A stretch of DNA of 64,000 bases from Clostridia bacterium. GTDB lineage: Bacteria; Bacillota; Clostridia; Oscillospirales; RGIG577. Location of the stretch: assembly GCA_017513095.1 (NCBI GenBank), contig JAFWDJ010000011.1, forward strand, positions 731 through 64,730, written 5' to 3'. How positions within the stretch are numbered: position 1 is the first letter of the stretch; each line of letters opens with the position of its first letter. Positions 1 to 64,000 of this stretch are shown piece by piece. Below the pieces are notes generated by a model. That model had not been told where the DNA came from, made no database searches, and saw only the letters and a program-made list of their open reading frames with translations. The position numbers were made by a program, and so were the translations under genes.

Positions 1-166
1 TTTTTTCACTTTTTTCTATTGTACCATTTTTACAGAGACACAATCTGTCTATGTTGAAAAAAAGAGCATATTTTTTATAAATATTATTGAAAATCATGCC
101 GTTTTTTTAAGAAAATCCGCCGCCGCGCATGACGTAATCTGTCCTTCCGGCGTTGTTCCTAAAAAA

Positions 167-194
167 ATAACGCGGGAGGCGTCCCGCGTTATTT
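167..194. terminator. Bidirectional intrinsic terminator hairpin downstream of the PucR-family gene
   Basis: AATAACGCGGGA-GGCG-TCCCGCGTTATT is a perfect 12-bp stem. It has an A-run on the left and a T-run on the right, so either strand sees a U-tail. It lies 28 nt past the stop at 222. Confidence 0.55.
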
Positions 195-221
195 TTGACC
201 CGGCAAAAAAGCCGTATTTTT

Positions 222-1307
222 TTAGAATCTCGTCGGATTTGACGTAAGGTACTTCTTGACCATGAGCGCGACCTTGAAGATTATCGCGTGGTCGAATTCG
301 CGAAGGTCGAGGCCGGTGATCTTTCTTATCTTCTCTATTCTGTAAACGAGCGTGTTGCGGTGGACGAAGAGCTTTCTTGACGTCTCCGATACGTTTAGGT
401 TATTCTCAAAGAATTTCTGTATCGTAAACAGCGTCTCGTTGTCGAGCGACTCAAGCGACCCCTTCTTTAATACCTCCTGAAGGAACATTTCGCAGAGCGT
501 GGTGGGAAGCTGGTATATAAGGCGGCCGATGCCGAGATTTTCGTAGCTTATTATAAGCTTCTCCTCGTCGAATATCTTGCCCACCTCGAGTGCGATCTCA
601 GCCTCCTTGAAGGAGCGCGCGAGGTCTTTTAAGTCAGTGACCATGGTGCCGATGCCGACGATGGACTTAACGAAAAGCTCGCCGTGCAGCGTATTTACGA
701 TGGTGCGCGCCGTCTTTTCGAAATCCTTGAGCGTCGCCGTATTCTTTACCTCGTTTACGAGCACGATGTCGTTCTCGTTTATATTAACGACGAAATCGCG
801 GTTCCTGTTGGGGAACAGATTCGATATGATATCGAAGACCGAAAAGTCGGTCGAATCCACGGTGCGAATGAGGAATACCACGCGGCTGGTGTCATTCTGA
901 AAATGAAGCTCCTTGCTTTTAACGTATATATCGTCGAAGAGGATATTGTCGAGGATAATATTCTTTACAAAGGTGCTCTTTTCATACTTTTCGTCATAAT
1001 ACTGCTTTACGCTGTTTAGGGAAACGCCTATCATGTTGGCAAAAGTGAGCGCGAGATCGTCCTCGCCTTCAACGAAGACGATAAAGTCAAGATGCGTTTT
1101 CGTACCGAAGGGCCTGTACGTATATCCGCTCTGAACGAGCGTATCGAAGCCCGAAGTGATATTTACGGCCACCTCGTCCCGCGAGGTGCCCATCATTGCG
1201 AGATTAGTGCAGGCGATAACGGTGCCTGCCTCATCAAGCACGCCGATAGTGCGGTCAACCGCGTCCTTCATCTCATGTATAACACCCTGAAACAATCTTC
1301 CCGACAT
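222..1307 (-). CDS. PucR/CdaR-family transcriptional regulator
   Basis: This uses the ORF-track frame 222..1373. I moved the start to the ATG at 1307 (MSGRLFQGV...), which has GGAGG just upstream. The C-terminal PucR-type HTH is NVSETSRKLFVHRNTLVYRIEKIRKITGLD. Confidence 0.75.
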   Translation of the reverse strand: MSGRLFQGVIHEMKDAVDRTIGVLDEAGTVIACTNLAMMGTSRDEVAVNITSGFDTLVQSGYTYRPFGTKTHLDFIVFVEGEDDLALTFANMIGVSLNSVKQYYDEKYEKSTFVKNIILDNILFDDIYVKSKELHFQNDTSRVVFLIRTVDSTDFSVFDIISNLFPNRNRDFVVNINENDIVLVNEVKNTATLKDFEKTARTIVNTLHGELFVKSIVGIGTMVTDLKDLARSFKEAEIALEVGKIFDEEKLIISYENLGIGRLIYQLPTTLCEMFLQEVLKKGSLESLDNETLFTIQKFFENNLNVSETSRKLFVHRNTLVYRIEKIRKITGLDLREFDHAIIFKVALMVKKYLTSNPTRF

Positions 1308-1982
1308 TTTTACCTCCCAACCGCCGCATCGGATCTCAGATTGCCGCCGTCTGCGGAAATTTTGACGGCGCAAATATATGATTTTAAAAAAAACTTACTC
1401 TAAACAAGGCTTGATGTGATTATGCACAAAAAACTTGCATAATTCCACAAAATATTTTACATCAAAATAAACATAAATACAATACTATTGTGAAATTTTT
1501 TTCAAAAAAATTCGCCGCGAGGGTCGGATTTCCCGCGGCGGCGCCGCCGCCCGCGCAGACGTTTCGTTTCGCAAGTATGAGATTATAAAGAGAGGGCGGA
1601 AAATCCGCCCTCACAAAAAGACCTTTGGGTTTTTATTGTGAATTAGCGTTCTGCATACAGAATGGTGCTTAACACAATTTGTATATTATAATCGTATATA
1701 CAATCTAATTCTGGCTTTTTCTGATTCTAATTCTACAAATAATACCTCTAACAATTAAAAACAGTATTGTTGCTGCGCTTGTCGTTATAAGAGTTACAAA
1801 TAAGACAAAAAACGAGTACCGCAAATACCGTAACCGCATAACGAATAACGCAGGATATAATTGAGACCGCAACAGATGCTGTTATCTCATATCCCCACTC
1901 GACACATATTAACTAAATTAGTTTAATTAATATCGCTGCTCCTGTTTCTATCCTCATTTGCGTTGCGGAAATGAACCAAGGG

Positions 1983-4025
1983 TCAAGGCTCAATAATGTT
2001 GAAGGTCGGTACCATAGGTGTCATAAACTTGGGCAGGCCCTCCACGACAGAGGCATCGCCCTCCACAGTCGTGCCCTCCAGCAGATCGTGATTGCCCAGC
2101 ATAATGTTCAGAAGCTGGAGCTTCGTGCAGGTGACGGTTGCGTCGGCGCTCTCGTCGGTGACGCCCTTGCAGTACAGCAACACGCCGCTGACCCGCTTGA
2201 TGAAGAAGCTCTCCCCGGTATCCGTCAGGATGAGGTTGAGGGACAGAGGGGAGTTCTGGGCCGCCTCACTGTCGGTGCAGATGCGGATGTAGTCCAGCAT
2301 CATCTCCGCTGTCATGGACAGGCGGTTGTCCTCGCTGGCGGCGGCGGCTCTGCCGGTCTCGGCCAGGTTGCCTTCCCGGAGCTCCAGAGCGCCGGAGAGG
2401 TAGGCGTTTCGCCAGGTGCCGCTCTCGGCCTGATAGCCCAGCTGCTCCAGGGCGTCGGCGCACAGATTCCGGGCATCCTGGTTGGAGGGATCGGCGAAGA
2501 CCAGCTCCTTGGTCACCTGGGCCACCCACTGGTACTCGCCCTTGTCATAGTCCTGCCGGGCCTTCTCCAGCACCGCGTCGGTGTCCCCCAGGTACTCCAC
2601 CCACTTCTTGGCGGTGTCCTCCGGGGACAGGGGGTTTAGGTTCACCGGGTTGGCGTCATACCAGCCCAGGTACTTCTGATAGACCGCCTTGGCGTTGTGG
2701 GACAGGGTGCCGTAATACTGCCTGGTGTACCAGACCTTGTTCAGAGCGTCAGGCAGCTTGATCATGTTCGCGATCTCATTGGAGGTGTAGCCCATGTTGG
2801 CATAATGCAGGGTCTGGTCGTGGATAAACTGATAGGCTGCAGCTGTGTTCTCCATATAGGTCTTGATGTTCTCTGTATCCCAGTGAGGCCAGTTGTGAGA
2901 CTGGAAGACCACATCGGTCTCATCGCCGAACAGCATCTCCGCCTCCAAAATGTAGGATGCCCAGGCGGAGGCGTCCCGGACCTCCGCGCCCCGGAGGGTG
3001 TAGAGGTTGTGCATGGTGCCGGTGCAGTTCTCCGCCAGCCACAGGGCGCGGTACTGAGGGAAATAGGCGTTCATCTCCGCCGGAGCCTCGGTGCCGGGGG
3101 TCAGCTGGAACTGGATTTCCAGACCGTCGATAGTGATGGTCTCGTTTTCGGTTACATCATAGGTCGGGGCAACAAGGCCGGTGTGGCCCACAGACTGGCC
3201 CAAGCCGATGCCCATGGCCAGTTTCCCGGTCTCGCCGGGGGTCAGCATGGTGCCGTACTGGTACATAGCCCGGCGGGCCATGGCGACGCCGGCGTAGACA
3301 TTCTCGCTGACGGCGTGCTCCAGGAATCCCTCGGGAGCCAGGATCACAACCTTCCCGGAGGCAAGCTGCTCCGCCAGGGACAGGCTGGGATCCGCCGCGT
3401 CCTCTTTGTCAATGAGGCCCAGGATGCCGCCGTAATGGTCCACATGGGAGTGGCTGTACAGCACAGCCTTTATGTCCAACTCCCCAAAGTGCTTCTCCAT
3501 GAGAGCCTTTGCCTGCTCCATGTCCTCACTGCACATGAGCACATCGAAGACGATCCAGCCATTATCCGTGCGGATGAAGGTGGCGTTGGCCATGTCATAG
3601 CCCCGGACCTGGTAGATTCCGTTGCAGACCTCAAAGAGGCCGGCATAGGAGTTGTACAGGGTGTTTCGCCAGAGGCTGGGGTTGATGGAGTCCGGGATGG
3701 TTTCGAGCTCATCCATGAAGGAGTAGGCGTCTACGTTCCAGACCTCTTTACCGTTCTCGTCATAGATGACCAGGCTCTCCGGCGCCTCGATGAGGCCCCG
3801 TAGGGCGTTTTCTTTCTCGCTTTCGTCGTCAAAATCCAGGGCGTCATACCAGGCGGCGTTGGCCTGGGCGGTGGCTTCCGTGGCGGGGGTGGGCGTGCCG
3901 GGCTCGACGGCTTCGGTCGTCTTCGCCGCCGGTTCGGGCTCCGCAGGCTGACTGGTCCCGCAGCCCCCCAACAGGCCTAGGGCCAGGATCAGGGCCAACA
4001 GGATCGAAATGCTTCTTTTCTTCAT
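1983..4025 (-). CDS. MBL-fold alkyl/aryl-sulfatase (SdsA1/BDS1-like), lipoprotein
   Basis: 680-aa ORF with a GGAGG RBS. The signal peptide carries a lipobox (LLGGC). The metallo-beta-lactamase motif HSHVDHYGG is present. Length and C-terminal region are typical of type III sulfatases. GC and codon style differ from the flanking genes. Confidence 0.8.
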   Translation of the reverse strand: MKKRSISILLALILALGLLGGCGTSQPAEPEPAAKTTEAVEPGTPTPATEATAQANAAWYDALDFDDESEKENALRGLIEAPESLVIYDENGKEVWNVDAYSFMDELETIPDSINPSLWRNTLYNSYAGLFEVCNGIYQVRGYDMANATFIRTDNGWIVFDVLMCSEDMEQAKALMEKHFGELDIKAVLYSHSHVDHYGGILGLIDKEDAADPSLSLAEQLASGKVVILAPEGFLEHAVSENVYAGVAMARRAMYQYGTMLTPGETGKLAMGIGLGQSVGHTGLVAPTYDVTENETITIDGLEIQFQLTPGTEAPAEMNAYFPQYRALWLAENCTGTMHNLYTLRGAEVRDASAWASYILEAEMLFGDETDVVFQSHNWPHWDTENIKTYMENTAAAYQFIHDQTLHYANMGYTSNEIANMIKLPDALNKVWYTRQYYGTLSHNAKAVYQKYLGWYDANPVNLNPLSPEDTAKKWVEYLGDTDAVLEKARQDYDKGEYQWVAQVTKELVFADPSNQDARNLCADALEQLGYQAESGTWRNAYLSGALELREGNLAETGRAAAASEDNRLSMTAEMMLDYIRICTDSEAAQNSPLSLNLILTDTGESFFIKRVSGVLLYCKGVTDESADATVTCTKLQLLNIMLGNHDLLEGTTVEGDASVVEGLPKFMTPMVPTFNIIEP

Positions 4026-4070
4026 TTTGGTATCCTCCTTGATTATGTTTGTATGCTTTAAAGTGTTCTT

Positions 4071-4296
4071 TTATGGATCATTCTGAATTGTGAACCTTTC
4101 CACCAGCAGGTCCCTAAGCAGCAGCTCCTGTTCCGGGTCTGGTCCTCTGAGATAAACCAGCCCTACGGCATACCGGGTCACCGCCGCCAGCATCAGGTGG
4201 AGGGTGGCGGAGAACATCTCCTCCGGAGAGAGGTCTGTTCGCAGGGTACCGTCCTGTTTCCCCTTGGCCCCAATTTCCCGGAACTCCTCCTCATCA
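4071..4296 (-). pseudogene. 5'-truncated TetR/AcrR-family regulator remnant (C-terminal domain only)
   Basis: The minus frame reads YFDEEEFREIGAKGKQDGTLRTDLSPEEMFSATLHLMLAAVTRYAVGLVYLRGPDPEQELLLRDLLVERFTIQNDP*, with the stop at 4071-4073. It looks like the ligand-binding half of a TetR regulator. There is no HTH and no start codon, because the frame runs straight into the 3' end of the ABC ATPase gene. Confidence 0.5.
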
Positions 4297-5382
4297 AAGT
4301 ATCGTCTTGCCGGTGTCGCGGTCGAAGATGAAGAACGAGCCTTCGCTGATTTCGAGCGTGACCTTGTCGCCCGCCTTTACGGAGGCGTCAACGTCAACGA
4401 GCGTATCGAAAAGCTTGCTCTTGAAAAAGCCCGTGCGCACTCCGTTCTCGTCGCGGACTTCCTCGAATCTGCCCTTTATGCCGCTTTCGGCGTGCCTGCT
4501 CGGCTTCAGACCGTTATGGCGTATGCCCACGGTGACCTCGCGGCCGACGTAATTCGAGAGCTTCTTGTTTTCGGGCGCGAAAACGGGTATAACGGACGAC
4601 GCCTTATCGATCGAGAGCACGTATCCGCTCTCCCCCTCGGAGAGCACGCCCTCGACGGTCGTCATGTGGAAGTGGTTTATGAACTGCGCAACGTAGACGT
4701 TCGCGGGCGTTTCGTATATCTTTCTCACGCCGTCCACCTGCTGTATGTAGCCGTTCTTTAATACGACGGTGCGCGCCTTCAGCGCGAGCGCCTGCTCGGG
4801 ATTGTTAGTTGCAACGAGCATCGTAAGCTTGAACTTCTTATTAAGATTTATTATAGCCTGCCAGAAGAGCTCCTGCTCCGACGGCGGGATATCGGGGAAC
4901 GGCTCGTCTATGAGTATTATCTTCGGCTCACGGATGACGGCGCGGGCAAGTATCGCCGCGAAGCTCTCCGCCGGAGCAAGCTCCTCGGGGAGGCTCTCAA
5001 GGATGCCCGTAATGCCCATGTCCTCGGCCGCCTTCATTATTCTTTCGCGCCTCTTCGCTGCGGGCAGCTTCACGAGGCGAAGGCTGAATTCAAGATTCTC
5101 GTATACCGTATGGCCCGGATAGAACGTGTGGCTCGGAAATATCACAGAGACGTCTCTGTCCTTAGGTGTTACGCCCGCGCAGCTCTGCTGCTCTATGAAT
5201 ATTTCGCCCTCGTCGGCCGCTTCAAGGCCGCAGATTATATTTAAGATAGTGCTTTTGCCCGACCCCTTCGGACCTGCAAGCACTACAAGCTCTCCCGTGG
5301 AAAGATCAAGATTGAAATTCGAAACGGCGTTTATGCCGTTACCGTAGCGTTTCGACACGCCCTTAAGCAATAAACCGGACAT
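4294..5382 (-). CDS. MalK/MsmX-like ABC transporter ATP-binding protein with degenerate catalytic motifs
   Basis: The start was moved to the ATG at 5382 (MSGLLLKGVSKRYG), which has a GGGGGTGA RBS. Walker A (GPKGSGKST) and Walker B (ILIDEP) are present. The signature LSGGQ is replaced by LAPAE, the Q-loop Q by P, and the H-loop H by N (ATNN). A MalK-type C-terminal regulatory domain is present (ETPANVYVAQFIN...). Confidence 0.8.
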   Translation of the reverse strand: MSGLLLKGVSKRYGNGINAVSNFNLDLSTGELVVLAGPKGSGKSTILNIICGLEAADEGEIFIEQQSCAGVTPKDRDVSVIFPSHTFYPGHTVYENLEFSLRLVKLPAAKRRERIMKAAEDMGITGILESLPEELAPAESFAAILARAVIREPKIILIDEPFPDIPPSEQELFWQAIINLNKKFKLTMLVATNNPEQALALKARTVVLKNGYIQQVDGVRKIYETPANVYVAQFINHFHMTTVEGVLSEGESGYVLSIDKASSVIPVFAPENKKLSNYVGREVTVGIRHNGLKPSRHAESGIKGRFEEVRDENGVRTGFFKSKLFDTLVDVDASVKAGDKVTLEISEGSFFIFDRDTGKTIL

Positions 5383-5523
5383 AATAATCACCCCCGTACT
5401 TATTTGATTGCAAAAATATATATAGATATATATTACCACAAAAATGAAATCTGAAAAGCCCAAAAAACGCCGTTGTGAAATTTCTGCTCATTGCACAAAA
5501 AACAATTTTAAAAACAAACGTTT

Positions 5524-6222
5524 TTAACAAAAAATGCGCTCTTTTTCCTCCGCCGTAAGCTCCCGTACCTCGCCCTCCGAAAGATCGTCGGGGAGTTTAA
5601 GTCCCCCGAAAGAAATTCGCTTCAGCTTCACCACGCGGTTGCCGCGCGCGCCGAACATCTTTTTTATCTGATGATAGCGCCCCTCGCTTATCGTAACGCG
5701 CGCTTCATAATCGCCCGTAATCTCAAGCTCCGCGCTCTTCGTAAGGTAGCCGCCCTCTATGTACACGCCCTCTCTGAACGCGCGCACATCGTCCTCGGTC
5801 GGCGGTTCTGAAAGCCCGACGATATACGTCTTTTTAACGTGCGACTTCGGCGACAGCGCCTCGTGCGCGAACCGGCCGTCGTTCGTGATTATCATAAGGC
5901 CCGTCGTGTATTTGTCGAGCCGCCCCGCCGGGAAAAGCTGTCTTCCCTTATATTCGTCGGGCACAAGCTCCAAAACGGTGCGCTCGCTTTTGTCCTCAGT
6001 CGCGCTTACGTACCCCTCGGGCTTGTTCAAGATGAGATATATAAACGGCTTATACGGCACGATCCCGCCGTCGACGGCTACCTCGTCGCGCGTCTCGTCT
6101 ATTTTCTGCTCGGGCGACGCGGCGCGAACGCCGTTTACGGTGACTCTGCCCTGACGGATAAGCTTTTTAATCGCGCTTCGGCTCTCGCTCGTGCATTCGG
6201 AAAGCATTTTGTCAAGCCTCAT
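5524..6222 (-). CDS. RsuA/RluB-family pseudouridine synthase (S4 domain + catalytic domain)
   Basis: The start was moved to the ATG at 6222 (MRLDKMLSE...). It has an N-terminal S4 RNA-binding domain and the catalytic motif GRLDKYTTGLMIITNDG. Confidence 0.85.
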   Translation of the reverse strand: MRLDKMLSECTSESRSAIKKLIRQGRVTVNGVRAASPEQKIDETRDEVAVDGGIVPYKPFIYLILNKPEGYVSATEDKSERTVLELVPDEYKGRQLFPAGRLDKYTTGLMIITNDGRFAHEALSPKSHVKKTYIVGLSEPPTEDDVRAFREGVYIEGGYLTKSAELEITGDYEARVTISEGRYHQIKKMFGARGNRVVKLKRISFGGLKLPDDLSEGEVRELTAEEKERIFC

Positions 6223-6291
6223 GTTTCGTCCCGCCTTGTCATAAATTTTACGCCGCGTGAGTATTATTCTTAACGGAAAGGAAGTGGGCGT

Positions 6292-6792
6292 ATGTTCATC
6301 CTCTCGTTTAAGGCCACAAAAAAGCGCGCCGTGCTGTTTTTCGCCGCGGCGTGCGCCATAGCCGCCGTTTTTATGCTTATACTTTCGCATCAGGGCTGCG
6401 AGAGCGCGCCCGCCGCGGACGCGCGCGCGGAATTTGACGGCGCGTCAAACAACGACGGGCGCGTATTCTATCTTGAAAGCCTCGGGCTTACCGTGACCCC
6501 CGACCCCGTTGAAACGTCGGAGGTCGAGATACCCGATGAGTTCGGCGACGTATACGCGCGGTATAACGAGATACAGAAGACCGCGGGCTTCGATTTGGAG
6601 CAATACCGCGGCGAGAGCTGTATGCGCTATACGTATCACGTCCATAATTTCGACGAGGCCGACTCCGAAGTATACGCAAATCTTCTTGTTTTCGAGGGCC
6701 GCGTCATAGGCGGCGACATCTGCGTGCGCGACCTTGACGGCTTCATGCTGCCCCTAAACGCCGCCGAAAACGTCGGCGCGGGTAAGCGTTAG
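6292..6792 (+). CDS. Membrane-anchored hypothetical protein (DUF4830-like)
   Basis: 166-aa ORF with an N-terminal TM helix (AVLFFAAACAIAAVFMLIL). The remainder resembles clostridial DUF4830 proteins, from memory only. Confidence 0.5.
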   Translation: MFILSFKATKKRAVLFFAAACAIAAVFMLILSHQGCESAPAADARAEFDGASNNDGRVFYLESLGLTVTPDPVETSEVEIPDEFGDVYARYNEIQKTAGFDLEQYRGESCMRYTYHVHNFDEADSEVYANLLVFEGRVIGGDICVRDLDGFMLPLNAAENVGAGKR

Positions 6793-7568
6793 CCCCGCGC
6801 GCCCGTGAGCGTTACGAATACGAGCTGCGGCGGATTAAAAAAGCGCGGAAGGTGCGGCTCTATCGCAAGGCCGCGGCTTATTATGAGCTTAAGTCCGTCT
6901 ATGTCGTATTCGCCCTCGGCAAGCTCGGGGAAAAGCCCCTGCCCCGACGAATATACGCCGCGCTTTTTAAACGGCGTGCGAATCTGGCCGCCGTGCGTGT
7001 GGCCGCTTAATGCGGCGTCAAAGCCGTAATCGGTAAAGTGTTTTACAAGGTGCGGCTTGTGAATGAGCAGTATTTTCGGTACGCTCTCGCTTTTCAGCGG
7101 CTCAAGCGCCGCCTTCGCGTCCGAAAGCCACGCCTCGGTCGTATCAAAGCCCCGCTCGTCGTCAAGCCCCGCGAGGATGAAATCACACCCGCCGGCGCTG
7201 AGACGCACGCACTCGTTCGTAAGCACCCTTATGCCGAAGCGCGCAAAGTCTTCTTTTATCTTCGGCACGTCGTTTCGCCGGTATTCGTGATTGCCCGTGA
7301 CGTAGAACGACTTAAGGCGCTTTGCAATCTTCTCCGCGAAAACGTACGCGCCGCGCGTTGACACCTTTTCGTCCACGATATCGCCCGCAAGCAGCGCGAT
7401 ATCGGGCGAATGCGAGAGTATGAGCGAGATTAAGTCCTCGTGTCCGTTTTTATACATAAAGCTGTGAAGGTCGCTTATAAGCGCGAATTTAAGCGCGCGT
7501 CCCACAGGGATTTTGGGCGTAGGTATATCAAAATATGTTACTTCTATATCGCGTTCCCGCGTGAACAT
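6789..7568 (-). CDS. Calcineurin-like metallophosphoesterase
   Basis: The motifs ISDLHS, AGDIVD, GNHE and GHTHGGQ occur in the canonical order. A GGAG RBS precedes the ATG at 7568. Confidence 0.85.
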   Translation of the reverse strand: MFTRERDIEVTYFDIPTPKIPVGRALKFALISDLHSFMYKNGHEDLISLILSHSPDIALLAGDIVDEKVSTRGAYVFAEKIAKRLKSFYVTGNHEYRRNDVPKIKEDFARFGIRVLTNECVRLSAGGCDFILAGLDDERGFDTTEAWLSDAKAALEPLKSESVPKILLIHKPHLVKHFTDYGFDAALSGHTHGGQIRTPFKKRGVYSSGQGLFPELAEGEYDIDGLKLIISRGLAIEPHLPRFFNPPQLVFVTLTGARG

Positions 7569-7715
7569 CGAAATTTCTCCTTTAGGGGTAAAGCTTTAAC
7601 ATCCTCAGCTATTATACCAAAGGCGGGGCGCGTTGACACGCGCTTTTTGAAAAAAATATTTATTGAATTATCAAAACCCCTGTGGTATACTGGGTTTACC
7701 TCGGAGGTGTGAAAA

Positions 7716-8141
7716 ATGATGATATCAAGCCGGGGACGCCATGCTTTGAGCGTGATGCTCGACCTTGCCGAACACAGCGGCGAGGGCTCGATTCCGCTCA
7801 AGGATATAGCGGCCCGTCATGGAATATCCGAAAAGTATCTTGAAAGCATCGTGGCCATTTTAAGCAAGGCGGGCTTCGTTTCGGGCGTGCGCGGCAAGGG
7901 CGGCGGATATACGCTCACGAAGGACCCGAAGATGTATACCGTGGGCAGCATATTAAAGCTGACGGAGCTCAGTCTCTCCCCCGTGTCGTGCGTCGGGGAC
8001 AAGGCGAACGTGTGCGACCACGCCGCAAAGTGCATCACGCTCCCCATGTGGGAACGCCTCGACCAGATGATAGACAATTATCTTGAAAGCATAACGATAT
8101 GCGACCTTTTAAACCGCGAATACGACTGCTGTGAAAATTAA
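7716..8141 (+). CDS. Rrf2-family transcriptional regulator (CymR/IscR-like)
   Basis: The N-terminal Rrf2 winged helix is MMISSRGRHALSVMLDLAEH...IPLKDIA. A GGAGG RBS is present. Cys residues lie in the C-terminal half (SPVSCVGDKANVCDHAAKC). Confidence 0.85.
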   Translation: MMISSRGRHALSVMLDLAEHSGEGSIPLKDIAARHGISEKYLESIVAILSKAGFVSGVRGKGGGYTLTKDPKMYTVGSILKLTELSLSPVSCVGDKANVCDHAAKCITLPMWERLDQMIDNYLESITICDLLNREYDCCEN

Positions 8142-8185
8142 ATAATCCCGACCGCGTAAGCGGCCGGGATTATTTTTTCTTTTCT

Positions 8186-9115
8186 TTATTCGGTGAACAT
8201 TGCGGTGGAAAGATAGCGTTCGCCCGTGTCGGGAAGGAGTGCAACTATTATCTTTCCCTTGTTTTCGGGGCGCTTCGCAAGCTCGGTCGCAGCCCATACG
8301 GCGGCGCCGGAGGAAATGCCTACGAGCAGGCCTTCCTTCTTCGCAAGCGTGCGTCCCACCTCGAACGCGTCCTCGTGATCGACGGGGATTATCTCGTCGT
8401 ATATGCCTGTGTTTAACGTATCGGGAACGAAGCCCGCGCCTATGCCCTGTATCTTATGCGGGCCCGCCGTGCCCTTCGAAAGCACGGGCGACGTTTTCGG
8501 TTCGACCGCGACTACCTTTACATTCGGATTTTTGCTCTTTAAATACTCGCCCACGCCCGTTAGAGTGCCGCCCGTGCCTACGCCGGCTACGAATATATCG
8601 ACCTTGCCGTCGGTGTCGTTCCAGATCTCGGGGCCGGTGGTGGCTCTGTGTATCGCCGGATTTGCGGGATTAGTGAACTGACCGGGGATGAAGCTGTTTT
8701 CGTTGGCCGCCGCAAGCTCGTTTGCCTTTTCTATGGCGCCCTTCATGCCCTTTGCGCCTTCGGTGAGAACTATCTCGGCGCCGTAAGCCTTTAAAAGATT
8801 GCGTCTTTCGATGCTCATCGTTTCGGGCATCGTAAGAATTATTCGGTAGCCTCTCGACGCCGCCACGGACGCAAGGCCGATGCCCGTATTGCCGCTCGTG
8901 GGCTCGATTATCACCGCGCCGGGCTTTAACGCGCCCGACTTTTCGGCCTCGTCTATCATGGCCTTTGCGATTCTGTCCTTAACGCTGCCGGCCGGATTGA
9001 AGTATTCAAGCTTTGCGAAAATATCGGCGCCGAGGCCGAGTCTTTCGGAGTAGCCCGAAAGCTTTAAGAGCGGAGTGTTGCCTATAAGATCGGTGATTTT
9101 ATTGTAAACTTTCAT
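8186..9115 (-). CDS. cysK: Cysteine synthase A (O-acetylserine sulfhydrylase)
   Basis: 309 aa with the PLP-lysine region [11 protein letters not shown]. The motifs [10 protein letters not shown] and [10 protein letters not shown] are classic CysK signatures. Confidence 0.95.
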
Positions 9116-9232
9116 TGTTGTATCTCCTTTTGATAATTTGTTTTATATAGATAAAATATCGGGTACAGTGCCGCTTCAACATCGCTTTGAATATGTCGTC
9201 CGCTTCATGCGAAGGCCTCCTTCTCGTCAATT

Positions 9233-9258
9233 CCTATAAAACATAGTGTTTTTATAGG
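9233..9258. promoter_or_regulatory. Perfect 9-bp inverted repeat at the cysK transcription start (candidate Rrf2/CymR operator)
   Basis: CCTATAAAA-CATAGTGT-TTTTATAGG lies immediately downstream of the cysK -10 box. An Rrf2 gene sits 1 kb away. Confidence 0.4.
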
Positions 9259-9262
9259 CTTA

Positions 9263-9291
9263 ATTATAGCACCCGATTTTTGCTTTGTCAA
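9263..9291 (-). promoter_or_regulatory. Consensus sigma-A promoter of cysK
   Basis: The minus strand reads TTGACA-17 nt-TATAAT with an extended TG (TGCTATAAT). Confidence 0.65.
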
Positions 9292-9318
9292 TAGCGAAAT
9301 TTATATTTTTCTTTATTC

Positions 9319-9347
9319 TTGACAAACGAAGCGCGCGGCAATAGAAT
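9319..9347 (+). promoter_or_regulatory. Sigma-A-type promoter of the hydE-like gene
   Basis: TTGACA-17 nt-TAGAAT, divergent from the cysK promoter. Confidence 0.5.
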
Positions 9348-9460
9348 TTAAGCATATCAATCATATAGGTTTAATTATAATTATGCTTTTCAGCGCAGAT
9401 ATATATTTTCCGCGCACGTTATGGTACAATAAATCTATAAGATTTTACGGAGTTATTTTT

Positions 9461-10516
9461 ATGACGGATCATATTGAGCTTATAAATACGCTAAAAGAAA
9501 CGCGCAGCCTTTCGGACGAGGGATTAAAGGCGCTTATGCGCGGCGGCGGGGAGTGCGACGCTGCTCTCTTTTCGGCCGCCGACACCGTGCGCCGCGCGAT
9601 ATACGGCGACAAGGTATATATTCGCGGGCTTATCGAATTTACGAATTACTGTAAGAACAACTGCTATTACTGCGGCATACGGCGCGCAAACCAAAGCCTT
9701 CAGCGCTACCGCCTTTCTGCGGACGAGATACTTGAGTGCTGCGCCGAGGGGTACTCTCTCGGCTTTCGCACCTTCGTGCTTCAGGGCGGCGAGGACCCGT
9801 ATTATACGGACAAGGTGTTCTGCGGCATAATCGAAAGGATTCGCGCCGCGTTCCCCGACTGCGCGATAACGCTCTCCGTCGGGGAAAAGCCGAAGGAAAG
9901 CTATCAGGCGTATTTCGACGCGGGCGCAAACCGCTATCTTTTGCGGCACGAGACGGCCACGGACGCGCATTACAGGCGGCTTCATCCCGAAAGCATGAGC
10001 CTTGAAAACAGAAAGCGCTGCCTTTATTGGCTAAAGGAGATCGGTTTCGAGGTAGGCTCCGGCTTTATGGTGGGCTCGCCGTATCAGACGCCGGACGATC
10101 TGTTACGCGACCTTCGCTTTTTAGGTGAGCTTCGGCCCGACATGATAGGCATAGGGCCGTTTCTTACGCACCCCGAAACGCCCTTTGCGGGCTTTGAGAA
10201 CGGAAGCTTTGAGCTTACGCTTCGGCTTATATCCATACTGCGCCTTATGTTCCCGTACGCGCTCATTCCCGCGACTACGGCGCTCGGTACGATTCGTCCC
10301 GACGGGCGCGAAATGGGGCTTCGCGCGGGCGCGAACGTAGTAATGCCCAATCTCTCCCCCGTTCGCACGCGAAAGCTCTATGAGCTTTACGAAAACAAGA
10401 TATGCACGGGAGAGGAATCGGCGCAGTGCCGCGGCTGTCTTGAGCGGCGCGTAGAGTCCGCGGGTTACCGCATTGTCACCGACATAGGCAGCGCAAAGCG
10501 CGAGACGAAAAGATAA
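9461..10516 (+). CDS. hydE: [FeFe]-hydrogenase maturase HydE-like radical SAM enzyme
   Basis: The start was moved to the ATG at 9461 (MTDHIELI). It has the CKNNCYYCGIRRAN radical SAM motif. The blocks FVLQGGEDPYY, RYLLRHETA and IPATTALGTI match my memory of Thermotoga HydE along the whole length. Confidence 0.7.
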   Translation: MTDHIELINTLKETRSLSDEGLKALMRGGGECDAALFSAADTVRRAIYGDKVYIRGLIEFTNYCKNNCYYCGIRRANQSLQRYRLSADEILECCAEGYSLGFRTFVLQGGEDPYYTDKVFCGIIERIRAAFPDCAITLSVGEKPKESYQAYFDAGANRYLLRHETATDAHYRRLHPESMSLENRKRCLYWLKEIGFEVGSGFMVGSPYQTPDDLLRDLRFLGELRPDMIGIGPFLTHPETPFAGFENGSFELTLRLISILRLMFPYALIPATTALGTIRPDGREMGLRAGANVVMPNLSPVRTRKLYELYENKICTGEESAQCRGCLERRVESAGYRIVTDIGSAKRETKR

Positions 10517-10537
10517 TATTTAAAGGAATTTTGCCAT

Positions 10538-11611
10538 ATGAACAACAAGGCCATAATCGCCATGAGCGGCGGCGTGGACTCGAGCGTAGCGGCGTATCTT
10601 ATGAAGGAGCGCGGATACGACTGCATCGGAGTCACGATGAAGCTTTTTTATAATGAGGACGCGGGCGTCCCGCGCGAGCAGAGCTGCTGCTCCCTCGAGG
10701 ACACCGAGGACGCGCGAAGCGTCGCGCGCTCTTTGGGTATGCCGCACTATGTTTTCAACTTCTCGGATAAGTTCCGCGAGTGCGTTATCGACCGCTTCGT
10801 ATATTCGTACGAGAACGGCATGACGCCCAATCCCTGCATCGACTGCAATAAGTATCTTAAGTTCGACAAGATGTTCCTTCGCGCGCGCGAGCTCGGGTGC
10901 AGCTATGTCGTCACGGGCCATTACGCGCGGATAGAGTATAACGAAAAAACAGGGCGCTATATCTTAAAAAAGGGCGCCGACGCGAATAAGGACCAAAGCT
11001 ACGTCCTCTATTCCATGACGCAGGAGCAGCTTATGCACACGATATTCCCGCTCGGCGGCATGACGAAGGACGAAATACGCGCCATAGCCGAAAAAAACGG
11101 CTTTATAAACGCAAAAAAGCGCGACAGTCAGGACATCTGCTTCGTGCCCGACGGAAAATACGCCGATTTTATCGAGCGTTACACGGGAAGAACGTACCCC
11201 GAGGGCGACTTTGTCGATAAAAACGGAAACGTACTCGGCCGACACCGCGGCATAATCCGTTACACGGTGGGACAAAGGAAGGGACTCGGCCTTGCGCTTC
11301 CCGAGCCGCTATACGTATCAGACGTCGACCCCGCGAAGAACACAGTAACGCTTGCGAAGAACAGCGAGCTTTTTTCAAGCGTGCTCATCGCGAAGAATAT
11401 AAACCTCATCCCCGTAGAAAAGATCGCGTCGCCCGTGCGCCTCAGCGCAAAGGTGCGCTACCGCCATCCCGAGGCGGCCGCCACGGTCACGCAGCTCGAC
11501 GCGGACACGATAAAGGTTGAATTTGACACGCCGCAGCGCGCGGTCACGCGCGGTCAGGCCGTCGTACTGTACGACGGAGACGCCGTGTTCGGCGGCGGCA
11601 CGATAGTATAG
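10538..11611 (+). CDS. mnmA: tRNA 2-thiouridine(34) synthase
   Basis: The PP-loop is AMSGGVDSSVAAYL. The catalytic Cys regions are NPCIDCN and SQDICF. Length is 357 aa. Confidence 0.95.
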   Translation: MNNKAIIAMSGGVDSSVAAYLMKERGYDCIGVTMKLFYNEDAGVPREQSCCSLEDTEDARSVARSLGMPHYVFNFSDKFRECVIDRFVYSYENGMTPNPCIDCNKYLKFDKMFLRARELGCSYVVTGHYARIEYNEKTGRYILKKGADANKDQSYVLYSMTQEQLMHTIFPLGGMTKDEIRAIAEKNGFINAKKRDSQDICFVPDGKYADFIERYTGRTYPEGDFVDKNGNVLGRHRGIIRYTVGQRKGLGLALPEPLYVSDVDPAKNTVTLAKNSELFSSVLIAKNINLIPVEKIASPVRLSAKVRYRHPEAAATVTQLDADTIKVEFDTPQRAVTRGQAVVLYDGDAVFGGGTIV

Positions 11612-11621
11612 CAATAAATTT

Positions 11622-11652
11622 AAAGGGAAGCCCGCATTCGGGGCTTCCCTTT
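11622..11652. terminator. Bidirectional terminator between mnmA and ridA
   Basis: AAAGGGAAGCCC-GCATTCG-GGGCTTCCCTTT forms a 12-bp stem. The A/T tracts are part of the stem ends. Confidence 0.6.
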
Positions 11653-11660
11653 CGTCTGAT

Positions 11661-12036
11661 TCATCGTTTTACGGCAACGGCCTCGATTTCCACGAGCGCG
11701 CCTTTTGGCAGCTTTGCGGCCTCCACACAGCTTCGCGCGGGCTTTCCCGTGAAATGCTTTGCGTAGACCTCGTTGAACGCGGCGAAATCGTTCATGCTCT
11801 GTAAGAAGCAAACGGTCTTAACGACCGTCTCTAAGTCCCACGCCCGCCGCTTCCAATACTGCGCCGAGGTTTTTTATCGCCTGCTCGGTCTGAGTTACTA
11901 TGTCGCTGCCCGTCATCGCACCCGTTTCGGGATCGAGCGGTATCTGCCCCGAAGTAAATATAAAGCCTCCCGCTTCTATGGCCTGCGAATACGGGCCTAT
12001 CGCCTTCGGCGCGTTATTCGTCTGTATCGTTTTCAC
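11661..12036 (-). pseudogene. ridA: RidA/YjgF-family deaminase interrupted by a +1 frameshift
   Basis: The N-terminal 72 aa (MKTIQTNNAPKAIGPYSQAI...[10 protein letters not shown]) end at a TAA at 11818. The rest of RidA ([54 protein letters not shown]) continues in the -1 frame to 11661. The total span is 376 nt, which is 125 codons plus 1 nt. The extra base is in the CC at 11825-11826. Confidence 0.8.
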
Positions 12037-12778
12037 TTACTTCACCCTCTTTTTTATTTTTGTTTATAATATCCTTTATTACCTCGCCCGCCATGATAAA
12101 TCCGACTACGGGCGGCACGAACGACACGCTGCCGGGCGCGTGGCGCGAGTGGCTGAGCATTTCGTCGTCGGGCGTCTGCCCATCGGCAAACGACAGCGGC
12201 GGCTCCTTTGAATAGACGGTCTTCAGGCTGTCAATGCCGCGCCGTTTAAGCTCGCGGCGCATTACACGCGCAAGCGGACAGACGGACGTGTCGTATATAT
12301 CGGCGACCTCGAACGCCGTGGGGTCGAGCTTATTGCCCGCGCCCATCGAGCTTATCACGGGCACTCCGGCCGCGCGCGCGTTCTCTATAAGGCAGAGCTT
12401 GCCCTTTATTGTATCTATCGCGTCGACAATATAGTCGTATTTCGAAAAGTCGAACTCCCCCGCAGTTTCGGGCGTGTAGAACGTATTGTACGTCGTAACG
12501 ATAAGATTCGGGTTTATATCAAGGCAGCGCTCCCGCGCGACGTCCGTTTTATACCGTCCCACGGTGCCGGAAAGCGCGTAAATCTGGCGGTTAATATTCG
12601 TAATGCTCACCCTGTCGCTGTCGATTAGGTCAATCGCGCCTAACCCTCCGCGCGCGAGCGCCTCCGCGGCCGCGCCGCCGACGCCGCCGATGCCGAACAC
12701 CGCGACGCGTGAGCGCGCAAGCGCCTCCATGGCCGATGGGCCGAAAATTATCTTCGTTCTTGAAAATCTGTCGGGCAT
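12014..12778 (-). CDS. tcdA: tRNA threonylcarbamoyladenosine dehydratase (ThiF/MoeB-type E1-like, CsdL/TcdA)
   Basis: The start was moved to the ATG at 12778 (MPDRFSRTKIIFG). The Rossmann motif is GIGGVGGAAAEALARGG. DLIDSDRVSITNINRQ matches the TcdA family. Confidence 0.8.
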   Translation of the reverse strand: MPDRFSRTKIIFGPSAMEALARSRVAVFGIGGVGGAAAEALARGGLGAIDLIDSDRVSITNINRQIYALSGTVGRYKTDVARERCLDINPNLIVTTYNTFYTPETAGEFDFSKYDYIVDAIDTIKGKLCLIENARAAGVPVISSMGAGNKLDPTAFEVADIYDTSVCPLARVMRRELKRRGIDSLKTVYSKEPPLSFADGQTPDDEMLSHSRHAPGSVSFVPPVVGFIMAGEVIKDIINKNKKEGEVSENDTDE

Positions 12779-12897
12779 AAAATCATTTCCTGTGCTAAAA
12801 TTATTATATATCAGATAAAATGATAGCAAATATATACTAATCGGTCAATATATAATACAATGCCTTGTGTTCAAGTCTACAAAAAAGCATTTTCCTA

Positions 12898-12926
12898 TTG
12901 ACTCAATAGGTTTATTGCGTTATAAT
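12898..12926 (+). promoter_or_regulatory. Sigma-A promoter of nifS-nifU
   Basis: TTGACT-17 nt-TATAAT, followed by a ~125-nt hairpin-rich leader. Confidence 0.6.
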
Positions 12927-13053
12927 CCCTTTAGCTAACGGGAAGGCCGTATTATATGCGTTCGAGCGTCTGAGTTTGCCCTATGCGTAATGGACGGCCC
13001 TTCGCGCAGTAAATACGCCGTGAAACATCGCGGCACTTTCAGAAGGTGATTTT

Positions 13054-14244
13054 ATGCAGATCTACGCAGATAACGCCGCAACTACGAAGATGAGCCGCGC
13101 GGCAATAGATGCGATGACTTCTTATATGAACGAAGTCTACGGCAATCCGTCAAGTCTCCATTCCATCGGACAGACGGCGGCCGAGGCGCTTATGGACGCG
13201 CGCGAGAGAGTCGCGGCCGTTTTAGGCGCGAAGCCCCGCGAGATATACTTTACCTCGGGCGGCAGCGAGGCCGACAATCAGGCGATAATTTCGGCGGCGA
13301 CGTTCGGCGCGAAAAAGGGCAAAAAGCACATCGTTTCCACCGCATTCGAGCATCACGCCGTACTTCACACGCTCGACAAATTGAGAAAGCAGGGCTTTGA
13401 AATAACGCTTCTCGATCCGCACGAGTGCGGCATAATAACGGCCGAGGAAGTGGCGGCCGCTATACGCGACGATACGGCGCTCGTTACCGTTATGTACGCG
13501 AACAACGAGATAGGCACCATACAGCCTATCGCTGAAATCGGCGCCGTATGCAAGGAGCGCGGCGTTATATTCCACACCGACGCGGTACAGGCCGTCGGAC
13601 ACATTAAAATCAACGTAAAAGAGCAGAATATCGATATGCTCTCGCTTTCGGCGCATAAATTCCACGGCCCCAAGGGCGTGGGCGCGCTCTACTGCCGCCT
13701 CGGCATACCGCTTACGAATATCATCGAGGGCGGCGCACAGGAGCGCGGAAAGCGCGCGGGCACCGAGAATATACCCGCCATCATGGGTATGGCCGCGGCT
13801 ATTGAGGAAGCCTCGGCAAAAATAGACGAAAACCGCGAGAAGCTCACGAAAATGCGCGACAGGCTCATCGAGGGCTTGTCCGAGATACCGCACTCCATAT
13901 TGAACGGCGCGCAGAATCCGCGCCTCCCCGGCAGCGTGAATATGTGCTTCGAGGGCATCGAGGGCGAATCACTTCTGCTTCTTCTTGACGCGAAGGGCGT
14001 ATGCGCGTCGTCGGGCTCCGCATGTACCTCCGGCTCTCTCGACCCGAGCCATGTTCTTCTGGCGATAGGCCGCCCCCACGAGGTCGCTCACGGGTCGCTT
14101 CGCCTCACGCTCTGCGAGGACAACACGATGGAGGAAGTTGAATATATTATCAAGGCAGTCAAGGAAGTTGTTGCTTATTTAAGGGAAATGTCACCCGTTT
14201 GGCATGATTTGAAGGAGGGTAAAAAGAAGTATGTTATACAGTAA
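13054..14244 (+). CDS. nifS: Cysteine desulfurase (NifS/IscS type)
   Basis: The PLP lysine is in [10 protein letters not shown] and the active-site Cys loop is SSGSACTSG. Length is 396 aa. Confidence 0.92.
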
Positions 14245-14668
14245 GAAGGTAATGGATCATTTTCAGCATCCGAGAAACGTGGGCATAATCGAAGACGCAA
14301 GCGGCGTAGGCGAGGTCGGCAACGCAAAGTGCGGCGACATCATGAAGATATACTTAAAGATAGATAACGACGTTATAACCGACGTAAAGTTCAATACGTT
14401 CGGCTGCGGCTCCGCAATCGCTACGAGCTCCATGGCGACCGAGCTTATAAAGGGCAAGCCCGTCTCCGAGGCGCTTGAGCTTACTAATAAGGCCGTTGTT
14501 GAGGCGCTCGACGGACTTCCGGCACACAAACTTCACTGCTCCGTGCTTGCCGAGGAGGCCGTAAAGGCAGCCGTAAAGGATTATTACGACAAGAACGGCA
14601 TAGAATACGACCACACTCTCTTCCCCGACTGTGAGAACTGCGGCAGCTGCGACAGCTGCAAAAGCTAA
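14231..14668 (+). CDS. nifU: Fe-S cluster scaffold protein (NifU N-terminal/IscU type) with Cys-rich tail
   Basis: [18 protein letters not shown] starts the protein. The three scaffold Cys residues lie in [15 protein letters not shown] and LHCSVLA. The gene overlaps nifS by 14 nt. The C-terminal tail is [12 protein letters not shown]. Confidence 0.9.
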
Positions 14669-14684
14669 TTAAGAATATACGCAC

Positions 14685-14722
14685 AAAATCCCGCCTTTCA
14701 TTGCGAAAGGCGGGATTTTTTT
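14685..14722 (+). terminator. Intrinsic terminator after nifU
   Basis: AAAATCCCGCCTTT-CATTGCG-AAAGGCGGGATTTT followed by a T-run. Confidence 0.75.
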
Positions 14723-14736
14723 ATTATCGAAATACG

Positions 14737-14765
14737 AAAGAGGCGGCCCAAAGGCCGCCTCTTTT
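14737..14765 (-). terminator. GC-rich hairpin after the giant protease gene
   Basis: AAAGAGGCGGCC-CAAA-GGCCGCCTCTTT lies 16 nt past the stop at 14781. The U-tail is weak. Confidence 0.5.
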
Positions 14766-14780
14766 GGCTTATTCTATGCT

Positions 14781-17700
14781 TTAAGCTTCGTTCATAAGCT
14801 CAATAAAGCGATGGAGTATCGCCGCCGTCTGGGCGCGCGTTGCGCTGCCCTGCGGATTTAAGGTGTTCTCGTCCATGCCGGTTATTATGCCGTTCATGCA
14901 GCACCAGGATACAGCCTCGAACGCCCAATCGGAGATGTCGCCTGCGTCGTCGAAGTCAAGTCTCATGCTCCATGCGCCCTCGAAGCCGCCGCCCGAAAGC
15001 TTTACGTAACGGTAGATTATTGTCGCCATCTGCTCGCGCGTAATCGTATCGTCGGGGCCGAACGTCTTTTCGTTATAGCCCGTCACAACGCCGTTTTCGG
15101 CCGCCCACGTTACCGCGTCACGGCAGTACGAGAGGCTTCCCACGTCATCGAACGGACATTCGCCCGTAACCTCGGGAGAGCCCGCGAGGCGATAAAGCAC
15201 GGTGACTATCATGCCGCGCGTAGTCTTTAGGTCGGGCGAGAAGTGAGTCTCGTCAGTGCCGACCATGAGACCGTTCTCGTATACGTACTTTACGTCGCCG
15301 TAGAACCACTGTCCCTCGGATACGTCAACGAAGGGCAGTCCGCCGGAGGGCTCCGTCTTTTCTGTCCACTTCGCGTAAACGGTCGTGTTCGAGCTTATCG
15401 TAATAGGCGCGGTTATCGGCTTCGTAAGCTCCTTATCGCTGTACCAGCCGTCGAACTCGTATCCGTCCCTTACGGGCACGTACTTCGAAAGGTCTACCTT
15501 GCCGCCGCTTACGACAACGCTGTCCATCGCGATGCCGCCGTCCGTGTCGAACGTTATGCGGAAGCTCGATTTGCCGGAGCTGCCGCCCCCGCCTCCGCCG
15601 GAGCCTGACTGCTTCGTAAATACAGCCGTGGTCACGGTACTCGGCTTAAGTCCGTCAGCGAAGGCAACTGCCTTTACGGTCGTGGTGTCGCTTATCGCGA
15701 ACGGTGCGGCGTAGGGCGTCGAATTCTCGTCGGGAGCGCTTCCGTCAACTGTGTAGTAAATCTTTGCGCCCTCGGTCGCGCTCGCAATCGTAACCGTCGT
15801 GCTGTTTTGGAACGTGCCGCCCGCGGGCGATATAACGGGGGCCGCCGCGGATGCGGGCTCTTCCATAAGGCTTACGTCAAGCGTTATGCCCGTCGTTGTA
15901 TGCGTGAGCGTGAGCGTCGTATCATTCTCCGTGAGCACCGTGCCGGGCTCAATCGAGTACGTTATGCCGTATTTTTCAATCTTTTCATACGGAGCCTCGC
16001 TTACGGTGCCGTCGGAGAGGCTTATGTTAAGTACCATGTCGCTTAATTTGAGCGGCTCGCCCACTGTCTGCTTCGCGGGCGGAGTCTTAAGCGCAAGACC
16101 CGTCACCTGTGCGACAACGCGCGTGTTCGTTACCGTCACGGGGCTTCCCACGGGCTTCCACGATACGCCGTTGTAGCGGTATTCCTGATAAGTTATGCTG
16201 CCTACCGCGGTCGCGCCGTCGGTCTTGGGATAGTAGGGCGTTACGACCGTCGTCTCGCTCTCGGCAAGCTCGGCACCGGCCATAACTACGCCGTCCTCGG
16301 TTATCTGCCAGCTTACGGGGATGAACTTCGTATCTCCCTCGACCTTGCCCTCAAGGTCGTAATTATCGGCAACGCTCCACATCCAGCAGCGCTTATCGAC
16401 TACGATGTTGTCGCTGCGGCAGAACTCGACCTTATTGTTCGCGGGATCCGCCGTAACGGGGCCGCGAACGACCACAACGCCGCGCGCCGCCGAAAGTCCG
16501 CCGCACTCCGCGAATATCGTCGCCGTGCCCTCGGACACCGCCGTTACCTTGCCGTTTGCGTCTACCGATGCGACCTCGGCGTCATTTGTGCTCCACGTGA
16601 TGGCTTCGCTTCCGTCGCCGCCGGTCAGAACGATTTTCGCGCTTAAATCGGCGCTGTCGCCTACGGTCATATTCTCGTTTTCATAATCCGCGAACGCGAT
16701 CGCCGTAACGGGAGGCGTCGGGTTCTTTTCGGGTACCGTAAGAAGGCCCGAATCGTACTTCGCGCCGAGTGCCATGCCGTTGTAGCACGACACCTCGCCG
16801 TCAATCGTCACTCTGAACGACGCGCCTACGGGCAGCGGATCGAAGGCGGTCTGGTCTATCGCATAGATAAACTCACGGCCTACCGTAACACCGCTCTGTG
16901 CGCCGCCCTCCGTGGGCGTCTGCTTTGCTCCCTCGGCGGTCACGGTCGCGTCGGCGGCCGTAATCTCGCCGGAAAGCTCGGTATCGCCGAAGAATATGCG
17001 AACGCTTCCGTCGCCCTTCAGGGAGTCGAGCGTCATATACTTATCGAACGTGATATAGATTACCTCGCCGTTCTTATCGGCGCGGACCTCTGTCACCGCG
17101 GGCGTGCCCGTGGACGTCATGTTGATATCGACGTCGAGATGCGGAGGCGGTACGGGAAGTACCATGCTTTCCGCGGGCAGATATCCCGCCTTTTCAAATA
17201 CGACCTTCCATGCGCCCGCAAGAACGTCCCATCCGTAGTGACCGTCCGCGTCCGTAGACAGCGGGTTCTCAGGCTGGCCGTAATCCGTCGAGTTCCAAAG
17301 CGTCCATGCGCCTTCCTCGCTCCACGCGGGCAGCGTCTGCCAGTATTCGCTCTGCCACTCGGCGTTGCTTTCGTCAAATCCCGCGGGAACGCTGCCGTTG
17401 TAATAGTACAGCGAAGCCTTAACGCCCGAAAGCGTGTTCGCAGTATTTACCTCGTAGACCGTGCCCGAGGGGTCGATAAGCGAATTGTTGGATCTGGGCG
17501 CGGTGCTGTTGGCTCCGCCTGCGGGCGGCTGCTTGCCGTTCGGAGGATCGCAGTCGGGATTGCTTCCGCCGCCTCCTCCTCCGCCTCCGTCAGGATCAAG
17601 GTCCTTCAGAGCGTTGTTTATATCCTGAAGATGCTTCTTCTGGGCGTCATACAGCGAATCTATAACATTGTCCTTCTGGCTTAACGTTGCGTCTCCCAAA

Positions 17701-20700
17701 AGGCTTCCGCCAAATCCCAAAAGACCGAGTCCGGTACCTATATCGTCGGTCATGTCCTTTGCTATCTGCTTAGCCTTGTCGAAGTCCTCGTCAAGCTCCT
17801 TATTGTATTCATCATATTTATTCTGCGGATCGCCGCCGCCATCGCCGCCATCGCCGCCGTTGTCGCACGGACCTCCGCTGCCTCCGGGAGGAGCGGGCGT
17901 CGGCATCGGGGGCGCGGACGGAGTCGGGAGATCGTCGTAATCATGGGTAAGAAGCTCCCCGGCTTCCGCTACCTTTTTGGCTGCCTGTAATTCGTCGATA
18001 TGTTCCTTGCCCCAGTTAATTATCGGACCGAACAAAGAACCAAGCCCGTCCGCGGACATCGTCTGCGCCTCTTCCCCTGCGTCTATAAGGGGCAGAGACA
18101 TTACGCCGAGGCCGCTTATTCTGGACGTATACGTCAACTCATCCGCGTTGATATCGACGTCAACTCTTATTTTAGCGGGCGTCCCGGACAAAAGTACGGT
18201 CGCAGCTTCATCTGTGTTAAGTGCAGGGTTTTGGTCCTTCCACTCGTAGTATATCTGATACTGCGCGCCGTCGGCCGTTTCAACGGCAGGCAGATACCAG
18301 CGGTTGTCGGGGCCGAAAAGGTCTTTCATTGCGGCCTCGAACTCTGCTTCGCCGTAATCGTAAAGCCCGTTTGCAACAAGCGATACGTACTTATCCCAGT
18401 CGGCTATCGCCTGATCCTGAATCTCCTGCGATTCGAAGGGCTTAAGCACAACTCCCCTGTCCGCGCTGTACGTATGTGCGTAGGGTGAGGGGTCTTCGTC
18501 CAAATCTATTTCCGCCACGGGGGCCGAAAGATCGGTCTCTTCCTCCCATTCTATCCAGAAGGCGCTTACGGGATGTATCGCGTCTCCCAGCTTTCCTTCT
18601 CCTTTAAAAGTATCCCCGTAACGAACAAGCTTTAACGTATCAAGCTCGCTTTCCGTATCGGCCTTTAAATATACCGCTTTAACTCTATCGGGATTATTGA
18701 ATGACACTGATGCCCATAAGTTTTGAAACGGTGATATCGTTAAATAGGAATGATCGAAAAGCGAATATCCGCATACATTTGCCGATTTAAGCGTGGGCGA
18801 GCCGTCATATACTACGGAAAAATACGCCTCTGCCGTTTCAAGCGGCTCGCTTTCACCCTCTCTTGAAACGCTTACCCTTGCTTTTCCTTCGTGTATCTTA
18901 TTTTCGGGGAATAAAGTTACGGTATACTTTCCCACAGGGCCGTAAAGCGCTATTGTTTTCTGCGTTCCGTCAACAACGCTTCCGTCGGGTCTTATCTCCT
19001 CGACGGTAAGTATATAATCATCGCCGGAGCCGCCGTACTTTGAAAGGTCAAACTCGGTAAATACAGAAATGCCTTGGCTTGCCGCATCCGTCTTTCTTAC
19101 CTTTGGATTATATATATCGGCTGAAAGCACGCTGTGATATGCAGCCGAAGAAGCTAACGGAACGGTAAATTCGCGGCCGTCAAAAGTAAGCTTTCGGAAA
19201 AACTGCGATACGGCGCCGTTTTCAAGCGCGTCGGCGGAGATATCATAGCTCAGATGCAGTACGTTAAGGTCAACGCCGTTGTCATTTATATAAACGGTAT
19301 TATCCTTTACCTCATAGGATACAGGCGCATTTCCCCATCCGGGCACTCTTGCAAGCGAAACGTTCTTTGCTCCGTCCGGCAGTATTACCATAGCCGACTG
19401 GTCTGAAACCTCACTGCTTCGCGAATATTGTATGGTGACTCGCGTTTTAACGCGGAAGGTATCCGCGGTCAAATACGATACCTCCGGGCCTGAGGAGAAT
19501 CCGTTCTCCGATTTATTTATGCGGTTCATAACGGGATCGTTTTCTATCAACAGTGTACCCGGATCGCTGCTTTGGGGCGTAACTTTTACGTATTCGCGCG
19601 AACTAAACAACCAGTACCGGGGATCTTCTCCGGCGTCTGTGTTCCATGTACCGACCACGAGGTAAGACACTCCGGGTATAAGATATACCTTTGTCTCGGA
19701 CAGCGTAGTCACCTCGTCGAATACTTTTTCGCCGGTCGACAGCGCATATACGATAATTCTTCGCGGCGTAAGATAATAATCGTCCGTCAAGGTGTTTATC
19801 TTTACCGTATACTCCGCGGCCGTCATTTTATCGACCGTTACGTTAATTTCATCGGGTACGCCCGCGGAACCCTTTGCAAGCGTAAACGTGCCCGTTCCCG
19901 AAAGACTGTAATCTTCGCCTATGCCGGATACGCTCAGCGTAACGGGAGTGCCCTTCGGAAGCTGAAGCGCGTTGAATAATACGCTTCCCTTCCCCGTCGG
20001 TGTATTCAGGGAGGCCGTGCTGTTGCCTATTCGGTAACAAAGCGATGAGGCGTCCGCGCTGCTCTGCCCGATGGGAATAAGGTTCCCGTCTTCCTCTATA
20101 AGCACGTTAACTTTAAGCTCAAGCGAACCCCTGAACGTGCGGTCAGCCTGTATCGTAACGCTCTGCGCGTCGAATGCTGCACTTGTATTCGCGTTTACAT
20201 AATACTCGCCGTCAACGCCCGTAGACGCGTCGTAGTCAATACTTGCGTAGAACGGCGAATGATTCACGCTCGTCCACGATACGGCAGCTTTGCCGTTTTC
20301 GTCGGTCGTTGCCTCTGCCATGGTATGGGACGACTTCAAATAGACAAAGCGGGCGTTAGGCGCAGGCTCTCCCAACTCGTTTTCGATATTTACCAAAATG
20401 GTGCGCGTCTCCTGACTCACTGTGTCAAGTACCGCCGTTTCAAGACGCAGAGCTTTACCGGTTGCGCCAAAGCTTAAAGTGCGCGGCTCCGCGCGAAGTG
20501 TGCCGTACTCGGTCTTGGCGTAGAACGCTTCCGTAGTTACTTTGACGTCTCCGTCCGTGCGCAGGGGAATTATTTCGGTATCCGTTTCATACCAGATGAC
20601 CTGTCCGCTTTCATTCGTAACGCCGCCGTGTCTTGAGTCGGTCGAAACCCTTACCCCCTCAATCGGGGTTCCCTGCTTATCGACAATCCTTAAGGCGAAC

Positions 20701-23700
20701 AGATACTTTTCGGCGGAGACGTTAACGGACGCGTTCGAGTACGATACCGTTATGTCCGTCCATCTGTAAAGCCTCAGTCCGTTTCCGTCTGTCAGAACGA
20801 GGGCGTAATCATCGCCCGCGGGCGCCGTGAACGTACACGTTCCCGTTTTGGCGGAAATTTCGCTTTGAGCGCTGAATCCGTTCCCCGTCAAGGTAAGACT
20901 CATACCGGAAACGTTTGTAAGCTCTGCGAAGTCGTAATTTACACTAAAGTCGACGGCGCGGTCGATGCGGTCGTTTAACTCTGCGGAAAGCTTCTCGCCC
21001 GAAGCGTCGGCCTCGAAGTATATCTTCGTTACGGCCGCGGCCTCGTCGGGGAGCGTAAAGGCCGCCGTCCACAATACGCCGCTTCCCTGCGCATCGCACG
21101 TAAGCTCGGTCGTACTGCCGTCGTTTAATTCAAGCGTAAGCTTCGCCGCCGCGCTCTGTATGCTTCCCGATACGTGCGCGTTCACGCTTATATCGGCGCC
21201 TTTCATACTGCCGAGCCTGTTCTTATCGTATGCGGCGGCAAGGCGGTTGACGCTCGGTTCGTTCGTAAGCGTGACCGATACGGCTTCGCTCTCCTGCGAG
21301 CGGTTGCCCGCCGCGTCAATAGCGCTCACCGTATACGTGCACGTCGTGCCGGGCTCTATGCCCAGGTGCGTATACATGCGCGTGCAGATGCGGGCAAGCT
21401 CCGTACCGTTGCACGTAAGAATATATGCGCTTACGGCCGTGTCATCCGTGCTTCTGCCCCACCTTAAGGAAACGCTGCCGTTCGTTTGAAGCTCTGCGGT
21501 AAGTCCTCCGGGTACGGTGGGAGGCGTCGTGTCGGACGCGGCGTCGATATTCGTGCCCGCGGTCGCTGCGGCGCTTACGGCGCCGTCGGCGTCGACGGAG
21601 TATATCGAATAATTATAGAAGCGTCCTCCGCTTAGCTGCGCATCGGTATACGTCGTGCCCTTTATGTTGTCGGCAATTATCTCGCCGTCGCGCGCGAGGC
21701 GGTAGTGGTCGCAGTCCTCAGACGCGGACGCCGTCCACGTAAGAACCGCCTTGCCCGAGGCGGGCACCGCCTTAAAATCGGTCGGCGGCAGAAGGATCGG
21801 CGACGCCGTCGATTCGCCCGTTACGGTAAAGAATACGCTTTCACTCTTAAACGGATTCGTTTGTCGGCCAAGCGTCTTTATCTCGGCCTTTGCGGTATAC
21901 GTTCCCGCCGCAAGGCCGGTAAACTCGGCCACTTCTTCCGTTATATATTTCTCGCTCGAGGCCACGGGCGTGTTCGTGGAGTCATAAACGGTTATCTTCA
22001 CTGTGGGCGTCTCTGCGTCATCGGCCGACTCAAGCGACGCCTCTGCCTCTTCAAGCTCGCCGTCCGGATCGTTCAAGTATGCAAAGTACACGGCCACGTT
22101 TTCGGCAGAGTCCTTTATTCCCGCGGCGATCCTTACGGTATCGCCGACCGCATACTGACTTTTTTCTACGTATATGCCCGCCGAAAGCTCCGTGGTTCCA
22201 ACGTATTTGCTTGTGCCGACGGTCGATTCGGGAGCTGCAAAGAAGTAGTATTCCGCATACTCGCCGTATGCCTCGTAATCGCGGAATCCTATATAAAGCT
22301 CTTCCTTTTCGCGGCAGTTCTGATATATCACGCGGTCAAACCCCGACCAGCCGAGTGTGTATTCAAGCGGTTCGTCGGGCGTCTCGTCAAACGCGAACCA
22401 GTACGCGGCGTCGGCGTACAGAGAATCCTCCTCCGGAGTCGAAAGCGTGAGTCCCGGGTTCTGTTCGTTAAACGCGATCTCAATCGTGACCGTCGCGCCC
22501 TCGGGCGTATTCGTAAGGTCGGCCGTCGCGCGTCCCATAAGGAGTGCGCCGTTGTCAACGCCGAATACCGCGACGTCGTATTTGCCGCCTACGGGGAGAT
22601 CGGCATAATACGAGCTGGTATTTGCGTCCGCGGATTCGTCCGCCGCGTCGGAGGCGCTGCTCGGGATAAAATACTCATCCGAATTCGCATATTCATACAC
22701 GAAATTGCGTATTTCGGGGTCGCCGTTCTCATCCTCAAGGTAAGCGTACACGCCGCCTCCGTACAGCTCGCCCATGTCGTAGCTGCCCTTATCGTTTTCG
22801 GTGATTAAAACGACCTTAACGCGTGCGGAAGGACGGCTTTCCTGCGGATTCATCGTATATTCAAGCGTGAAGCTGTCATTTCCGAGCCATCCGAGCGCGG
22901 ACTGGTTAAGCTCTAAAACGATGCGGTTTGGGCCCACGGGCGCGCTCGCATGGTTTTGCGTGAGAACGAACTCGGCAACGCCCTCCCCGTCGGGCTCGTA
23001 CGCGCCGCCCCTGCTGTAGCCGCGCATATTCCAAGTACCGCTTGCGGAGTCGTAATCCTCGTTATAGATACTGAAGCCGCCGTACGTCTCGGACGCGGTG
23101 CTGTTAAAGTCCTTCGTGCCGCTGTAATAGTATCCGTAATCGGTCACCGGGTTTCCTATGCTGTCGGTGAGCTTTAAGGAGAGCGTAAGGTCGCTCTGTC
23201 CGATTTTCGGGGACGCGGGCGTAAGAGTAAGATTTTCGGCCTTAAGCGGGCCCGCGCCGATTGAGAGCGACTTTGCGCCCGTAATCGTCTGCTTTCCCAA
23301 AGACACGCCGATATATCTGTCTCGCGGATTCACGAGGTATCCCGTTATCTCGTATTCACCCGGCGCGACGCTCACGCTTCCGCCCGCTGCGGGAAGCTCA
23401 AATACGGCGCCGTCGAGCGAGAGTAAAAGCCGGCTCGGCTGATACGTGCCCGAAGGCATAAGCGTTACCGTATTCGCGGACGCGAGATCTGCGTCAAGAT
23501 TCCATACGATATCGTCGTCGACCGTTTTCTTCAAAATATAGTCTTCGCCGCTCGCGCAAAGCGAAATCTCGGAGTCGCACGAAAGCGAGAACGAAGCGCT
23601 TGCGCTCTCGTCGAGCGTAACGAGCTCAAAGCTGCCCCCCGCGGTCATGGCGGTTATATTCGCGCCTTCGAACGCGTCGCTGCCCGTTACGGTCACGTTT

Positions 23701-25514
23701 ATGCTGTCGCTTAAATTTACGTTAAGATTCTTTGATATGCCGAAGCTCTGCAGCGTGATGCTCTTTATCGCGTAAAAGCCCTCGCCGGATACGAAGAGCG
23801 TGGCCGCTGCTTCGGGATTGCTTAAATCGAGGATGCATCTGCCCTTTGAATCGGCACGGGCACCCGTTTCCACGCCGTATTCGTCGACGATAAGAGCCGT
23901 TGCGCCCGTCGCGGGCTTATTGTCGGGGCCGAATACCGTAACGGTCACGGTATTTTCGGAGCGTATCACGTAAAACCTTCCGCATTCCTCAGAATTGGAC
24001 GCGGGCTGCTCCACAGATTGACCCATCGCGTCGGTAAATCGGCATTTCCATGAATAGAACGACTCGTCAAGCGCGCTCGTATCGAAGGACGCCTCTATAT
24101 ATTCGCGCTCGGTCCCGTTAAGCGTGACCTCGCCCAAAAGAATGTCGCCTGACGAGCTGTATACGTCGCTTGCGTATACGCTCATCGTCGCGGCTTTCGC
24201 TCCCGGGTTGTATAGTAAGCCGCCAAGCGTTATTTCATCCTTAAAAGCCTCCGTGCTTACGCCCGGATCGGTCGTAAAGAGTACGCCGCCGCTTCCCATG
24301 AGCGAAATGCCGTTCGCGTAGTCCGTGAGGAGATTGGACGCATTCTGCGAACGGTCGAACGCGGTCATAACGGGCGCCATGTCGGACGAGTTCGCCGCAG
24401 CTGAGCTCTTCAGCGCCGCCGTCATGCCCGAAAGCAGCGCGGCGGAGGCCGACGTACCCGTAAACGTCTCATACGAGCTGCCCGCGCCCGTGGTCAAAAG
24501 ATCGGTGCCGGGAAGCCAGAAGAAGCTTACGCCCAGGTCCGAGGAGCGTACAGGCTTATTCGACCACGACTCGTACGAATAATAGGTCGAGTTCTTTTTC
24601 GCGTTCTTATGCGAGCCCGCGCAAATAACGCCGCGAAGCGCCGCGGGGTAATAATTGTAGCCTGCCGTGGAGATCGAATTTCCGTCGTTTCCGGCGGCAG
24701 CTATAACGGTGCAGCCCTTCGAAATCGCGTAGTCGACCGACTCCTGCATCGCCGCGGGAGCCGATTTCATGCTCTGACCGAGCGAGAGGTTTATTATATC
24801 CGCGCCGTTATCGGCAGCATAGCGGATACCCGCGGCGATATTGGCCACGGTACCCTTGTCATTCTCGGAAAGAACTCTTACGGGCATCACAGATACGGGC
24901 ATTTTGCCCGCAATTCCCGCAATACCGATATTGTTGTCGGCGTTGGCGGCGATAAGTCCCGCAACCTTGGTGCCGTGCGACTCCAACGATACGTCGCTGT
25001 TTTCGTCGGCCGCTATCGCCTTATCCGAAACTATATCCCAGCCGTCAATAACGCGTCCCGAAAGGTCGGGATGCGCGCCGTTTATGCCGCTGTCAACGAC
25101 AGCAACTGTAACGGGCACGGCGCTTGCGAGATAATTCTCGTCAAGAAGCTGCCATGCGCTCTCGGCATTTATAATCGGGATGTACTGCTGATCGGAGTAC
25201 CTCTCGTCGTTATAGTAGCCGCAGGCTTCCATTACGGCATTCTCCGTAACGGATATTACATCGGGACGGCCCGCATAATCGGACGCGTCCCCGCCTGAAA
25301 CGAGAACTGTCCCCTCCCACAGCAGTCTGCCGCCGTTTACGTCTGCGAACGCCTGCGCGGCCGCCGAATCGGTAAACGTGACAATCCATTCGCCTGACGC
25401 GCCGCGGTCATCGGCAGACGCCGCCATTACGCCCATCGGAAGCATGGTCGCAATCATGGCGAGCGCAAGCAGAAGCCCCAGCGCCTTTTTGAACGATCTT
25501 TTCATTTCCGCCAC
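14781..25514 (-). CDS. Giant (3577 aa) secreted S8 subtilisin-like protease with multiple Ig-like/FN3/Big_2 domains and C-terminal SLH anchor
   Basis: - Single uninterrupted ORF with a GGAG RBS.
- Signal peptide: KKALGLLLALAMIATMLPMGVMAASA.
- S8 catalytic triad: VAVVDSGI (D, ~25095), HGTKVAG (H, ~24975), GTSASAA (S, ~24452).
- Two FN3 domains at ~21255-21795.
- Big_2 domain at ~16465-16710.
- Chitobiase-C-like Ig domain at ~15615-15850.
- Listeria-Bacteroides (Flg_new) repeat at ~15365-15570.
- Three SLH repeats at ~14784-15340. Confidence 0.9.
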   Translation of the reverse strand: MAEMKRSFKKALGLLLALAMIATMLPMGVMAASADDRGASGEWIVTFTDSAAAQAFADVNGGRLLWEGTVLVSGGDASDYAGRPDVISVTENAVMEACGYYNDERYSDQQYIPIINAESAWQLLDENYLASAVPVTVAVVDSGINGAHPDLSGRVIDGWDIVSDKAIAADENSDVSLESHGTKVAGLIAANADNNIGIAGIAGKMPVSVMPVRVLSENDKGTVANIAAGIRYAADNGADIINLSLGQSMKSAPAAMQESVDYAISKGCTVIAAAGNDGNSISTAGYNYYPAALRGVICAGSHKNAKKNSTYYSYESWSNKPVRSSDLGVSFFWLPGTDLLTTGAGSSYETFTGTSASAALLSGMTAALKSSAAANSSDMAPVMTAFDRSQNASNLLTDYANGISLMGSGGVLFTTDPGVSTEAFKDEITLGGLLYNPGAKAATMSVYASDVYSSSGDILLGEVTLNGTEREYIEASFDTSALDESFYSWKCRFTDAMGQSVEQPASNSEECGRFYVIRSENTVTVTVFGPDNKPATGATALIVDEYGVETGARADSKGRCILDLSNPEAAATLFVSGEGFYAIKSITLQSFGISKNLNVNLSDSINVTVTGSDAFEGANITAMTAGGSFELVTLDESASASFSLSCDSEISLCASGEDYILKKTVDDDIVWNLDADLASANTVTLMPSGTYQPSRLLLSLDGAVFELPAAGGSVSVAPGEYEITGYLVNPRDRYIGVSLGKQTITGAKSLSIGAGPLKAENLTLTPASPKIGQSDLTLSLKLTDSIGNPVTDYGYYYSGTKDFNSTASETYGGFSIYNEDYDSASGTWNMRGYSRGGAYEPDGEGVAEFVLTQNHASAPVGPNRIVLELNQSALGWLGNDSFTLEYTMNPQESRPSARVKVVLITENDKGSYDMGELYGGGVYAYLEDENGDPEIRNFVYEYANSDEYFIPSSASDAADESADANTSSYYADLPVGGKYDVAVFGVDNGALLMGRATADLTNTPEGATVTIEIAFNEQNPGLTLSTPEEDSLYADAAYWFAFDETPDEPLEYTLGWSGFDRVIYQNCREKEELYIGFRDYEAYGEYAEYYFFAAPESTVGTSKYVGTTELSAGIYVEKSQYAVGDTVRIAAGIKDSAENVAVYFAYLNDPDGELEEAEASLESADDAETPTVKITVYDSTNTPVASSEKYITEEVAEFTGLAAGTYTAKAEIKTLGRQTNPFKSESVFFTVTGESTASPILLPPTDFKAVPASGKAVLTWTASASEDCDHYRLARDGEIIADNIKGTTYTDAQLSGGRFYNYSIYSVDADGAVSAAATAGTNIDAASDTTPPTVPGGLTAELQTNGSVSLRWGRSTDDTAVSAYILTCNGTELARICTRMYTHLGIEPGTTCTYTVSAIDAAGNRSQESEAVSVTLTNEPSVNRLAAAYDKNRLGSMKGADISVNAHVSGSIQSAAAKLTLELNDGSTTELTCDAQGSGVLWTAAFTLPDEAAAVTKIYFEADASGEKLSAELNDRIDRAVDFSVNYDFAELTNVSGMSLTLTGNGFSAQSEISAKTGTCTFTAPAGDDYALVLTDGNGLRLYRWTDITVSYSNASVNVSAEKYLFALRIVDKQGTPIEGVRVSTDSRHGGVTNESGQVIWYETDTEIIPLRTDGDVKVTTEAFYAKTEYGTLRAEPRTLSFGATGKALRLETAVLDTVSQETRTILVNIENELGEPAPNARFVYLKSSHTMAEATTDENGKAAVSWTSVNHSPFYASIDYDASTGVDGEYYVNANTSAAFDAQSVTIQADRTFRGSLELKVNVLIEEDGNLIPIGQSSADASSLCYRIGNSTASLNTPTGKGSVLFNALQLPKGTPVTLSVSGIGEDYSLSGTGTFTLAKGSAGVPDEINVTVDKMTAAEYTVKINTLTDDYYLTPRRIIVYALSTGEKVFDEVTTLSETKVYLIPGVSYLVVGTWNTDAGEDPRYWLFSSREYVKVTPQSSDPGTLLIENDPVMNRINKSENGFSSGPEVSYLTADTFRVKTRVTIQYSRSSEVSDQSAMVILPDGAKNVSLARVPGWGNAPVSYEVKDNTVYINDNGVDLNVLHLSYDISADALENGAVSQFFRKLTFDGREFTVPLASSAAYHSVLSADIYNPKVRKTDAASQGISVFTEFDLSKYGGSGDDYILTVEEIRPDGSVVDGTQKTIALYGPVGKYTVTLFPENKIHEGKARVSVSREGESEPLETAEAYFSVVYDGSPTLKSANVCGYSLFDHSYLTISPFQNLWASVSFNNPDRVKAVYLKADTESELDTLKLVRYGDTFKGEGKLGDAIHPVSAFWIEWEEETDLSAPVAEIDLDEDPSPYAHTYSADRGVVLKPFESQEIQDQAIADWDKYVSLVANGLYDYGEAEFEAAMKDLFGPDNRWYLPAVETADGAQYQIYYEWKDQNPALNTDEAATVLLSGTPAKIRVDVDINADELTYTSRISGLGVMSLPLIDAGEEAQTMSADGLGSLFGPIINWGKEHIDELQAAKKVAEAGELLTHDYDDLPTPSAPPMPTPAPPGGSGGPCDNGGDGGDGGGDPQNKYDEYNKELDEDFDKAKQIAKDMTDDIGTGLGLLGFGGSLLGDATLSQKDNVIDSLYDAQKKHLQDINNALKDLDPDGGGGGGGGSNPDCDPPNGKQPPAGGANSTAPRSNNSLIDPSGTVYEVNTANTLSGVKASLYYYNGSVPAGFDESNAEWQSEYWQTLPAWSEEGAWTLWNSTDYGQPENPLSTDADGHYGWDVLAGAWKVVFEKAGYLPAESMVLPVPPPHLDVDINMTSTGTPAVTEVRADKNGEVIYITFDKYMTLDSLKGDGSVRIFFGDTELSGEITAADATVTAEGAKQTPTEGGAQSGVTVGREFIYAIDQTAFDPLPVGASFRVTIDGEVSCYNGMALGAKYDSGLLTVPEKNPTPPVTAIAFADYENENMTVGDSADLSAKIVLTGGDGSEAITWSTNDAEVASVDANGKVTAVSEGTATIFAECGGLSAARGVVVVRGPVTADPANNKVEFCRSDNIVVDKRCWMWSVADNYDLEGKVEGDTKFIPVSWQITEDGVVMAGAELAESETTVVTPYYPKTDGATAVGSITYQEYRYNGVSWKPVGSPVTVTNTRVVAQVTGLALKTPPAKQTVGEPLKLSDMVLNISLSDGTVSEAPYEKIEKYGITYSIEPGTVLTENDTTLTLTHTTTGITLDVSLMEEPASAAAPVISPAGGTFQNSTTVTIASATEGAKIYYTVDGSAPDENSTPYAAPFAISDTTTVKAVAFADGLKPSTVTTAVFTKQSGSGGGGGGSSGKSSFRITFDTDGGIAMDSVVVSGGKVDLSKYVPVRDGYEFDGWYSDKELTKPITAPITISSNTTVYAKWTEKTEPSGGLPFVDVSEGQWFYGDVKYVYENGLMVGTDETHFSPDLKTTRGMIVTVLYRLAGSPEVTGECPFDDVGSLSYCRDAVTWAAENGVVTGYNEKTFGPDDTITREQMATIIYRYVKLSGGGFEGAWSMRLDFDDAGDISDWAFEAVSWCCMNGIITGMDENTLNPQGSATRAQTAAILHRFIELMNEA

Positions 25515-25621
25515 TCCTTCTATTGATTTTTATACTCAAAAAAATTACTTACAGTGAACAAAACCTCGAAAAAACATGCAGGATGACCATAACTTCCATA
25601 GCGAGAATGCTTTATTTATTT

Positions 25622-25650
25622 ATTATATCAAAGTTAACGCGCATATTCAA
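25622..25650 (-). promoter_or_regulatory. Sigma-A promoter of the giant protease gene
   Basis: The minus strand reads TTGAAT-17 nt-TATAAT, about 100 nt upstream of the ATG at 25514. Confidence 0.55.
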
Positions 25651-25694
25651 GTGTGATAAAAGAAGGATGGGTAAGAAGAGATGAGTCGGTGCGT

Positions 25695-25718
25695 AAAAAA
25701 AGCACGCCGAAGCGTGCT
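25695..25718 (-). terminator. Intrinsic terminator, second copy of the tRNA-Trp terminator
   Basis: AGCACGC-CGAA-GCGTGCT hairpin with a 7-U tail on the minus strand. It is identical in 23 nt to 26140-26162. Confidence 0.7.
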
Positions 25719-25744
25719 GTTGGTGTTGGGCTAATATCTTTAGT

Positions 25745-26146
25745 GAAATATCTCGCGTTCGCTCGATGCGATATAATTTGCCAAGGCAAATTGCGATATA
25801 TTCGGCTGCCGCCGAATGTGATATAATATAAATCCACTCACGCCCGCAGGCATATCGCTCGCCGCAGGCGAATATCGCGCGCGAAGCGCATATCGCAAAT
25901 CCACGCAGTGGATTTATATCGTTGAAAAAGAAGGATTCGTCCCCTCGAATTCTTTGGCGAGATATCTCGCGTTCGCTCGATGTGATATAATTTGCCAAAA
26001 CAAATTGCGATATATTCGGCTGCCGCCGAATGCGAAATGATATAAATCCGCTCAACGCCCGCAGGCATATCGCTCGCCGCAGGCGAATATCGCGCGCGAA
26101 GCGCATATCGCAAATCCACACAGTGGATTTATATCACTGAAAAAAG
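25745..26146. repeat. Two tandem ~186-bp copies (period 214 bp) of a non-coding hairpin/heptamer-patterned element
   Basis: Copy A is 25745-25930 and copy B is 25959-26146. I count about 12 substitutions and 1-2 single-base indels between them. Each copy has GCGATAT-type heptamers in the left half and ATATCGC in the right half, interleaved with short perfect hairpins. Confidence 0.9.
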
Positions 26147-26167
26147 CACGCCGAAGCGTGCTTTTTT
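26140..26167. terminator. Terminator of tRNA-Trp (bidirectional hairpin)
   Basis: AAAAAAGCACGC-CGAA-GCGTGCTTTTTT starts 2 nt after the tRNA CCA end. Confidence 0.8.
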
Positions 26168-26168
26168 C

Positions 26169-26244
26169 TGGCAGGGGCAGTAAGGATCGAACTCACGACA
26201 CGCGGTTTTGGAGACCGCTGCTCTACCTGCTGAGCTATACCCCT
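26169..26244 (-). tRNA. trnW: tRNA-Trp (anticodon CCA), CCA-encoded
   Basis: I folded the 76-nt cloverleaf by hand.
- Acceptor stem: AGGGGTA/TGCCCCT.
- D arm: GCTC..GAGC.
- Anticodon stem GCGGT/ACCGC, with loop CTCCAAA.
- T arm: GTGAG-TTCGATC-CTTAC.
- Discriminator G followed by CCA. Confidence 0.95.
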
Positions 26245-26259
26245 TTATATGACTATGAA

Positions 26260-26289
26260 AGTATATCACAGAGTTTTAATGCTTGTCAA
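26260..26289 (-). promoter_or_regulatory. Promoter of tRNA-Trp
   Basis: The minus strand reads TTGACA-18 nt-TATACT with an extended TG. The predicted start is ~9 nt before the mature 5' end. Confidence 0.6.
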
Positions 26290-26365
26290 TATTTTTTTGC
26301 GTTTTATTGACCCGAAACGCTAAAAATGATATATTTAAACAAACACCGAGAAGGGGGTTTTTATA

Positions 26366-27238
26366 ATGAGATACGAAGGCACGATATACCGTCCGCCGAG
26401 CGAGGCGTACAGCCTTATAATACAGCACACGATAGGCTGTGCGCGAAACGACTGCACCTTCTGTTCGATGTATAAGGACAAGAGCTTCAGGATTAGAAAG
26501 CCCGCGGAGGTCATCGCGGACCTTGTGGACGTGCGGCGCCGCTGCCGCGGGCCCGTCGATAAAATATTCTTGGCCGACGGAGACGCGCTGATTGCGAAGA
26601 CCGACGACCTTCTTACCGTACTCGGCGCGATAAGGCAGATATACCCCGAGTGCGAGCGCGTAACGTCGTACGGCGCGCCCGCGGATATCCTCGCAAAATC
26701 GCCCGAGGAGCTTCGTGCGCTTTACGAGGCGGGGCTTAAAATGGTCTACGTCGGGCTTGAATCGGGCGACGACGAGGTATTATCGGCGGTTAAAAAAGGC
26801 GTTACGGCCGCGCAAGCGGTCGAGGCGGGAAAAAAGCTGCGCGCAAGCGGCATGAAGCTTTCGCTCACCGTAATTTCGGGGCTCGGCGGCAGGGCGAGGC
26901 TTAAGGAGCACGCCGTGCTCTCCGCTAAGTGCGTAAGTGAGATTAAACCGGAATACCTGGGCTTTTTAACGCTTATGGTCATCCCCGGCACTCCCCTTTA
27001 CGACGACGTCGAAAGCGGCAGATTCGAGCTTCTCACCGCGCCCGAGGTGGCCGAGGAGATGATACTCTTCCTTGAGAACGTGGACAGCGAGGGCACCGTA
27101 TTCCGCTCAAATCACATCTCGAACTACATTAACCTTCGCGGCACCTTCAACCGCGATGTCCCCCGCCTTATCGCCGAAGTCAAGCAGGTGATGGAAAGCG
27201 AAGCGTATAAGCCCGAATTCTTCCGGCAGCATTTATAA
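26366..27238 (+). CDS. Radical SAM protein of unknown function with CX4CX2C cluster motif
   Basis: 290 aa with a GGGGG RBS. The N-terminus is YRPPSEAYSLIIQHTIGCARNDCTFCSMY, and a glycine-rich SAM motif region follows (VYVGLESGDD). Confidence 0.75.
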   Translation: MRYEGTIYRPPSEAYSLIIQHTIGCARNDCTFCSMYKDKSFRIRKPAEVIADLVDVRRRCRGPVDKIFLADGDALIAKTDDLLTVLGAIRQIYPECERVTSYGAPADILAKSPEELRALYEAGLKMVYVGLESGDDEVLSAVKKGVTAAQAVEAGKKLRASGMKLSLTVISGLGGRARLKEHAVLSAKCVSEIKPEYLGFLTLMVIPGTPLYDDVESGRFELLTAPEVAEEMILFLENVDSEGTVFRSNHISNYINLRGTFNRDVPRLIAEVKQVMESEAYKPEFFRQHL

Positions 27239-27244
27239 GAACAC

Positions 27245-27275
27245 AAAAAACGGTTCCCTTTCGGGAACCGTTTTT
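27245..27275. terminator. Bidirectional terminator between the radical SAM gene and the cupin genes
   Basis: AAAAACGGTTCCC-TTTC-GGGAACCGTTTTT. Confidence 0.8.
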
Positions 27276-27297
27276 ATAGCTTTCGGAGAATCTATAC

Positions 27298-27702
27298 TTA
27301 GATTTTGAAGCCCTTACCCATGCCGGTGGTGTTTCTGTCCTCGCCGGTGGGAGTATCGGGAAGGTTAAGCTCGAAAACGACTGCGGGCTCCTTGAACGGG
27401 TTGCCTATGCCGTGAGCCTGACCTGCACGAACGTACATAACGTCGCCGGGGCCTACTACGGTCTCTTCGCCGTTGTCGTTGTAGGAAGCGAAACCGGATA
27501 CCATTACGAATACTTCCTGGGTGTTGTCGTGCGGATGCAGCGGGATCTTGCAGCCCGGCATCAGTACGGAACGAGCCAGCTGATTGAGAGCGCCGTCGGT
27601 ATCAGCCTTCGTAGCGATTACGTTCTGGATACCTGCTTCTCTCTCCGACGGATACGGATAAACGACCTGCTTGAACAGATTGTCGGTGTATCTTCTGATC
27701 AT
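27298..27702 (-). CDS. Cupin domain protein (copy 1)
   Basis: 134 aa with an AGGAGG RBS. The cupin motifs are PLHPHDNTQEVFVMVSG and GDVMYVRAGQAHGIGN. Confidence 0.8.
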   Translation of the reverse strand: MIRRYTDNLFKQVVYPYPSEREAGIQNVIATKADTDGALNQLARSVLMPGCKIPLHPHDNTQEVFVMVSGFASYNDNGEETVVGPGDVMYVRAGQAHGIGNPFKEPAVVFELNLPDTPTGEDRNTTGMGKGFKI

Positions 27703-27745
27703 TGTACGTGCCTCCTGTATGATTATATTTTGTTATTCAAAACAC

Positions 27746-28147
27746 TTAGATGTTGAAGCCCATCTTGGAAGCCTTGCCGCTGTCGGTGCCGATCGGCTTG
27801 TCGGGAAGGTTAAGCTCGAAAACGACTGCGGGCTCCTTGAAGGGATTGCCGATAGCGTGGCTCTGACCTGCGCGAACGTACATAACGTCGCCGGGGCCTA
27901 CTACGGTCTCTTCGCCGTTGTCGTTATAGGAAGCGTAACCGGATACCATAACGAATACTTCCTGAGTGTTCTCATGCGGATGCAGCGGTACGGAGCAGCC
28001 CGGTAAAAGTACGGAACGAGCCCACTGGTTGAGCGCGCCGTCGGTATCAGCCTTCGTAGCGATTACGTTCTGAATGCCTGCCTTGTCTTCCGACGGGAAC
28101 GGGAAAACAACCTGCTTGAACGGATTGTCGGTGTATCTTCTGATCAT
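27746..28147 (-). CDS. Cupin domain protein (copy 2, tandem paralogue)
   Basis: The start was moved to the ATG at 28147 (MIRRYTDNPFKQ), which has an AGGAGGAG RBS. It is near-identical to copy 1 over the first ~115 residues. Confidence 0.8.
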   Translation of the reverse strand: MIRRYTDNPFKQVVFPFPSEDKAGIQNVIATKADTDGALNQWARSVLLPGCSVPLHPHENTQEVFVMVSGYASYNDNGEETVVGPGDVMYVRAGQSHAIGNPFKEPAVVFELNLPDKPIGTDSGKASKMGFNI

Positions 28148-28243
28148 TGGATATCTCCTCCTATTTTTTGAATTTTTTGAATAATCCTTTATTGTCAACA
28201 AGAGGACTGCCGAGGGCAGTCCTCTTATCGGTTGCGTATATAA

Positions 28244-29446
28244 TTATTCGTTGATAGCTGCAACGACGCCGGAGCCAACCGTTCTGCCGCCCTCACGGAT
28301 AGCGAAACGTAAGCCCTGCTCGATTGCGATGGGGCTGATAAGCTCTACGTTAATGGTAGCGTTATCGCCGGGCATGCACATCTCAACGCCTTCCTCAAGC
28401 GCGATTACGCCGGTAACGTCGGTCGTTCTGAAGTAGAACTGCGGACGATAGTTGTTGAAGAACGGGGTGTGACGGCCGCCCTCAGCGGTGGTAAGAACGT
28501 AAACCTCGCCCTTGAACTTCTTGTGCGGGTTGATGGTGCCGGGCTTTGCAAGAACCTGACCTCTTTCGATCTCGTTTCTCTGAACGCCGCGGAGCAGGCA
28601 GCCTACGTTGTCGCCTGCCTCACAGAAGTCGAGAAGCTTTCTGAACATCTCGATACCGGTAACGACGATCTTTCTCTTCTCTTCCTTAAGACCAACGAGC
28701 TCAACTTCCTCGGAAAGCTTAAGCATACCTCTCTCAACTCTGCCCGTAGCAACGGTGCCGCGGCCGGTGATGGTGAATACGTCCTCGACAGGCATAAGGA
28801 ACGGAAGGTCGCTCTTTCTGTCGGGAGTCGGGATGTAGGAGTCAACAGCATCCATAAGCTCTATGATGGACTTGTATTCCGGAGCGTTCGGGTCGGTGGA
28901 CTCGCTCTCAAGTGCCTCAAGTGCGGAACCCTTTATGATCGGGGTGTCGTCGCCCGGGAAGCCGTACTCGGAGAGAAGCTCTCTGATTTCCATTTCAACA
29001 AGCTCTAACAGCTCGGGGTCGTCAACCTGGTCGCACTTGTTCATGTATACGATGATGTAGGGAACGCCAACCTGACGGGAAAGAAGGATGTGCTCTCTGG
29101 TCTGCGGCATCGGGCCGTCAGCAGCGGAAACAACGAGGATAGCGCCGTCCATCTGAGCTGCGCCGGTGATCTTGTTCTTAACATAGTCGGCATGTCCGGG
29201 GCAGTCAACGTGAGCGTAGTGACGGTTGTCGGTCTCATACTCAACGTGAGCGGTGTTTATTGTGATACCTCTTGCTCTCTCCTCGGGAGCCTTGTCGATC
29301 ATGTCATATGCCTCGAACTGAGCCTGACCCTTGAACGCAAGAACCTTCGTGATGGCAGCGGTAAGAGTAGTCTTACCATGGTCAACGTGACCGATAGTAC
29401 CGATGTTTACATGAGGTTTACTTCTGTTAAATTTCTCCTTTGCCAT
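28244..29446 (-). CDS. tuf: Elongation factor Tu
   Basis: 400 aa with [17 protein letters not shown] and NKCD motifs. Similarity to EF-Tu runs full length. Confidence 0.98.
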
Positions 29447-29507
29447 GTTTAATCCTCCTTAAATCCTTTATGAATAATAATTTTTTCTCTTTAATACCCT
29501 ATAGGTT

Positions 29508-29536
29508 ATTTTATATTTATTTTGCGGAAAAATCAA
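29508..29536 (-). promoter_or_regulatory. Internal promoter upstream of tuf
   Basis: The minus strand reads TTGATT-17 nt-TAAAAT in the 124-nt AT-rich fusA-tuf spacer. Confidence 0.45.
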
Positions 29537-29570
29537 TGATATTTTTTTAATTTTCATTAAAGTATGAAAA

Positions 29571-31643
29571 TCACGCCTTGCCGGAGATTATCTTCTCCTG
29601 GATGCTCTTCGGTACTTCAATGAAGTGACTGGGCTCCATGGTGTACTGGCCGCGTCCCTGAGTGCGCGAACGAAGGTCGGTCGCGTATCCGAACATTTCG
29701 GAAAGCGGAACGTTCGCCTCGATCTGCTGTGCGCCGGGGAGCGCCGAGAAGCCGAGTATCTGGCCGCGTCTGGAGTTTAAGTCGCCGATAACGTCGCCGA
29801 TGTAATCCTCGGGAACGATGCATACGACCTTCATTATAGGCTCAAGTATCGTGGGATCGGCCTTCTTCATTGCTTCCTTGAAGGCCATGGAGCCTGCGAT
29901 CTTGAACGCCATTTCCGAAGAGTCGACCTCGTGATACGAGCCGTCGTAGAGCGTTACGATAACGTCCACTACGTTGTAGCCCGCAAGCACGCCGGACTCC
30001 ATAGCGCCCTGTATACCTGCGTCGACTGCGGGGATGTATTCCTTCGGAATAGCGCCGCCGACGATCTTGTTGATGAACTCGTAGCCCTTGCCGGACTCGT
30101 TGGGCTCAACGGTGATCTTAACGTGACCGTACTGGCCCTTACCGCCGGACTGACGCGCGTATTTGTGGTCGACGTCGACCTTCTTGCGGATGGTCTCCTT
30201 GTAGGATACCTGCGGACGGCCTACGTTTGCCTCGACCTTGAACTCACGAAGCAGTCTGTCAACGATAATCTCAAGATGAAGCTCGCCCATACCGGCGATT
30301 ATGGTTTGACCCGTATCCTCATCGGTATAAGTTCTGAACGTCGGGTCCTCCTCTGCGAGCTTGGAAAGAGCTATGCCCATCTTTTCCTGACCGGCCTTGG
30401 TCTTGGGCTCAATGGCAACTCTTATAACGGGCTCGGGGAATTCCATCGATTCAAGGATTATAGGCGCATTTTCAGCGCAGAGCGTGTCGCCCGTCGTGGT
30501 GTTCTTAAGGCCTACGGCCGCCGCGATGTCGCCCGAATAAACCGTGGGGATATCCTCGCGGTCGTTCGCGTGCATCTGTAAAAGGCGTCCCATGCGCTCC
30601 TTGTTGCCCTTCGTAGCGTTCAAAACGCCGCTTCCGGCGTTAATCGTGCCGGAATATACTCTGAAGAAGCAGAGCTTGCCTACATACGGGTCGGTAGCTA
30701 TCTTGAACGCAAGCGCCGAGAACGGCTCCTTGTCGTCGGCATGACGAGCCTGCTCCTCCTCCGTGCGGGGCACTATGCCCTTTATCGGCGGGATATCGAG
30801 CGGGGACGGCATATAGTCGACTATCGCGTCAAGAAGCTTCTGAACGCCCTTGTTCTTATAAGACGTGCCGCATACTACCGGAACGAGCTTGTTCGCTATG
30901 GTAGCCTTGCGGATTGCGGTCTTTATCTCGGGTATGGTAAACTCATGTCCCTCGAGATACATTTCGGCGAAATCATCGTCAACGTCGGCAATGGCTTCTA
31001 TCATGGCCGAGCGGTACTCCTCCGACGTTTCAACCATGTCGGCGGGGATATCCTCAAGGCGCATGTCCTTGCCTTCGTCATCATAATAGATGTACGACTT
31101 CATTTCAAGAAGGTCTATAATACCCTTGAAATCCGCCTCAACACCTATCGGCAGCTGCAGCGGCACTGCGTTGCAGTGCAGTCTGTCGTGCATCATCTTT
31201 ACAACTCTGTAAAAGTCGGCGCCCATGATGTCCATCTTATTGATGTACGCCATTCTGGGTACGCCGTATTTGTCAGCCTGGCGCCATACAGTCTCTGACT
31301 GGGGCTCAACTCCGCCCTTTGCACAGAAAACAGTAACCGAACCGTCGAGCACTCTGAGTGAACGCTCAACTTCAACCGTAAAGTCAACATGTCCCGGGGT
31401 ATCAATTATATTGATGCGGTGGTCAAGCCATCTGCAGGTGGTAGCCGCGGAGGTTATCGTGATACCGCGCTCCTGCTCCTGCTGCATCCAGTCCATAGTT
31501 GCTGAGCCTTCGTGTGTTTCGCCTATCTTATGCGTTCTTCCCGTGTAATACAGGATGCGCTCCGTGGTCGTAGTTTTTCCTGCGTCTATATGGGCCATGA
31601 TGCCAATGTTTCGAGTCATCTCAAGTGAAAACTGTCTTGGCAT
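29571..31643 (-). CDS. fusA: Elongation factor G
   Basis: 690 aa with [12 protein letters not shown] and DTPGHVDF motifs. Confidence 0.98.
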
Positions 31644-31692
31644 ATGTCCTCTCCTTTCAATACTGCGGTCAAACAGATCCGCTTAATCGTGA

Positions 31693-32163
31693 TTACCATC
31701 TGTAATGTGCAAACGCCTTGTTGGCCTCTGCCATTCTGTGGGTATCGTCCTTCTTCTTAACGGCAGCACCGGTGTTGTTCACTGCGTCAAGTATCTCGTT
31801 CGCAAGGCGCTCTGCCATCGTTCTTTCGTTTCTTGCTCTTGAGTAAACTCTGAGCCAGCGAAGACCGAGAGTCTGGCGTCTTTCGGGACGTACTTCCATC
31901 GGGACCTGATAGGTGGCACCGCCGACACGGCGAGCCTTAACCTCGGTCACGGGCATGATGTTGTTTAAGCCCTCTTCAAATACTTCCAAAGGTTCTCTGC
32001 TTGTCTTTTCTCTGATGATATCGAATGCATCGTAAACGATACGCTGAGCTACACCCTTCTTGCCGTCATACATGATGTTGTTGATAAGGCGTGTAACCAT
32101 CTTCGAGTTATACATAGGATCGGGCAAAACATCTCTCTTCGGAACATTACCTCTTCTAGGCAC
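31693..32163 (-). CDS. rpsG: 30S ribosomal protein S7
   Basis: 156 aa, [20 protein letters not shown]..., with a GTG start preceded by GGAGGG. Confidence 0.97.
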
Positions 32164-32342
32164 TATTCTTCCCTCCTTCTAAAAATAATAAGCTATCATA
32201 GGTACTCGAAAGCCTGGCTTCCGCAAGCGCTCGTGAGGCAAATGCCCATCCGCCGCCCCGACGGTACGACGCCGTACCGCCCGGGCGGTGGATCGACAAT
32301 CACGCACACCCTGCACTTTGCGTATGAGTCGTTTTGCTTATC
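32164..32342 (-). promoter_or_regulatory. Long GC-rich structured rpsL-rpsG intercistronic spacer
   Basis: 179 nt. It contains the perfect palindrome CCGCCCGGGCGG, the hairpin CGGTACG-GCGT-CGTACCG, and a flanking pairing of GATCCACCGCC with GGCGGCGGATG. Confidence 0.5.
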
Positions 32343-32768
32343 CTATTTGCTTCCGCTTGACTTCGGCTTCTTAACGCCGTACTTTGAACGCGCCTGCATT
32401 CTTCCGTTCACGCCCTGAGTATCGAGCGTACCGCGGATGATGTGGTAACGCACGCCGGGGAGGTCCTTAACTCTGCCGCCGCGGATAAGAACAACGCTGT
32501 GTTCCTGAAGGTTGTGTCCCACGCCCGGGATGTACGAGGAAACCTCGATGCCGTTCGTGAGTCTTACTCTGGCAACCTTGCGGAGAGCCGAGTTAGGCTT
32601 CTTCGGGGTCATGGTCTTGACCGTAGTGCAAACGCCTCTCTTCTGCGGAGAGCTCTGGTCTATCGGACGCTTCTTTAAGGTGTTCATACCCTTCTGAAGA
32701 GCCGGAGCCGTAGACTTCTTCATCTGAGTCTCTCTGCCCTTTCTTACTAACTGGTTAAAGGTAGGCAT
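32343..32768 (-). CDS. rpsL: 30S ribosomal protein S12
   Basis: 141 aa, [12 protein letters not shown]...[16 protein letters not shown]. Confidence 0.98.
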
Positions 32769-32828
32769 TTTTTTCCTCCTTTCTTAAAGAATATTTATCA
32801 AAACGGGATTTCTCCCGGTCTGACCGAT

Positions 32829-33086
32829 TTAAGCGTTTCTGACAGCCGCCGCGGCGCAGCCCACGTCTATGCCGCACATTTTGCCGAGCGTGCGCATGGA
32901 CGAAACCCATACTACGGGGATATATAAGCTCTCGGAAAGCGCCACTATCGGAGCGATCAGTCTTTTTTCCGCGTCCGACGCGAGATACAGCGTTTTAACG
33001 GCGCCGCCCTTTAAGGCCTTTCTTACCTGCTTAATGCCGCAAATTGCGTTGTCGATCTTAAATACGTCCTTAATAAAATTATGCAT
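32829..33086 (-). CDS. ybxF: L7Ae/L30e-family ribosome-associated protein (YbxF-like)
   Basis: The start was moved to the ATG at 33086 (MHNFIKDV...), giving 85 aa with a GGAG RBS. The position between rpoC and rpsL matches Firmicutes ybxF/rplGB. The motif GIKQVRKALKGG...LASDA fits the family. Confidence 0.75.
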   Translation of the reverse strand: MHNFIKDVFKIDNAICGIKQVRKALKGGAVKTLYLASDAEKRLIAPIVALSESLYIPVVWVSSMRTLGKMCGIDVGCAAAAVRNA

Positions 33087-33143
33087 TTTATTATCTCCTT
33101 TGCGGGCGCAGAGGTGGTATACAGAAAGCGCCCACAGTAATTT

Positions 33144-33173
33144 ATGATACCATTTAGTATTTAAGAAAGTCAA
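33144..33173 (-). promoter_or_regulatory. Promoter of the L7Ae-rpsL-rpsG-fusA operon
   Basis: The minus strand reads TTGACT-18 nt-TATCAT. Confidence 0.45.
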
Positions 33174-33246
33174 TATCTATTCTAACGAATATGCCTGATT
33201 TTAGCCGTATTATTTGTAAAAAAACACAAACACGGCGCCATAATTT

Positions 33247-33301
33247 CAAAAAGCGGCGAAGAAAGACGTCACCTCTGGGGTTTCGCACCGATCTTCGCCG
33301 C
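33247..33301 (-). terminator. Terminator after rpoC
   Basis: The 10-bp stem GCGGCGAAGA/TCTTCGCCGC has a large internal loop and is followed by TTTTT on the minus strand. Confidence 0.6.
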
Positions 33302-33320
33302 GTTTTTTATGAAATATTAC

Positions 33321-36833
<3,513 letters not shown>

Positions 36834-36889
36834 ATGAACCGCTCCTTTTTAAGTCATTTGATTTAAACTCACTCATGTGTGGCCGTCTG

Positions 36890-39800
36890 TCAATCGTCGA
36901 AATTGAGCTCACTTTGCCGCGAGGACTCTTTATCGCCGGCTTCCTCGGAAATAAAGCCTATCGAGTCAAAGTCGAGCTCCTGCACGTCGTCGCCCTCGTC
37001 GTCGTAGCCGCTGTCGGAGGTGTACTCGTCGGACGGGAACAGATCGTCGCCCACGTCTCTCATATCTCCGAGCTCAGCTACCGATACGTCGGCGTCGTCA
37101 TCGTCGTCAAGCGATTCCTTAAGCTCTATCTCCTGCATATCCTTTGCAAGCACTCTTACGTCGAGTCCCAAAGACTGCATTTCCTTTATAAGCACCTTGA
37201 ACGATTCGGGAACGCCCGGCTTGGGCACGTTTTGACCCTTTACGATGGACTCGTAGGTCTTTACGCGTCCCACGACGTCGTCGGATTTTACGGTAAGTAT
37301 CTCCTGAAGCGTGTAAGCCGCGCCGTATGCCTCGAGCGCCCAAACCTCCATCTCGCCGAAGCGCTGTCCGCCGAACTGCGCCTTGCCGCCGAGCGGCTGC
37401 TGGGTTACGAGCGAATACGGGCCCGTGGAGCGCGCGTGAATCTTGTCGTCAACAAGGTGGGCAAGCTTTAAGAAGTACATATAGCCTACCGTTACGGGGT
37501 TGTCGAACGGCTCGCCCGTGCGTCCGTCGTAAAGTATGCTCTTGCCGTCGGGAGAAAGTCCCGATTCGCGAAGAAGCTGCTCTATGTCCTTCTCGTTCGC
37601 GCCGTCGAATACGGGCGTTGCGACCTTATAGCCAAGCTTATTGGCCGCGTAGCCCAAGTGGACCTCGAGCACCTGTCCTATATTCATACGCGAAGGCACG
37701 CCGAGCGGATTCAGTACTATGTCAAGCGGCGTACCGTCGGGCAGAAACGGCATATCCTCCTGCGGAAGAATGCGCGAGATAACGCCCTTGTTGCCGTGGC
37801 GTCCTGCCATCTTGTCGCCTACGGATATCTTTCTCTTCTGCGCGATATATACGCGGACTACTTTGTTTACGCCGGGCGTAAGCTCGTCGCCGTTTTCGCG
37901 GGTGAAGACCTTTACGTCCACGACAATGCCCGACTCTCCGTGAGGCACGCGAAGTGAAGTGTCTCGCACTTCTCTTGCCTTCTCGCCGAATATCGCGCGA
38001 AGCAGGCGTTCCTCGGCCGTAAGCTCCGTTTCGCCCTTGGGCGTTACCTTAACGACGAGTATGTCGCCCGCGCGAACGGTCGCGCCGACTCTTATGATGC
38101 CGTTCTCGTCGAGGTCCTTAAGAGCGTCCTCGCCCACATTCGGGATATCTCTCGTTATCTCCTCGGGGCCGAGCTTCGTATCTCTTGCTTCAATTTCGTA
38201 TTCCTCAATGTGTATAGAAGTATATACGTCGTCGCGCACAAGCTTTTCGTTGATTAAAACGGCGTCCTCGTAGTTGTAGCCTTCCCACGTCATAAAGCCG
38301 ATGAGCACGTTTTTGCCAAGTGCCATCTCGCCGTTTGCGGTGGAGGGGCCGTCGGCTATTACCTCGCCCTTCTTAACGCGCTGGCCGCGGTTTACGATGG
38401 GGCGCTGATTTATGCAGGTGCCCTGGTTCGAGCGCTTGAACTTGAGGAGCTTGTGCACCTCGCGCTCGCCGGAATCGAAGCGAACGACTATCTCGTCGCC
38501 GCTTACCTTCTCGATTACGCCGTCGTCGCCCGCAAGGCGCGTAACGCACGAGTCAACGGCCACCTTGTATTCCATGCCGGTGCCCACAATGGGAGCCTGG
38601 GTCTTTAAAAGCGGTACCGCCTGACGCTGCATGTTGGAGCCCATGAGCGCGCGGTTCGCGTCGTCGTTCTCAAGGAAGGGAATCATAGCCGTTGCGATGG
38701 ATACGAGCATCTGGGGCGATACGTCCATGTAATCGACCTGAGCGCGGTTTATAAGAAGTATCTCGTCGCGGTAGCGCGCGTTTACCATCTGGCGCTTGAA
38801 GCGTCCCTGCTCGTCGAGCGGCTCGTTGCCCTGAGCCACGACGTAGTTGTCCTCAACGTCGGCCGTCATGTATTCTATTTCGTCGGTAACTATGCCCGTC
38901 TCCTTGTCAACCTTGCGGTAGGGCGCCTCTATAAAGCCGAACTCGTTTACGCGTGCGTAGGACGCAAGGTACGAGATAAGGCCGATGTTCGGGCCTTCGG
39001 GAGTCTCTATGGGGCACATTCTGCCGTAATGCGAGTGGTGAACGTCGCGCACCTCAAAGCTTGCGCGCTCACGCGAAAGGCCGCCGGGGCCGAGTGCCGA
39101 AAGTCTTCTCTTATGCGTAAGCTCTGCAAGCGGATTCGTCTGGTCCATGAACTGCGACAGCGGCGAGGAGCCGAAAAATTCCTTTATCGCAGCGACCACG
39201 GGACGGATGTTCACAAGCGCCTGCGGCATTATGGTGTCTATCTCCTGAGTCTGCATACGGTCGCGTATCGTGCGCTCCATGCGCGCAAAGCCGATGCGGA
39301 ACTGGTTCTGCAGAAGCTCGCCTACCGAACGAAGGCGGCGGTTGCCGAGATGGTCGATGTCGTCGTCGCTGCCCACGCCGTGTGCAAGCGCGTTCAAATA
39401 GTTTATCGACGACATGATGTCATCTATGATTATATGCTTCGGGATAAGCTCGTCGATTTTTTCCTTTATCGCTTCTTCTATCTCTTCGTCGGTCTCGTAT
39501 TTTTCGATTATTTCTCTTAAAACACTGAAGCGCACCTTCTCGGTTATCTCAAGATCTTCTGCGATTTTGGGAGAAACGAAATCGGAAAGCGTTACCATGC
39601 CGTTCGAGAACACCTTTACGTCCTCGCCCTCAACGTCCAAAAGGACGCCCGATACGCCTACGCGCTCGATGAGCATTGCCTTGTCCGCCGAAAGCTTTTC
39701 GCCCGCCTCGGCGATTATCTCGCCGCTTAAGGGATCAACTACGGGCTCTTTTACGACCTTGCCCGCAAGTCTTCTGCCGAGCGCGAGCTTTTTGTTGTAC

Positions 39801-40618
39801 TTATAGCGGCCGACCTTGGAAAGGTCATATCTTCTTGCGTCGAAGAAGAGGCTGTTGACGAGCGAACGCGCGCCGTCGGTCGTGGGCGGCTCGCCGGGAC
39901 GAAGCTTCTTATAAACTTCCAGAAGGCCCTCGTCCTCGTTTGCAGCGGTGTCCTTTTCAAGCGTAGCGAGTATGCGCGCGTCGTTTCCGAATATATCGAG
40001 TATCTCTTTATTCGTTCCGAAGCCGAACGCGCGTATGAGCACGGTGATGGGGAGCTTTCTGTTTTTGTCTATGCGCACGAAGAACAGATCGTTCGAATCC
40101 GTCTCGTATTCGAGCCATGCGCCGCGGTTCGGGATAACGGTGGACGCGTAGAGATACTTGCCCGTCTTATCCTGTTCCTTCGTATAATATATGCCGGGCG
40201 AACGCACGAGCTGAGAAACGACTACACGCTCCGCGCCATTGTAAATGAACGTGCCGGAGGGCGTCATCTTCGGAAAGTCGCCCATGAATATTTCCTGCTC
40301 TTTTATCTCACCCGTTTCTTTGTTGGCAAGTCTTAACTTTACCTTTAAGGGCACGCAATACGTAGTATCGCGCTCCTTGCACTCTTCGACGTTGTACTTT
40401 GGCGTATCGTCGAGAGAATAGTCCACAAAATCCAAAACAAGGTTACCGGAATAGTCCACAACCGGAGATACATCGCGAAATACTTCACGAAGCCCCTCCT
40501 CCAAAAACCATTCATACGAGTTTCTCTGAATCTCAATAAGATTAGGCATTTTTAATACCTCGGAGATCTTAGAAAAGCTCATTCTCGTGTTATTTCCGTA
40601 CTGCACAGGTTTAACCAC
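36890..40618 (-). CDS. rpoB: DNA-directed RNA polymerase subunit beta
   Basis: The ORF-track frame is 36890..40711. I favour the GTG at 40618, which gives (M)[14 protein letters not shown], the usual Firmicutes RpoB N-terminus, with GGAG upstream. The rifampicin-cluster region [17 protein letters not shown] is present. Confidence 0.95.
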
Positions 40619-40835
40619 GATCGCATCACTCCATTCCCGGTTAATTAGTTGATGTCCGTCTGATATGCATAAAATATCCGGCCGCAAAACCGGCTTTCGA
40701 CAGGAAAGCAATTCTGACTATATATTTTCAACAATTTTTTGAAAAAAACTGTTGCAAAATATAAAACCGTCCGTTATAATACGGGTAAGGGCAAATATGC
40801 ACCTCTCATCATATTTTCCGCATATGCAGTTAAAT

Positions 40836-40864
40836 AGTTTATCATCTATTTTTTAAGTTGTCAA
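40836..40864 (-). promoter_or_regulatory. Candidate rpoB promoter
   Basis: The minus strand reads TTGACA-17 nt-TAAACT, which would give a ~215-nt leader. Confidence 0.35.
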
Positions 40865-41105
40865 TGCATTTTTTGCGTTTTCAGCTATTTTTTTTGTGAA
40901 TTTTTCTTATATAATATTAAATTAACAATTCGTTTACATTCGGGGCGGGCTTTTTGAGCGGCTTTTCGGCGTTGCGGACAGTTTTCGCCTCTTTTTGCTT
41001 CTTTTTTTAGTGAAAAAGCTTTAAATTATCGAAAAGACCGTGTATAATAAATTAAAGTAAGCATTCGGACTATTAAAAATTTTATTATACGGAGGTTCAT
41101 TTATC

Positions 41106-42200
41106 ATGCTTAGAGTATTAAGAGTACCCCCCAAGTTCATTTTGGGCAGAAACGCGCTTTGCGAACTGAGAGAGCGCTGCGGCGTAGGCAAGCATTATCT
41201 CGTTATCGGCGGCAAGAGAGCGCTTGAGCAGACGAAGCCGAAGATCGAAAAGAGCTTTGAGGGTGCTGATGAGACCGTTATGTTCCATCAGTTCTCCGGA
41301 CTTTGCAGCTATGAAGAGGTAGCAAGGACCGAGAAAATGATCGAAGAGAACAACATCGACGTTATAGTCGGCGTGGGCGGCGGCAATGCGCTCGACACCG
41401 CGAGAGCAGCCGGCACCAACAAGGGCATCTACGTTATAATGGCTCCCACCGTAGCCGCTACCGACGCTCCCTGCACGTCCATATCCATGTATTATAAGGA
41501 AGACGGCACCGGTATCGCAGGCTACAGCTATTTCCACAAGAACCCCGACATGGTCATCGTTGATTCCGAGATCATGGCTAAGGCTCCCGTGCGCTACTTC
41601 ATCTCCGGTATGGGTGACGCAATAGCTACGTACTTTGAGGGACGCACCTGCTACGAGCGCGGCGTTCCGACCTTCTCAAAGGGCACGATCTCAAAGACGG
41701 GCCTGGCACTTGCGCGCATGTGCTACGACAACCTGATGGAAACGGGTTATCTCGCGCTTCAGGCTGCAAAGAAGGGCGTTGTTACCTCCACGTTCGAGGA
41801 CTGCCTCGAGTCGACCGTATATCTTAGCGGCGTAGGCGGCGAGCAGACGGGCGTTGCGGGCGCACACGGCTTCGGCAACTGGTTCGCTGCATTCCCCGAG
41901 GCACATGACTACTGGCACGGTGAAAAGGTTGCCGTAGGTCTCGTTATCCAGCTCGTTATGGAGAACGCTCCCGAGCTTGAAGAAGTGCTCGAATTCCTCA
42001 ACATGGTCGGCCTCCCCACGATGCTCTCCGACATCGGCATCACCGATCTTGAGGCAGGCGCGGCTAAGATGGCCAAGCTCGTTGACATGAATCCGAACAG
42101 CTCCGTTAAGCACACGAAGGGCGACACCTCCTATCAGGCAGTTTACGACGCAATAATCGCGGCACAGGAAATAGCCGCTGAATTCAAGGCAGGCTTCTAA
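41106..42200 (+). CDS. gldA: Glycerol dehydrogenase (iron-containing ADH family)
   Basis: 364 aa with a GGAGG RBS. It has the GVGGGNALDTARA motif and the His-rich metal site (HGFGN...H..HGEKV). Confidence 0.8.
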   Translation: MLRVLRVPPKFILGRNALCELRERCGVGKHYLVIGGKRALEQTKPKIEKSFEGADETVMFHQFSGLCSYEEVARTEKMIEENNIDVIVGVGGGNALDTARAAGTNKGIYVIMAPTVAATDAPCTSISMYYKEDGTGIAGYSYFHKNPDMVIVDSEIMAKAPVRYFISGMGDAIATYFEGRTCYERGVPTFSKGTISKTGLALARMCYDNLMETGYLALQAAKKGVVTSTFEDCLESTVYLSGVGGEQTGVAGAHGFGNWFAAFPEAHDYWHGEKVAVGLVIQLVMENAPELEEVLEFLNMVGLPTMLSDIGITDLEAGAAKMAKLVDMNPNSSVKHTKGDTSYQAVYDAIIAAQEIAAEFKAGF

Positions 42201-42214
42201 GATTTAAGAATACG

Positions 42215-42255
42215 AAAAAGCCCCGAAAGGCATTTACGGCTTTTCGGGGCTTTTT
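42215..42255 (+). terminator. Terminator after gldA
   Basis: AAAAAGCCCCGAAA...TTTTCGGGGCTTTTT. Confidence 0.8.
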
Positions 42256-42271
42256 GCATTACCCTCTCCCC

Positions 42272-42300
42272 TTGCAAACGCGCGCGCCCGTTGGTATAAT
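42272..42300 (+). promoter_or_regulatory. Promoter of rarA
   Basis: TTGCAA-17 nt-TATAAT. Confidence 0.55.
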
Positions 42301-42336
42301 AAAATATGTATATAAAAAAAGGAGGCCGCAGCAGAC

Positions 42337-43653
42337 GTGCAGATGTCAATGTTTGAAAACAGCGTGCCGCGCCCGCTTGCGGCGCGTATGCGTCCGCGTA
42401 CGCTTAATGAGATAGTCGGGCAAAAGCATCTTTTGGGCGAGGGCAAGGTACTAAGGCGCATAATAGAGCAGGACAAGGTGTCCTCGATGATATTCTGGGG
42501 GCCGCCCGGCACTGGAAAAACGACGATAGCCAACGTCATCGCCGCGCAGACGAAGGCGCGCTTTATAAACTTCTCCGCCGTGACGAGCGGCATAAAGGAG
42601 ATACGCGCCGTTATGAACGAGGCGGAAACGAACCGCTCCTTCGGCGAAAAGACGATAGTCTTCGTAGATGAGATACACCGCTTCAACAAGGCTCAGCAGG
42701 ACGCTTTTCTGCCCTTCGTGGAGCGTGGCAGCATAATTTTGATAGGCGCTACCACCGAAAACCCGTCGTTCGAGGTAAACGGCGCTCTTTTGTCGCGCTG
42801 CAAGGTGTTCGTTTTAAAGCCGCTGTCGGCCGACGATATATACGAGCTTCTTACGCGCGCCGCGAAAAAGTGGCACGAGCTTGAAAAGCAGACCGTAGAC
42901 ATTGAAGAGCGCGCGCTTCGCATGATTGCCCGCTTTGCGAACGGTGACGCGCGCACGGCGCTTTCAACGTTCGAGATGGCCGTTTTAAACGGCGACCTGC
43001 ACGGCGACACCGTCACGGTGAGCATTGAAACGGTCGAGGAATGCACCTCGCGCAAGGCGCTTTTATACGACAAGGACGGCGAGGAGCATTACAACATCAT
43101 CTCCGCGCTTCACAAGTCTATGCGAAACTCCGACCCCGACGCGGCCGTATATTGGCTTGCGCGTATGCTTGAGGCCGGCGAGGACCCGCTGTACGTCGCG
43201 CGGCGCGTCGTGCGTTTCGCAAGCGAGGACGTGGGGCTTTCAGACCCGCGCGCGCTCGAAATTGCCGTCGCCGCCTATCAGGCGTGCCACTTTATAGGCA
43301 TGCCCGAATGCAGCGTCCACCTTACCGAGGCCGTTATTTATATGTCGCTCGCGCCGAAATCGAACGCTATGGACGTCGCGTACCATCTTGCGAAGACGGA
43401 CGCGCTTGAAACGATAAGCGATCCCGTGCCGCTCGTCATACGAAACGGCGTGACGAAGCTCATGCGCGACGAGGGCTACGGCAAGGGCTACATCTACGCA
43501 CACAACACGAAGGACAAGCTCTCAGATATGCAGTGTCTCCCCGATTCCTTACTTGGGCGCGAATATTACCGTCCCACCGAGGAGGGCCTGGAGGGCAGAT
43601 TCAAGGAGCGGCTTTTAAAGATAAAGCAGTGGAAAAAAGAACACGGCGCATAG
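42337..43653 (+). CDS. rarA: Replication-associated recombination protein A (MgsA/RarA AAA+ ATPase)
   Basis: GTG start at 42337, after AAGGAGG. Walker A is GPPGTGKTT and Walker B is VFVDEIHRFNK. The MgsA C-terminal domain is HYNIISALHKSMRNSDPDAAVYWLARM. Confidence 0.92.
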   Translation: MQMSMFENSVPRPLAARMRPRTLNEIVGQKHLLGEGKVLRRIIEQDKVSSMIFWGPPGTGKTTIANVIAAQTKARFINFSAVTSGIKEIRAVMNEAETNRSFGEKTIVFVDEIHRFNKAQQDAFLPFVERGSIILIGATTENPSFEVNGALLSRCKVFVLKPLSADDIYELLTRAAKKWHELEKQTVDIEERALRMIARFANGDARTALSTFEMAVLNGDLHGDTVTVSIETVEECTSRKALLYDKDGEEHYNIISALHKSMRNSDPDAAVYWLARMLEAGEDPLYVARRVVRFASEDVGLSDPRALEIAVAAYQACHFIGMPECSVHLTEAVIYMSLAPKSNAMDVAYHLAKTDALETISDPVPLVIRNGVTKLMRDEGYGKGYIYAHNTKDKLSDMQCLPDSLLGREYYRPTEEGLEGRFKERLLKIKQWKKEHGA

Positions 43654-43678
43654 CATAAAACCATTTCGGAGGCGTTAC

Positions 43679-44212
43679 ATGGAAATTTTTAAAGGACGTC
43701 CCGCCGATACGACGGGACGAAGCGAACGTGAGATAAGAACTTACGACATGCTCGATTCGCTGGGGATAGAATACGAGCGCACCGACCACAACCGCGCGCG
43801 CTCGATGAACGAGCTTCACACGGTCGACCTTACGCTCGGCATAATGATATGCAAAAATCTCTTTTTATCAAACAGGCAGCGCACAAGATTCTATCTTCTT
43901 ATGATGCCCGCGGGCAAGCCGTTCAAAACTTGCATGGTCTCGCCGCAGCTCGGCATATCGCGCCTGAGCTTCGCGCCCGAGGAATACATGGAGCGCTTTT
44001 TGGACCTCCATCCCGGCAGCGTAAGCATTATGGGGCTTATGAACGACCGTGAGGGGCGCGTTTCGCTCATAATCGACGAGGACGTCGTAAAGGAGGAATA
44101 TATCGGCTGCCACCCGTGCGAGAACACGACGAGCTTAAAAATCAAGACCGAGGATATTCTAAATCGCTTCCTCCCCGCCGTGGGACACGAGCCGATAATT
44201 ATCAGAATATGA
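43679..44212 (+). CDS. YbaK/ProX-type aminoacyl-tRNA editing domain protein
   Basis: 177 aa with a GGAGG RBS. The N-terminus (IRTYDMLDSLGIEYERTDH) and overall pattern fit the prolyl-tRNA-synthetase-associated domain family. Confidence 0.65.
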   Translation: MEIFKGRPADTTGRSEREIRTYDMLDSLGIEYERTDHNRARSMNELHTVDLTLGIMICKNLFLSNRQRTRFYLLMMPAGKPFKTCMVSPQLGISRLSFAPEEYMERFLDLHPGSVSIMGLMNDREGRVSLIIDEDVVKEEYIGCHPCENTTSLKIKTEDILNRFLPAVGHEPIIIRI

Positions 44213-44217
44213 TTTTT

Positions 44218-44241
44218 GCCGCGTTTATTCGCGGCTTTTTT
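44218..44241 (+). terminator. Terminator after the YbaK-like gene
   Basis: GCCGCG-TTTATT-CGCGGC followed by TTTTTT. Confidence 0.65.
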
Positions 44242-44277
44242 GTTTACATTCTGTTAATTATTTTTTTCACAAATCAC

Positions 44278-44306
44278 TTGAATATTTTAATATTACATTG
44301 TAAAAT
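44278..44306 (+). promoter_or_regulatory. Promoter of panT-coaX
   Basis: TTGAAT-17 nt-TAAAAT. Confidence 0.5.
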
Positions 44307-44381
44307 ACAAGCGTATTCGGTATTTCCAAAATATTTGCGCTGCACCCGCGCTCGGGGCAGCAGCAAGGAGGACGAATTATT

Positions 44382-45035
44382 ATGAACAATACTGTAGGAA
44401 GGTCTAAAATCCGCTGGATGGTAGGCGTCGCACTGATGGCCGCCATCATCATTATCCTGGCGAATACGCCCCTCGGGCTTATTCAGCTTCCCATTATCAA
44501 GGCGACGACCGTACACATCCCCGTAATCATAGGCGCAATACTGCTGGGTCCGCTGGCAGGCGGAATCTTAGGCGGCGTGTTCGGAATCTGCTCGCTCGTA
44601 AGCAACACCGTTGCTCCCACCCTGCTCTCCTTCGCCTTCTCGCCTTTTTTAAGCACCACGGGCGTTCCCGGTGCGCTTAAGGCCGTTTGGGTAGCCGTAG
44701 GCTGCCGCATACTTATAGGCGTTGTGGCCGGCTGGGTGTGGAGGGCGTTTTCACGCTCCAAGGTGAACGATTTCGTTGCGCTTCCGATAGTGGGATTTAT
44801 AGGCTCGATGACGAATACGATTCTCGTTATGGGCAGCATCTACGTGCTTTTCGCACAGCAGTATGCCGAAGCGAGAAACGTAGCTCTCACGGCCGTATTC
44901 TCCCTCGTTATGGCGACCGTAACGGCGTCCGGCATACCCGAGGCTATCGCCGCCGCAATCCTTGTAACGGTAATAGGCAAGGCGCTTTTAAAGGCGTTCG
45001 GCGGCAGCTTTCAGAATAACACGACACGGAGGTAA
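44382..45035 (+). CDS. panT: ECF transporter S component (probably pantothenate-specific)
   Basis: 217-aa polytopic membrane protein with the ECF-S pattern (TTVHIPVIIGAILLGP). It lies immediately upstream of coaX. The substrate assignment is by context only. Confidence 0.6.
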   Translation: MNNTVGRSKIRWMVGVALMAAIIIILANTPLGLIQLPIIKATTVHIPVIIGAILLGPLAGGILGGVFGICSLVSNTVAPTLLSFAFSPFLSTTGVPGALKAVWVAVGCRILIGVVAGWVWRAFSRSKVNDFVALPIVGFIGSMTNTILVMGSIYVLFAQQYAEARNVALTAVFSLVMATVTASGIPEAIAAAILVTVIGKALLKAFGGSFQNNTTRR

Positions 45036-45040
45036 GGACA

Positions 45041-45805
45041 ATGCTCCTCGCTATCGACGCCGGCAACTCCAATATCGTTGTCGGTCTCATTGAAAACGAC
45101 GAAATAATCAAGGTCTTTCGGGTCTCCACTGATACGAGCAAGACGGAGGACGAATATCTCATATCGTTCCGCCAGCTTATGGACGTGGGCGGCGTCGATT
45201 ATAAAAAGATTGACGGCGCCATAATCTGCTCCGTAGTGCCGCCCATAAAATCGGCGCTCACGGGAGCCGTGAAAATGATGACCGGCGTCGATCCGCTCAT
45301 CGTAAGCGCGCAGCTCAACACGGGACTCAACATAGACATAGACAATCCCGCGCAGCTCGGAAGCGACCTCATTGCCGACGCGGTAGCCGCGGTAAACGAC
45401 TATCCGCTGCCCGCCATTGTCTTTGACATGGGCACCGCGACGACGATATCGGTCATAGACAGAAACTCACGCTATCTCGGCGGAGTTATCATGCCGGGAC
45501 TGAGGCTTTCCTTAAACGCGTTAAGCTCCAACACGTCCCAGCTTCCCAAGGTGTCCATAGAAGCACCCGAAAGCTGCATCGGGCGGAATACCGTTGACTG
45601 CATGAAGAGCGGCAGCATCTTCGGCGCGGCGTCGATGATGGACGGCATGATAGAAAGAATCGAGGACGAATTGGGCGAAAAGGCCACGGTCATTGCAACG
45701 GGCGGCCTCGCGCAGTACGTAGTTGCCGAATGCAGAAGAAACGTAATCTGCGACGACAACCTTTTGCTTCGCGGCCTCAATAAGTTATACCGCATGAACA
45801 AATAA
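45041..45805 (+). CDS. coaX: Type III pantothenate kinase
   Basis: MLLAIDAGNSNIVVGL and DMGTATT motifs; 254 aa. Confidence 0.92.
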   Translation: MLLAIDAGNSNIVVGLIENDEIIKVFRVSTDTSKTEDEYLISFRQLMDVGGVDYKKIDGAIICSVVPPIKSALTGAVKMMTGVDPLIVSAQLNTGLNIDIDNPAQLGSDLIADAVAAVNDYPLPAIVFDMGTATTISVIDRNSRYLGGVIMPGLRLSLNALSSNTSQLPKVSIEAPESCIGRNTVDCMKSGSIFGAASMMDGMIERIEDELGEKATVIATGGLAQYVVAECRRNVICDDNLLLRGLNKLYRMNK

Positions 45806-45846
45806 AGAAAACCATACGTTTTACCGAATACAAAGAATACAAAGCC

Positions 45847-45880
45847 AAAACCCGCCGAAAAAGCTTTCGGCGGGTTTTTT
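45847..45880 (+). terminator. Terminator after coaX
   Basis: AAAACCCGCCGAAA-AAGC-TTTCGGCGGGTTTT followed by a T-run. Confidence 0.85.
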
Positions 45881-45969
45881 GCGTCTTAAATATATCGAAA
45901 AAGCGCACGCCCGAGGCGCACGCCTTTTCGCATTTTGAAAGAAAGTTTTGAATTTCGGTAACTTTCGGT

Positions 45970-46563
45970 TTACTCCGCAGCGTCTGCGGCAAGGCTCGAA
46001 ATAATTGCCACTACGTCAGCGTCGTCAGGCGAAATGGTATCGCCGTCTGCGGGCTGCCAGATGTCAACTGCGAAATAGCCTTCGCCGTCAACGGCGCTAA
46101 GCGACGTTAAATTCATGCTCGAGCTGTATTTGCCCTCTGCACCGCTCCACTCGCGATCGCCTATCGCTACGGAAGCGATATCCTCATAGGAATCGAATAC
46201 GCCCGTTACGAGATAATACGAGCCGCTTGCCTTGTACGTAATGTCAATGCCGGGCTTGCCGTACATATCGTCCTCGCTCGTTGCGCCCTTGTAGATCTTA
46301 AGGCTGCCGGGGTCGGACTGTGCGAATGCCTTCCAGCCGTCGGGAACCATTACGGAAAATGCGCCGGTGTCGTAAACCTCGCCGCCGATGGCCGCTTCAG
46401 CCTCGTCGAGAGCCGCATCGAGCTCATCGATAGCCTCGTCGATCTGTTCTTCCGCCTGCTCTGCCGCTTCTTCAGCCTTCTTCTGGCTGCTGCATGCAGT
46501 GAAAGCGAATACGCACATCGTGATCACGAGCAAAAGAGCTATGATCTTTAAACTTTTTTTCAT
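45970..46563 (-). CDS. Lipoprotein of unknown function
   Basis: 197 aa with an AAGGAGG RBS. The signal peptide has a lipobox (VFAFTAC). An acidic Ala/Glu-rich linker precedes a beta-rich domain. Confidence 0.7.
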   Translation of the reverse strand: MKKSLKIIALLLVITMCVFAFTACSSQKKAEEAAEQAEEQIDEAIDELDAALDEAEAAIGGEVYDTGAFSVMVPDGWKAFAQSDPGSLKIYKGATSEDDMYGKPGIDITYKASGSYYLVTGVFDSYEDIASVAIGDREWSGAEGKYSSSMNLTSLSAVDGEGYFAVDIWQPADGDTISPDDADVVAIISSLAADAAE

Positions 46564-46661
46564 TTTTCCTTCCTCCTTGGTGATTTAATTTCGGGAATTT
46601 TATATAAAGTTTATCCCTTACCGTTTAAAATGCGCCCCGGGCGCGCCGCTGTGCCGCAATG

Positions 46662-46709
46662 AAAAAAGCATAATACCGAAAGGCCATTCATGCCTTTGAT
46701 ACTATGCTT
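46662..46709 (-). terminator. Strong intrinsic terminator ~100 nt upstream of the lipoprotein start codon
   Basis: The minus RNA is AAGCAUAGUAUCAAAGGC-AUGAAUG-GCCUUU(C)GGUAUUAUGCUU followed by UUUUUU. It forms 18 bp with one bulge. Its two G-U pairs exist only in the minus-strand transcript. Confidence 0.75.
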
Positions 46710-46770
46710 AAAATTTCACCGTATTCTTTTTTCACATAAATTTTCCGTGCGGTCAAATAAGACAGTATTA

Positions 46771-46798
46771 CTCTGTCTGTCTGTCTCTCTGTCTGTCG
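46771..46798. repeat. Imperfect tetranucleotide tract (CTGT/CTCT on +; ACAG/AGAG on -)
   Basis: ctctgtctgtctgtctctctgtctgtcg, starting 3 nt after the -10 box of the promoter at 46801-46828. Confidence 0.9.
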
Positions 46799-46800
46799 TA

Positions 46801-46828
46801 ATTTTACCCGCAAGCCTGTTCATGTCAA
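46801..46828 (-). promoter_or_regulatory. Orphan sigma-A promoter (proximal)
   Basis: The minus strand reads TTGACA-16 nt-TAAAAT. Confidence 0.55.
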
Positions 46829-46888
46829 TACTCCGAATCATTTAAACTACGCAATTATCTTAATTATCTCAAAGCATTTCACGAGCAT

Positions 46889-46917
46889 ATTATACATAAT
46901 CAGCGTAGGTTTTTCAA
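46889..46917 (-). promoter_or_regulatory. Orphan sigma-A promoter (distal)
   Basis: The minus strand reads TTGAAA-17 nt-TATAAT, 34 nt after the GNAT stop codon. Confidence 0.55.
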
Positions 46918-46950
46918 GCCCTTTTAATAAAAATTTCACAAAGCCGCAGC

Positions 46951-47451
46951 TTACAGCGCCTTCTGCCGGAGAATTCCCTCATAAAGTCCGTCGACGCACG
47001 TTCCGCACGGCTCATATCCCCTTTTCGTATAGTAATCCTCAAGCGGAACGTTGCCCACGGCGGAGTCAAGCCGCATATAATCCATGCCGCGCGACTTCGA
47101 ATACGCCTCCATATGTGAAAGAAAGACGGAGCCCGCGCCCTTTTTCTTTATATCCGAGGCGAAATTGTGAAGATAATGCGCGCGCACGTCGTTTTCGGGC
47201 CATCTGTCATCCTCGGTCTTTATAACGGCGGCCGCGGCTATCGCGCCGTCCGAGGTGTCGATGAGCACGAAGACGCAGCCGTTTCGTCTGTGCCCCTCAT
47301 AATACGAAAGCGGATAAACGTCGGTATAATGCGTCTTGTTCCACTGCTCTATGCCCACCTCGTCCATCCACGCGATGCGCTCCTTAATGAGCGAAAACAT
47401 GAGCGGCAGCTCTTCTTTTTTTATCTCTCTGAATATGAATCTTTCGTCCAT
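46951..47451 (-). CDS. GNAT-family N-acetyltransferase
   Basis: 166 aa. The acetyl-CoA binding region is NFASDIKKKGAGSVFLSHME. The start abuts the coaBC stop. Confidence 0.75.
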   Translation of the reverse strand: MDERFIFREIKKEELPLMFSLIKERIAWMDEVGIEQWNKTHYTDVYPLSYYEGHRRNGCVFVLIDTSDGAIAAAAVIKTEDDRWPENDVRAHYLHNFASDIKKKGAGSVFLSHMEAYSKSRGMDYMRLDSAVGNVPLEDYYTKRGYEPCGTCVDGLYEGILRQKAL

Positions 47452-48648
47452 TTAAAGCCCCATTTTTTCGGCGATCATTGAAAGCAGCGCGTCCGCCGCC
47501 TCCTCCTTCGAAAGAAGCGGAAGCTCTCGTATGCTGTCGGCCGTTATCACGGTGAGAATATTCGTGTCGCCCGCAAAGCCCGCGCCCTTTACCTTTACGT
47601 TGTTCGCGGCTATCATGTCAAGGTTCTTCTTCTGCAGCTTCTTCTTCGAGTTCTCGACCATGTCGCGCGTCTCCATCGAAAAGCCGCACAAAAACTGCCC
47701 CTCGCGCTTCATGCTGCCGAGCGCCGCTATAATATCCTTCGTGCGCTCAAGCTCTATCTTCATGTCGCCGTCGCTCTTTTTTATCTTGTCCTCTGCCGTC
47801 ACCGCCGGCCTGTAATCGGCCACGGCCGCCGCCTTTATAACGATGTCGGCCCCCTCGAAGCGGCTCACGACGGCGTTATACATATCCTCTGCGGAAACGA
47901 TGTTTACGACCTCGACGCCGAGCGGCGGCTCAATGGATACGGGGCCGCTTACGAGCGTTACGTCGGCGCCTCTCAGCGCGGCGCGCTTCGCGATTGCGTA
48001 GCCCATCTTGCCGCTCGAATGATTGGTGATGTATCTTACGGGGTCTATGGCCTCGCGCGTGGGGCCGGCGGTCACAATAATCCTTTTTCCCGAAAAGTCG
48101 CGCTTTACCGAAAGCGCGCGTTCGATATAGTCAAAAAGCACGGACGGCTCGACCATTTTGCCGAGTCCCACGGCTCCGCAGGCAAGCCTTCCGCCCACGG
48201 GATCTATTACCTCCCAGCCGTATTTTTTAAGCGTCTCTATGTTGTCCCGGGTCACGGGGTTTTCGTACATCGCGGTATTCATCGCGGGCGCGATGAGCTT
48301 TTTGCATCTGCACGCGAGCGCGACTGTCGTAAGCATATTGTCGGCTATGCCGTGCGCAAGCTTCGCTATTGTGTTCGCGGTCGCGGGCGCGACTATGAAC
48401 ACGTCGGCCGCGTCGGCCACGGCGATATGCTCCGTCTCCATGGTGAAGCTTCTGTCGAACGTGTCGGTGAGGCACTTGTTCTTCGACAGGCTCTCCATCG
48501 GTATGGGCGACACGATCTTTTCGGCCGCGTCGGTGAGTATCACGCGCACATTTGCATTCTGCTTTACGAGCATACTCACAAGGTTCGGTATCTTATACGC
48601 GGCAATGCCGCCGGTTATCCCTATTACAACGTTTTTTCCGGAAAACAT
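47452..48648 (-). CDS. coaBC: Bifunctional phosphopantothenoylcysteine decarboxylase/phosphopantothenate-cysteine ligase
   Basis: 398 aa. The flavoprotein N-terminus is GKNVVIGITGGIAAYK, and the DFP ligase domain has ITNHSSGKMG. Confidence 0.93.
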   Translation of the reverse strand: MFSGKNVVIGITGGIAAYKIPNLVSMLVKQNANVRVILTDAAEKIVSPIPMESLSKNKCLTDTFDRSFTMETEHIAVADAADVFIVAPATANTIAKLAHGIADNMLTTVALACRCKKLIAPAMNTAMYENPVTRDNIETLKKYGWEVIDPVGGRLACGAVGLGKMVEPSVLFDYIERALSVKRDFSGKRIIVTAGPTREAIDPVRYITNHSSGKMGYAIAKRAALRGADVTLVSGPVSIEPPLGVEVVNIVSAEDMYNAVVSRFEGADIVIKAAAVADYRPAVTAEDKIKKSDGDMKIELERTKDIIAALGSMKREGQFLCGFSMETRDMVENSKKKLQKKNLDMIAANNVKVKGAGFAGDTNILTVITADSIRELPLLSKEEAADALLSMIAEKMGL

Positions 48649-48772
48649 AACTATCCTCCCAAAAATCAGACGTATTATAAATGTTATTTTATCACAAAAC
48701 GGTCGATTCGTATATACTTTTTATCATTATCGCCGCGTTTTGGCCGTTTTTTTCATCTTTGCGCCTTTTCGG

Positions 48773-48802
48773 TTGACTTTTATGTGCCCAAGACTTTATA
48801 AT
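48773..48802 (+). promoter_or_regulatory. Promoter of the MoxR-VWA pair
   Basis: TTGACT-18 nt-TATAAT. Confidence 0.5.
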
Positions 48803-48832
48803 TAAATAAAAATGTATAAAGGTGGTAAGCAA

Positions 48833-49651
48833 ATGGAATTTACGCAGTTTAAGGGCAGTGAAGATTACGTAGTGTCCAAGGAACTTACGGACGCTGTCAA
48901 CATAGCCATGGCTTTAGAAAAGCCGCTTCTTATAAAGGGCGAGCCCGGCACCGGCAAAACGATGCTCGCGCAGGCCATATCGAACGCACTCGGAATGGAC
49001 CTTATAATCTGGAACATAAAGTCGACGACGAAGGCGCAGGACGGCCTTTACGTTTACGACGTCGTACAGCGTCTCTACGACAGCCAGTTCGGCGGCAACA
49101 CCGTAGACGACATAGAAAAGTATATCTCTTTAGGCAAGCTCGGCGAAGCATTTGCCTCGGAGGATCAGAAGGTGCTTCTTATCGACGAGATAGACAAGGC
49201 CGACCTTGAATTCCCGAACGACCTTCTCTGGGAGCTTGACAAGATGGAGTTCTATATCCCCGAAACGGGCAAAACGATAAAGGCGAAGCACCGCCCCGTC
49301 GTTATAATTACCTCCAACGCGGAAAAGGAGCTGCCCGGTGCGTTCTTACGCCGCTGCATCTTCCATTACATCGAATTTCCGAACGAGGAGCTCATGCGCG
49401 AGATAGTACACGTTCACTATCCCGACATCGAGGAGAACGTACTTGCCCATGTGCTTGAGGCGTTCTATTGGATACGCTCTCTTCCCGATATACAGAAGAA
49501 GCCCAGCACCTCCGAGGTCATAGACTGGATAGCCGCGATCCGCGCGGCGGGCATATCCGACGACAAGATTCGCGAAACGATACCGTTCGCGGGCGTTCTG
49601 TTAAAGAAGAACGAGGACATCGATCTTATGCGTTCGAAGCTCGCAAAATAA
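48833..49651 (+). CDS. MoxR/AAA_5-family AAA+ ATPase (CoxD/NorQ/GvpN-like)
   Basis: The start was moved to the ATG at 48833 (MEFTQFKGS), after a GGTGG RBS. Walker A is GEPGTGKTMLAQ and Walker B is LLIDEIDKAD. Confidence 0.8.
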   Translation: MEFTQFKGSEDYVVSKELTDAVNIAMALEKPLLIKGEPGTGKTMLAQAISNALGMDLIIWNIKSTTKAQDGLYVYDVVQRLYDSQFGGNTVDDIEKYISLGKLGEAFASEDQKVLLIDEIDKADLEFPNDLLWELDKMEFYIPETGKTIKAKHRPVVIITSNAEKELPGAFLRRCIFHYIEFPNEELMREIVHVHYPDIEENVLAHVLEAFYWIRSLPDIQKKPSTSEVIDWIAAIRAAGISDDKIRETIPFAGVLLKKNEDIDLMRSKLAK

Positions 49652-49681
49652 CTAATTTGCGCTTGTATTGGAGGTTTTTTT

Positions 49682-50869
49682 GTGTTTGAACCTTTCTTTT
49701 ATATGCTCAAAGCGCGCGGTCTCCCCGTTTCACTTAACGAATGGATGACCTTAAACGAGGCGCTTGACCGCGGACTCGGCGGCTCGAGCTTTACGGGGTT
49801 TTATTACCTCTGCCGCTCGATTCTCGTTAAGACCGAATCGAATTTCGACAAGTTCGACGCGGCGTTCGTTGACTACTTCAAGGACGTGCCGTTCCCCGGC
49901 GAGATACCGCCCGAGTTCTTAAAGTGGCTCAGCCGCCCGCAGGTCAATACGAAGGAAATAGACAAAAAGCGTTCCGCGTGGCTTAACGACTTAAACCTCG
50001 AACAAATGGAGAAGATGCTCGAGGAGCGCCTAAGGGAGCAGAAGCGCGAGCACAACAAGGGCAAGGTCTGGGTCGGCACGCGCGGCGTAAGCCCGTTCGG
50101 CCACAACGGAGCCGCGCCCGTGGGCATCCGCGTAAGCGGAGAGGCGCGTCACGGCGGCGCGCTCGCCGTAGCCGGAGAACGCCGCTTCCGCGACTGGAGC
50201 AACGACAACACGCTCGACACGCGCCAGTTCGTTATGGCATTCAGGCTTTTACGTCAGTATTCGTCGCGCATAGACGCGCCCAAGACGGAGCTTGATATAG
50301 ACCAGACAGTCCGCGAGACGTCCGACAACGCCGGCAATTTAAAGATAGTATACGGCAGGCCGCGAAAGAATACGATAAAGCTTCTTCTGCTTATCGACTC
50401 GGGCGGCTCGATGGAATATTACAGCCGTCTTTGCAGTATGCTCTTCCAGGCTGCAACGAAAAGCAACCACTTCAAGGATTTGAAGGTTTACTATTTCCAC
50501 AACTGCGTATACTCGAAGCTTTACACCGACCCGACGCTCGACCCGAAGAAGTTCATAAAGACCGAGCGCGTGTTAAAGAACATTTCGCCCGAATATAAGG
50601 TAATACTTGTCGGCGACGCGTTCATGGCGCTCGACGAGCTCGATTTTCGAAGCTATTACAGCTATCAGTCCGCCGATCCCACGCCCGGCATCGAGTGGAT
50701 ACGCCGCATAAAGCGAAGATACCCGCATACGGTATGGCTCAATCCGTCGTTCCACAGCCTTATAAATCGAAAGAGCGAATCACGCCGCGTTATAGAAAGC
50801 GAGATTACGATGTTCCCCTTAACGCAGCAGGGGCTCATCGCCGGACTTAAAAAGCTTTTAAGAGATTAG
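49682..50869 (+). CDS. VWA domain protein, CoxE-like
   Basis: GTG start after GGAGG; 395 aa. The N-terminus (FFYMLKARGLPVSLNEWMTL) and the MIDAS-like LLLLIDSGGSM are typical of CoxE-type partners of MoxR ATPases. Confidence 0.7.
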   Translation: MFEPFFYMLKARGLPVSLNEWMTLNEALDRGLGGSSFTGFYYLCRSILVKTESNFDKFDAAFVDYFKDVPFPGEIPPEFLKWLSRPQVNTKEIDKKRSAWLNDLNLEQMEKMLEERLREQKREHNKGKVWVGTRGVSPFGHNGAAPVGIRVSGEARHGGALAVAGERRFRDWSNDNTLDTRQFVMAFRLLRQYSSRIDAPKTELDIDQTVRETSDNAGNLKIVYGRPRKNTIKLLLLIDSGGSMEYYSRLCSMLFQAATKSNHFKDLKVYYFHNCVYSKLYTDPTLDPKKFIKTERVLKNISPEYKVILVGDAFMALDELDFRSYYSYQSADPTPGIEWIRRIKRRYPHTVWLNPSFHSLINRKSESRRVIESEITMFPLTQQGLIAGLKKLLRD

Positions 50870-50872
50870 CAT

Positions 50873-50910
50873 ATATCGGCAAAGCGAAAACGCTTTGCCG
50901 ATATTTTTTT
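50873..50910. terminator. Bidirectional terminator between the VWA gene and the recombinase gene
   Basis: ATATCGGCAAAGCG-AAAA-CGCTTTGCCGATAT followed by a T-run. Confidence 0.8.
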
Positions 50911-51514
50911 ATATTGCGTCGTCTCTTGTCCATTTAAGGAACGTCTTATGCGACACGCCGAGCTTGACAGCCGCCTTTCTTGCCGACATTTTCCCGTTCT
51001 GCCACAGTATGAGCATATCGTCGTAGCGCGCCGGACGCCTTTTCGGCCTTCTGCCGAACTTTACGCCGTTCGCATGGGCCGCCGCAATCCCCTCCCTCTG
51101 CCGCTTACGAATAAATTCGCGCTCCGTCTGCGCAACATAGCTTAGAAGCTCCAACACGATGTCCGCGATGAGCGTGCCCGTAAGGTCGCGGTCCTTGTGC
51201 GTGTCTAAAAGCGGCATATCGAGCACGACTATCGCCGCGCTTTTTTCCTTCGTGATAATGCGCCATTGTTCGAGTATTTCAAGGTAGTTTCTCCCCAGAC
51301 GGTCAATGCTTTTTATCACAAGCGTATCGTTCGGGCGAAGCTTGTTTATAACGCGCTTATAGCCCTTTCTGTCAAAATCCTTCCCCGACTGCCTGTCCGA
51401 AAAAATATTCCCCTCCTCTACGCCGTATTCGCGCAGCGCGGCAAGCTGCCTGTCCTCGTTCTGATCGCGCGACGATACGCGCATATAGCCGTAAATGCAG
51501 GTCTTCCTTTTCAT
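50909..51514 (-). CDS. Small serine recombinase (resolvase/invertase family)
   Basis: The start was moved to the ATG at 51514 (MKRKTCIYGYMRVSSRDQNEDRQ), with an AGGAGG RBS. The catalytic Ser motif is YxRVSS. The C-terminal HTH is MSARKAAVKLGVSHKTFLKW. Length is 201 aa. Confidence 0.85.
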   Translation of the reverse strand: MKRKTCIYGYMRVSSRDQNEDRQLAALREYGVEEGNIFSDRQSGKDFDRKGYKRVINKLRPNDTLVIKSIDRLGRNYLEILEQWRIITKEKSAAIVVLDMPLLDTHKDRDLTGTLIADIVLELLSYVAQTEREFIRKRQREGIAAAHANGVKFGRRPKRRPARYDDMLILWQNGKMSARKAAVKLGVSHKTFLKWTRDDAI

Positions 51515-51674
51515 AATAAATCCTCCTTTGATAAAGCAGTATTTAGAGACCATTTTATACCGCAAGGCCGACAAATTTCCGCGCCGAACTTCTTGCATTA
51601 TTCACATATTTTTACTTTAAAACGGCGCGTTTTGTGCGGTTTTCACCGAAAAGAAAAAATCGGCGCAAAATGTA

Positions 51675-51703
51675 TTGACATTGATATTTGCGGCCGCTAT
51701 AAT
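51675..51703 (+). promoter_or_regulatory. Perfect consensus sigma-A promoter
   Basis: TTGACA-17 nt-TATAAT. Confidence 0.7.
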
Positions 51704-51721
51704 GCGAATTGTAAGACAAAG

Positions 51722-51756
51722 GCGTTTTTAAGCAATCTGCTTGAAAACGCTTTTTT
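51722..51756 (+). terminator. Leader terminator 1
   Basis: GCGTTTTTAAGCA-ATC-TGCTTGAAAACGC (13 bp, 1 mismatch) followed by TTTTTT, about 12 nt after the predicted start site. Confidence 0.65.
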
Positions 51757-51793
51757 GCTTTAAACTCATATTAGCTGCGCGCGGCAAGACAAT

Positions 51794-51834
51794 GGCGTCT
51801 TTGGGATATTCCACCCCCCAAAGACGCCGTTTTT
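51794..51834 (+). terminator. Leader terminator 2
   Basis: GGCGTCTTTGGG-11 nt loop-CCCAAAGACGCC followed by GTTTTT. Confidence 0.65.
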
Positions 51835-51858
51835 GAGTTTAAAGGGCTTACGTTAAAA

Positions 51859-51915
51859 AGGCAAAGGCGCCGTGATACCGTTTTTTCGTATCAGGCGCCT
51901 TTGCCTATATTTTTT
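51859..51915 (+). terminator. Leader terminator 3
   Basis: AGGCAAAGGCGCC...GGCGCCTTTGCCT with an inner TGATAC/GTATCA hairpin, followed by ATATTTTTT. Confidence 0.6.
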
Positions 51916-51961
51916 GAAAACGCCGTACTTTTACGGCAGAGAATCTGAGGAGATGATAAAA

Positions 51962-53722
51962 ATGGATGAAGTAATGAGAGAATTGATTTCGGCGACCGCG
52001 TCCGAACAGCTTTTCGGCGTGTGGTTCCTCATCGGAGCCGCGCTCGTATTCTGGATGCAGGCCGGATTCGCAATGGTAGAGGCCGGATTTACGCGGGCGA
52101 AGAACACGGGCAACATCATAATGAAGAACCTTATGGACTTCTGTATCGGCACCGTGGTATTTATACTTATAGGCTTCGGCCTTCTCATGGGCGAGGACGC
52201 CATGGGCTTTATCGGAAAGCCGGGCTTCGATCTGTTCACGTCGTACGCGGACTTTGATTTTTCAAGCTTCGTATTCAACCTCGTATTCTGCGCAACGACC
52301 GCAACGATAGTTTCCGGCGCAATGGCCGAACGCACGAAGTTCTTATCCTACTGCATCTATTCGGCCGTGCTCTCGGCGCTCATATACCCCATCGAGGCGC
52401 ACTGGATATGGGGCGGCGGCTGGCTTATGCAGGCGGGCTTTCACGATTTCGCGGGCTCCTGCGCAATACATATGGTCGGCGGCATTTCGGCGCTCATCGG
52501 CGCGAAGATTTTAGGCCCGCGCATAGGAAAGTTCACGCGTGACAAAAAAGGCCGCGTCACTAAGGTAAACGCCTTCCCCGGCCACAACATCGCGCTTGGC
52601 GCGCTCGGCGTTTTCATACTCTGGCTCGGCTGGTACGGCTTCAACGGCGCCGCTGCGACGACCGTGGAGCAACTCGGCTCGATATTCTTAACAACGACGG
52701 TCGCACCCGCCGTCGCAACCGTTGTATGCATGATATTTACATGGATAAAGTACGGCAAGGTCGACGTTTCGATGTGCCTTAACGCCTCGCTTGCGGGACT
52801 CGTTGCGATAACCGCGGGATGCGACGCCGTATCCGCGCTCGGCGCGGCCGTTATAGGCGGTATCGCGGGCCTTCTCGTCGTGTTCGGCGTATGGCTTCTT
52901 GACCATAAGCTGCGCATAGACGACCCCGTCGGAGCCGTGGCCGTCCACGGTTTAAACGGTATTTGGGGCACTCTCGCCGTGGGACTCTTCGCAACGAGCG
53001 ACGCGCCCGGATACTCGATCGCGAACGCGTCGGGCGAAACGCTCACAGGCCTCTTCTACGGCGGCGGCTTTGAGCTTTTAGGGCTTCAGGCTTTGGGCTT
53101 TTTGGCCGTGGCTGCATGGACCGCCGTCACGATAACCGTGATTTTCCTCGTTATAAAGAGCGTGCTCGGCCTTCGCGCATCGAAGGAAGAGGAGCTTTCG
53201 GGACTTGACGCGGCGGAGCACGGCCTTCCCTCGGCTTACGCGGGCTTCGCGATGCTTCCCGACTACGTTGACGAAGGCGCGCCCGCTCCCGTTATCGTTT
53301 CGGGCGACGTTCCCGTTGCCGAGGCCGTTACGGTAAGAAAGATGCCCGTATTCGACGACGGCTCGCCAAAGTTCACGAAGGTCGAGATAATCTGCAAGGA
53401 GTCGCGCTTCGAGACTTTAAAGAACGCGCTCATGGACATAGGCATAACGGGCATGACCGTGTCGCACGTTTTGGGCTGCGGACTTCAGAAGGGCAAGCCC
53501 GAGTTCTACCGCGGCGTACAGTTAGAAGCGACGCTGCTGCCTAAAATTCAGATAGACATCGTTGTAAGCCGCGTACCTGTAAGAAGCGTCATCGAAACTG
53601 CGAAGAAGGTGCTTTACACGGGCCACATCGGCGACGGAAAGATATTCGTCTACGACGTTGAGAACGTCGTAAAGGTGCGCACGGGCGAAGAAGGCTACGA
53701 CGCGCTTCAGGACGTGGAGTAA
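51962..53722 (+). CDS. amt: Ammonium transporter fused to a C-terminal P-II (GlnB/GlnK) domain
   Basis: The start was moved to the ATG at 51962 (MDEVMREL), 9 nt after GAGGAG. The upstream part of the track ORF overlaps leader terminator 3. The Amt signature is FWMQAGFAMVEAGF. The last ~110 aa form a P-II fold (TKVEIICKESRFETLKNALMDIGITGMTVSHVLGCG...). Confidence 0.88.
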   Translation: MDEVMRELISATASEQLFGVWFLIGAALVFWMQAGFAMVEAGFTRAKNTGNIIMKNLMDFCIGTVVFILIGFGLLMGEDAMGFIGKPGFDLFTSYADFDFSSFVFNLVFCATTATIVSGAMAERTKFLSYCIYSAVLSALIYPIEAHWIWGGGWLMQAGFHDFAGSCAIHMVGGISALIGAKILGPRIGKFTRDKKGRVTKVNAFPGHNIALGALGVFILWLGWYGFNGAAATTVEQLGSIFLTTTVAPAVATVVCMIFTWIKYGKVDVSMCLNASLAGLVAITAGCDAVSALGAAVIGGIAGLLVVFGVWLLDHKLRIDDPVGAVAVHGLNGIWGTLAVGLFATSDAPGYSIANASGETLTGLFYGGGFELLGLQALGFLAVAAWTAVTITVIFLVIKSVLGLRASKEEELSGLDAAEHGLPSAYAGFAMLPDYVDEGAPAPVIVSGDVPVAEAVTVRKMPVFDDGSPKFTKVEIICKESRFETLKNALMDIGITGMTVSHVLGCGLQKGKPEFYRGVQLEATLLPKIQIDIVVSRVPVRSVIETAKKVLYTGHIGDGKIFVYDVENVVKVRTGEEGYDALQDVE

Positions 53723-53730
53723 AATATGAA

Positions 53731-53773
53731 AAAAAGAGGCGGCGTCCGGGGAAATCCCGGCGCCGCCTTTTTT
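53731..53773. terminator. Bidirectional terminator after amt
   Basis: The stem is GAGGCGGCG(T)CCGGG-GAAAT-CCCGGCGCCGCCT, with an A-run on the left and a T-run on the right. Confidence 0.8.
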
Positions 53774-53819
53774 GAGCCGTGCCTTTATCCTTGCGGGGGC
53801 GGATTATACTTTAAGCCGC

Positions 53820-53966
53820 TTACGCCCGCGAAGCCGTAATAATCATTATCTGCGAATGCGGGTATTGCGCTTTAAGTATCTTTTCCGCGTCGTACTGCGA
53901 ATTCGCGCTCACGATCTGCTCCGTAACGCGGCCGTTGACCGTGAATTTTATTCTGAAGCTCTGCAC
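53820..53966 (-). CDS. 48-aa conserved small protein, paralogue 1 (not in ORF track; GTG start)
   Basis: GGAGGTGAAAAC precedes the GTG start. The translation is (M)QSFRIKFTVNGRVTEQIVSANSQYDAEKILKAQYPHSQIMIITASRA. It is the same length as the ORF at 55253-55399 and 26/48 residues are identical. 15 of the identical residues use different synonymous codons. Confidence 0.7.
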   Translation of the reverse strand: MQSFRIKFTVNGRVTEQIVSANSQYDAEKILKAQYPHSQIMIITASRA

Positions 53967-54114
53967 GTTTTCACCTCCCCGCGGCTTTATACACCGTCCG
54001 AACGGCCCGCCGTACTCCCCGGACCGTTCGCGCCGAAATCTGCGTGTAGTGTCTTACGCTTATATTATATCACGTTTTAAGCAAAATTGCCGTATATGTT
54101 AAAATTTTTTTAGA

Positions 54115-55155
54115 CTATATCTCGTCAGCGAAGCCGAAATAATCAGCAAGCGCGATAATCTCGTCCGTCCTGCCGAATTTCTTTGCGGCGTACTTATAAT
54201 ACTTCATATCATACGGATTGAGCCTTATGACGTTTACGAAAGCGCTTTTTATCTTATCCTCGGGGAATCCCGCCGAGGTGAGATTTTTAAATACGTTTTC
54301 GGCGCTTTTTATCTCCGCCTCCCCGGGCAGAACGATATCGACGCCGTTTTCTATAAGCAGCTCGACAAGCGTACCGTGAACGAAAAAGTAATCCGAAAAT
54401 ACGTGAAGCATAAGCTCGGCGGCGTCGACAGCTGCGAACATCGCCTCTTTCTGTTCCTTCGAGACGCCTATCCTCTCCTTATGACCGCTCACCATGCCGT
54501 CGGCTATCTGCCCGTAGAGATTTCCGAAGGCGCCGCCTGCATTCCTCGTTTTATATCGGTCTGCGGCCATCGTGAGAATTGCCGTGGACAAATTGTTTTT
54601 GTTGCCTTCCGCGGCTTTGTTTCCCGCTGAAACAACCGTCTCGTAGTCGGATATCGCGCTGCGGAAGCGCGCCTTATGCTTGGCAGTTAAGGTCTCCGCG
54701 GAAACAGAAAACACGTTTTCCGAAAACAGCGTATCCATCGCGTATTTTATGAGCGGATACAGGTATTCGTCGTAAATACCCGGGAAACCTTCGATAAAGC
54801 TTACGTAGTCGCGCACCGTCGCGCCGTATTTTTCCGCCGCTTTTTGGGTGCACTCGCGGGCGAGCAGATAAAACTGCTTTCGATAGGCGTTAAAGACGTC
54901 CATTTCGGCGGGCACCTCGATATTTTCTCCGAACAGCTCGAGCGTCACCGCTTTTCCCGTCGGTCTTTCGGGCTTTTTTATAAGCGCGGCGTTATCCTTC
55001 GTTTCTTTCGGTATGCTTGTCCCAAGGTCAAATTCCTGCTTTAAAACGTATCCGTTTGCGTCGGATGCGTCCTGACGTGACGCCTTTCCCGCTTTATTTA
55101 CGTATTCGCTTCCGGCCTTCTTCGCGCCGTCAATATATTTTCCAAACAATCCCAT
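54115..55155 (-). CDS. 346-aa hypothetical protein (no recognisable family)
   Basis: GGAGGTG RBS. The N-terminus is Lys/Ala/Gly-rich, and the remainder looks helical. Confidence 0.7.
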   Translation of the reverse strand: MGLFGKYIDGAKKAGSEYVNKAGKASRQDASDANGYVLKQEFDLGTSIPKETKDNAALIKKPERPTGKAVTLELFGENIEVPAEMDVFNAYRKQFYLLARECTQKAAEKYGATVRDYVSFIEGFPGIYDEYLYPLIKYAMDTLFSENVFSVSAETLTAKHKARFRSAISDYETVVSAGNKAAEGNKNNLSTAILTMAADRYKTRNAGGAFGNLYGQIADGMVSGHKERIGVSKEQKEAMFAAVDAAELMLHVFSDYFFVHGTLVELLIENGVDIVLPGEAEIKSAENVFKNLTSAGFPEDKIKSAFVNVIRLNPYDMKYYKYAAKKFGRTDEIIALADYFGFADEI

Positions 55156-55252
55156 ACTTTATCACCTCCGTGAAAATGAGGCCCCCGATTTATAAAAGAA
55201 CAATTATAAACCGGAGGTGATTCTTTGTTTCGTGCCGCTTGCGTGAAAGTTT

Positions 55253-55399
55253 TTAAATCTTCACAGTTGCTATAAAAGAGATTTTCGAATTCGGATACTG
55301 CGCCTTAATCAGCTTCTCGGCGTCAAACTTTGACTGAGCTCTCACTATCTGCTCCGTTTGTCGTCCGTCCACTCTGAACTTAATCTTAAATGTATACAT
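55253..55399 (-). CDS. 48-aa conserved small protein, paralogue 2
   Basis: This is the internal ATG of the track ORF 55253..55531, preceded by GGAGGTGAAAGA. The translation is MYTFKIKFRVDGRQTEQIVRAQSKFDAEKLIKAQYPNSKISFIATVKI. Confidence 0.7.
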   Translation of the reverse strand: MYTFKIKFRVDGRQTEQIVRAQSKFDAEKLIKAQYPNSKISFIATVKI

Positions 55400-55457
55400 T
55401 CTTTCACCTCCTTTGGCGAAGCGGCCCCTTGCCGTATGCCGCCTCTTTTTTCTTGTT

Positions 55458-55673
55458 TCATCTTGAGCAAAACGGGCGAAGTACGCACCCCGGGCATGCG
55501 AGCGTAAAACCGTTTTCATCCTTTTTCCCATACTGACAGCCCGCGCTGCCCATAAGGTCCTTTTTTTCGTCGCGTCTGTCCATCTTCTCGGTAATCCTGT
55601 TTGCTATCGCGGCGCCTACTGCGATGCGAAGAATATCGCCGAAAAAGCCCGAGCTTCTGTTATAGTCCGACAT
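55458..55673 (-). CDS. 71-aa hypothetical protein with C-terminal four-Cys knuckle
   Basis: The GGGAGG RBS overlaps the stop of the upstream XRE gene. The N-terminus is amphipathic (GFFGDILRIAVGAAIANRI). The C-terminus is CQYGKKDENGFTLACPGCVLRPFC, i.e. CX13CX2CX5C. Confidence 0.6.
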   Translation of the reverse strand: MSDYNRSSGFFGDILRIAVGAAIANRITEKMDRRDEKKDLMGSAGCQYGKKDENGFTLACPGCVLRPFCSR

Positions 55674-55679
55674 AATATA

Positions 55680-55910
55680 TCAACCTCCCGCCGCCGCATG
55701 ACTTTGTCTCTCGCCTCGAACGTCGATAAAAAGCTCGGGGCTTACGTTTAAGGCAAGACATATTTCTCTTAATTCGTCCGCATAAAGCGTGCGTCTGCCG
55801 CTTAGCATCGCATTCAGATCCGTCTGCGATATCCCCGACTTTTCGGCAACGGCAACACGCTTTAACCCGTTTTCATCAATATACGTGCTTACCCTCTCGT
55901 ACACTTTCAT
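55680..55910 (-). CDS. XRE-family HTH transcriptional regulator (76 aa)
   Basis: HTH_3 pattern: LKRVAVAEKSGISQTDLNAMLSGRRTL. Confidence 0.8.
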   Translation of the reverse strand: MKVYERVSTYIDENGLKRVAVAEKSGISQTDLNAMLSGRRTLYADELREICLALNVSPELFIDVRGERQSHAAAGG

Positions 55911-55926
55911 TTCATCACCCGTTATA

Positions 55927-55970
55927 ACAGTATTGCTGTATTTAATTAGATAGTATCACAGTTTTTCTGT
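55927..55970. promoter_or_regulatory. Two ACAG-N5-CTGT palindromic operators in the divergent XRE promoter region
   Basis: ACAGTATTGCTGT is at 55927-55939 and ACAGTTTTTCTGT is at 55958-55970. Their centres are 31 bp apart. The second fills the -35/-10 spacer of the minus-strand promoter. Confidence 0.55.
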
Positions 55971-55978
55971 ATTATCAA
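55950..55978 (-). promoter_or_regulatory. Promoter of the minus-strand cassette operon
   Basis: The minus strand reads TTGATA-17 nt-TACTAT with an extended TG. Confidence 0.5.
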
Positions 55979-56010
55979 GACTTTTTTACACGATTTCAAA
56001 AGTATTTTTC

Positions 56011-56038
56011 TTTACTTTCCAGATTTTAAAGGTATAAT
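56011..56038 (+). promoter_or_regulatory. Promoter of the plus-strand XRE gene
   Basis: TTTACT-16 nt-TATAAT. Confidence 0.5.
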
Positions 56039-56061
56039 ATACAAAGAGAGGTGATTTCGGC

Positions 56062-56379
56062 TTGCGAAAATATGAGATTGGCGACAGGATAAGAAAATAT
56101 CGTGAGGCTCGCGGCTTGACCCAAAGGCAGCTTGCCGAGATGCTGGGTGTGACAGGCAGCAGAATCTCGAATTGGGAGCAGGGAACGAACCGACCTGACG
56201 CGGATATGCTGTCCGATTTATGCAGGGCTCTTAAAGTTTCCCCGAGCGTCATGCTCGACGTCAGGCTCACCGAAGACGACTTTACCGAGCGGGAGCGAAA
56301 GATTATCTACGCGTACCGCAGCAGCCCTAAGGTGCAGCATGCCATCGACATTCTATTGGGCCTTGACGACAATATATAA
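56062..56379 (+). CDS. XRE-family HTH transcriptional regulator (105 aa)
   Basis: TTG start after AGAGGTGA. The HTH_3 is IRKYREARGLTQRQLAEMLGVTGSRISNWEQG. Confidence 0.8.
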   Translation: MRKYEIGDRIRKYREARGLTQRQLAEMLGVTGSRISNWEQGTNRPDADMLSDLCRALKVSPSVMLDVRLTEDDFTERERKIIYAYRSSPKVQHAIDILLGLDDNI

Positions 56380-56382
56380 TAG

Positions 56383-56410
56383 AAAAACGGCGGATTATTC
56401 CGCCGTTTTT
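56383..56410. terminator. Bidirectional terminator between the XRE gene and cobC
   Basis: AAAAACGGCGG-ATTATT-CCGCCGTTTTT. The cobC stop codon lies in the loop. Confidence 0.75.
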
Positions 56411-56970
56411 GTTTCAAGATAGACCGCGCCGCCTTCGAAGACGCCGCGCAGAGTCCCGCAGTTCTTTAAGTAGTAATCATAAAAATTGCGCTTCGGTACG
56501 GCGCGCGCCGCCAAAACCGCCATTATAACGCCGCCGTGGATGACGAACGCGGCGCACGCGCCGTCGGGCACACTCTTCATCGCCTCGTCGAAGGCTTTAA
56601 CGCACCTTTCCCTGAAACGCGCGCGGCTCTCCCCATTCGGTATTTCGGCATTACCGCCAGAGTCGACCCACGTGCGGTATTCGGTGCTGTCCTTTAGCTC
56701 CTCTGCCGTCTTTCCCTCGAATATGCCGAAATCCATCTCGCGAAGGCCTTCCGTAAAGATGAACTGCTCGTTCGGAAATACCGCTTTCGCCGTCTCTATC
56801 GTGCGCTTCATCGGGCTTACGAATATGACGTCGGCGCGAAGGCCCGCTTTACCTAATTCCTGCGCCTGCCTTATGCCCTCCTCGCACAGAGGCTCGTCGG
56901 TGCGGCCGTTGTAGCGCATTTCGAGATTGCCCGCCGTCGCGCCGTGGCGGATGAATATTACGTCCTTCAT
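56395..56970 (-). CDS. cobC: Alpha-ribazole phosphatase (histidine phosphatase family)
   Basis: The start was moved to the ATG at 56970 (MKDVIFIRHGATAGN), which forms an ATGA overlap with the cobS stop. It has the RHG motif and sits in the cob operon. Confidence 0.8.
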   Translation of the reverse strand: MKDVIFIRHGATAGNLEMRYNGRTDEPLCEEGIRQAQELGKAGLRADVIFVSPMKRTIETAKAVFPNEQFIFTEGLREMDFGIFEGKTAEELKDSTEYRTWVDSGGNAEIPNGESRARFRERCVKAFDEAMKSVPDGACAAFVIHGGVIMAVLAARAVPKRNFYDYYLKNCGTLRGVFEGGAVYLETKTAE

Positions 56971-57731
56971 TTTATCATCGCTCCTATCCATACTCCTATA
57001 AGACATAAAAGCTCACTTATCACAAGATAAAACCCTGCCGTGTCGCCCGTTACGCCGCCGAAGCGCTTCATTGCCGTATGCGTATATAAAAGCACCCATC
57101 CGACGGAAAGCACGGCCGTGAAAATGCCGCACGGCGGCGAAATTATTATCATAAGCGCGCACGCGGCCGCCGCCGTTATGAGCGCTATAAGCTCCGCCCT
57201 GCCTGTTTCGGCAGCCTCCGTATAATAATATAACATCCCCTGACCCCTCGCGTTCGGCAGTCTCAGCGCCAAAAAAGCCGACAGCGCGCGCGACAGTATA
57301 AAGAGCGGGAGCGCCGCTCCCAACGCTCTCAGCGTATAGAGCTCATAAAACAGCGCAAAGTCTATGATGAAATATACGACAAGGTATATAACCGCGAACG
57401 CGCCCGTGTGCGCGTCTTTCATTATTTCGAGCATCCGTTCGCGCAACTCACGCGACGAGAGTGCGTCCGCCGTGTCCATATAGCCGTCGAGGTGTATGCC
57501 GCCCGTGATTATCACGGGCACGGCCGCGCTCACGGCGGCAAAAATCACGCCGCCGACGCCTGCCGCGAGGGATACCCGGTACCACACTAAAAGAATAATC
57601 GCGATTATCGCGCCCACGGCGGGAAAGAAGCAGATCGCGTATTTCATATCGCGCCCCTCGAAGTCCGAGCGCGGCACGGGTATCACGCTGTACGTTGACA
57701 GCGCCGTAAGAAACGCTTTAAATAACATCAT
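56967..57731 (-). CDS. cobS: Adenosylcobinamide-GDP ribazoletransferase (cobalamin synthase)
   Basis: 254-aa polytopic membrane protein. The GGIHLDGYMDTADAL motif is present. Confidence 0.9.
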   Translation of the reverse strand: MMLFKAFLTALSTYSVIPVPRSDFEGRDMKYAICFFPAVGAIIAIILLVWYRVSLAAGVGGVIFAAVSAAVPVIITGGIHLDGYMDTADALSSRELRERMLEIMKDAHTGAFAVIYLVVYFIIDFALFYELYTLRALGAALPLFILSRALSAFLALRLPNARGQGMLYYYTEAAETGRAELIALITAAAACALMIIISPPCGIFTAVLSVGWVLLYTHTAMKRFGGVTGDTAGFYLVISELLCLIGVWIGAMIK

Positions 57732-58239
57732 CGTAAGACCCCTTCAGATATATCGGTTTTTTATCCTTCATTAAAACGACCGTGTCGGCGTCGTCATAAA
57801 GCCGTGCATTGAGAGCACGAAGTGCGTTTATATAATCCGCCGTCTCAGAATCGTATCCGCCGCCGTCAAGCCCCGATATCGTAACGGCGCAAAGATGCGC
57901 ACATCGCGTCTTGAGCGCGCATATGTCGCGATATACGTCATCGCCCGTTTTCTTCTTTTCAAAGACGGCGTTCGCCAAAAGATTTGACACGTCCTCCAAA
58001 AGCACGGCCGAGTCGGGCGCGATGTCCGCGCCTCCGACCGAAAACGAAAGCTCCAGCGTATTTATCCTGAGCCCTTCGCGCGCCGCCCTGTGCTTTTCTA
58101 TGCGCGCGCGGTTCTCGTCGGTCACGGGTATCATCGTAGCTATGTAATACCGCTTTTTATTCGTATTTTTAAAAAGCCCTTCGGCAAACGCGCTTTTGCC
58201 GCTGTCGTTTTCACCCATTATAAGCGTAAGCCTGCCCAT
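57718..58239 (-). CDS. cobU: Adenosylcobinamide kinase/adenosylcobinamide-phosphate guanylyltransferase
   Basis: P-loop GENDSGKSAFAE; 173 aa; cob operon context. Confidence 0.85.
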   Translation of the reverse strand: MGRLTLIMGENDSGKSAFAEGLFKNTNKKRYYIATMIPVTDENRARIEKHRAAREGLRINTLELSFSVGGADIAPDSAVLLEDVSNLLANAVFEKKKTGDDVYRDICALKTRCAHLCAVTISGLDGGGYDSETADYINALRALNARLYDDADTVVLMKDKKPIYLKGSYDDVI

Positions 58240-58264
58240 CGTTACCCTCCGCCGATAAATTCTT

Positions 58265-59341
58265 CTAAAAACCGCCCTCGCGCCTTATCTCGTCGAGATA
58301 TGAGTCGTCTATGCCCGCCTCCTCGAACGTCGCCATATTATTTATGACCGCGCACGCGGCGCGAAGCGTCTCGAACATAAGCGGGCAGCCGCTTCCCTCG
58401 CCGAGGCGCATATTGAGATCGAATACAGTCTTTAAGCCGAGCGCCTCCATCGCAAGCTTATGACCCGCTTCCGCAGACGCGTGGCTCGGTATGAGGTATC
58501 CCGACACGTTAGGGCAAAGCCTTACGGCGCAGAGCGCCGCGACGGCGCTAATAAAGCCGTCGACGACGGCGGGACGGTGTGCGTAAGCCGCGCCGATGAA
58601 CGCGCCGCACATTGCGGCAATATCAAATCCGCCCACCTTTGAAAGCACGTCGAGAACGTCGTCTTTGTTTGGCCGGTTCTTATCTATCGCGGCGCGTATC
58701 ATTGCTTTTTTCACCGCGAAGGCCTCGCGCGTCAGTCCGCCGCCGCGCGACGCGGTATATTCGGGGTCAGCGCCGAGGATGACCGAAAGCACCGCAGAGG
58801 CGGTCGTCGTGTTCCCTATGCCCATTTCACCGATACCAACGGCGTCGGCCCGGGCGCCCGACGCAAGTTCGGCCCCGATAAGCACGGCGCATACAGCCTG
58901 TTCTCTCGTCATGGCGGGCCCGCTTACAATATCGCGCGTGCCGTACGCTATTTTTTTATTCATCACCGCCGCGTCGCAAACGTCGCCTGCAATGCCCACG
59001 TCGCATACGGTGACGGCGCATCCGAAGGCCGCGGCCATAACGGCCGCGCCCGTTTTCCCGCGCGCGATGTTTACCGCCTGCTTTAGCGTCACGCTCTGCG
59101 GCGCGCTTGAAACGCCGCGCACGGCGACTCCGTTGTCGGCGGCGAATACAAGAAGATGCGGCGCTTTTATCTCGTTATGAACGCGCCCCGTTATGCCCGC
59201 AAGTCTTATGGACAGCTCCTCAAGCCGTCCCAGGCTTCCCGGCGGCTTTGCAAGCCTTGCCTGAAGGCGCCGCGCCTCGTTTTTCGCCGCCTCATCGGGC
59301 GGGCGCACCGAGGCCGCCAAATCGTATAACCGTTTTTCCAT
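58265..59341 (-). CDS. cobT: Nicotinate-nucleotide--dimethylbenzimidazole phosphoribosyltransferase
   Basis: 358 aa with GEMGIGNTTTASAV and LRLGEGSG motifs. Confidence 0.92.
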   Translation of the reverse strand: MEKRLYDLAASVRPPDEAAKNEARRLQARLAKPPGSLGRLEELSIRLAGITGRVHNEIKAPHLLVFAADNGVAVRGVSSAPQSVTLKQAVNIARGKTGAAVMAAAFGCAVTVCDVGIAGDVCDAAVMNKKIAYGTRDIVSGPAMTREQAVCAVLIGAELASGARADAVGIGEMGIGNTTTASAVLSVILGADPEYTASRGGGLTREAFAVKKAMIRAAIDKNRPNKDDVLDVLSKVGGFDIAAMCGAFIGAAYAHRPAVVDGFISAVAALCAVRLCPNVSGYLIPSHASAEAGHKLAMEALGLKTVFDLNMRLGEGSGCPLMFETLRAACAVINNMATFEEAGIDDSYLDEIRREGGF

Positions 59342-59352
59342 ATGCCGCTCCT

Positions 59353-59871
59353 TTAATACTCCACTCCGCGCCTTGCCGCGACTCCGCTGTCATATGGATG
59401 CTTTATTTTTCGCATCTCGGTCGCGTAATCAGAAAGCGCCAAAAGACGCGCCGAGGGATTGCGCCCCGTTAAAACGAGCTCGAGCCCGGGAGGCCTTGAC
59501 TTAATATATTCTATCACATCGTCTTCCGGGATGAGTCCGTGATTTACGGCCGATACCGCCTCGTCGAATATGAGCATGTCGGCGCTGTCGGCCTTCTTTA
59601 CCGCAAGCGAAAAAAGCTTGCCGTAAGCCTGCGCGGCCTCTCTTATTACGTCTTCGCTCATGTTTTTGAAAAAGCCGTAATTCTTCGGACAGACTAAAAC
59701 CTCGATATTTGAAATGCCGCGCAGTATTTTTAACTCAGAGGACGTGCCGTCCTTTAAGAACTGCGCGAACACAACGCGCATTCCCGCGCCCGCCGCGCGA
59801 ACGGCAAGGCCCGCTGCGGCCGTCGTTTTTCCCTTGCCGTCGCCGCAGTAAATATGAAAAAGACCCGCCAT
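59353..59871 (-). CDS. cobO: Cob(I)yrinic acid a,c-diamide adenosyltransferase
   Basis: I favour the ATG at 59871 (MAGLFHIYCGDGKGKTTAA), 7 nt after GGGGAGG. The track start at 59877 is a GTG that overlaps the cobQ stop. Confidence 0.88.
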   Translation of the reverse strand: MAGLFHIYCGDGKGKTTAAAGLAVRAAGAGMRVVFAQFLKDGTSSELKILRGISNIEVLVCPKNYGFFKNMSEDVIREAAQAYGKLFSLAVKKADSADMLIFDEAVSAVNHGLIPEDDVIEYIKSRPPGLELVLTGRNPSARLLALSDYATEMRKIKHPYDSGVAARRGVEY

Positions 59872-59873
59872 GC

Positions 59874-61337
59874 TCACGCCTCCCCGTTTAAAATGCGGTA
59901 AATAAGCCCCATATCAAGGTTTTTTCTCACCGTATCAGAAAGCAGGTCGTATTGCCTGTTTTTGTACTCCGCGGCGTCAAATCGCGCCGCCGACTCAAAC
60001 GTCACGCCCTTCTTTTCGCACAGTGCCCGAAGGACGCATTCGCATACGCCGTCAGCGTCGAATATGCCGTGGATATACGTGCCGTAAACATTGCCCTTCC
60101 CGAAAAACGGCGGGAGCGGCTTTTCGCTTCTTCCCATGTGGATCTCGTAACCCTCGTACGAAAGGCCGTTTAACGGCGAAAATATACCTTCAACCGAGTG
60201 AAAGACGCCGCGCGTCTGCGTCTGCGTTTTTTTGTCGTGAAAGACCGTGTCGATATCAAGAAGCTCCATACCGCGTGCAGACGATGCGGCCTTACTTTCC
60301 GCGCCCTGCGGGTCCGTGATGCTTCGCCCGAGCATCTGATAGCCGCCGCATATGCCCAAAACGGGCGTGCCCGCGGCCGCCGCCGTTTTCACGGCGTCGA
60401 AAAGTCCGCGTTCGCGCATCCATTTAAGGTCGGACAGCGTGCTTTTCGTGCCGGGAATTATTATCATGTCCGCGCCCTCAAGCTCCCGCGCGCGGCCGAC
60501 GTACCGAAGCGACACGTTCTTTAATCGCTCGAACGGCGAAAAGTCGGTAAAATTCGAGATGCGCGGCAGTCTTACAACGGCGATATCTATAAGCCTGCGC
60601 ACCGTATTCTTTGAAAAGCGCTCCGTAAGGCTGTCCTCATCGTCTACGTCTATGTTCATATACGGTATCACGCCCGCAACGGGGACGCGGCACAAATTTT
60701 CGAGCATCGAAATCCCCGGCTCAAGTATCGCGCGGTCGCCTCTGAATTTATTGACGATAAGCCCCTTTACGCGGGCGCGGTCCTCTCTTGAAAGAAGCTC
60801 GACCGTTCCGTAAAGCTGGGCGAAAACGCCGCCCCTGTCGATATCGCCCGTAAGCAGCACGGGCGCGTTCACCATATGCGCAAGCCCCATATTGACGATA
60901 TCGTCCGCATTTAAGTTTATCTCGGCGGGGCTTCCCGCGCCCTCTATCACGATAACGTCGTACTCCGAGGCAAGGCTCTCATACGCCGCCATGATATCGG
61001 GGATAAGGCTCTTCTTATATTTATAATAATCCGCCGCGCGCATATTGCCGCGCACGCGGCCGCCTACGATTATCTGACTTCCCATATCGGTCGTGGGCTT
61101 TAATAGTATAGGGTTCATCCTTACGTCGGGCAGTATGCCCGCCGCCTCGGCCTGCACGGCCTGTGCGCGCCCCATCTCGCCGCCGTCCGCGGTGACAAAC
61201 GAATTTAAAGACATGTTCTGGCTTTTAAACGGCGCGGCGCGAAGCCCATCCTTCATGAAAATGCGGCAGAGCGCGGCGGCAATAACGCTTTTGCCCGCGT
61301 TTGACATCGTGCCCTGTATCATTATGTTTTTCGCCAC
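59874..61337 (-). CDS. cobQ: Cobyric acid synthase
   Basis: I favour the GTG at 61337, giving (M)AKNIMIQGTMSNAGKS, 7 nt after a G-run RBS and just past the cobD stop. The track start is a TTG at 61352. The GATase region is GICGGYQMLG. Confidence 0.9.
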   Translation of the reverse strand: MAKNIMIQGTMSNAGKSVIAAALCRIFMKDGLRAAPFKSQNMSLNSFVTADGGEMGRAQAVQAEAAGILPDVRMNPILLKPTTDMGSQIIVGGRVRGNMRAADYYKYKKSLIPDIMAAYESLASEYDVIVIEGAGSPAEINLNADDIVNMGLAHMVNAPVLLTGDIDRGGVFAQLYGTVELLSREDRARVKGLIVNKFRGDRAILEPGISMLENLCRVPVAGVIPYMNIDVDDEDSLTERFSKNTVRRLIDIAVVRLPRISNFTDFSPFERLKNVSLRYVGRARELEGADMIIIPGTKSTLSDLKWMRERGLFDAVKTAAAAGTPVLGICGGYQMLGRSITDPQGAESKAASSARGMELLDIDTVFHDKKTQTQTRGVFHSVEGIFSPLNGLSYEGYEIHMGRSEKPLPPFFGKGNVYGTYIHGIFDADGVCECVLRALCEKKGVTFESAARFDAAEYKNRQYDLLSDTVRKNLDMGLIYRILNGEA

Positions 61338-61338
61338 G

Positions 61339-62391
61339 TCATATCCCCCCAAGCGCCACAGATAGCGCGCGCATAAGCTTCTCGTTGTCCTCGCGGCGCC
61401 TTACGGATACGCGGTACCAGCCCGCGCCGAGCCCCGAAAAGTTTTCGCAGCCGCGTATGGCTATCCTTTGGGGCTTCAAAGCTTTTGAAAGCCCCTCCCT
61501 GCCGTAAAACAAAAGAAAATTCGCGTCCGAGGGGCACACCCAAAAGCCGAGACTTTCAAGCTTTTTTTCCATCCAGAGCCGCTCTGCGGCGATATATTCA
61601 CGCGATTTTTTCAAGAATTCGCGTTCGCCGAGCGCGGCGGCGCCCGCCTCCTGCGCGCAGAGCGATACGTTCCACGGCTGAAGGCGCGCGGACATTTTCA
61701 TAAGGAGCTCCTCGTCGCACGTTATGGCGTATCCGAGTCTGAGCCCCGCCATGGCAAAGCTCTTCGTAAACGCCTTTAAGATAAAGAGTCCGCCGTATTC
61801 TCGCGTTCGTGCGCTCATGCTCATGCCGCCGTGCGAGAGCTCTATAAAGCATTCGTCTAAAAACAGGCGCACATTCTGCGCCTTGCAAAGCGCGAATATG
61901 TCACCGAGAAGCTCCGCGTCAATAAGCCTTCCCGTGGGATTGTTGGGATTTGCGAGGAACACCGCGTCGGGGCGGTTTTTCAGGATATAATCAAGAAAGC
62001 CGCGGTCGAGCGCGAAGCCGTTCTCCCGTTTAAGCGCGTACCGCAAGACTTCGCAGCCCGCGGCCGAAAGCGCATTTTCGTATTCCGAGAAGGTCGGCGC
62101 CGTTAAAACGGCGCGCGAAGGCCCCGCCGCGGCGCAGTAGGCGTATATAAGCTCGGACGCGCCGTTCCCGAAGATAAGATGCTCGCATTTCACATGCTCA
62201 TATGCGGCCGCGGCCTCTGTAAGCGCGCGGCAGCGCGGGTCGGGATAATCCGAGATTCGCTCCGCCGAGCGGCGCACGGCCGCCTTTACGCTTTCGGGCG
62301 CGCCGAGCGGATTTACGCTTGCGGAAAAATCGAGCTCGATATCCTCCCCGTATATATCGCCGCCGTGGGTATTATCGGTTTTATAAAGCAT
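61339..62391 (-). CDS. cobD: Threonine-phosphate decarboxylase (class I/II aminotransferase fold)
   Basis: The start was moved to the ATG at 62391 (MLYKTDNTHGGDIY). The PLP-lysine region is LKAFTKSFAMAGLRLGY. The gene sits in cob context. Confidence 0.85.
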   Translation of the reverse strand: MLYKTDNTHGGDIYGEDIELDFSASVNPLGAPESVKAAVRRSAERISDYPDPRCRALTEAAAAYEHVKCEHLIFGNGASELIYAYCAAAGPSRAVLTAPTFSEYENALSAAGCEVLRYALKRENGFALDRGFLDYILKNRPDAVFLANPNNPTGRLIDAELLGDIFALCKAQNVRLFLDECFIELSHGGMSMSARTREYGGLFILKAFTKSFAMAGLRLGYAITCDEELLMKMSARLQPWNVSLCAQEAGAAALGEREFLKKSREYIAAERLWMEKKLESLGFWVCPSDANFLLFYGREGLSKALKPQRIAIRGCENFSGLGAGWYRVSVRRREDNEKLMRALSVALGGI

Positions 62392-62401
62392 AAGCTCACC
62401 C

Positions 62402-63364
62402 TTACAAAACAAATATAAGCTTTACCGCGCAAAAGACAAGAAGCGCGATTATCGACGCGGCGTAAAGAATGCGGCAGGCCGCCGCAATATCCGTGCGGCG
62501 TATCTCGCGAAGCTCGTCGCCTATATACGGCTTTTCGTGGAGCACGCCGCGGTAATATGCGTCGCCCGCAAGCCTTACGCCCAAAAGTCCCGCGCAGACC
62601 GATTCCGTCTGGGCGGAATTGGGGCTTTTATGGTTGTATCTGTCGCGTTTGAAGATTTTTACTCCGTTCTTAACGTCGAGACGCAAAATTGCGCCCGCGG
62701 CAAGCATAAAGAGCGCAGAAAGGCGCGAAGGAATTAAATTTGCCGCGTCGTCTGCGCGCGCCGCAAACATCCCTATGTTCGTATACGGCGGGTCTATGTA
62801 TCCTATCATCGAATCCATCGTATTTATCGCCTTGTATAAAAAGCCCGCCGGCGCGCCGCCTACGGCTAAAAAGAGCATCGGCGCCACAGCCCCGTCCGAC
62901 GTATTCTCCGCGACCGTTTCGACCGTCGCGCGCACGATCCCGCTTTCGTCAAGGTTTTCCGTGTCGCGCCCTACGATCATCGAAAGCGCGCGCCGCGCCC
63001 GAAATATTTCGCCGTCCGAAAGTGCGCGGTAGACCTTCATGCTCTCGACCCTTAGCGACTTTACGGCAATTATCTGCCAGCACATGACGCTCTCGACCGC
63101 GAGCCTCAGCCACGGGTTTACCGCCATGCAAAGAGAAAGGATAACAATAGGCACGCCCGCGGAAAGTATTGCAACGACGAACCAAAGGCATACGCCCGCC
63201 GCCCTCTCGCCCGCTTCGCTTTTCGGGAATATGCGGCGAAACGCGGTCTCAAGAAGCGATACGAGCTTTCCGATGAGCATTACGGGGTGCGGTATCGTGT
63301 GCGGGTCTCCGACGATGAGGTCTATTATAAATCCGATGACCAAAGCGGCAAGCGACCATATCAT
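62402..63364 (-). CDS. cbiB: Adenosylcobinamide-phosphate synthase
   Basis: 320-aa membrane protein with IDLIVGDPHTIPHPVMLIG at the N-terminus. Confidence 0.9.
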   Translation of the reverse strand: MIWSLAALVIGFIIDLIVGDPHTIPHPVMLIGKLVSLLETAFRRIFPKSEAGERAAGVCLWFVVAILSAGVPIVILSLCMAVNPWLRLAVESVMCWQIIAVKSLRVESMKVYRALSDGEIFRARRALSMIVGRDTENLDESGIVRATVETVAENTSDGAVAPMLFLAVGGAPAGFLYKAINTMDSMIGYIDPPYTNIGMFAARADDAANLIPSRLSALFMLAAGAILRLDVKNGVKIFKRDRYNHKSPNSAQTESVCAGLLGVRLAGDAYYRGVLHEKPYIGDELREIRRTDIAAACRILYAASIIALLVFCAVKLIFVL

Positions 63365-64000
63365 TGCGGCTCTCCTTTTTTATTCATCGTAAAAATATAT
63401 ACGGGATTTTCCGCCGCCATAAGCGTATGCGCGCCCGCCGTTTTCGCGCGGGAGACGTTTACGCATACGGCCTCGCTGTATGAAAAGCCGAACTCCTTTA
63501 TAATCGCTGAAAGCTCGGACACGGTCTCAAGCGAAACGGCCGTCGCGGTTATAGAAACGTCCGGATTTTTCCGAAGCGACAGCTCGATTATATCTCGAAT
63601 CCTCCCGAGGCTTCCTCCGATGAAAACGTGAGTGGGCGCGGGAAGGCCTTCGCAGACCTCGGGCGCCATGCCCGAAACGACGGTGAGGTTACCCGCCGCA
63701 TGGCGTTCTTTATTTTTCTTTATAAGCTCTGCAGCCTCGTCTTTTATCTCCACGGCGTAAACGTGACCGAGCGAAACAAGGCGCGCCGCCTCCAACGAGA
63801 CAGAGCCCGTGCCCGCGCCTATATCCCATAAAACCGATCTTTTCGTAAGGCGAAGCTTCGACAGGCACAGCGCACGCACCTCGCTTTTCGTCATGGGGAT
63901 TCGGTCGCCTCGCAAAAATTCTTCGTCATTAAGACCGTACGATACGCACTCGTCCGCCCGCTCGTTTTCAACTATCGCCGCGCAAAGCGCGTCAAAGTGC
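63361..64000 (-). CDS. cbiT: Cobalt-precorrin-6B (C15)-methyltransferase CbiT domain, probably part of a CbiE-CbiT fusion; 5' end outside the window
   Basis: PMTKSEVRALCLSKLRL and the SAM motif DIGAGTGSVSLEAA are present. The reading frame stays open upstream of the track start (a TTG at 63915) all the way to position 64000 (..HFDALCAAIVENERADECVSYGLNDEEFLRGDRIP..). Confidence 0.8.
   Translation of the reverse strand, partial: HFDALCAAIVENERADECVSYGLNDEEFLRGDRIPMTKSEVRALCLSKLRLTKRSVLWDIGAGTGSVSLEAARLVSLGHVYAVEIKDEAAELIKKNKERHAAGNLTVVSGMAPEVCEGLPAPTHVFIGGSLGRIRDIIELSLRKNPDVSITATAVSLETVSELSAIIKEFGFSYSEAVCVNVSRAKTAGAHTLMAAENPVYIFTMNKKGEPQ

Follow-up and report, generated by a model that had tools for sequence, protein, structure and literature searches.

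Two tandem Gut-1 RNA motif units between copies of a terminator-like hairpin behind a tRNA-Trp gene of a Clostridia bacterium

The DNA between two exact copies of a 23-mer downstream of a tRNA-Trp gene consists of two tandem units of the Gut-1 RNA motif (Rfam RF01706), which are 92% identical to each other. We consider it fairly probable that the locus is a tandem Gut-1 pair comparable to REP/BIME or BOX repeats, and that the 23-mer was duplicated as a side effect of the growth of the array and does not mark a site of recombination. The locus was analysed within a stretch of 64,000 nucleotides, hereafter the window, and compared with relatives from gut bacteria and phages, which show that the motif as it stands in Rfam is only the first half of a larger, modular element.

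Gut-1 was described as a probable non-coding RNA, from human-gut metagenomes only and with no function given (Weinberg 2010, Genome Biol 11:R31, PMC2864571). The flanks of the seed sequences in that work hold a terminator hairpin on the 5' side, repeats of GUGAUAU and a hairpin, and an inverted series of hairpin and AUAUCAC; one seed member has a tRNA 3' end directly upstream (PMC2864571). The motif has been in Rfam since 2010 without organism, context or function attached, and a literature search of limited coverage found no paper naming Gut-1 besides the 2010 description.

The locus behind tRNA-Trp

The 23-mer, AAAAAAGCACGCCGAAGCGTGCT, occurs exactly twice in the window, at 25696-25718 and 26140-26162, and no further copy with up to three mismatches is present in the 64 kb, the chance expectation being 0. 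The tRNA-Trp(CCA) gene lies on the minus strand (26244..26169) with a near-consensus promoter upstream, and both copies, read on that strand, are found downstream of it as a GC-rich hairpin followed by a T-run. Across about 110 related loci, the modules of the family follow one another in the order hp0 (a hairpin), F half, closing segment, R half and, often, a tail hairpin. In these terms, and in the order of the tRNA strand, the features of the window are as follows.

26260..26289, minus strand: tRNA-Trp promoter, sigma-70-type, TTGACA-18-TATACT, TG-extended, 11/12 consensus positions
26169..26244, minus strand: tRNA-Trp, anticodon CCA, CCA end encoded (ARAGORN; Rfam tRNA 61.3 bits)
26139..26168, minus strand: T1, the hp0 of unit A, with the right 23-mer (26140-26162) inside; a perfect 13-bp A-run/stem/T-run palindrome
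25956..26135, minus strand: unit A, Gut-1 family; its F half is the Rfam match at 26062-26139 (47.7 bits, E 3.8e-8)
26039-26051, minus strand: closing segment of unit A, followed by the R half, hairpins with AUAUCRC linkers
25925..25955, minus strand: Tx, a terminator-like hairpin with T5 between the units (stem 25946-25930 plus TTTTT; terminator scan)
25743..25920, minus strand: unit B, Gut-1 family; its F half is the Rfam match at 25847-25924 (48.1 bits, E 3e-8)
25825-25837, minus strand: closing segment of unit B, complementary arms 13/13, followed by the R half
25719..25742, minus strand: spacer of 24 nt, TAAAGATATTAGCCCAACACCAAC, between unit B and T1', with no homolog recognised
25695..25718, minus strand: T1', the left 23-mer (25696-25718) plus one extra T (terminator scan)
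25622..25650, minus strand: promoter of the 3577-aa S8 protease/SLH gene (CDS 14781-25514), outside the element

The order on the tRNA strand is T1, unit A, Tx, unit B, T1', with three terminator-like hairpins in 470 bp. T1, whose arms (26139-26151 with 26156-26168) enclose the loop and which ends in a T6 run, looks like a bidirectional intrinsic terminator; it is missing from the output of the terminator scan because its T-run is absorbed into the stem, and was found as a palindrome. T1' is terminator-like only when read on the minus strand and stands alone, as an hp0 module that no unit follows, and Tx, which differs from both T1 and T1', sits in the hp0 position of unit B. With their GC-rich stem-loops and T-runs, T1' and Tx from the terminator scan and T1 from the palindrome search are all putative intrinsic terminators.

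What a sequence-only reading of the window had observed is borne out by these measurements, with some corrections, and its interpretation is borne out in part. The exact 23-bp direct repeat is real, and each copy is a minus-strand terminator hairpin with a U-tail, the left one by the terminator scan and the right one by the palindrome search. The insert that had been given as 444 bp long has this value as the start-to-start spacing of the 23-mers, whereas the intervening DNA (25719-26139) measures 421 bp; similarly, the distance of 2 nt between the right copy and the CCA end is correct for the hairpin including its A-run, whereas the 23-mer itself begins 7 nt after CCA. A repeat unit of 186 bp had also been proposed, which has to be replaced by a measured period of 214 bp (1.9 copies, 92% identity). 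The claim that the bracketed sequence has no relation to the tRNA holds, and the integrase reported as missing from the insert is indeed missing: no recombinase is encoded in or beside it, the ORFs within the 421 bp are all spurious, and the neighbouring genes encode a radical SAM enzyme, the S8 protease, a cupin protein and EF-Tu. A consensus scan found no promoter-like site inside the insert, so that read-through is the only visible route to its transcription on the minus strand. This agrees with the suggestion of a terminator-to-terminator unit fed by read-through, since the insert lies between terminators downstream of the strong tRNA promoter.

On the plus strand, R-half linkers at 25816-25826 and 25980-25990 read TGTGATATAAT, a perfect extended -10 element (TGnTATAAT). 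Plus-strand starts at these words would run antisense through the F half, and the transcript of unit A would end at the bidirectional T1; such TGnTATAAT-like plus-strand words are not conserved across the other subtypes. Beyond T1', the minus-strand gene at 14781-25514 encodes a 3577-aa secreted S8 subtilase with fn3, Big_2, CHB_HEX_C, Flg_new and three SLH domains, the N-terminal 420 aa of which have no homolog above 45% identity in a collection of 5.8 billion proteins.

A standard-threshold Rfam search of the locus returns the tRNA only. In a permissive search, both units span the full RF01706 model (positions 1-77 of 77) on the minus strand, with 48.1 and 47.7 bits, about 2 bits below the gathering cut-off of 50, which is an operational threshold and no biological feature; the deficit is due to the GCGAUAU linkers of the window copies. 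The other half of each unit gives weaker Gut-1-like matches, on the plus strand. Close relatives score above 50 bits (58.9-70.9 for type A, 53-63 for type B), and the type-A relatives align with the window units, with a mean column identity of 74% across nine type-A units. Since relatives that align with them lie above the cut-off, the assignment of the window units to the Gut-1 family appears secure at the level of sequence comparison. The locus is a slightly sub-threshold member of a known motif family and not categorically new.

Two other readings of the array were rejected. For a 169-aa ORF across the units, the apparent homologs are all element-derived and there is no Pfam match; for a CRISPR-like array, the constant part is only 7 nt long and the would-be spacers are palindromes. 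Public assemblies contain a 'protein' of 147-171 aa called on Gut-1 arrays (window 25612-26121, minus strand; L001, 3247-3741; P0001-P0003). It is homologous to other Gut-1 arrays only and has no Pfam domain, which makes it an annotation artefact, and a second contig carries the identical spurious ORF with the same neighbouring genes. For annotation, this means that gene callers place spurious ORFs of about 150-170 aa on Gut-1 arrays.

Architecture and fold of the element

Relatives were collected by two routes: a search with the spurious 'protein', which led to loci behind tRNA-Cys (L083) and tRNA-Leu (L084), and a pattern scan with one genome per species, which gave at least 118 genome stretches. 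The F half has four short, very stable hairpins with the 7-nt linker GYGAUAU in between, the R half has three to five hairpins joined by AUAUCRC, the reverse complement of the F linker, and the closing segment between the halves reads as the reverse complement of linker 1 together with the 5' arm of hairpin 1. A unit is about 180 nt long in the window, with three or four hairpins in its R half. The closing complementarity, with at most two mismatches in 12, is present in 52 of the 108 elements listed compared to 8% in the control. The closing segment covaries with linker 1 and the hairpin-1 arm in at least eight variants, the compensatory changes including TATAT/ATATA to TCTAT/ATAGA and GATAT/ATATC to GAAAT/ATTTC.

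A nested model, in which F and R linkers pair with each other between the hairpins (hp0, L1:R3, hairpin 1, L2:R2, hairpin 2, L3:R1, hairpins 3-6), was tested on the nine aligned type-A units. It pairs 93.6% of the cells, with 20 pairs changed on both sides, and its covariation score is 0.21 compared to 0.095 in shuffles, none of the 500 shuffles being as high. The Y:R position covaries in all three linker helices of these units, and the hairpin stems expected of Gut-1 have covariation support through the same 20 double-sided changes. A single-stranded unit would fold as a rod, with F and R linkers paired in nested order and hairpins projecting at successive junctions. Linker 1 is unable to pair with R3 and with the closing segment at the same time, which implies alternative folds.

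At one locus (L175, ~5480-5700, MAG CAKSLQ01), linker 1 reads GUGAAAU, linkers 2-4 read GCGAUAU, and ATTTC is found in the closing segment and in all R linkers. The R linkers there track linker 1 and not their nested partners, for which the simple nested-helix model does not account.

The stems are about 97% Watson-Crick, and G.U (13) and A.C (11) are about equally frequent, a composition that appears atypical of a constraint acting on a single RNA strand. Both strands carry F-type modules, which converge. Weighing these patterns against the fixed orientation of the element relative to tRNA and phage genes (see below), we conclude that, at least in part of its contexts, it is probably transcribed and folds as RNA; there may be a DNA-level component as well, in copying or in constraint.

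A tail module is found 10-40 nt past the last R linker in L116, L180, L106 and many type-B loci (L086, L103, L193, L197). Its sequence, ...CGAGAGTTCGAATCCATCTG...AAAAAC...ATCTTTT...CCATAGACA, is conserved and includes a T-loop-like GTTCGAATCC box; since the module is identical behind different tRNAs, it belongs to the element. The possibility that the tail is a tRNA 3' fragment was discarded, as the TTCGAATCC-like box does not change with the tRNA that precedes it and forms its own TTCGA/TCGAA hairpin, and it is therefore no displaced tRNA end.

Hosts, dispersal and tRNA flanks

Nearly all hosts of the listed stretches are gut or rumen MAGs of Oscillospiraceae, Acutalibacteraceae, Ruminococcus, Faecousia and unclassified Clostridia. 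The MAG CAMOVW01 has at least 10 copies among the fetched loci, 67-98% identical and with unrelated flanks, so that the many dispersed intergenic copies characteristic of REP/BIME-type repeats are seen in relatives; the 64-kb window has a single Gut-1 locus. Two copies in the MAG JAZRGK01, behind tRNA-Leu and tRNA-Glu, are 97% identical.

Real elements are also present in six viral contigs (L203, L205, L223, L316, L336, L373). Broad linker-only scans of viral contigs gave mostly unrelated tandem repeats, with three further contigs real beyond L203 and L205. The phage copies stand in late operons: L203 (IMGVR_UViG_3300029305_012192) has elements at ~5000-5100, 7050-7170 and 10040-10200, which follow the large terminase, portal and major head genes, are co-oriented with them and have an hp0 without T-run. 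Wherever the direction of phage copies can be judged, it is that of the flanking genes; for downstream genes the count of co-oriented cases is 54 to 28, a rough figure from a noisy ORF heuristic and a weak indication.

The family shows a marked association with tRNA genes. Among the 100 listed elements with enough upstream sequence, 24 start directly at the CCA end of a same-strand tRNA, from 15 tRNA species, and the orientation is fixed, all 24 lying on the same strand behind the tRNA. The hp0 of these elements has the A-run/stem/T-run terminator form in 22 of 24 cases, while the 76 elements away from tRNAs comprise 49 with a plain hairpin without T-run, 17 with a T-run and 10 with no hairpin of at least 5 bp. 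This indicates that hp0 is part of the family layout and takes the terminator form where the element stands behind a tRNA.

Two loci with the order tRNA-Met, tRNA-Trp, element (L172 and L199), from two other MAGs, carry subtype B (GTTATATTCGCC) with a different hp0 from that of the window, so that lineages differ in the subtype that they carry at one and the same tRNA flank. The order tRNA-Thr, tRNA-Tyr, element is shared by L089, L167 and L180, from different MAGs, suggesting that the element is kept at orthologous tRNA loci and that retention is long rather than movement frequent. In L094 (~1-120), L196 (1-239) and L105 (MAG CAKQKW01), contig ends carry microsatellite-like stretches in which one linker-plus-hairpin module, (GTGATATTGCCTGCGGCA)n, is repeated five times or more, interleaved with other repeats; this suggests slippage at the level of the module.

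The composition of the stems and the dispersal of the copies bear on another way of viewing the family, as a single-stranded-DNA element of the REPIN/BIME type, the 'hairpin plus GYGATAT' modules of which would be nicked by an HUH/Y1 enzyme (RAYT or IS200-type), with the terminator duplication as a by-product. The near equality of G.U and A.C counts in stems that are about 97% Watson-Crick, which shows no strand bias, is consistent with this, as are the F-type modules that converge on both strands, the plus strand of the window giving weak Gut-1 matches, and the inverted-repeat pair (linker 1 with the hairpin-1 arm, and the closing segment) that bounds the F half. The dispersed copies with unrelated flanks and the variable number of modules, including the runs at L094 and L196, also agree with it. 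Nevertheless, we regard this possibility as unlikely: the hairpin sequence changes from module to module, unlike in REPs, no target-site duplication or conserved insertion motif was seen, the elements are retained at orthologous tRNA loci (L089, L167, L180), and transcription would explain the strict orientation with respect to tRNA and phage genes no less well.

Orientation would also suit a trans-acting small RNA, made by read-through from the tRNA promoter and processing, in which repeated single-stranded GYGAUAU linkers titrate an RNA-binding protein in the manner of CsrB/RsmZ. The original description rated Gut-1 as 'certainly RNA, not cis-regulatory' (Weinberg 2010, PMC2864571), and a constant linker between variable, covarying hairpins, the fixed orientation relative to all 24 adjacent tRNAs, the co-orientation with flanking genes in those phage contigs that can be judged and the 54 to 28 count for downstream genes all point in this direction. 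This role appears rather improbable to us, as the RNA would have no promoter of its own and would be preceded by T1, a perfect 13-bp terminator with a T6 run, and as the R half holds the complement of the linker and covaries with the F linkers, which may thus be paired and not exposed. Moreover, there is no excess of G.U pairs, and at least 10 diverged copies in unrelated contexts of one genome, and others in phage operons, would be unusual for the gene of a regulatory small RNA.

Origin of the duplicated hairpin and relation to known systems

The hp0 of the window with its context (GCCAGAAAAAAGCACGC-loop-GCGTGCTTTTTTCAGT) agrees with that of an element behind tRNA-Glu in a Flemingiibacterium MAG (L141) in 37 of 42 positions; of the five differences, four fall on the loop bases. 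An element behind tRNA-Leu (L128) has the same hp0 stem as the window, with another loop. Tx is homologous to the tail hairpin of other type-A elements, as seen in its alignment with those of L116 and L180. As the same hairpin precedes Gut-1 elements behind tRNA-Glu and tRNA-Leu, the 23-mer is a module of the repeat family, and its initial identification as the terminator of tRNA-Trp in particular does not stand.

Among the 86 testable loci listed, the window is the only one where hp0 is repeated exactly at the far side; other long far-side matches are plain tandem or segmental duplications, and flanking target-site or att repeats are absent as a family signature from the other 85. A flanking repeat that is unique to the window and has no tRNA sequence in it is no signature of insertion by the family. 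As for MITEs, which have terminal inverted repeats and a target-site duplication, the inverted repeat of Gut-1 is internal and bounds the F half only, and no flanking duplication was found beyond the window across the same 86 loci. The repeat likewise neither includes the 3' part of a tRNA nor recurs at other insertions, as would be expected of att sites.

Integration that leaves attL and attR was one of two origins put forward by the sequence-only reading, the other being a duplication that carried the terminator along. The first would make the insert a small, integrase-less satellite beside tRNA-Trp with the 23-mers as att cores, and although the exact 23-bp direct repeat around DNA unrelated to the tRNA, the strong enrichment of the family beside tRNA genes and the copies in phages are in line with this, it is the least likely of the rival explanations and, in our opinion, very improbable: the 23-mer has no tRNA sequence and begins 7 nt after CCA, neither the insert nor the DNA beside it encodes a recombinase, the other 85 testable loci listed lack such a flanking repeat, the same hairpin on elements behind other tRNAs indicates that it travels with the family and is no host target, and elements behind different tRNAs begin at the same post-CCA position with hp0 sequences that differ. 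An att origin of the 23-mers is accordingly unlikely, and the local duplication of an element module, the second of the two proposed origins, is the better explanation.

T1' is most likely a solo hp0 copy that arose in the local duplication or recombination by which the two-unit array was built. The order T1, A, Tx, B, T1' does not follow from any simple tandem duplication. By calculation, at the 8% divergence of the units, 23 bases would be identical with a probability of ~0.15; the 23/23 identity is therefore weakly informative, and the 23-mer could have been duplicated as early as the units or earlier.

A search for the orthologous locus with the protease gave best homologs of 41-45% identity and no ortholog, and neither tRNA-Trp nor Gut-1 was found upstream of the radical SAM relatives in 80 metagenome loci. 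The closest view of the flank comes from L003 (1-1211, compared with window 26245-26365), where a radical SAM relative, 89% identical in amino acids, has the same promoter, TTTTATTGACC...ATGATATATTTAA. Beyond this shared promoter, in the upstream direction, L003 is wholly different, which places a synteny break exactly at the tRNA-Trp/Gut-1 block.

In the explanation that we favour, a tandem Gut-1 pair whose 23-mers were duplicated as the array grew, T1 would be the hp0 of unit A, doubling as the tRNA-Trp terminator, Tx would be the tail hairpin of unit A, standing where the hp0 of unit B is expected, and T1' would now act as the last terminator before the protease gene. Most transcription from the tRNA promoter would end at T1, and RNA from read-through would fold into very stable multi-hairpin structures and stop at Tx or T1'. 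We propose that the protease gene, which has its own promoter, would be insulated by this stop. Where it is transcribed, the element may serve as an exonuclease-resistant or terminating 3' structure, and the family probably spreads or is exchanged as modules among loci, genomes and phages, being tolerated or useful at the 3' ends of genes.

The extended two-half architecture, the hp0, the adjacency to tRNA CCA ends, the multi-copy dispersal, the phage copies and the lack of wobble bias make up a family-level picture of Gut-1 that, to our knowledge and within a limited literature search, has not been published. Its hosts can now be given as Oscillospirales of animal and human guts, and their phages. 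About a quarter of the listed copies start at a tRNA CCA end and carry the terminator of that tRNA, and there is a hint that the constraint on Gut-1 is not a simple one-strand RNA constraint. Through these points an orphan motif becomes experimentally testable.

A bolder hypothesis, which we find doubtful, is that Gut-1 is no free-standing small RNA but the visible half of a new class of modular elements with constant linker and variable hairpins in gut Clostridia and their phages. Such elements, whether RNA or single-stranded DNA, would form a four-way-junction ladder, would move among tRNA 3' flanks and phage operons as exchangeable modules, and would supply tRNA terminators. The class might work with a dedicated protein, for instance a nuclease or a recombinase, or take part in the conflict between phage and host.

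The REP/BIME and REPIN sequences of Proteobacteria and the BOX elements of Streptococcus pneumoniae are short intergenic palindromic modules, present in variable number and alternating orientation. They occur in many dispersed copies, usually just downstream of genes, and form stable hairpins in transcripts. Gut-1 resembles them in its dispersed, intergenic palindromic modules at gene 3' ends, but its constant part is a 7-nt linker, its palindromes vary between modules and covary, it strongly prefers tRNA 3' flanks, and its hosts are Clostridia. We know of no association of Gut-1 with RAYT.

With tRNA-targeting integrative elements, the window shares a direct repeat around foreign DNA beside a tRNA gene, but this repeat excludes the tRNA, there is no integrase, and a flanking repeat exists at this locus only among the 86 listed. 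T1, Tx and T1' are, like Rho-independent terminators, GC-rich hairpins with T-runs on the tRNA strand; unlike such terminators, they number three within 470 bp and alternate with hairpin arrays, and T1 is part of a repeat module common to several genomes. The closest likeness is to RF01706 itself, with its three to four consecutive short hairpins and linkers of the GUGAAAU/GUGAUAU type. The Rfam entry covers the 77-nt F half only, as a stand-alone sRNA 'from human gut only', whereas here these 77 nt are the 5' part of a modular repeat of 180-330 nt, which is multi-copy, often adjacent to a tRNA, and found in Oscillospirales MAGs from ruminant and human guts and in phages.

Follow-up and report, generated by a model that had tools for sequence, protein, structure and literature searches.

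The tandem pair of non-coding units at 25745-26146 of the analysed window, a stretch of 64,000 nucleotides from a Clostridia bacterium, consists, by homology, of two gene-less, GCGAUAU-subtype copies of Gut-1 (Rfam RF01706), a catalogued family of gut Clostridia. Comparison with relatives further shows that the Rfam Gut-1 motif covers only one arm of a bipartite unit of ~180 nt, twice the catalogued size. In gene-linked relatives, the second arm is directly followed by a gene of the protein family PF05635, whose product, a small Avd-like four-helix bundle, is a probable binding partner.

The repeat itself was placed by Tandem Repeats Finder at 25737-26144, with a period of 214, 1.9 copies and 92% matches. 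A global alignment of the units (25745-25930 against 25959-26146; 186 and 188 nt) gave 11 substitutions and two one-base gaps, in agreement with the two-copy repeat of period 214, about 12 substitutions and 1-2 indels reported in the preliminary description of this DNA. The hairpins and heptamers named there were all recovered, with heptamer coordinates off by at most 1 nt, and the view of the units as non-coding and as a structured hairpin/heptamer array was upheld. The window contains 33 copies of GCGATAT, where shuffles give 18.7 +/- 4.4; nine of the 33 fall in 25768-26111, and no second cluster was found elsewhere in the 64-kb window. The two flanking copies of one terminator described earlier were also confirmed (25696-25721 and 26140-26165, 96% identical), and the hairpin separating the units (25925-25955) is a third terminator-like hairpin that differs from the flanking pair. 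A promoter scan found no -35/-10 promoter inside the units, only -10-like motifs. The family orientation of the element corresponds to the minus strand of the window, and the parts are as follows.

14781-25514, minus strand: protease ORF, 3577 aa.
25650-25622, minus strand: promoter-like site of the protease gene.
25696-25721, terminator-like on both strands: T3, an A-run, GC hairpin and T-run, a 96% direct repeat of T1, with which unit A ends when read on the minus strand.
25743-25824, minus strand: second arm (R-array) of unit A, reading ATATCAC-H5-ATATCGC-H6-ATATCGC-H7-ATTTCAC; on the plus strand GTGAAAT, H7 (25750-25767), GCGATAT, H6 (25775-25792), GCGATAT, H5 (25800-25817), GTGATAT.
25819-25841: centre of unit A, an AT-rich near-palindrome in which segment X (25825-25838) forms the 3' arm of stem P1; TGATATAAT (plus strand, 25819-25827) is an extended -10-like motif, and the minus strand has TATATT/TATTAT.
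25842-25924, minus strand: first arm (G-array) of unit A, the Rfam Gut-1 match, reading ACGATAT-H1-GCGATAT-H2-GCGATAT-H3-GCGATAT-H4, with H1 at 25897-25915, H2 at 25879-25889, H3 at 25859-25871 and H4 at 25842-25851.
25925-25955, called a minus-strand terminator by the scan: T2, the H0 of unit A, a hairpin between A- and T-runs.
25957-26038, minus strand: second arm (R-array) of unit B; on the plus strand GCGAGAT, H7 (25964-25981), GTGATAT, H6 (25989-26006), GCGATAT, H5 (26014-26031), GCGAAAT.
26038-26056: centre of unit B, with X at 26039-26052 and TGATATAAA on the plus strand at 26038-26046.
26057-26139, minus strand: first arm (G-array) of unit B, the Rfam Gut-1 match, with H4 at 26057-26066, H3 at 26074-26086, H2 at 26094-26104 and H1 at 26112-26130, and heptamers starting at 26067, 26087, 26105 and 26131.
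26140-26167, terminator in both directions: T1, the H0 hairpin of unit B, immediately past the CCA end of tRNA-Trp.
26169-26244, minus strand: tRNA-Trp(cca), outside the element and given as context only.
26289-26260, minus strand: promoter-like site of tRNA-Trp.

Both units align with RF01706 on the minus strand over model positions 1-77 of 77 (unit A, 25847-25924, 48.1 bits, E 6.6e-8; unit B, 26062-26139, 47.7 bits, E 8.4e-8), and both score under the Rfam gathering score of 50 bits. The same is true of all GCG-type relatives tested (9/9); GTG-type relatives reach 50.7-62.7 bits and are called Gut-1 at the gathering score. In addition, the R-array region of unit A (25741-25829) gives a weak plus-strand Gut-1 match of 22.3 bits. 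The consecutive short hairpins and conserved 7-nt linker of Gut-1 are present in the units, the linker being GCGAUAU and thereby different at one position, and some seed members have GCGAU/GUGAUAU linkers. Beyond the modelled region, the seed members (Weinberg) share the centre GCCUGCGGC ... AUAUAAUAUCAC with the units, and also show GUGAUAU linkers, an inverted AUAUCAC array, a tRNA and terminator context and tandem copies; the relative L243 and seed BAAZ01025322.1 represent one locus type. Rather than the new class of structured RNA that had been proposed, the units are, by homology, a sub-threshold variant of Gut-1. Apart from tRNA and Gut-1, the E-value scan of 25000-27000 listed weak chance matches driven by terminators, and no match to other Rfam families including GOLLD, ROOL and HEARO; the earlier opinion that the units are not a riboswitch, T-box, 6S, tmRNA or RNase P also holds, no such covariance-model match having appeared. 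Among the papers searched, none tied the motif to a protein or a function.

Relatives were gathered by a genome pattern scan, which yielded 120 loci, mostly from Clostridia MAGs and of ++++---- layout, hairpin spacers being present in at least 42, and by a scan of metagenomes (mostly an environmental collection), where 17 loci out of 120 proved to be genuine elements. Modules were parsed directly from the units; a whole-unit MAFFT alignment had misaligned them. The full element begins with an upstream hairpin, H0, which is often a real terminator and often stands immediately after a tRNA, and continues with about four GYGAWAT heptamers with short perfect hairpins, an AT-rich centre and about four ATWTCRC heptamers with hairpins. 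Segment X of the centre pairs with the first heptamer and the 5' arm of hairpin 1 to form stem P1, whose arms lie 64-70 nt apart; 92.9% of its cells are paired against 71.8% in shuffles, and 11 of 12 pairs have changed on both sides. The extra central copy of AAATCCAC, earlier pointed out as an alternative pairing partner, is real (25826-25838 pairs 13/13 with 25907-25919) and belongs to the covarying long-range stem P1.

The 226 distinct hairpins contain 1225 Watson-Crick pairs and 44 non-Watson-Crick pairs, with 15 G.U against 17 A.C in the stems, so that G.U is preferred on neither strand; that G.U is no commoner than A.C would be odd for an RNA ligand. The loops are strand-specific, with 58 C-GNA-G against one C-TNC-G on the ATATCRC-sense strand, and the loops of one arm are mirror images of those in the other. 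The centre carries a -10-like TAnAAT on the family strand in 32 of 37 elements and TGnTAnnnW on the opposite strand in 31 of 37; both may simply arise as by-products of heptamer and P1. Heptamer spacing is broadly distributed over 17-27 bp, without helical phasing.

PF05635 proteins outside diversity-generating retroelements (DGRs) number in the thousands and, to our knowledge, are uncharacterised. A gene for such an Avd-like four-helix-bundle (4HB) protein immediately follows the ATWTCRC array on its 3' side, in the same orientation, at L030, L034, L052, L096, L309, L243-L260 and L262-L266. In ~2.5 Mb of pattern-derived loci, the PF05635 genes of these clades all stand directly after an element (5/5). 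A search from the protein side retrieved 25 loci in five genomic contexts; in 24 of them, which represent every context, a full element stops 15-60 nt short of the start codon. In the remaining one, L261, an 889-nt contig, just an array remnant precedes the gene. The L030-like clade pairs with GTGATAT/ATATCAC in six contexts and the L052-like clade with GCGATAT/ATATCGC in four, with no exception among the relatives, although these contexts are few and phylogenetically non-independent; the two consensus protein sequences are 55% identical. The closest solved structure is 2rld, with five chains (E 1e-28). A shared function of the downstream genes was rejected, these being unrelated apart from PF05635 (sortase, LiaF, EamA, QueT, GNAT, HTH, DMP19), and no RVT domain was found among the called genes of L243-L266. 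For the window copy the protein link is indirect, because the 64-kb window holds no PF05635-like ORF (best E 0.05) and ~90% of the pattern-found elements are gene-less. Moreover, adjacency and the match of heptamer type to protein clade could result from co-inheritance of one mobile module and not from recognition.

PF05635 resembles the Avd protein of DGRs (PMC10053308), and the Avd pentamer binds an RNA stem-loop whose flipped-out bases occupy equivalent inter-protomer crevices (bioRxiv 10.1101/2023.10.23.563531). The explanation that we favour, with moderate confidence, is that the element is a putative protein-binding hairpin/heptamer array for an Avd-like pentamer and that the window pair would be an orphan satellite of such a system; the "protein-binding array" that had been offered as a candidate is adopted in this inferred sense. 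Clamp hairpins would keep the heptamers single-stranded, and the heptamers would serve as recognition sites of the pentameric Avd-like PF05635 protein, whether the array is folded as RNA or as ssDNA. In GCG-type gene-linked copies, the Shine-Dalgarno sequence starts 2-6 nt past the last heptamer, and therefore binding would autoregulate. Gene-less copies such as the window pair would be extra binding platforms, possibly as sRNAs or as folded single strands, with a bidirectional terminator on either side. Their transcription may start at the symmetric -10-like centre and proceed outward, in which case both arms would read AUAUCRC with GNA/GNRA loops; P1 is left unexplained, because the predicted start site in GTG-type elements would leave X outside the transcript.

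The position of the pair beside tRNA-Trp had been given some weight. Among the loci examined, eight different tRNA genes carry the element downstream, and proximity to tRNA genes is therefore a trend of the family, but one that is not specific to tRNA-Trp. A specific link to tRNA-Trp or the protease was not borne out, since the two closest relatives have tRNA-Trp followed by a plain terminator, without the array; the lack of a positional link, which the preliminary description had named as grounds for giving up its proposal, is in this respect partly found. The relative compared at the orthologous locus is also without the neighbouring 10.7-kb protease gene, and for this reason the ends of the insertion are not definable there. 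The pair is a lineage-specific gene-less copy, and neither tRNA-Trp nor the protease is likely to be under its control.

The preliminary model, which is also the Rfam reading, was a single minus-strand sRNA (~200 nt for one unit or ~420 nt for both) in which pairing of the left with the right heptamers builds a rod of stacked four-way junctions, with P1 as a mutually exclusive alternative. The Rfam orientation of Gut-1 is indeed the minus strand, and read-through into the element is possible because it is co-oriented with upstream tRNA and protein genes; a strong terminator stands immediately upstream, however, leaving no promoter space. The GG>AA change of copy B, in H6, does turn two pairs into U.G on the minus strand, as had been claimed. 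Across the family, however, wobble bias is absent, the G.U test for the transcribed strand showing a bias on neither strand. This lack of G.U excess and the mirror-image loops of the arms speak against one RNA spanning both halves. The rod itself is thermodynamically feasible in the window (-53.7 kcal/mol for unit A against -40.0 with hairpins alone), and heptamer type agrees between the arms across elements, yet the minimum-free-energy fold does not use it and the comparative counts led to its rejection. At heptamer position 3, 85 G-C pairs are accompanied by 29 T.C and a single compensated T-A, and position 2 has five C.A against six U.G; in L054 four GTTATAT face ATATCAC, arm sizes are unequal in 23 of 35 elements, and single-armed loci exist. 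This model as a whole is regarded as improbable.

A better-placed rival to the protein-binding array, though still an unlikely one, is a repeat resembling REP/BIME elements or MITEs that would spread or multiply in the chromosomes of Clostridia and insert after terminators and tRNA genes, its functional form being ssDNA hairpins (of the lagging-strand template or non-template strand), with use by the 4HB protein optional. The stems behave as DNA would, being Watson-Crick only with G.T equal to A.C, and C-GNA-G triloops dominate (e.g. TGCGAAGCA); minihairpins of the d(GCGAAGC) type are exceptionally stable as DNA. Also in its favour are the absence of the element at tRNA-Trp in the two closest relatives, the 26-nt direct repeats T1 and T3 bracketing the pair, an H0 hairpin shared by L077 and L100 behind two different tRNA ends, strain differences in module number, three elements within 11.6 kb at L350, and the many very short 4HB contigs, as expected because of repeats. 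Of the elements, 83% share the orientation of the transcription unit upstream, and a replication-strand bias could account for this equally well. Against this, genes for a transposase, RAYT or integrase do not recur nearby (L266 alone adjoins a serine recombinase), a consistent target-site duplication was not found, the 64-kb window has a single locus, and the hairpins inside one element all differ, unlike those of REP families. A phage or plasmid origin was rejected: blastn against phage and plasmid collections found nothing, and one of 120 viral pattern matches has hairpin spacers, on a 4.2-kb contig. Far less probable is a reading of the heptamers as duplex sites for a DNA-binding protein, in the manner of omega or ParG-type heptad arrays, that control a central or adjacent promoter. 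The heptamers are inverted around a -10-like centre, in GTG-type loci they precede the 4HB promoter, and ATATCAC resembles the WATCACW heptad of pSM19035 omega. Nevertheless, unphased spacing of 17-27 bp departs from contiguous or phased repeats, duplex recognition explains neither spacers that change sequence and keep complementarity nor strand-specific loops, and the relatives of PF05635 are known as RNA-binding barrels rather than operator binders.

Several known systems resemble the proposed array in part. Gut-1 as catalogued (RF01706; Weinberg et al. 2010, PMC2864571) has three or four short hairpins with a conserved 7-nt linker and shares the centre hairpin GCCUGCGG and the gut-Clostridia habitat and, in some seed members, the tRNA and terminator, inverted second array and tandem copies; in contrast, its linker is GUGAAAU/GUGAUAU and not the GCGAUAU of the window, and the Rfam model is one-armed, without P1, second array or H0. 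In DGRs, too, a PF05635/Avd-like four-helix-bundle protein is encoded beside a structured non-coding nucleic acid, and a homopentamer reads hairpin-displayed bases via equivalent sites on different protomers, as is predicted here; however, a reverse transcriptase and template/variable repeats are absent from every locus examined, and the putative ligand is a repeated heptamer array instead of one stem-loop. The 23S rRNA intervening sequences with an S23p/PF05635 ORF place the same protein family in or beside stable-RNA genes with flanking inverted-repeat structure, but they have one long stem in place of heptamer/hairpin arrays, and the Gut-1 element lies downstream of tRNA and protein genes, not within rRNA helices. 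The REP/BIME/REPIN elements of enterobacteria and pseudomonads are likewise intergenic after gene ends and have hairpin units flanked by a short conserved word; they occur in inverted and in tandem order, vary in copy number and have perfect, DNA-like stems. The present element differs in its dissimilar internal hairpins, lack of a linked RAYT, low copy density in the window and PF05635 association. The protein-sponge sRNAs CsrB/RsmZ, an analogy and not a matter of membership, also carry several short single-stranded words between hairpins and a terminator at the end, whereas here the word sits in linkers rather than loops and the partner protein family is another.

The practical import for the window itself is modest. 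For the family, DNA-like Watson-Crick stems together with strand-specific loops make it worth asking if some motifs described as "structured RNA" function as folded DNA. Gut-1 has been an Rfam entry since 2010 without a function, a partner or, at discovery, a host organism, and the bipartite element, the PF05635 gene behind it and the match of heptamer type to protein clade turn two orphan observations into one testable hypothesis. It is put forward tentatively: Gut-1 arrays and a large clade of stand-alone Avd-like pentamers (PF05635, "23S rRNA IVS protein") may be the two parts of one module common among gut Clostridia. The protein would read the repeated heptamer between the hairpins with a co-evolving specificity (GUG or GCG), the ligand is perhaps ssDNA, and the module would amplify and move to sites behind terminators and tRNA genes, with orphan arrays such as the window pair left over.

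The tandem repeat beside tRNA-Trp was recovered by Tandem Repeats Finder as a single array (25737-26144, period 214, 1.9 copies, 92% matches), and a global alignment of unit A (186 nt) with unit B (188 nt) gave 11 substitutions and two one-base gaps, in agreement with the two copies reported in the preliminary description, of which all named hairpins and heptamers were also found in the units. The window contains 33 copies of the heptamer GCGATAT, where shuffled sequences give 18.7 ± 4.4; nine of the 33 fall inside 25768-26111, and the same count revealed no second cluster elsewhere in the window. The two hairpins thought to be copies of one terminator around the pair are indeed 96% identical. 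The features of the region are as follows:

14781-25514, minus strand: 3577-aa ORF (protease) with S8 peptidase and SLH domains
25650-25622: promoter-like site of the 3577-aa ORF
25696-25721: A-run/hairpin/T-run, first copy, bracketing the pair
25745-25930: unit A
25819-25827, plus strand: -10-like motif at the centre of unit A, TGATATAAT
25925-25955: hairpin of the same kind between the units, different in sequence
25959-26146: unit B
26038-46, plus strand: -10-like motif at the centre of unit B, TGATATAAA
26140-26165: A-run/hairpin/T-run, second copy, on the other side of the pair
26169-26244, minus strand: tRNA-Trp

The proposal of a new structured RNA did not survive a permissive Rfam scan of 25000-27000, which found, besides the tRNA, two full-length minus-strand matches to the known motif Gut-1 (RF01706) at 25847-25924 (48.1 bits, E 6.6e-8) and 26062-26139 (47.7 bits), both slightly below the gathering score of 50, as well as a weak plus-strand match of 22.3 bits in the remaining half of unit A. 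Gut-1 was described from human-gut metagenomes only and rated a confident RNA with covariation, with no function given (Weinberg et al. 2010, PMC2864571). In the original Stockholm file, several seed members have GUGAUAU linkers, and the same seeds carry a reverse-complement array (AUAUCAC-hairpin, three to four times) just beyond the modelled region; a GUGAAAU member has a second arm with AUUUCAC, one member is preceded by a tRNA and terminator, and in another the end of a further tandem copy is visible upstream. It follows from these flanks that the entire window unit, and not just the part matching the 77 modelled positions, is homologous to Gut-1 loci. Two classic GUGAAAU seeds in the Weinberg supplement (BAAY01013587.1 and BAAZ01023714.1) have no inverted second array, and Gut-1 is followed there by a long-range inverted repeat, GGUCGUGAAGACAGUCUG ... 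AACUGUCUUCACGAACC, enclosing ~280 nt including a terminator.

A pattern scan of the genome collection returned at least 120 loci, at least 42 of which have hairpin spacers; most of these come from MAGs of Oscillospiraceae, Acutalibacteraceae, Ruminococcus and other Clostridia and show the heptamer layout ++++----. Among 120 matches listed for the same pattern in viral contigs, one had hairpins, and blastn gave no match in phages and plasmids. On the family strand (the Gut-1 orientation, minus in the window), with heptamers h and hairpins H, the element reads:

Whole element: H0 (hairpin, often a true terminator), CAG, G-array (the Gut-1 arm), spacer, segment X, R-array (the second arm)
G-array: h1-H1-h2-H2-h3-H3-h4-H4, heptamers GYGAWAT
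R-array: h1'-H5-h2'-H6-h3'-H7-h4', heptamers ATWTCRC

Elements of the family are modular, with the G-array alone at some loci and the R-array alone, preceded by a simple hairpin, at others. An 11.6-kb metagenome contig (L350) carries three full elements, at 580-820, 4722-4878 and 10468-10643. G-arrays of the GTG type (GTGATAT) pass the Gut-1 gathering score (50.7-62.7 bits), and at one locus (L051) the R-array is also called at that score on the opposite strand, whereas none of nine GCG-type (GCGATAT) elements is called, which places the window pair in a GCGAUAU subtype just beyond the reach of the current model. As the motif was already known, the pair is a new sequence variant under the Rfam threshold and not a new class.

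The 226 distinct inter-heptamer hairpins contain 1225 Watson-Crick pairs, 15 G.T, 17 A.C and 12 others; their sequences vary widely yet stay paired, so it is the complementarity that is conserved. The additional AAATCCAC copy, noted earlier as an alternative pairing partner, proved to be part of a conserved, covarying long-range stem, P1, in which segment X, abutting h1', is complementary to h1 and the 5' arm of H1, 64-70 nt away, and which thus competes with hairpin H1. In a 27-element alignment, 92.9% of P1 cells pair, against 71.8 ± 1.6% in shuffles, although the 5' arm was placed by best complementarity and the sequences amount to about five classes; both sides have changed in 11 of 12 pairs, and slid registers pair at 29-48%.

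Unlike in ordinary structured RNAs, a wobble preference is absent on both strands (15 G.T against 17 A.C, binomial p 0.86), so the U.G change in copy B, once taken as a hint of minus-strand RNA, is an isolated event. The loops are strongly asymmetric: on the family strand, G-array loops are C-TNC-G in 23 cases and C-GNA-G in none, while R-array loops are C-GNA-G in 19 and C-TNC-G in one. Counted on the strand reading ATATCRC, the totals are 58 C-GNA-G and one C-TNC-G, with tetraloops GTCA, GCAA, GACA and GTAA. Given this mirror image, the two arms seem to be functional equivalents, one per strand, that are each read from the centre outward. Of 37 elements, 32 have a -10-like TAnAAT at the centre on the family strand, and 31 have TGnTAnnnW there on the opposite one; a promoter scan found no -35 inside the window units. 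With the bidirectional terminators at both ends of each unit, the motifs would fit divergent transcription of two short AUAUCRC/hairpin RNAs; they could equally have arisen as by-products of the heptamer and P1. The heptamer overlaps the TRTGnTAT portion of the Gram-positive -10 consensus, and at L243 (2095-2175) the promoter-like sites of tRNA-Arg and of a gene for an Avd-like four-helix-bundle protein (4HB, PF05635) have the GTGATAT word as extended -10 (TGATATCAT, TGATATATT).

With elements in the family orientation, 19 of 29 upstream genes and 20 of 26 downstream genes are co-stranded with them; in several of the upstream exceptions, a same-strand tRNA intervenes. Elements lie directly behind the terminators of eight tRNA genes (Trp, Gly, Tyr, Thr twice, Glu, Val and Arg). 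The suggested tRNA-Trp link thus holds for tRNA ends in general and not for Trp: in the closest relative (radical-SAM neighbour 90% identical), tRNA-Trp has a plain, different terminator and no array, and a 77% relative likewise has a plain terminator with the array absent. By comparison with these relatives, the window pair is lineage-specific. The 10.7-kb protease gene, too, is absent from the 90% relative, whose NifU to tRNA-Trp gap (L387, 2663-2766) is ~100 nt; the window has ~11.5 kb there (14669-26168) with the protease gene, promoter and array pair, an indel of that entire block. A 9-nt word, TTAGCCCAA, lies beside the tRNA-Trp terminator region in both, in opposite orientation (window 25726-25745, L387 ~2718-2736), and may be chance. 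L100 (7650-7770) and L077 (5335-5391) have one and the same H0 hairpin, aaaacgacaagtttcgacagaaacttgtcgtttt, behind tRNA 3' ends that differ; the tRNA of L100 is only a 3' fragment in which ARAGORN calls no gene, resembling an attachment-site remnant. Lysine and ZTP riboswitches elsewhere in two loci (L034 655-823, L022 2376-2458) are unrelated to the element.

According to Pfam scans, the downstream genes have unrelated functions with one exception, PF05635: three encode a 118-aa "23S rRNA intervening sequence protein" (E 1e-21 to 1e-28). A local HMM search of ~2.5 Mb of pattern-derived loci found five PF05635 genes, all five directly behind an element on the same strand. The protein-side search gave two clades with thousands of homologues each, and 25 loci from five independent genomic contexts were sampled. 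At 24 of these loci, which represent all five contexts, the start codon is preceded at 15-60 nt by the end of a full element; the exception (L261, an 889-nt contig) has only an array remnant upstream of the gene. Heptamer type matches protein clade: the L030-like clade always occurs with GTGATAT/ATATCAC and the L052-like clade always with GCGATAT/ATATCGC, their consensus sequences being 55% identical. At GCG-type loci, the Shine-Dalgarno sequence begins 2-6 nt past the last heptamer. Two loci (L260, L262) have element copies on both sides of the gene, and module number varies among strains of one species. The called genes of the protein-side loci include no reverse transcriptase near array-linked PF05635 genes, and the 64-kb window has no PF05635-type gene. 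The searchable literature reports neither the bipartite architecture, nor P1, nor the PF05635 association.

In L250-L259, one species from different samples, TrmO and the 4HB gene are separated by 220-694 nt, and the counts of units and identical modules (GTGATAT + tgcccttcgggca, 3-8 copies) at 1790-2470 and 2869-3229 are strain-dependent. These loci have another PF05635 gene, distinct from the array-linked one and located ~2.5 kb downstream of it (~5090 to the locus end); this other gene is on the minus strand in L250, L253, L254, L256 and L258 and on the plus strand in L252, L255, L257 and L259, the breakpoint falling right behind a terminator-like hairpin, with no heptamer array at the junction. 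Past the second element copy of L260 (1840-2100), a short repeat of the 4HB gene 3' end and the start of another H0 indicate head-to-tail amplification of an H0-element-gene module in which the second gene was lost. In L266 (1-1299), the array and 4HB module directly follow a large serine recombinase gene (Resolvase, Recombinase, Zn_ribbon_recom), which suggests a mobile-element setting.

A single RNA folded into a rod of nested heptamer-heptamer helices, as first envisaged, is energetically feasible in the window (-53.7 kcal/mol against -40.0 for hairpins alone; minimum free energy -68.4), but it has no comparative support and is a less likely reading. With h4 paired to h1', h3 to h2' and onward, heptamer position 3 gives 85 G-C, 29 T.C and one T-A, and position 2 gives 5 C.A against 6 U.G. 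G-array heptamers are degenerate (GTTATAT, GTTCTAT, GTGGTAT) and R-array heptamers nearly invariant; one locus (L054) has four GTTATAT facing ATATCAC, and arm sizes are unequal in 23 of 35 elements. An operator array bound as duplex is also less likely, the heptamers being spaced 17-27 bp apart and unphased. The main rival is a REP/MITE-like element acting at the DNA level. It is favoured by the perfect stems and the GNA triloops, the empty sites seen in relatives, the variation in copy number, and the direct repeats at the termini.

In the best-supported reading, the Avd-like proteins would have the hairpin/heptamer arrays as their cognate nucleic-acid ligand, in the form of RNA or ssDNA. The architecture, P1, the kinship with Gut-1, the gene adjacency and the heptamer-clade match are established from sequence; binding, the RNA or ssDNA form, transcript directions and any cellular role are inferred. 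The family PF05635 is similar to Avd of DGRs (PMC10053308). Avd forms a pentameric barrel and holds an RNA stem-loop, flipped-out bases of which occupy equivalent inter-protomer crevices (bioRxiv 10.1101/2023.10.23.563531). Among solved structures, the nearest is 2rld, with five chains. Gene-linked copies of the element would then serve autoregulation, and gene-less copies, including the window pair, may provide additional binding platforms.

Follow-up and report, generated by a model that had tools for sequence, protein, structure and literature searches.

The amt-PII gene of this Clostridia bacterium codes for an ammonium transporter with a C-terminal PII domain. It lies in the DNA analysed here (a stretch of 64,000 nucleotides, referred to below as the window) and is preceded by a leader of about 250 nt. 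The two domains gave Pfam E-values of 3.4e-119 (Ammonium_transp) and 8e-24 (P-II), in agreement with the original prediction, made from the letters of the DNA, that the downstream gene is an Amt-PII fusion. Homologues of this fusion are widespread in Clostridia, and an exact-match look-up of the window protein, with two alternative starts, gave no record. The upstream gene is divergent and codes for a serine resolvase (50909 to ~51515, minus strand). It is part of a conserved synteny and is not a recent arrival.

We observed that the leader opens with a sigma-70 promoter and that three intrinsic terminators (T1, T2 and T3), each with a U-tract, follow it, as had been claimed. For none of the three did any of 200 shuffled sequences fold as well, and the leader as a whole has a folding z of -8.8. 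The promoter had also been described as the best in the window. It does match the consensus at every position, but it is not unique, as it ties with a second perfect match at 9291-9263 on the minus strand (0 expected in shuffles). We infer a transcription start near 51710; a transcript ended at T1 would then be ~42-47 nt long, which bears out the stop after ~47 nt proposed earlier. T3 ends 46-47 nt before the ATG (47 nt had been stated). It is a near-perfect palindrome, and its minus strand also scores as a terminator. No promoter-like site was seen between T3 and the amt start codon. The coordinates of the features are collected in the table.

Table. Features of the amt-PII locus. Energies and z-scores of T1, T2 and T3 are for each terminator folded alone, against 200 shuffles; energies of the mini-hairpins are for each hairpin alone.
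Feature	Position	Strand	Remarks
Sigma-70 promoter TTGACA-17-TATAAT	51675..51703	+	-35 at 51675-51680, -10 at 51698-51703; 12/12 match
Module 1 mini-hairpin AAGAC-[AAAGGC]-GUUUU	51713..51728	+	Loop 51718-51723; ~0 kcal/mol, not stable
Terminator T1	51718..51756	+	Stem 51718-51754, U-tract 51751-51756; -20.2 kcal/mol, z = -6.4
11-bp outer helix enclosing module 2	51758..51844	+	51758-51768 pairs with 51834-51844; in the minimum-free-energy fold of the leader
Module 2 mini-hairpin AAGAC-[AAUGGC]-GUCUU	51786..51801	+	Loop 51791-51796; -2.4 kcal/mol
Terminator T2	51791..51834	+	Stem 51791-51831, U-tract 51830-51834; -25.0 kcal/mol, z = -7.9
Terminator T3	51859..51915	+	Stem 51859-51906, AUA, U6 at 51910-51915; -33.3 kcal/mol, z = -8.5
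Module 3 mini-hairpin GGC-[AAAGGC]-GCC	51860..51871	+	Loop 51863-51868; -2.8 to -4.2 kcal/mol
Ribosome-binding site GAGGAG of amt-PII	51947..51952	+	
amt-PII, ammonium transporter with C-terminal PII domain	51962..53722	+	586 aa; PF00909 residues 20-422, PF00543 residues 472-576
Bidirectional terminator ending amt-PII	53725..53781	both	-33.5 kcal/mol (plus), -27.5 kcal/mol (minus); without a hexaloop module

A mini-hairpin can form on the 5' side of each of the three terminators (modules 1, 2 and 3). All three have a hexaloop of the form AANGGC, with A at position 1 (A1) and G at position 4 (G4), closed by a C-G pair, which is what is expected of an ANTAR target. The 5' strands of T1, T2 and T3 share 11, 11 and 12 nt with modules 1, 2 and 3, respectively. 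Hairpin and terminator are mutually exclusive, as in ANTAR-controlled leaders: when the mini-hairpins were forced, T1-T3 disappeared from the fold, and with all three forced the energy of the leader went from -107 to -57.5 kcal/mol (a cost of ~50). Next to terminators of -20 to -33 kcal/mol, mini-hairpins of 0 to -4 kcal/mol are weak, so that the default state of the leader would be OFF and a stabilising factor would be needed to change it.

The 13-mer at the 5' base of T3, AGGCAAAGGCGCC (51859-51871), agrees with the GnfR consensus CAGGCAANGGCGCC at all specified positions except the first C. T3 thus carries AAGGCAAAGGCGCC, with 12 of the 13 specified GnfR positions, as a single GnfR-type element upstream of amt-PII. 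Modules 1 and 2 retain CAANGGCG with covarying stems, and both have AC...GU closing pairs.

When both strands of the window (128 kb) were searched for hexaloops with A1, modules 1-3 were the sole intergenic hits lying on a strong terminator, barring the mirror image of T3. One more hexaloop with A1 (minus strand, 45374) falls within the ORF at 45041-45805 (pantothenate kinase) and has a weaker hairpin. In the remaining loose hits the loop opens with G and the hairpin is weak. We also considered T3 as a dispersed repeat and rejected this, since its 13-mer occurs in the window only within T3, once per strand.

The arrangement departs from the canonical dual hexaloop, as we saw no partner hairpin of the A..G.. 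type 2-16 nt upstream of any of modules 1-3. The mini-hairpin of module 1 begins 9 nt past the -10 hexamer, which places it ~3 nt from the predicted 5' end (about +3 of the transcript), and there is no space for an upstream partner. Downstream of the modules, the sole candidate is weak and follows module 1: GAA-AACGCU-UUU, a 3-bp hairpin whose loop begins near 51745, located in the 3' strand and U-tract of T1. Among the modules of the window, the nearest other hexaloop is ~72 nt off, behind another terminator. The original prediction had found no ANTAR feature by eye; this holds for an adjacent pair of hexaloops, but not for the ANTAR-type hexaloop hairpin, which is present on all three terminators.

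Other kinds of leader control were also evaluated. The window had no match in Rfam 15 at gathering thresholds, and a search of 51500-52100 at E <= 10 returned only spurious microRNA and sRNA matches, far below threshold. The leader thus has no match to a curated aptamer or T-box model, and the earlier failure to find a glutamine riboswitch or T-box by eye is upheld by the models. Leader-peptide attenuation was rejected, as on direct reading of the sequence the leader has no small ORF preceded by a ribosome-binding site. Likewise, a TnrA/GlnR-type operator was set aside, as no TGTNA-N7-TNACA dyad was seen by eye around the promoter.

We compared the leader with those of its closest relatives, two loci (L081 and L082) that code for a 90%-identical Amt-PII and share their gene order with the window (AAA, VWA, resolvase, amt-PII, cob genes). 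Their leaders keep the promoter, modules 1 and 2 and both of the corresponding terminators (-16.0 kcal/mol for T1 and -21.2 kcal/mol for T2). In module 1 of L081 a G.U pair of the stem has become A-U. In module 2 the stem is the same and the loop is AACGGC, the only change being U to C at loop position 3, which is variable in the family. A segment of ~60 nt holding T3 (roughly 51845-51905) is missing from both loci. This indicates that T3 is a lineage-specific addition. Conservation of the hairpins upstream of amt, which had been put forward as a check on the original prediction, thus holds for T1 and T2 but not for T3. Exact-match scans of metagenome contigs, with the T3 sequence and with the promoter plus module 1, found no copies.

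To place these features in a wider family we surveyed 80 loci with Amt-PII relatives at 66-85% identity, drawn from Lachnospiraceae, Ruminococcaceae/Oscillospirales, further Clostridia and a small number of other bins. The 5' shoulder of the terminators upstream of amt almost always had sequences of the type aGC-AAAGGC-GCu or GAGC-AAUGGA-GCUU, and AANGGC and its variants were the dominant loop class across the 80 loci. A hairpin with an A..G.. hexaloop (at least 3 bp) was found on 65 of 103 amt-upstream terminators (63%), compared with 103 of 1067 control terminators (10%; Fisher p = 3e-34). The comparison is conservative, since the controls were taken from the same 80 loci and still contain true modules that precede other nitrogen genes.

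We further examined the pairing of the stems. In a test blind to pairing and anchored solely on CAANGNNG, the three positions next to the closing pair on its outer side were complementary in 86%, 84% and 74% of the upstream occurrences, against 39-41% of those elsewhere. In an alignment of 70 modules, two-sided changes were seen at four of the five pairs, one position having G-C, A-U, C-G and U-A among its variants. Its covariation score was 0.68, compared with 0.25 for shuffles (0 of 500 reached the observed score) and 0.10-0.16 for slid partners. The two outermost columns of the alignment are padding, the data are in columns 2-21, and the structure tested occupies columns 4-19. As the alignment was curated by eye from a motif-anchored list, the unbiased statistic is the CAANGNNG-anchored pairing test. 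The constancy of the C-G closing pair in the alignment is not independent evidence, since this pair is built into the anchor. The second pair out from the loop was G-C, A-U or G.U only, while the outer pairs covaried, which is the closing-pair pattern of ANTAR targets. Apart from the hexaloop hairpins, nothing else in the leader was conserved across families, and the loop and stem sequence of T1 is conserved only in close relatives.

Within 450 nt of amt-PII, one module was present in 41 of the 80 loci, two in 21 and three in none. In several of the 18 loci without a module, amt lies directly downstream of a gene for type III glutamine synthetase (GSIII), and where GSIII and amt are so arranged, the module precedes GSIII. 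About 35 of the 62 module-bearing leaders have a TTGAC(A/T/G)-17-TAnnnT promoter whose -10 ends 5-15 nt (mostly 8-13) before the first mini-hairpin. Judged from these sequences, a perfect promoter running into a terminator is the design of the family, with initiation that would be strong and constitutive and control that would be exerted on elongation. An upstream partner hexaloop within 2-16 nt was seen for 6 of 62 modules in relatives, against a background of 5.7%. Some other lineages carry a further hexaloop, CCAC-RAAGCU-GUGG, within the loop of the terminator, and in one locus (L035) it follows the first by 6 nt, indicating that the module family is not uniform.

The hexaloop module was not confined to amt-PII. 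In locus L083 it precedes gdh, GSIII and a GOGAT operon, and in locus L084 (on a Lachnospira-related contig) it precedes GSIII, as two modules, and a GOGAT-glnA operon. The last gene of this module-bearing GOGAT-glnA operon (12000-12584) codes for a protein of 194 aa with a receiver (REC)-like domain and an ANTAR domain, and the same was observed in L085. The ANTAR domain of the L084 protein scored 50.9 bits with PF03861 (cut-off 27.3), and the protein is homologous to Rv1626 (1e-11), EutV and AmiR. Its receiver-like domain is below the Pfam cut-off and has Asn where Rv1626 has the phospho-acceptor Asp. Among the 30 ORFs scanned in the window (64 kb of the genome), none had an ANTAR domain. 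For the organism of the window, an ANTAR regulator is presumed by analogy with these relatives.

One of the known systems nearest to this leader is that of GnfK/GnfR in Geobacter sulfurreducens, which acts by antitermination on genes for the fixation and assimilation of nitrogen, and where GnfR, a REC-ANTAR protein, is needed for read-through of the terminator in the nifH leader (Ueki & Lovley 2010, PMC2995071). GnfR binds RNA containing CAGGCAAGGGCGCC, and its consensus has been described for the glnK/amtB and nif leaders (PMC2995071). The consensus folds as GGC-AANGGC-GCC, upstream of and overlapping an intrinsic terminator, and the element in the window does the same. In both cases each terminator has a single conserved element. 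The targets of GnfR, a regulator with an ANTAR domain, include glnK and amtB. There are also differences. The Geobacter promoters are RpoN-dependent and activated by GnfL/GnfM, whereas the window promoter is a consensus sigma-70 promoter, so that control appears to rest on attenuation alone. The leader in the window has three modules in series, its modules 1 and 2 have AAGAC/GUYUU stems in place of GGC/GCC, and its host is a Clostridia bacterium. The REC domain of GnfR is phosphorylatable, whereas the L084 regulator has a pseudo-receiver (Asn at the acceptor position).

In the general definition of an ANTAR target, the hexaloops have A1 and G4, the closing pairs are conserved (AC...GU in eutP) and the element overlaps the terminator base (Ramesh 2012, PMC3369931). 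In the EutV/EutW system of Enterococcus faecalis (eut), the hexaloop mini-hairpin has the same A1 and G4, the AC...GU closing of eutP is that of modules 1 and 2, the hairpin overlaps and excludes the 5' base of the terminator, and the regulon has several terminators. The EutV model, however, requires two hexaloop hairpins 5-12 nt apart, and lengthening of the linker abolishes antitermination (PMC3369931, PMC8934654). There, two hairpins serve one terminator, whereas in the window each terminator has a single hexaloop, and the AANGGC loop is much more constrained in the family studied here. An ANTAR dimer contacts a single hexaloop at a time, and the minimal binding motif has been redefined as one hexaloop (Walshe 2022, PMC8934654); the role of a single hexaloop in antitermination was left open by these authors (PMC8934654). 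Both the sites in Geobacter and the leaders of the present family have the appearance of natural single-hexaloop cases.

NasR/nasF and AmiR/amiE share with the window the theme of nitrogen metabolism and a hexaloop hairpin in which A1 and G4 are essential. A further likeness may be that a ligand or a partner protein, and not phosphorylation, governs their antiterminator. They differ in having a single terminator with two hairpins and in their sensors (NIT, or sequestration by AmiC).

An association of such elements with amt is already known, as is this kind of system. Covariance-model hits for ANTAR targets were reported upstream of ammonium transporter and PII genes, including Cthe_1499 of C. 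thermocellum (PMC3369931). The hits in Firmicutes (Ramesh 2012, Table S2) concern the same gene class (Cthe_1499 and the amt-PII units of D. acetoxidans), but they are dual-hairpin predictions of the covariance model, given without a description of the leader architecture. An AmtB-PII fusion is present in C. thermocellum, where a REC-ANTAR gene adjoins the GS-GOGAT cluster (PMC4676874). As in L084, this clostridial regulator (NitR, Clo1313_2030) is encoded together with GS/GOGAT genes. In the literature searched, we found no experimental work on the leaders of the amt ANTAR hits. The serial single-hexaloop layout and the presence of three stages are uncommon.

Together, these observations point to the amt-PII leader being a three-stage attenuator that is read by an ANTAR antiterminator of the GnfR/NitR kind, a reading to which we give a probability of about 80%. 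In the mechanism that we propose, the near-ideal promoter would fire constitutively. By default the polymerase would halt at T1 (after ~45 nt), and those that escape would halt at T2 and then at T3. Upon an inducing signal (presumably nitrogen limitation), an activated ANTAR protein would capture the nascent mini-hairpin on the 5' shoulder of each terminator, that is, a stem of 3-5 bp closed by C-G under the hexaloop A-A-N-G-G-C. Once bound, this hairpin would hold 11-12 nt of the 5' strand of the terminator, which would then not form, and the polymerase would reach amt-PII. Three stages in series would multiply the termination efficiencies, giving very low basal expression and a steep response. 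Of the two possibilities offered by the original prediction, this agrees with a multi-checkpoint antitermination leader for ammonium uptake: a conserved, covarying hairpin overlaps each terminator, and the same architecture precedes nitrogen-assimilation genes in many Clostridia.

The other possibility had been an abundant stand-alone sRNA of ~45 nt that ends at T1, with T2 and T3 as back-up terminators insulating amt, and with amt transcribed from its own promoter. A perfect consensus promoter with T1 immediately after it would suit such an sRNA gene, and an RNA of ~45 nt would accumulate under repressing conditions. The stretch from T3 to the amt start codon, however, offers no promoter-like site. 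In many genomes, amt-PII, gdh, GSIII and GOGAT are directly preceded by the same arrangement of promoter and module. The loop and stem sequence of T1 is not maintained past close relatives. Moreover, what is conserved and covaries is a hairpin that destroys the terminator, and this would be purposeless in a constitutive sRNA. Since conservation applies to the antiterminator hairpins and to the way they overlap the terminators, and not to a free-standing RNA, we consider the sRNA reading very improbable, and the short T1-terminated RNA is best seen as a by-product of attenuation. It is also unlikely that the CAANGGCG hairpins are read by a factor other than an ANTAR protein, be it some other RNA-binding protein, such as one with a link to PII or glutamine synthetase, or an RNA that senses a small molecule; in either case antitermination would still follow. 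The 30 window ORFs scanned without an ANTAR gene, the departure from the canonical dual hexaloop and the lack of an Rfam match would all fit such a factor. Yet the motif equals the site shown experimentally to be bound by GnfR, it has A1, G4 and the closing pair on which EutV and NasR depend, and the module-bearing nitrogen operon of a relative contains an ANTAR gene. A hairpin of 16 nt is too small for a metabolite aptamer, and the rest of the leader is not conserved across families.

Several points count against the ANTAR reading: the 30 scanned window ORFs have no ANTAR gene, the adjacent pair of hexaloops needed by EutV is missing, module 1 lies just ~3 nt from the predicted 5' end, and Rfam gave no match. 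In addition, at T3 a mini-hairpin of 3 bp faces a stem of -33 kcal/mol, and efficient antitermination there is uncertain. This leaves a modest chance that modules 1 and 2 alone are regulatory, and that T3 is a passenger, a palindromic insertion acting as a fixed partial terminator or insulator that lowers amt expression in this lineage. The absence of T3 from the 90%-identical syntenic relatives would be explained in this way, and so would its near-perfect palindrome with a terminator score on both strands and the lack of three modules in any of the 80 related loci. Against this, the 5' strand of T3 carries AGGCAAAGGCGCC, a 13-mer unique to T3 in the window that departs from the GnfR consensus at the first position only. 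The GGC/GCC stem of its mini-hairpin also occurs in the sites of Geobacter, and the position of this mini-hairpin is right for blocking the basal 12 bp of the T3 stem. We favor the reading of the leader as three ANTAR-controlled stages, T3 included.

On the ANTAR reading, an ideal promoter that leads into three terminators is no oddity but plain attenuation control of ammonium uptake, and each terminator is assigned a concrete recognition element. The GnfR-type motif, whose characterization comes from Geobacter alone, would then also be in wide use among Lachnospiraceae, Oscillospirales and related Clostridia of the gut and rumen, where it stands upstream of amt-PII, gdh, GSIII and GOGAT. For nitrogen regulons in these poorly studied Clostridia it gives a simple annotation rule, namely CAANGGCG on the shoulder of a terminator. 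The serial single-hexaloop design bears on the question of whether one hexaloop supports co-transcriptional antitermination, and a tight, multiplicative OFF switch of this kind may find use in synthetic biology.

How the regulator is itself set is a matter of speculation. The pseudo-receiver and the co-transcription with glutamine synthetase in L084 suggest, by analogy, that a partner protein might control it as AmiC controls AmiR. We tentatively raise the possibility that gut and rumen Clostridia have a distinct ANTAR mode, in which serial single-hexaloop attenuators at the 5' end of a constitutive transcript would be read by a NitR-like pseudo-receiver ANTAR protein, set by a partner (the co-transcribed glutamine synthetase or PII) without phosphorylation. 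If true, this would be natural evidence that one hexaloop suffices for co-transcriptional antitermination, and the leader in the window would be the most extreme example found here.

The outer helix that encloses module 2 is also kept in L081, with one two-sided change (C-G to U-A) and one change of A-U to G.U.

We observed several further structures in the leader of amt-PII, the ammonium transporter/PII fusion gene (see table). An 11-bp long-range helix surrounds T2 and module 2, the ANTAR-type hexaloop mini-hairpin that overlaps the 5' strand of this terminator, and the 3' arm of the helix begins at the final U of the T2 U-tract. The helix was retained in the syntenic relatives L081 and L082, with one two-sided change (C-G to U-A). 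Immediately 5' of the amt RBS lies a 6-bp hairpin (GCCGUA-CUUU-UACGGC) without a U-tract; L081 has another hairpin at the equivalent position. Terminator T3 is almost perfectly palindromic. Its ANTAR-type motif, AGGCAAAGGCGCC, can therefore also be read on the minus strand, and the T3 hairpin has a terminator score in both directions.

When we examined the other loci encoding relatives of Amt-PII, a leader sub-family (L016, L032, L035, L038, L045 and L064) was seen to carry a hexaloop hairpin, CCAC-(A/G)AAGCU-GUGG, in the terminator loop and not on the shoulder. In L035 it follows the shoulder hairpin AAAAAG-ACGGUA-CUUUUU by 6 nt, an adjacent dual hexaloop whose order is reversed relative to the EutV model. 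The ANTAR-type module, here of the GCAC-AAUGGC-GUGC type, was also present at the Amt-PII loci L054, L070, L071, L072 and L078, whose contigs had been assigned to Parabacteroides, Treponema, Bacteroidaceae and Alistipes bins. This finding reflects either horizontal transfer of the gene together with its leader or mis-binning.

The related contigs L084 and L085 encode an ANTAR protein (L084, 12000-12584) as the last gene of a GOGAT-glnA operon, preceded by a short glutamine synthetase (404 aa). Its receiver domain is degenerate, with Asn in place of the phospho-acceptor Asp of the homologous Rv1626. This substitution, along with the position after the short glutamine synthetase, suggests that its activity may depend on a partner protein and not on phosphorylation.

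Elsewhere in the window, a gene for a PALP-family enzyme is preceded, at a distance of ~130 nt, by a second perfect TTGACA-17-TATAAT promoter. The leader between them contains the hairpin CTATAAAAACACTATGTTTTATAGG and had no match in Rfam. A segment of ~2.7 kb that separates amt-PII from the cobC-like gene is missing in L081 and L082; its ORFs, one of 346 aa and smaller ones, had no Pfam match.

Positions of features in the window
Feature	Position	Strand
PALP-family enzyme gene	9115-8186	-
Second perfect promoter	9263-9291	-
Single ORF, 3577 aa	14781-25514	-
Long-range helix	51758-51768/51834-51844	
T3	51859-51906	
Minus-strand ANTAR-type motif	51906-51894	-
Hairpin 5' of amt RBS	51924-51939	
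Segment between amt-PII and cobC-like gene	53772-56395	
ORF, 346 aa, in this segment	54115-55155	-

Follow-up and report, generated by a model that had tools for sequence, protein, structure and literature searches.

A conserved six-gene cassette with a predicted two-repressor switch and cargo of undescribed families in a Clostridia bacterium

Divergent HTH_3/XRE genes with palindromic operators over a promoter are known as the CI/Cro-type bistable switch, and the same layout was read from the sequence of the cassette described here. A comparable joining of such a switch to cargo is found in lambda cI-rexA-rexB. Both have two divergent HTH repressors and palindromic operators over the core promoters; in both, the cargo is co-operonic with one repressor, comprises a larger soluble protein alongside a small one that has a hydrophobic helix, and lies (here in the parental elements) between the switch and a recombinase. 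The present cargo differs in having no relation to RexA or RexB in sequence or fold, and an exclusion role for it is putative. It also follows a Cro-sized and not a CI-sized protein, the CI-like protein lacks a peptidase (S24) domain in a Pfam scan, and the recombinases are of the serine type.

Three further kinds of described system were compared. In the IMEs and phage-satellite-like islands of Firmicutes the likeness lies with relatives of the cassette, in which an identical switch and cargo slot is flanked by primase, resolvase and large recombinase genes, whereas the copy in the window (the whole 64-kb stretch of DNA analysed) lacks the primase and the large recombinase and is placed between amt and cobC, as in a related species. 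Type II toxin-antitoxin systems with an XRE protein share the XRE regulator, the small neighbouring genes and tight repression; however, the XRE proteins here are switch partners and not co-transcribed antitoxins, no known toxin domain was found, and the three cargo proteins do not occur together in every locus. T7 Gp2, YkzG and the phi29-type p56 resemble the 48-aa protein of the cassette in its modelled beta-beta-alpha-beta fold, in size and in a probable mobile-element origin. Epsilon has been reported absent from Clostridia (bioRxiv 10.1101/2021.06.06.447298).

The six ORFs, both terminators and the divergent XRE pair were all found at the positions given in the original prediction (Table 1), and the six-gene cassette is real and conserved. 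The left-border hairpin folds with -33.2 kcal/mol (z -5.4) on the plus strand and -28.9 kcal/mol (z -4.7) on the minus strand, with A/T runs on either side; the right-border hairpin (-19.3 kcal/mol, z -5.9) is also flanked by A and T runs, and both hairpins are strong. The GC content of the cassette (0.45-0.50) is 5-10 points lower than that of the flanks (0.55-0.60). A small resolvase gene was observed beyond amt in the window. The genes behind the 76-aa repressor gene had been described as translationally coupled, which applies to the 76-aa/71-aa junction only, where the ribosome-binding site of the 71-aa gene (GGGAGG) lies within the last codons of the 76-aa gene, as had been noted; the other genes are separated by 58, 97 and 148 nt. 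In the hairpin that precedes the 346-aa gene, the 5' flank and arm ATCACCTCCG (55212-55221) is a perfect complement of that gene's ribosome-binding site, CGGAGGTGAT (55163-55172). This hairpin is not conserved in L001, a syntenic relative.

Table 1. Features of the cassette, with positions in the 64-kb window.
Feature	Coordinates	Strand	Remarks
Left-border terminator, bidirectional	53732-53773	both	common to the convergent amt-PII gene
Second 48-aa copy (s48b)	53820-53966	-	GTG start; specific to this lineage
Extended -10 motif TGATATAAT	54064-54072	-	upstream of s48b; candidate independent promoter, read from sequence
346-aa all-helical protein	54115-55155	-	conserved domain ~ residues 66-344
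Hairpin between s48a and the 346-aa gene	55182-55217	-	terminator-like in scan; fold z -3.1
First 48-aa copy (s48a)	55253-55399	-	ATG internal to a longer mechanical ORF
71-aa four-cysteine protein	55458-55673	-	Gly/Ala-rich hydrophobic helix, then KKDLMG and four cysteines
76-aa XRE HTH protein, Cro-sized	55680-55910	-	first gene of the cargo operon; HTH_19, 8e-8
Operator O2, ACAG-N5-CTGT	55927-55939		just downstream of the -10 of the 76-aa gene promoter
76-aa operon promoter	55950-55978	-	-35 TTGATA, 17-nt spacer, TG-extended -10 TACTAT; promoter scan
Operator O1, ACAG-N5-CTGT	55958-55970		inside the spacer of the 76-aa gene promoter
105-aa gene promoter	56011-56038	+	TTTACT, 16 nt, TATAAT; promoter scan, 10/12 positions
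105-aa XRE HTH protein, CI-like partner	56062-56379	+	TTG start; HTH_3, 1e-18
Right-border terminator, bidirectional	56383-56410		12-bp stem; common to the convergent cobC gene

Among the six proteins only the two XRE proteins fall in known families, and both HTH assignments on which a cI/Cro-like switch had been proposed hold. The 105-aa protein has a helical C-terminal extension of ~40 aa and is 79% identical to its counterpart in L001; a 235-aa homologue was found in a prophage-like locus (L035), on its integrase side. The operator palindrome occurs in the 64-kb window at O1 and O2 only (two sites vs 0.23 expected). This arrangement of promoters and operators, in which ACAG-N5-CTGT sites cover the core promoter of the 76-aa gene, was seen again in at least 12 related loci; relatives keep a TTGAC-type -35 and a TGTGATATGAT-type -10 at this promoter, and the TATAAT of the 105-aa gene promoter is kept as well. 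Specific orthologues of the 76-aa protein (E 1e-27 to 1e-47) are encoded by the first gene of the operon of the 346-aa protein in at least 14 other loci, orthologues of the 105-aa protein (E 1e-46 to 1e-60) are paired with the 76-aa type, and the specific XRE pair occurs together with the 346-aa protein in at least 15 loci. The predicted two-repressor switch is well supported, and it would control three proteins of undescribed families.

The four non-HTH proteins had been left without a family, and none is described: the 346-aa, the 71-aa and both 48-aa proteins gave nothing above threshold in Pfam, PHROGs, PADLOC and NCBIfam, and sensitive homology and fold searches found no well-characterised family for the cargo. 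The 346-aa protein is the founding member of a family that has no annotation and counts ~290 clusters (E<=1e-3), with a homologue in the isolate Eubacterium sp. OM08-24. Its AF2 model (pLDDT 88.6, pTM 0.81) had no fold match in the PDB or BFVD, and a conserved catalytic His, Cys or Ser pattern is absent. Assignment to PspA/Vipp1 (ESCRT-III-like) was rejected, with no Pfam match and no PspA or Vipp1 among the Foldseek PDB matches listed.

The C-X13-C-X2-C-X5-C knuckle noted earlier in the 71-aa protein was confirmed from the sequence and is the same in L001. PMC5635160 refers to a C-Xn-C-X2-C-X5-C motif. The window's protein has a weak hydrophobic helix (Kyte-Doolittle 1.14 across 19 residues), and Whib was not matched in Pfam. 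Free-standing orthologues were found in four loci (L001 and L022-L024). In 10 of ~150 family representatives the domain of the 346-aa protein carries the 71-aa module fused at its C-terminus, and for this reason joint action of the two proteins is probable.

The 48-aa protein encoded by s48a was modelled as a beta-beta-alpha-beta fold (AF2 pLDDT 94.5). With this model, Foldseek returned YkzG/epsilon and T7 Gp2 (probability 0.99, TM 0.62-0.71, rmsd 2.3-2.8 A), with E-values of 0.056-0.08. Over all fold matches of the 48-aa protein the E-values were 0.056-0.2 and thus non-significant, and the fold is a simple one. The model superposes on YkzG/Gp2 over its full length (47-48 columns), yet sequence identity is 12-15%. 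Weaker fold matches were to p56 and the T4 antitoxin Dmd. No Pfam family was reached at cutoff; neither YkzG/RpoY nor T7 Gp2 was matched in Pfam by any of seven 48-aa sequences, with the E limit set at 1 or above, and a PDB profile search with the 48-aa protein returned neither YkzG nor Gp2. A DpnD/PcfM-like identity (PF14207) was also rejected: the best match reached 17.0 bits (E 0.006), under the gathering cutoff of 25 bits, and such sub-cutoff matches were limited to residues 19-40 in two of the seven sequences. The second copy, s48b, matches the s48 family HMM at 1e-27, is 56% identical to s48a and is absent from L001. It had been credited with its own extended -10 element; TGATATAAT is indeed present upstream of the gene, but has no -35 and was not listed by the promoter scan, and that it is active as the s48b promoter is inferred only.

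Conservation of the cassette was assessed against L001, in which the large protein is 57% identical and the same cassette lies between cobS-cobC and amt with its ORFs intact. Values of dN/dS were 0.10-0.17 for the cassette genes (0.11-0.17 for those outside the HTH pair, with 0.11 for the 346-aa gene), 0.20 for CobS and 0.075 for Amt. Two lineages that have diverged to saturated dS both keep every ORF, promoter, operator and terminator intact. By these comparisons the four non-HTH genes are real genes, under purifying selection. The slot had been regarded as accessory; with a syntenic cassette under purifying selection in two species-level relatives, it is not purely so, and within this lineage the cassette is no variable insertion.

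In many relatives the switch and the 346-aa gene have a primase on one side and serine recombinases on the other, and the content of this slot varies: the genes between the 76-aa gene and the 346-aa gene differ from locus to locus. The neighbouring element genes encode a primase (CHC2/Toprim, PHROG 9e-41), a small resolvase (Pfam 8e-33) and a large serine recombinase (PHROG integrase 2.5e-120). Four element contigs with this switch and cargo slot were found in IMG/VR, and the family of the 346-aa protein was not found in sequenced phages and plasmids. The mobile-element or prophage-remnant origin suggested earlier is borne out by these neighbourhoods, from which the cassette is judged to derive from integrative mobile elements of gut Clostridia.

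The best explanation, which we advance tentatively, is that the cassette is a regulatory-plus-cargo module of serine-recombinase integrative elements, stranded without its mobility genes and kept by selection, and that it has a function in conflict. Stranding is suggested because the mobility genes are missing here, the relatives lie in primase/recombinase elements and the GC content is low. The 105-aa CI-like protein would sit on O1 and O2 and keep the cargo promoter shut. On derepression the 346-aa protein would join the 71-aa protein, possibly at the membrane; this site is proposed from the amphipathic MGLF(G/D)K N-terminus of the large protein and from the Gly/Ala-rich hydrophobic helix and putative metal-binding Cys4 knot of the 71-aa protein. 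Together they may form a conflict effector acting by exclusion of incoming phage or mobile DNA, by abortive infection or by addiction. The 48-aa protein, whose modelled fold is that of small partner-binding proteins (Gp2, epsilon, p56), may on this ground bind the large protein, or a partner from host or invader, and either restrain or retarget it, and the extra copy with its own extended -10 would buffer leaky expression. Against a conflict role, an induced cargo operon running into recombinases suits a role in the life cycle of the element equally well. The absence of the 346-aa family from sequenced phages and plasmids, the lack of a catalytic pattern in the large protein, the weak hydrophobic helix of the 71-aa protein and the non-obligate pairing of the 48-aa and 346-aa genes also count against this explanation. 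The look of a toxin-antitoxin, abortive-infection or defence module that had been remarked on was not matched by any known family: PADLOC matched only the HTH proteins, with generic regulator models, no cargo protein matched PADLOC, toxin-antitoxin or other functional models, and a long-form homologue also had no PADLOC match.

A more specific proposal, which we consider doubtful but worth stating, is that the 346-aa protein, the Cys4 protein and the 48-aa protein with its Gp2-like modelled fold make up an undescribed three-part conflict system, carried as cargo by elements of gut Clostridia and spread over the ~290 clusters. The fold of the large protein would then be one absent from the PDB, and the target of the small Gp2/epsilon-like subunit may be RNA polymerase or a protein of the invader.

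An unlikely alternative is toxin-antitoxin addiction, with the 346-aa protein, alone or together with the 71-aa protein, as toxin, the 48-aa protein as proteinaceous antitoxin and the second copy as a constitutive supply. The small ORFs are kept in relatives carrying the large gene, a point raised earlier as a check, and in six other loci (L001, L003, L007 and L022-L024) the highly conserved 48-aa gene is the immediate upstream neighbour of the large one, an adjacency that holds even at ~30% identity of the large protein. However, most homologues of the 346-aa gene have no 48-aa gene, which was present in only seven of the loci examined that carry the large gene (window counted), and one locus (L045) has a 48-aa homologue without the large gene, so the pairing is not obligate. 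The duplicate copy with its independent extended -10, the tight repressor control and the modelled resemblance to small protein inhibitors, Dmd among them, would all suit an antitoxin; the gap to the large gene (97 nt in the window, 93 nt in L001) stands against the tight coupling usual in type II systems, and neither a toxin domain nor a toxin-antitoxin model was matched in Pfam, NCBIfam or PADLOC.

Less probable is a role for the large protein and its partners in the induced parental element, for instance in the control of host takeover, excision, replication or the switch, with the chromosomal copy as a leftover. In elements the operon begins with the Cro-sized XRE gene and runs on into the resolvase, a DSPc-like gene and the large serine recombinase, the co-occurrence of the specific XRE pair with the large gene agrees with such a role, and the Gp2/epsilon-like modelled fold would suit a factor acting on RNA polymerase. 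Yet the cassette is under purifying selection in two lineages with no primase or large recombinase nearby, distant homologues of the 346-aa protein occur in non-mobile contexts, and one locus (L032) keeps the same switch and recombinases while a 752-aa protein with the same Cys tail replaces the 346-aa protein.

A domesticated host function also appears rather improbable. The cassette would here be a repressor-gated sensor of membrane stress or redox state, in which the Cys4 protein senses through an Fe-S cluster or zinc and the helical protein binds membrane. Vertical inheritance in the same slot is in keeping with this, as is the N-terminal helix MGLF(G/D)K...AKK of the 346-aa protein, which is amphipathic (hydrophobic moment 0.41-0.52), but no PspA or Vipp1 fold was among the matches listed. 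C-Xn-C-X2-C-X5-C is the spacing of Wbl-type and Endo III-type [4Fe-4S] sites, and the four cysteines are invariant in the family; their spacing nevertheless varies among relatives (C-x7-16-C-x2-4-C-x5-7-C). The distribution is patchy (a word-indexed search gave two relatives), the GC content is low and the family is tied to mobile elements, which also count against a host function. A decaying remnant of a prophage or element that no longer has a function, to which the absence of mobility genes, the low GC and the small resolvase gene beyond amt might point, is very improbable with everything intact in two dS-saturated lineages at the dN/dS values given above.

While the switch belongs among textbook devices, its cargo does not. 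The cargo comprises a ~290-cluster family with a confidently modelled fold that has no match in the PDB or BFVD; fusion ties this family to a Cys4 module, and gene order links it to a small protein whose modelled fold is of the phage-inhibitor type. Its carriers are integrative elements of gut and rumen Clostridia, bacteria that are abundant but for the most part uncultured. A cargo active in the conflict of mobile DNA with its host would be a new system from a poorly sampled bacterial group, in the form of a compact repressor-gated module that is directly testable; a cargo that serves the life cycle of the element would point to a class of small integrative elements not described before.

The six open reading frames between amt and the cob operon were all recovered where the original prediction had placed them (see the table of cassette genes), and its account of the borders and coding content held on inspection. 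Both border terminators are strong hairpins (z-scores -5.4 and -5.9), the divergent regulators (XRE76 and XRE105) match XRE-type HTH domains, the C-X13-C-X2-C-X5-C knuckle is read directly in the 71-aa sequence, and the RBS of the 71-aa gene is located in the final codons of the XRE76 gene. The four non-HTH proteins (the 71-aa four-cysteine protein, the 346-aa protein, hereafter MAIN, and the 48-aa proteins s48a and s48b) had been left without a family, and gave nothing above threshold in Pfam, PHROGs, PADLOC and NCBIfam. No Rfam families were found within the cassette.

Genes of the cassette, with positions in the window
Gene	Position	Strand	Product or basis
XRE76	55680-55910	-	76 aa, XRE-type HTH match
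71-aa Cys gene	55458-55673	-	ORF call
s48a, first 48-aa gene	55253-55399	-	ORF call
MAIN, 346 aa	54115-55155	-	ORF call
s48b, second 48-aa gene	53820-53966	-	ORF call
XRE105	56062-56379	+	105 aa, XRE-type HTH match

A word-indexed homology search with the 346-aa query returned one relative, of 57 % identity, on contig L001. There the cassette occupies the same place as in the window: cobS and cobC precede the divergent XRE pair, and genes for proteins of 77 aa (the Cys protein), 48 aa and 342 aa lead up to amt. The second 48-aa copy is absent. The dN/dS ratios, which are rough because dS is saturated, fall for the cassette genes within the range of the two housekeeping neighbours. Judged by these ratios the cassette is not decaying, and its cargo genes are real and selected. 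The neighbouring ammonium transporter gene (51872-53722, + strand) encodes a P-II (GlnK-like) domain in the same polypeptide (Pfam Ammonium_transp and P-II), and elsewhere in the window a single ORF of 3577 aa covers 14781-25514 (- strand).

Divergence of cassette genes and neighbours between the window and L001
Protein	Identity	dN/dS
Amt	86 %	0.075
CobS	67 %	0.20
CobC	65 %	
XRE105	79 %	0.10
XRE76	67 %	0.17
MAIN	57 %	0.11
71-aa Cys protein	53 %	not computable, dS saturated
s48a	52 %	0.17

The control region between the XRE genes (55911-56061, 151 nt) holds two ACAG-N5-CTGT palindromes, the only two in the whole 64 kb (0.23 expected). A promoter scan found a promoter-like site toward the XRE76 gene (-35 TTGATA, 17 nt, TG-TACTAT), with one palindrome inside its spacer and the other 11-23 nt downstream of its -10, and a second site facing XRE105 (TTTACT, 16 nt, TATAAT). 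Equivalent control regions were taken from 13 related loci, and most have the same layout: a TTGAC-type -35 with a palindrome in the spacer, an extended -10 (TGTGATATGAT), another palindrome some 31 bp beyond it, immediately ahead of the RBS, and a related ATCAAGAA..TCTGTA site close to the opposite promoter. These comparative data strongly support a predicted repressible promoter at the XRE76 operon; we infer the assignment of each XRE protein to particular operator sites. XRE105 is read as CI-like and XRE76 as Cro-like, because proteins of the XRE105 type are extended at the C-terminus by about 40 residues and because in the prophage-like locus L035 a 235-aa XRE105 homologue is encoded on the integrase side while the opposite operon starts with the XRE76 type. 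As a switch, the pair is of the ordinary CI/Cro kind.

The wider context was examined in 18 genome loci and four IMG/VR contigs from gut and rumen Clostridia. At least 15 loci contain both the specific XRE pair and MAIN. In about 12 of them the genes after MAIN encode a small resolvase (Pfam 8e-33), frequently a DSPc-like protein, and a large serine recombinase (PHROG integrase 2.5e-120), and a CHC2/Toprim primase gene lies beyond the switch. The isolate Eubacterium sp. OM08-24 has a homologue (locus L014). The slot between the Cro-like gene and MAIN holds a Cys protein with a 48-aa protein, a 48-aa protein alone, a 284-aa HhH-GPD/OGG-like protein, a 219-250-aa protein, a 336-aa protein or nothing, and in L032 a 752-aa protein replaces MAIN, flanked by the same switch and recombinases. 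Since the slot varies and MAIN itself can be exchanged, MAIN is replaceable cargo in the variable slot of small integrative elements. Comparison of gene content shows an origin of the cassette in such elements. The primase and large recombinase are absent from the window, and GC content is 0.45-0.50 in the cassette versus 0.55-0.60 in the flanks.

Several further genes were observed in or near these loci. The 284-aa slot protein (L016-L020 and L026; e.g., L018 4384-5238, + strand) matches OGG/HhH-GPD in part (PADLOC OGG 2e-8), and its C-terminal C-X6-C-X2-C-X4/5-C loop resembles the endonuclease III Fe-S loop. Group II intron-type reverse transcriptases (RVT_1 1e-40, RVT_N, GIIM; PHROG 3.6e-74) are located within or beside elements carrying the switch and MAIN (L025 4036-5280, + strand; L026 1849-3084, - strand). 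Across amt from the cassette, the window encodes a 229-aa small serine recombinase of the Sin/gamma-delta resolvase type (50909-51598, - strand; PDB phmmer 8e-25), on the strand of the cargo operon, and the relative has one in the matching position (L043 5924-6562). The 229-aa protein shares only 23 % identity with the small resolvase encoded after MAIN in the mobile elements, and may be an element relic or unrelated.

Relatives of MAIN were collected by exhaustive HMMER searching, which gave 290 clusters at E<=1e-3 (75 with a cutoff of E<=1e-30); a word-indexed profile query added only P0148. All cluster names were empty or 'hypothetical protein', and tblastn with short and long forms found no relatives in sequenced phages and plasmids. 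The domain common to the family corresponds to residues 66-344, with a Gly-rich hydrophobic stretch mid-domain in many members. The N-termini are interchangeable: by eye, among about 150 members listed, an amphipathic M(G)LFDK...AKK helix is present in about one third and a zinc ribbon in about half, and rarer fusions involve an L7/L12 C-terminal domain, a DnaJ cysteine-rich domain, a trypsin-like peptidase or an F5/8-type C domain. The AlphaFold model of MAIN is confident (pLDDT 88.6, pTM 0.81) and predicts a beta-hairpin followed by about 12 helices, of which two span 29-31 residues and one spans about 39. Foldseek gave nothing significant against the PDB (best E 0.18, TM below 0.2) or BFVD, and a sequence-profile search of the PDB gave no match.

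Upstream of MAIN in the window (55163-55221, - strand), ATCACCTCCG is exactly complementary to the MAIN RBS, CGGAGGTGAT, and a competing 14-bp hairpin uses it as its 5' arm. This pairing could act as a translational gate for MAIN; its candidacy as a conserved regulator was dropped, as L001 lacks it.

Ten MAIN-family representatives (about 284-453 aa) bear a C-terminal tail beyond the MAIN domain, made up of a hydrophobic helix rich in Gly and Ala, in most cases a K-D-L-[LMF]-G motif, and four cysteines. HMM comparison shows the tail and the 71-aa protein to be homologous (E 5e-27 to 3e-4), and these natural fusions are the best evidence that the 71-aa protein and MAIN may act jointly. The same Cys pattern, recognized by eye, closes two unrelated proteins of related loci, of 752 aa in L032 (4616-6874, - strand; tail …GCAKTYGGDCSTCNIRHGCSRYLY) and 305 aa in L004 (7208-8125, + strand; tail …KRDLIGQTGCARNYGGDCSDCNVRSGCARYFF), and the tail is therefore a portable C-terminal module. 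Its four cysteines are invariant in the family while their spacing varies; the spacing in the window's protein recalls Wbl-type and Endo III-type [4Fe-4S] sites, a tentative parallel. The hydrophobic helix of that protein is weak as a membrane span. Homology of the tail to the Fe-S loop in the glycosylase-like slot protein of 284 aa was considered and dropped, the Cys HMM giving no match.

A word-indexed search with the 48-aa protein found only itself. An HMM combining window and close-relative sequences placed orthologues directly upstream of the MAIN gene in L001, L003, L007 and L022-L024, including loci where MAIN identity is down to about 30 %; the T-E-Q, V, A and S positions do not vary. 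The pairing is not obligate, most loci with larger MAIN homologues (long forms) having no 48-aa gene, and the family was not found in IMG/VR. Metagenomic locus L045 (4419-5138) encodes a 49-aa homologue and no MAIN, after an 89-aa gene and opposite a 74-aa XRE gene, so the 48-aa protein also exists independently of MAIN. A 48-aa domain inside the long forms was rejected, as the HMM had no match there.

The structural model of the 48-aa protein, computed from the two window paralogues only, is very confident (pLDDT 94.5) and has beta-beta-alpha-beta topology. In the PDB, Foldseek matched it best, over its whole length, to YkzG (RNA polymerase epsilon; probability 0.99, TM 0.62-0.66), T7 Gp2 (probability 0.99, TM 0.71, rmsd 2.3 A), the uracil-DNA-glycosylase inhibitor p56 and, more weakly, the T4 antitoxin Dmd. 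These matches are not significant by E value (0.056-0.2; identity 12-26 %), and the modelled similarity is a fold-level resemblance to small partner-binding proteins, not family membership. Epsilon has been reported to resemble Gp2 and to be missing from Clostridia (bioRxiv 10.1101/2021.06.06.447298). Pfam gave only a sub-threshold DpnD/PcfM-like match (17 bits versus a cutoff of 25), and nothing usable was found in the literature on DpnD/PcfM or on comparable elements. A secreted Rap-Phr or arbitrium peptide-receptor pair was discarded, the 48-aa protein having no signal sequence and being a predicted folded domain.

The comparisons show a conserved, predicted repressible promoter driving an operon of three selected cargo genes, with the 71-aa protein linked to MAIN by fusion and the 48-aa gene to the MAIN gene by gene order. 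We tentatively favour, at somewhat less than even confidence, a repressed conflict effector. CI-like XRE105 would hold the cargo promoter off; upon derepression MAIN and the 71-aa Cys4 protein would come together, perhaps at the membrane, and act as effector in a conflict function; the role of the 48-aa protein would be to bind that effector or another target and restrain or redirect it; and the extra 48-aa copy, through a putative promoter of its own, the extended -10 at 54064-54072, would buffer leakage. Lambda rexAB offers a parallel in layout, its exclusion genes lying beside a temperate-phage repressor as the cargo does here, but the cargo shares neither sequence nor fold with rexAB, and in every membership test it fell outside the known defence, toxin-antitoxin, PspA and epsilon/Gp2 families.

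A toxin-antitoxin or addiction module, to which the binder-like fold of the 48-aa protein could also be fitted, is unlikely. Slightly less probable again is that the cargo serves the life cycle of its parental element after induction. We give the same low standing to a domesticated membrane- or redox-stress device, a reading that would draw on the invariant cysteines. A functionless remnant is very improbable given the dN/dS ratios. The conflict effector with its 48-aa binder remains the reading we prefer, and the cassette is classed as a repressor-gated mobile-element cargo module made of undescribed protein families, whose anatomy is clear and testable.
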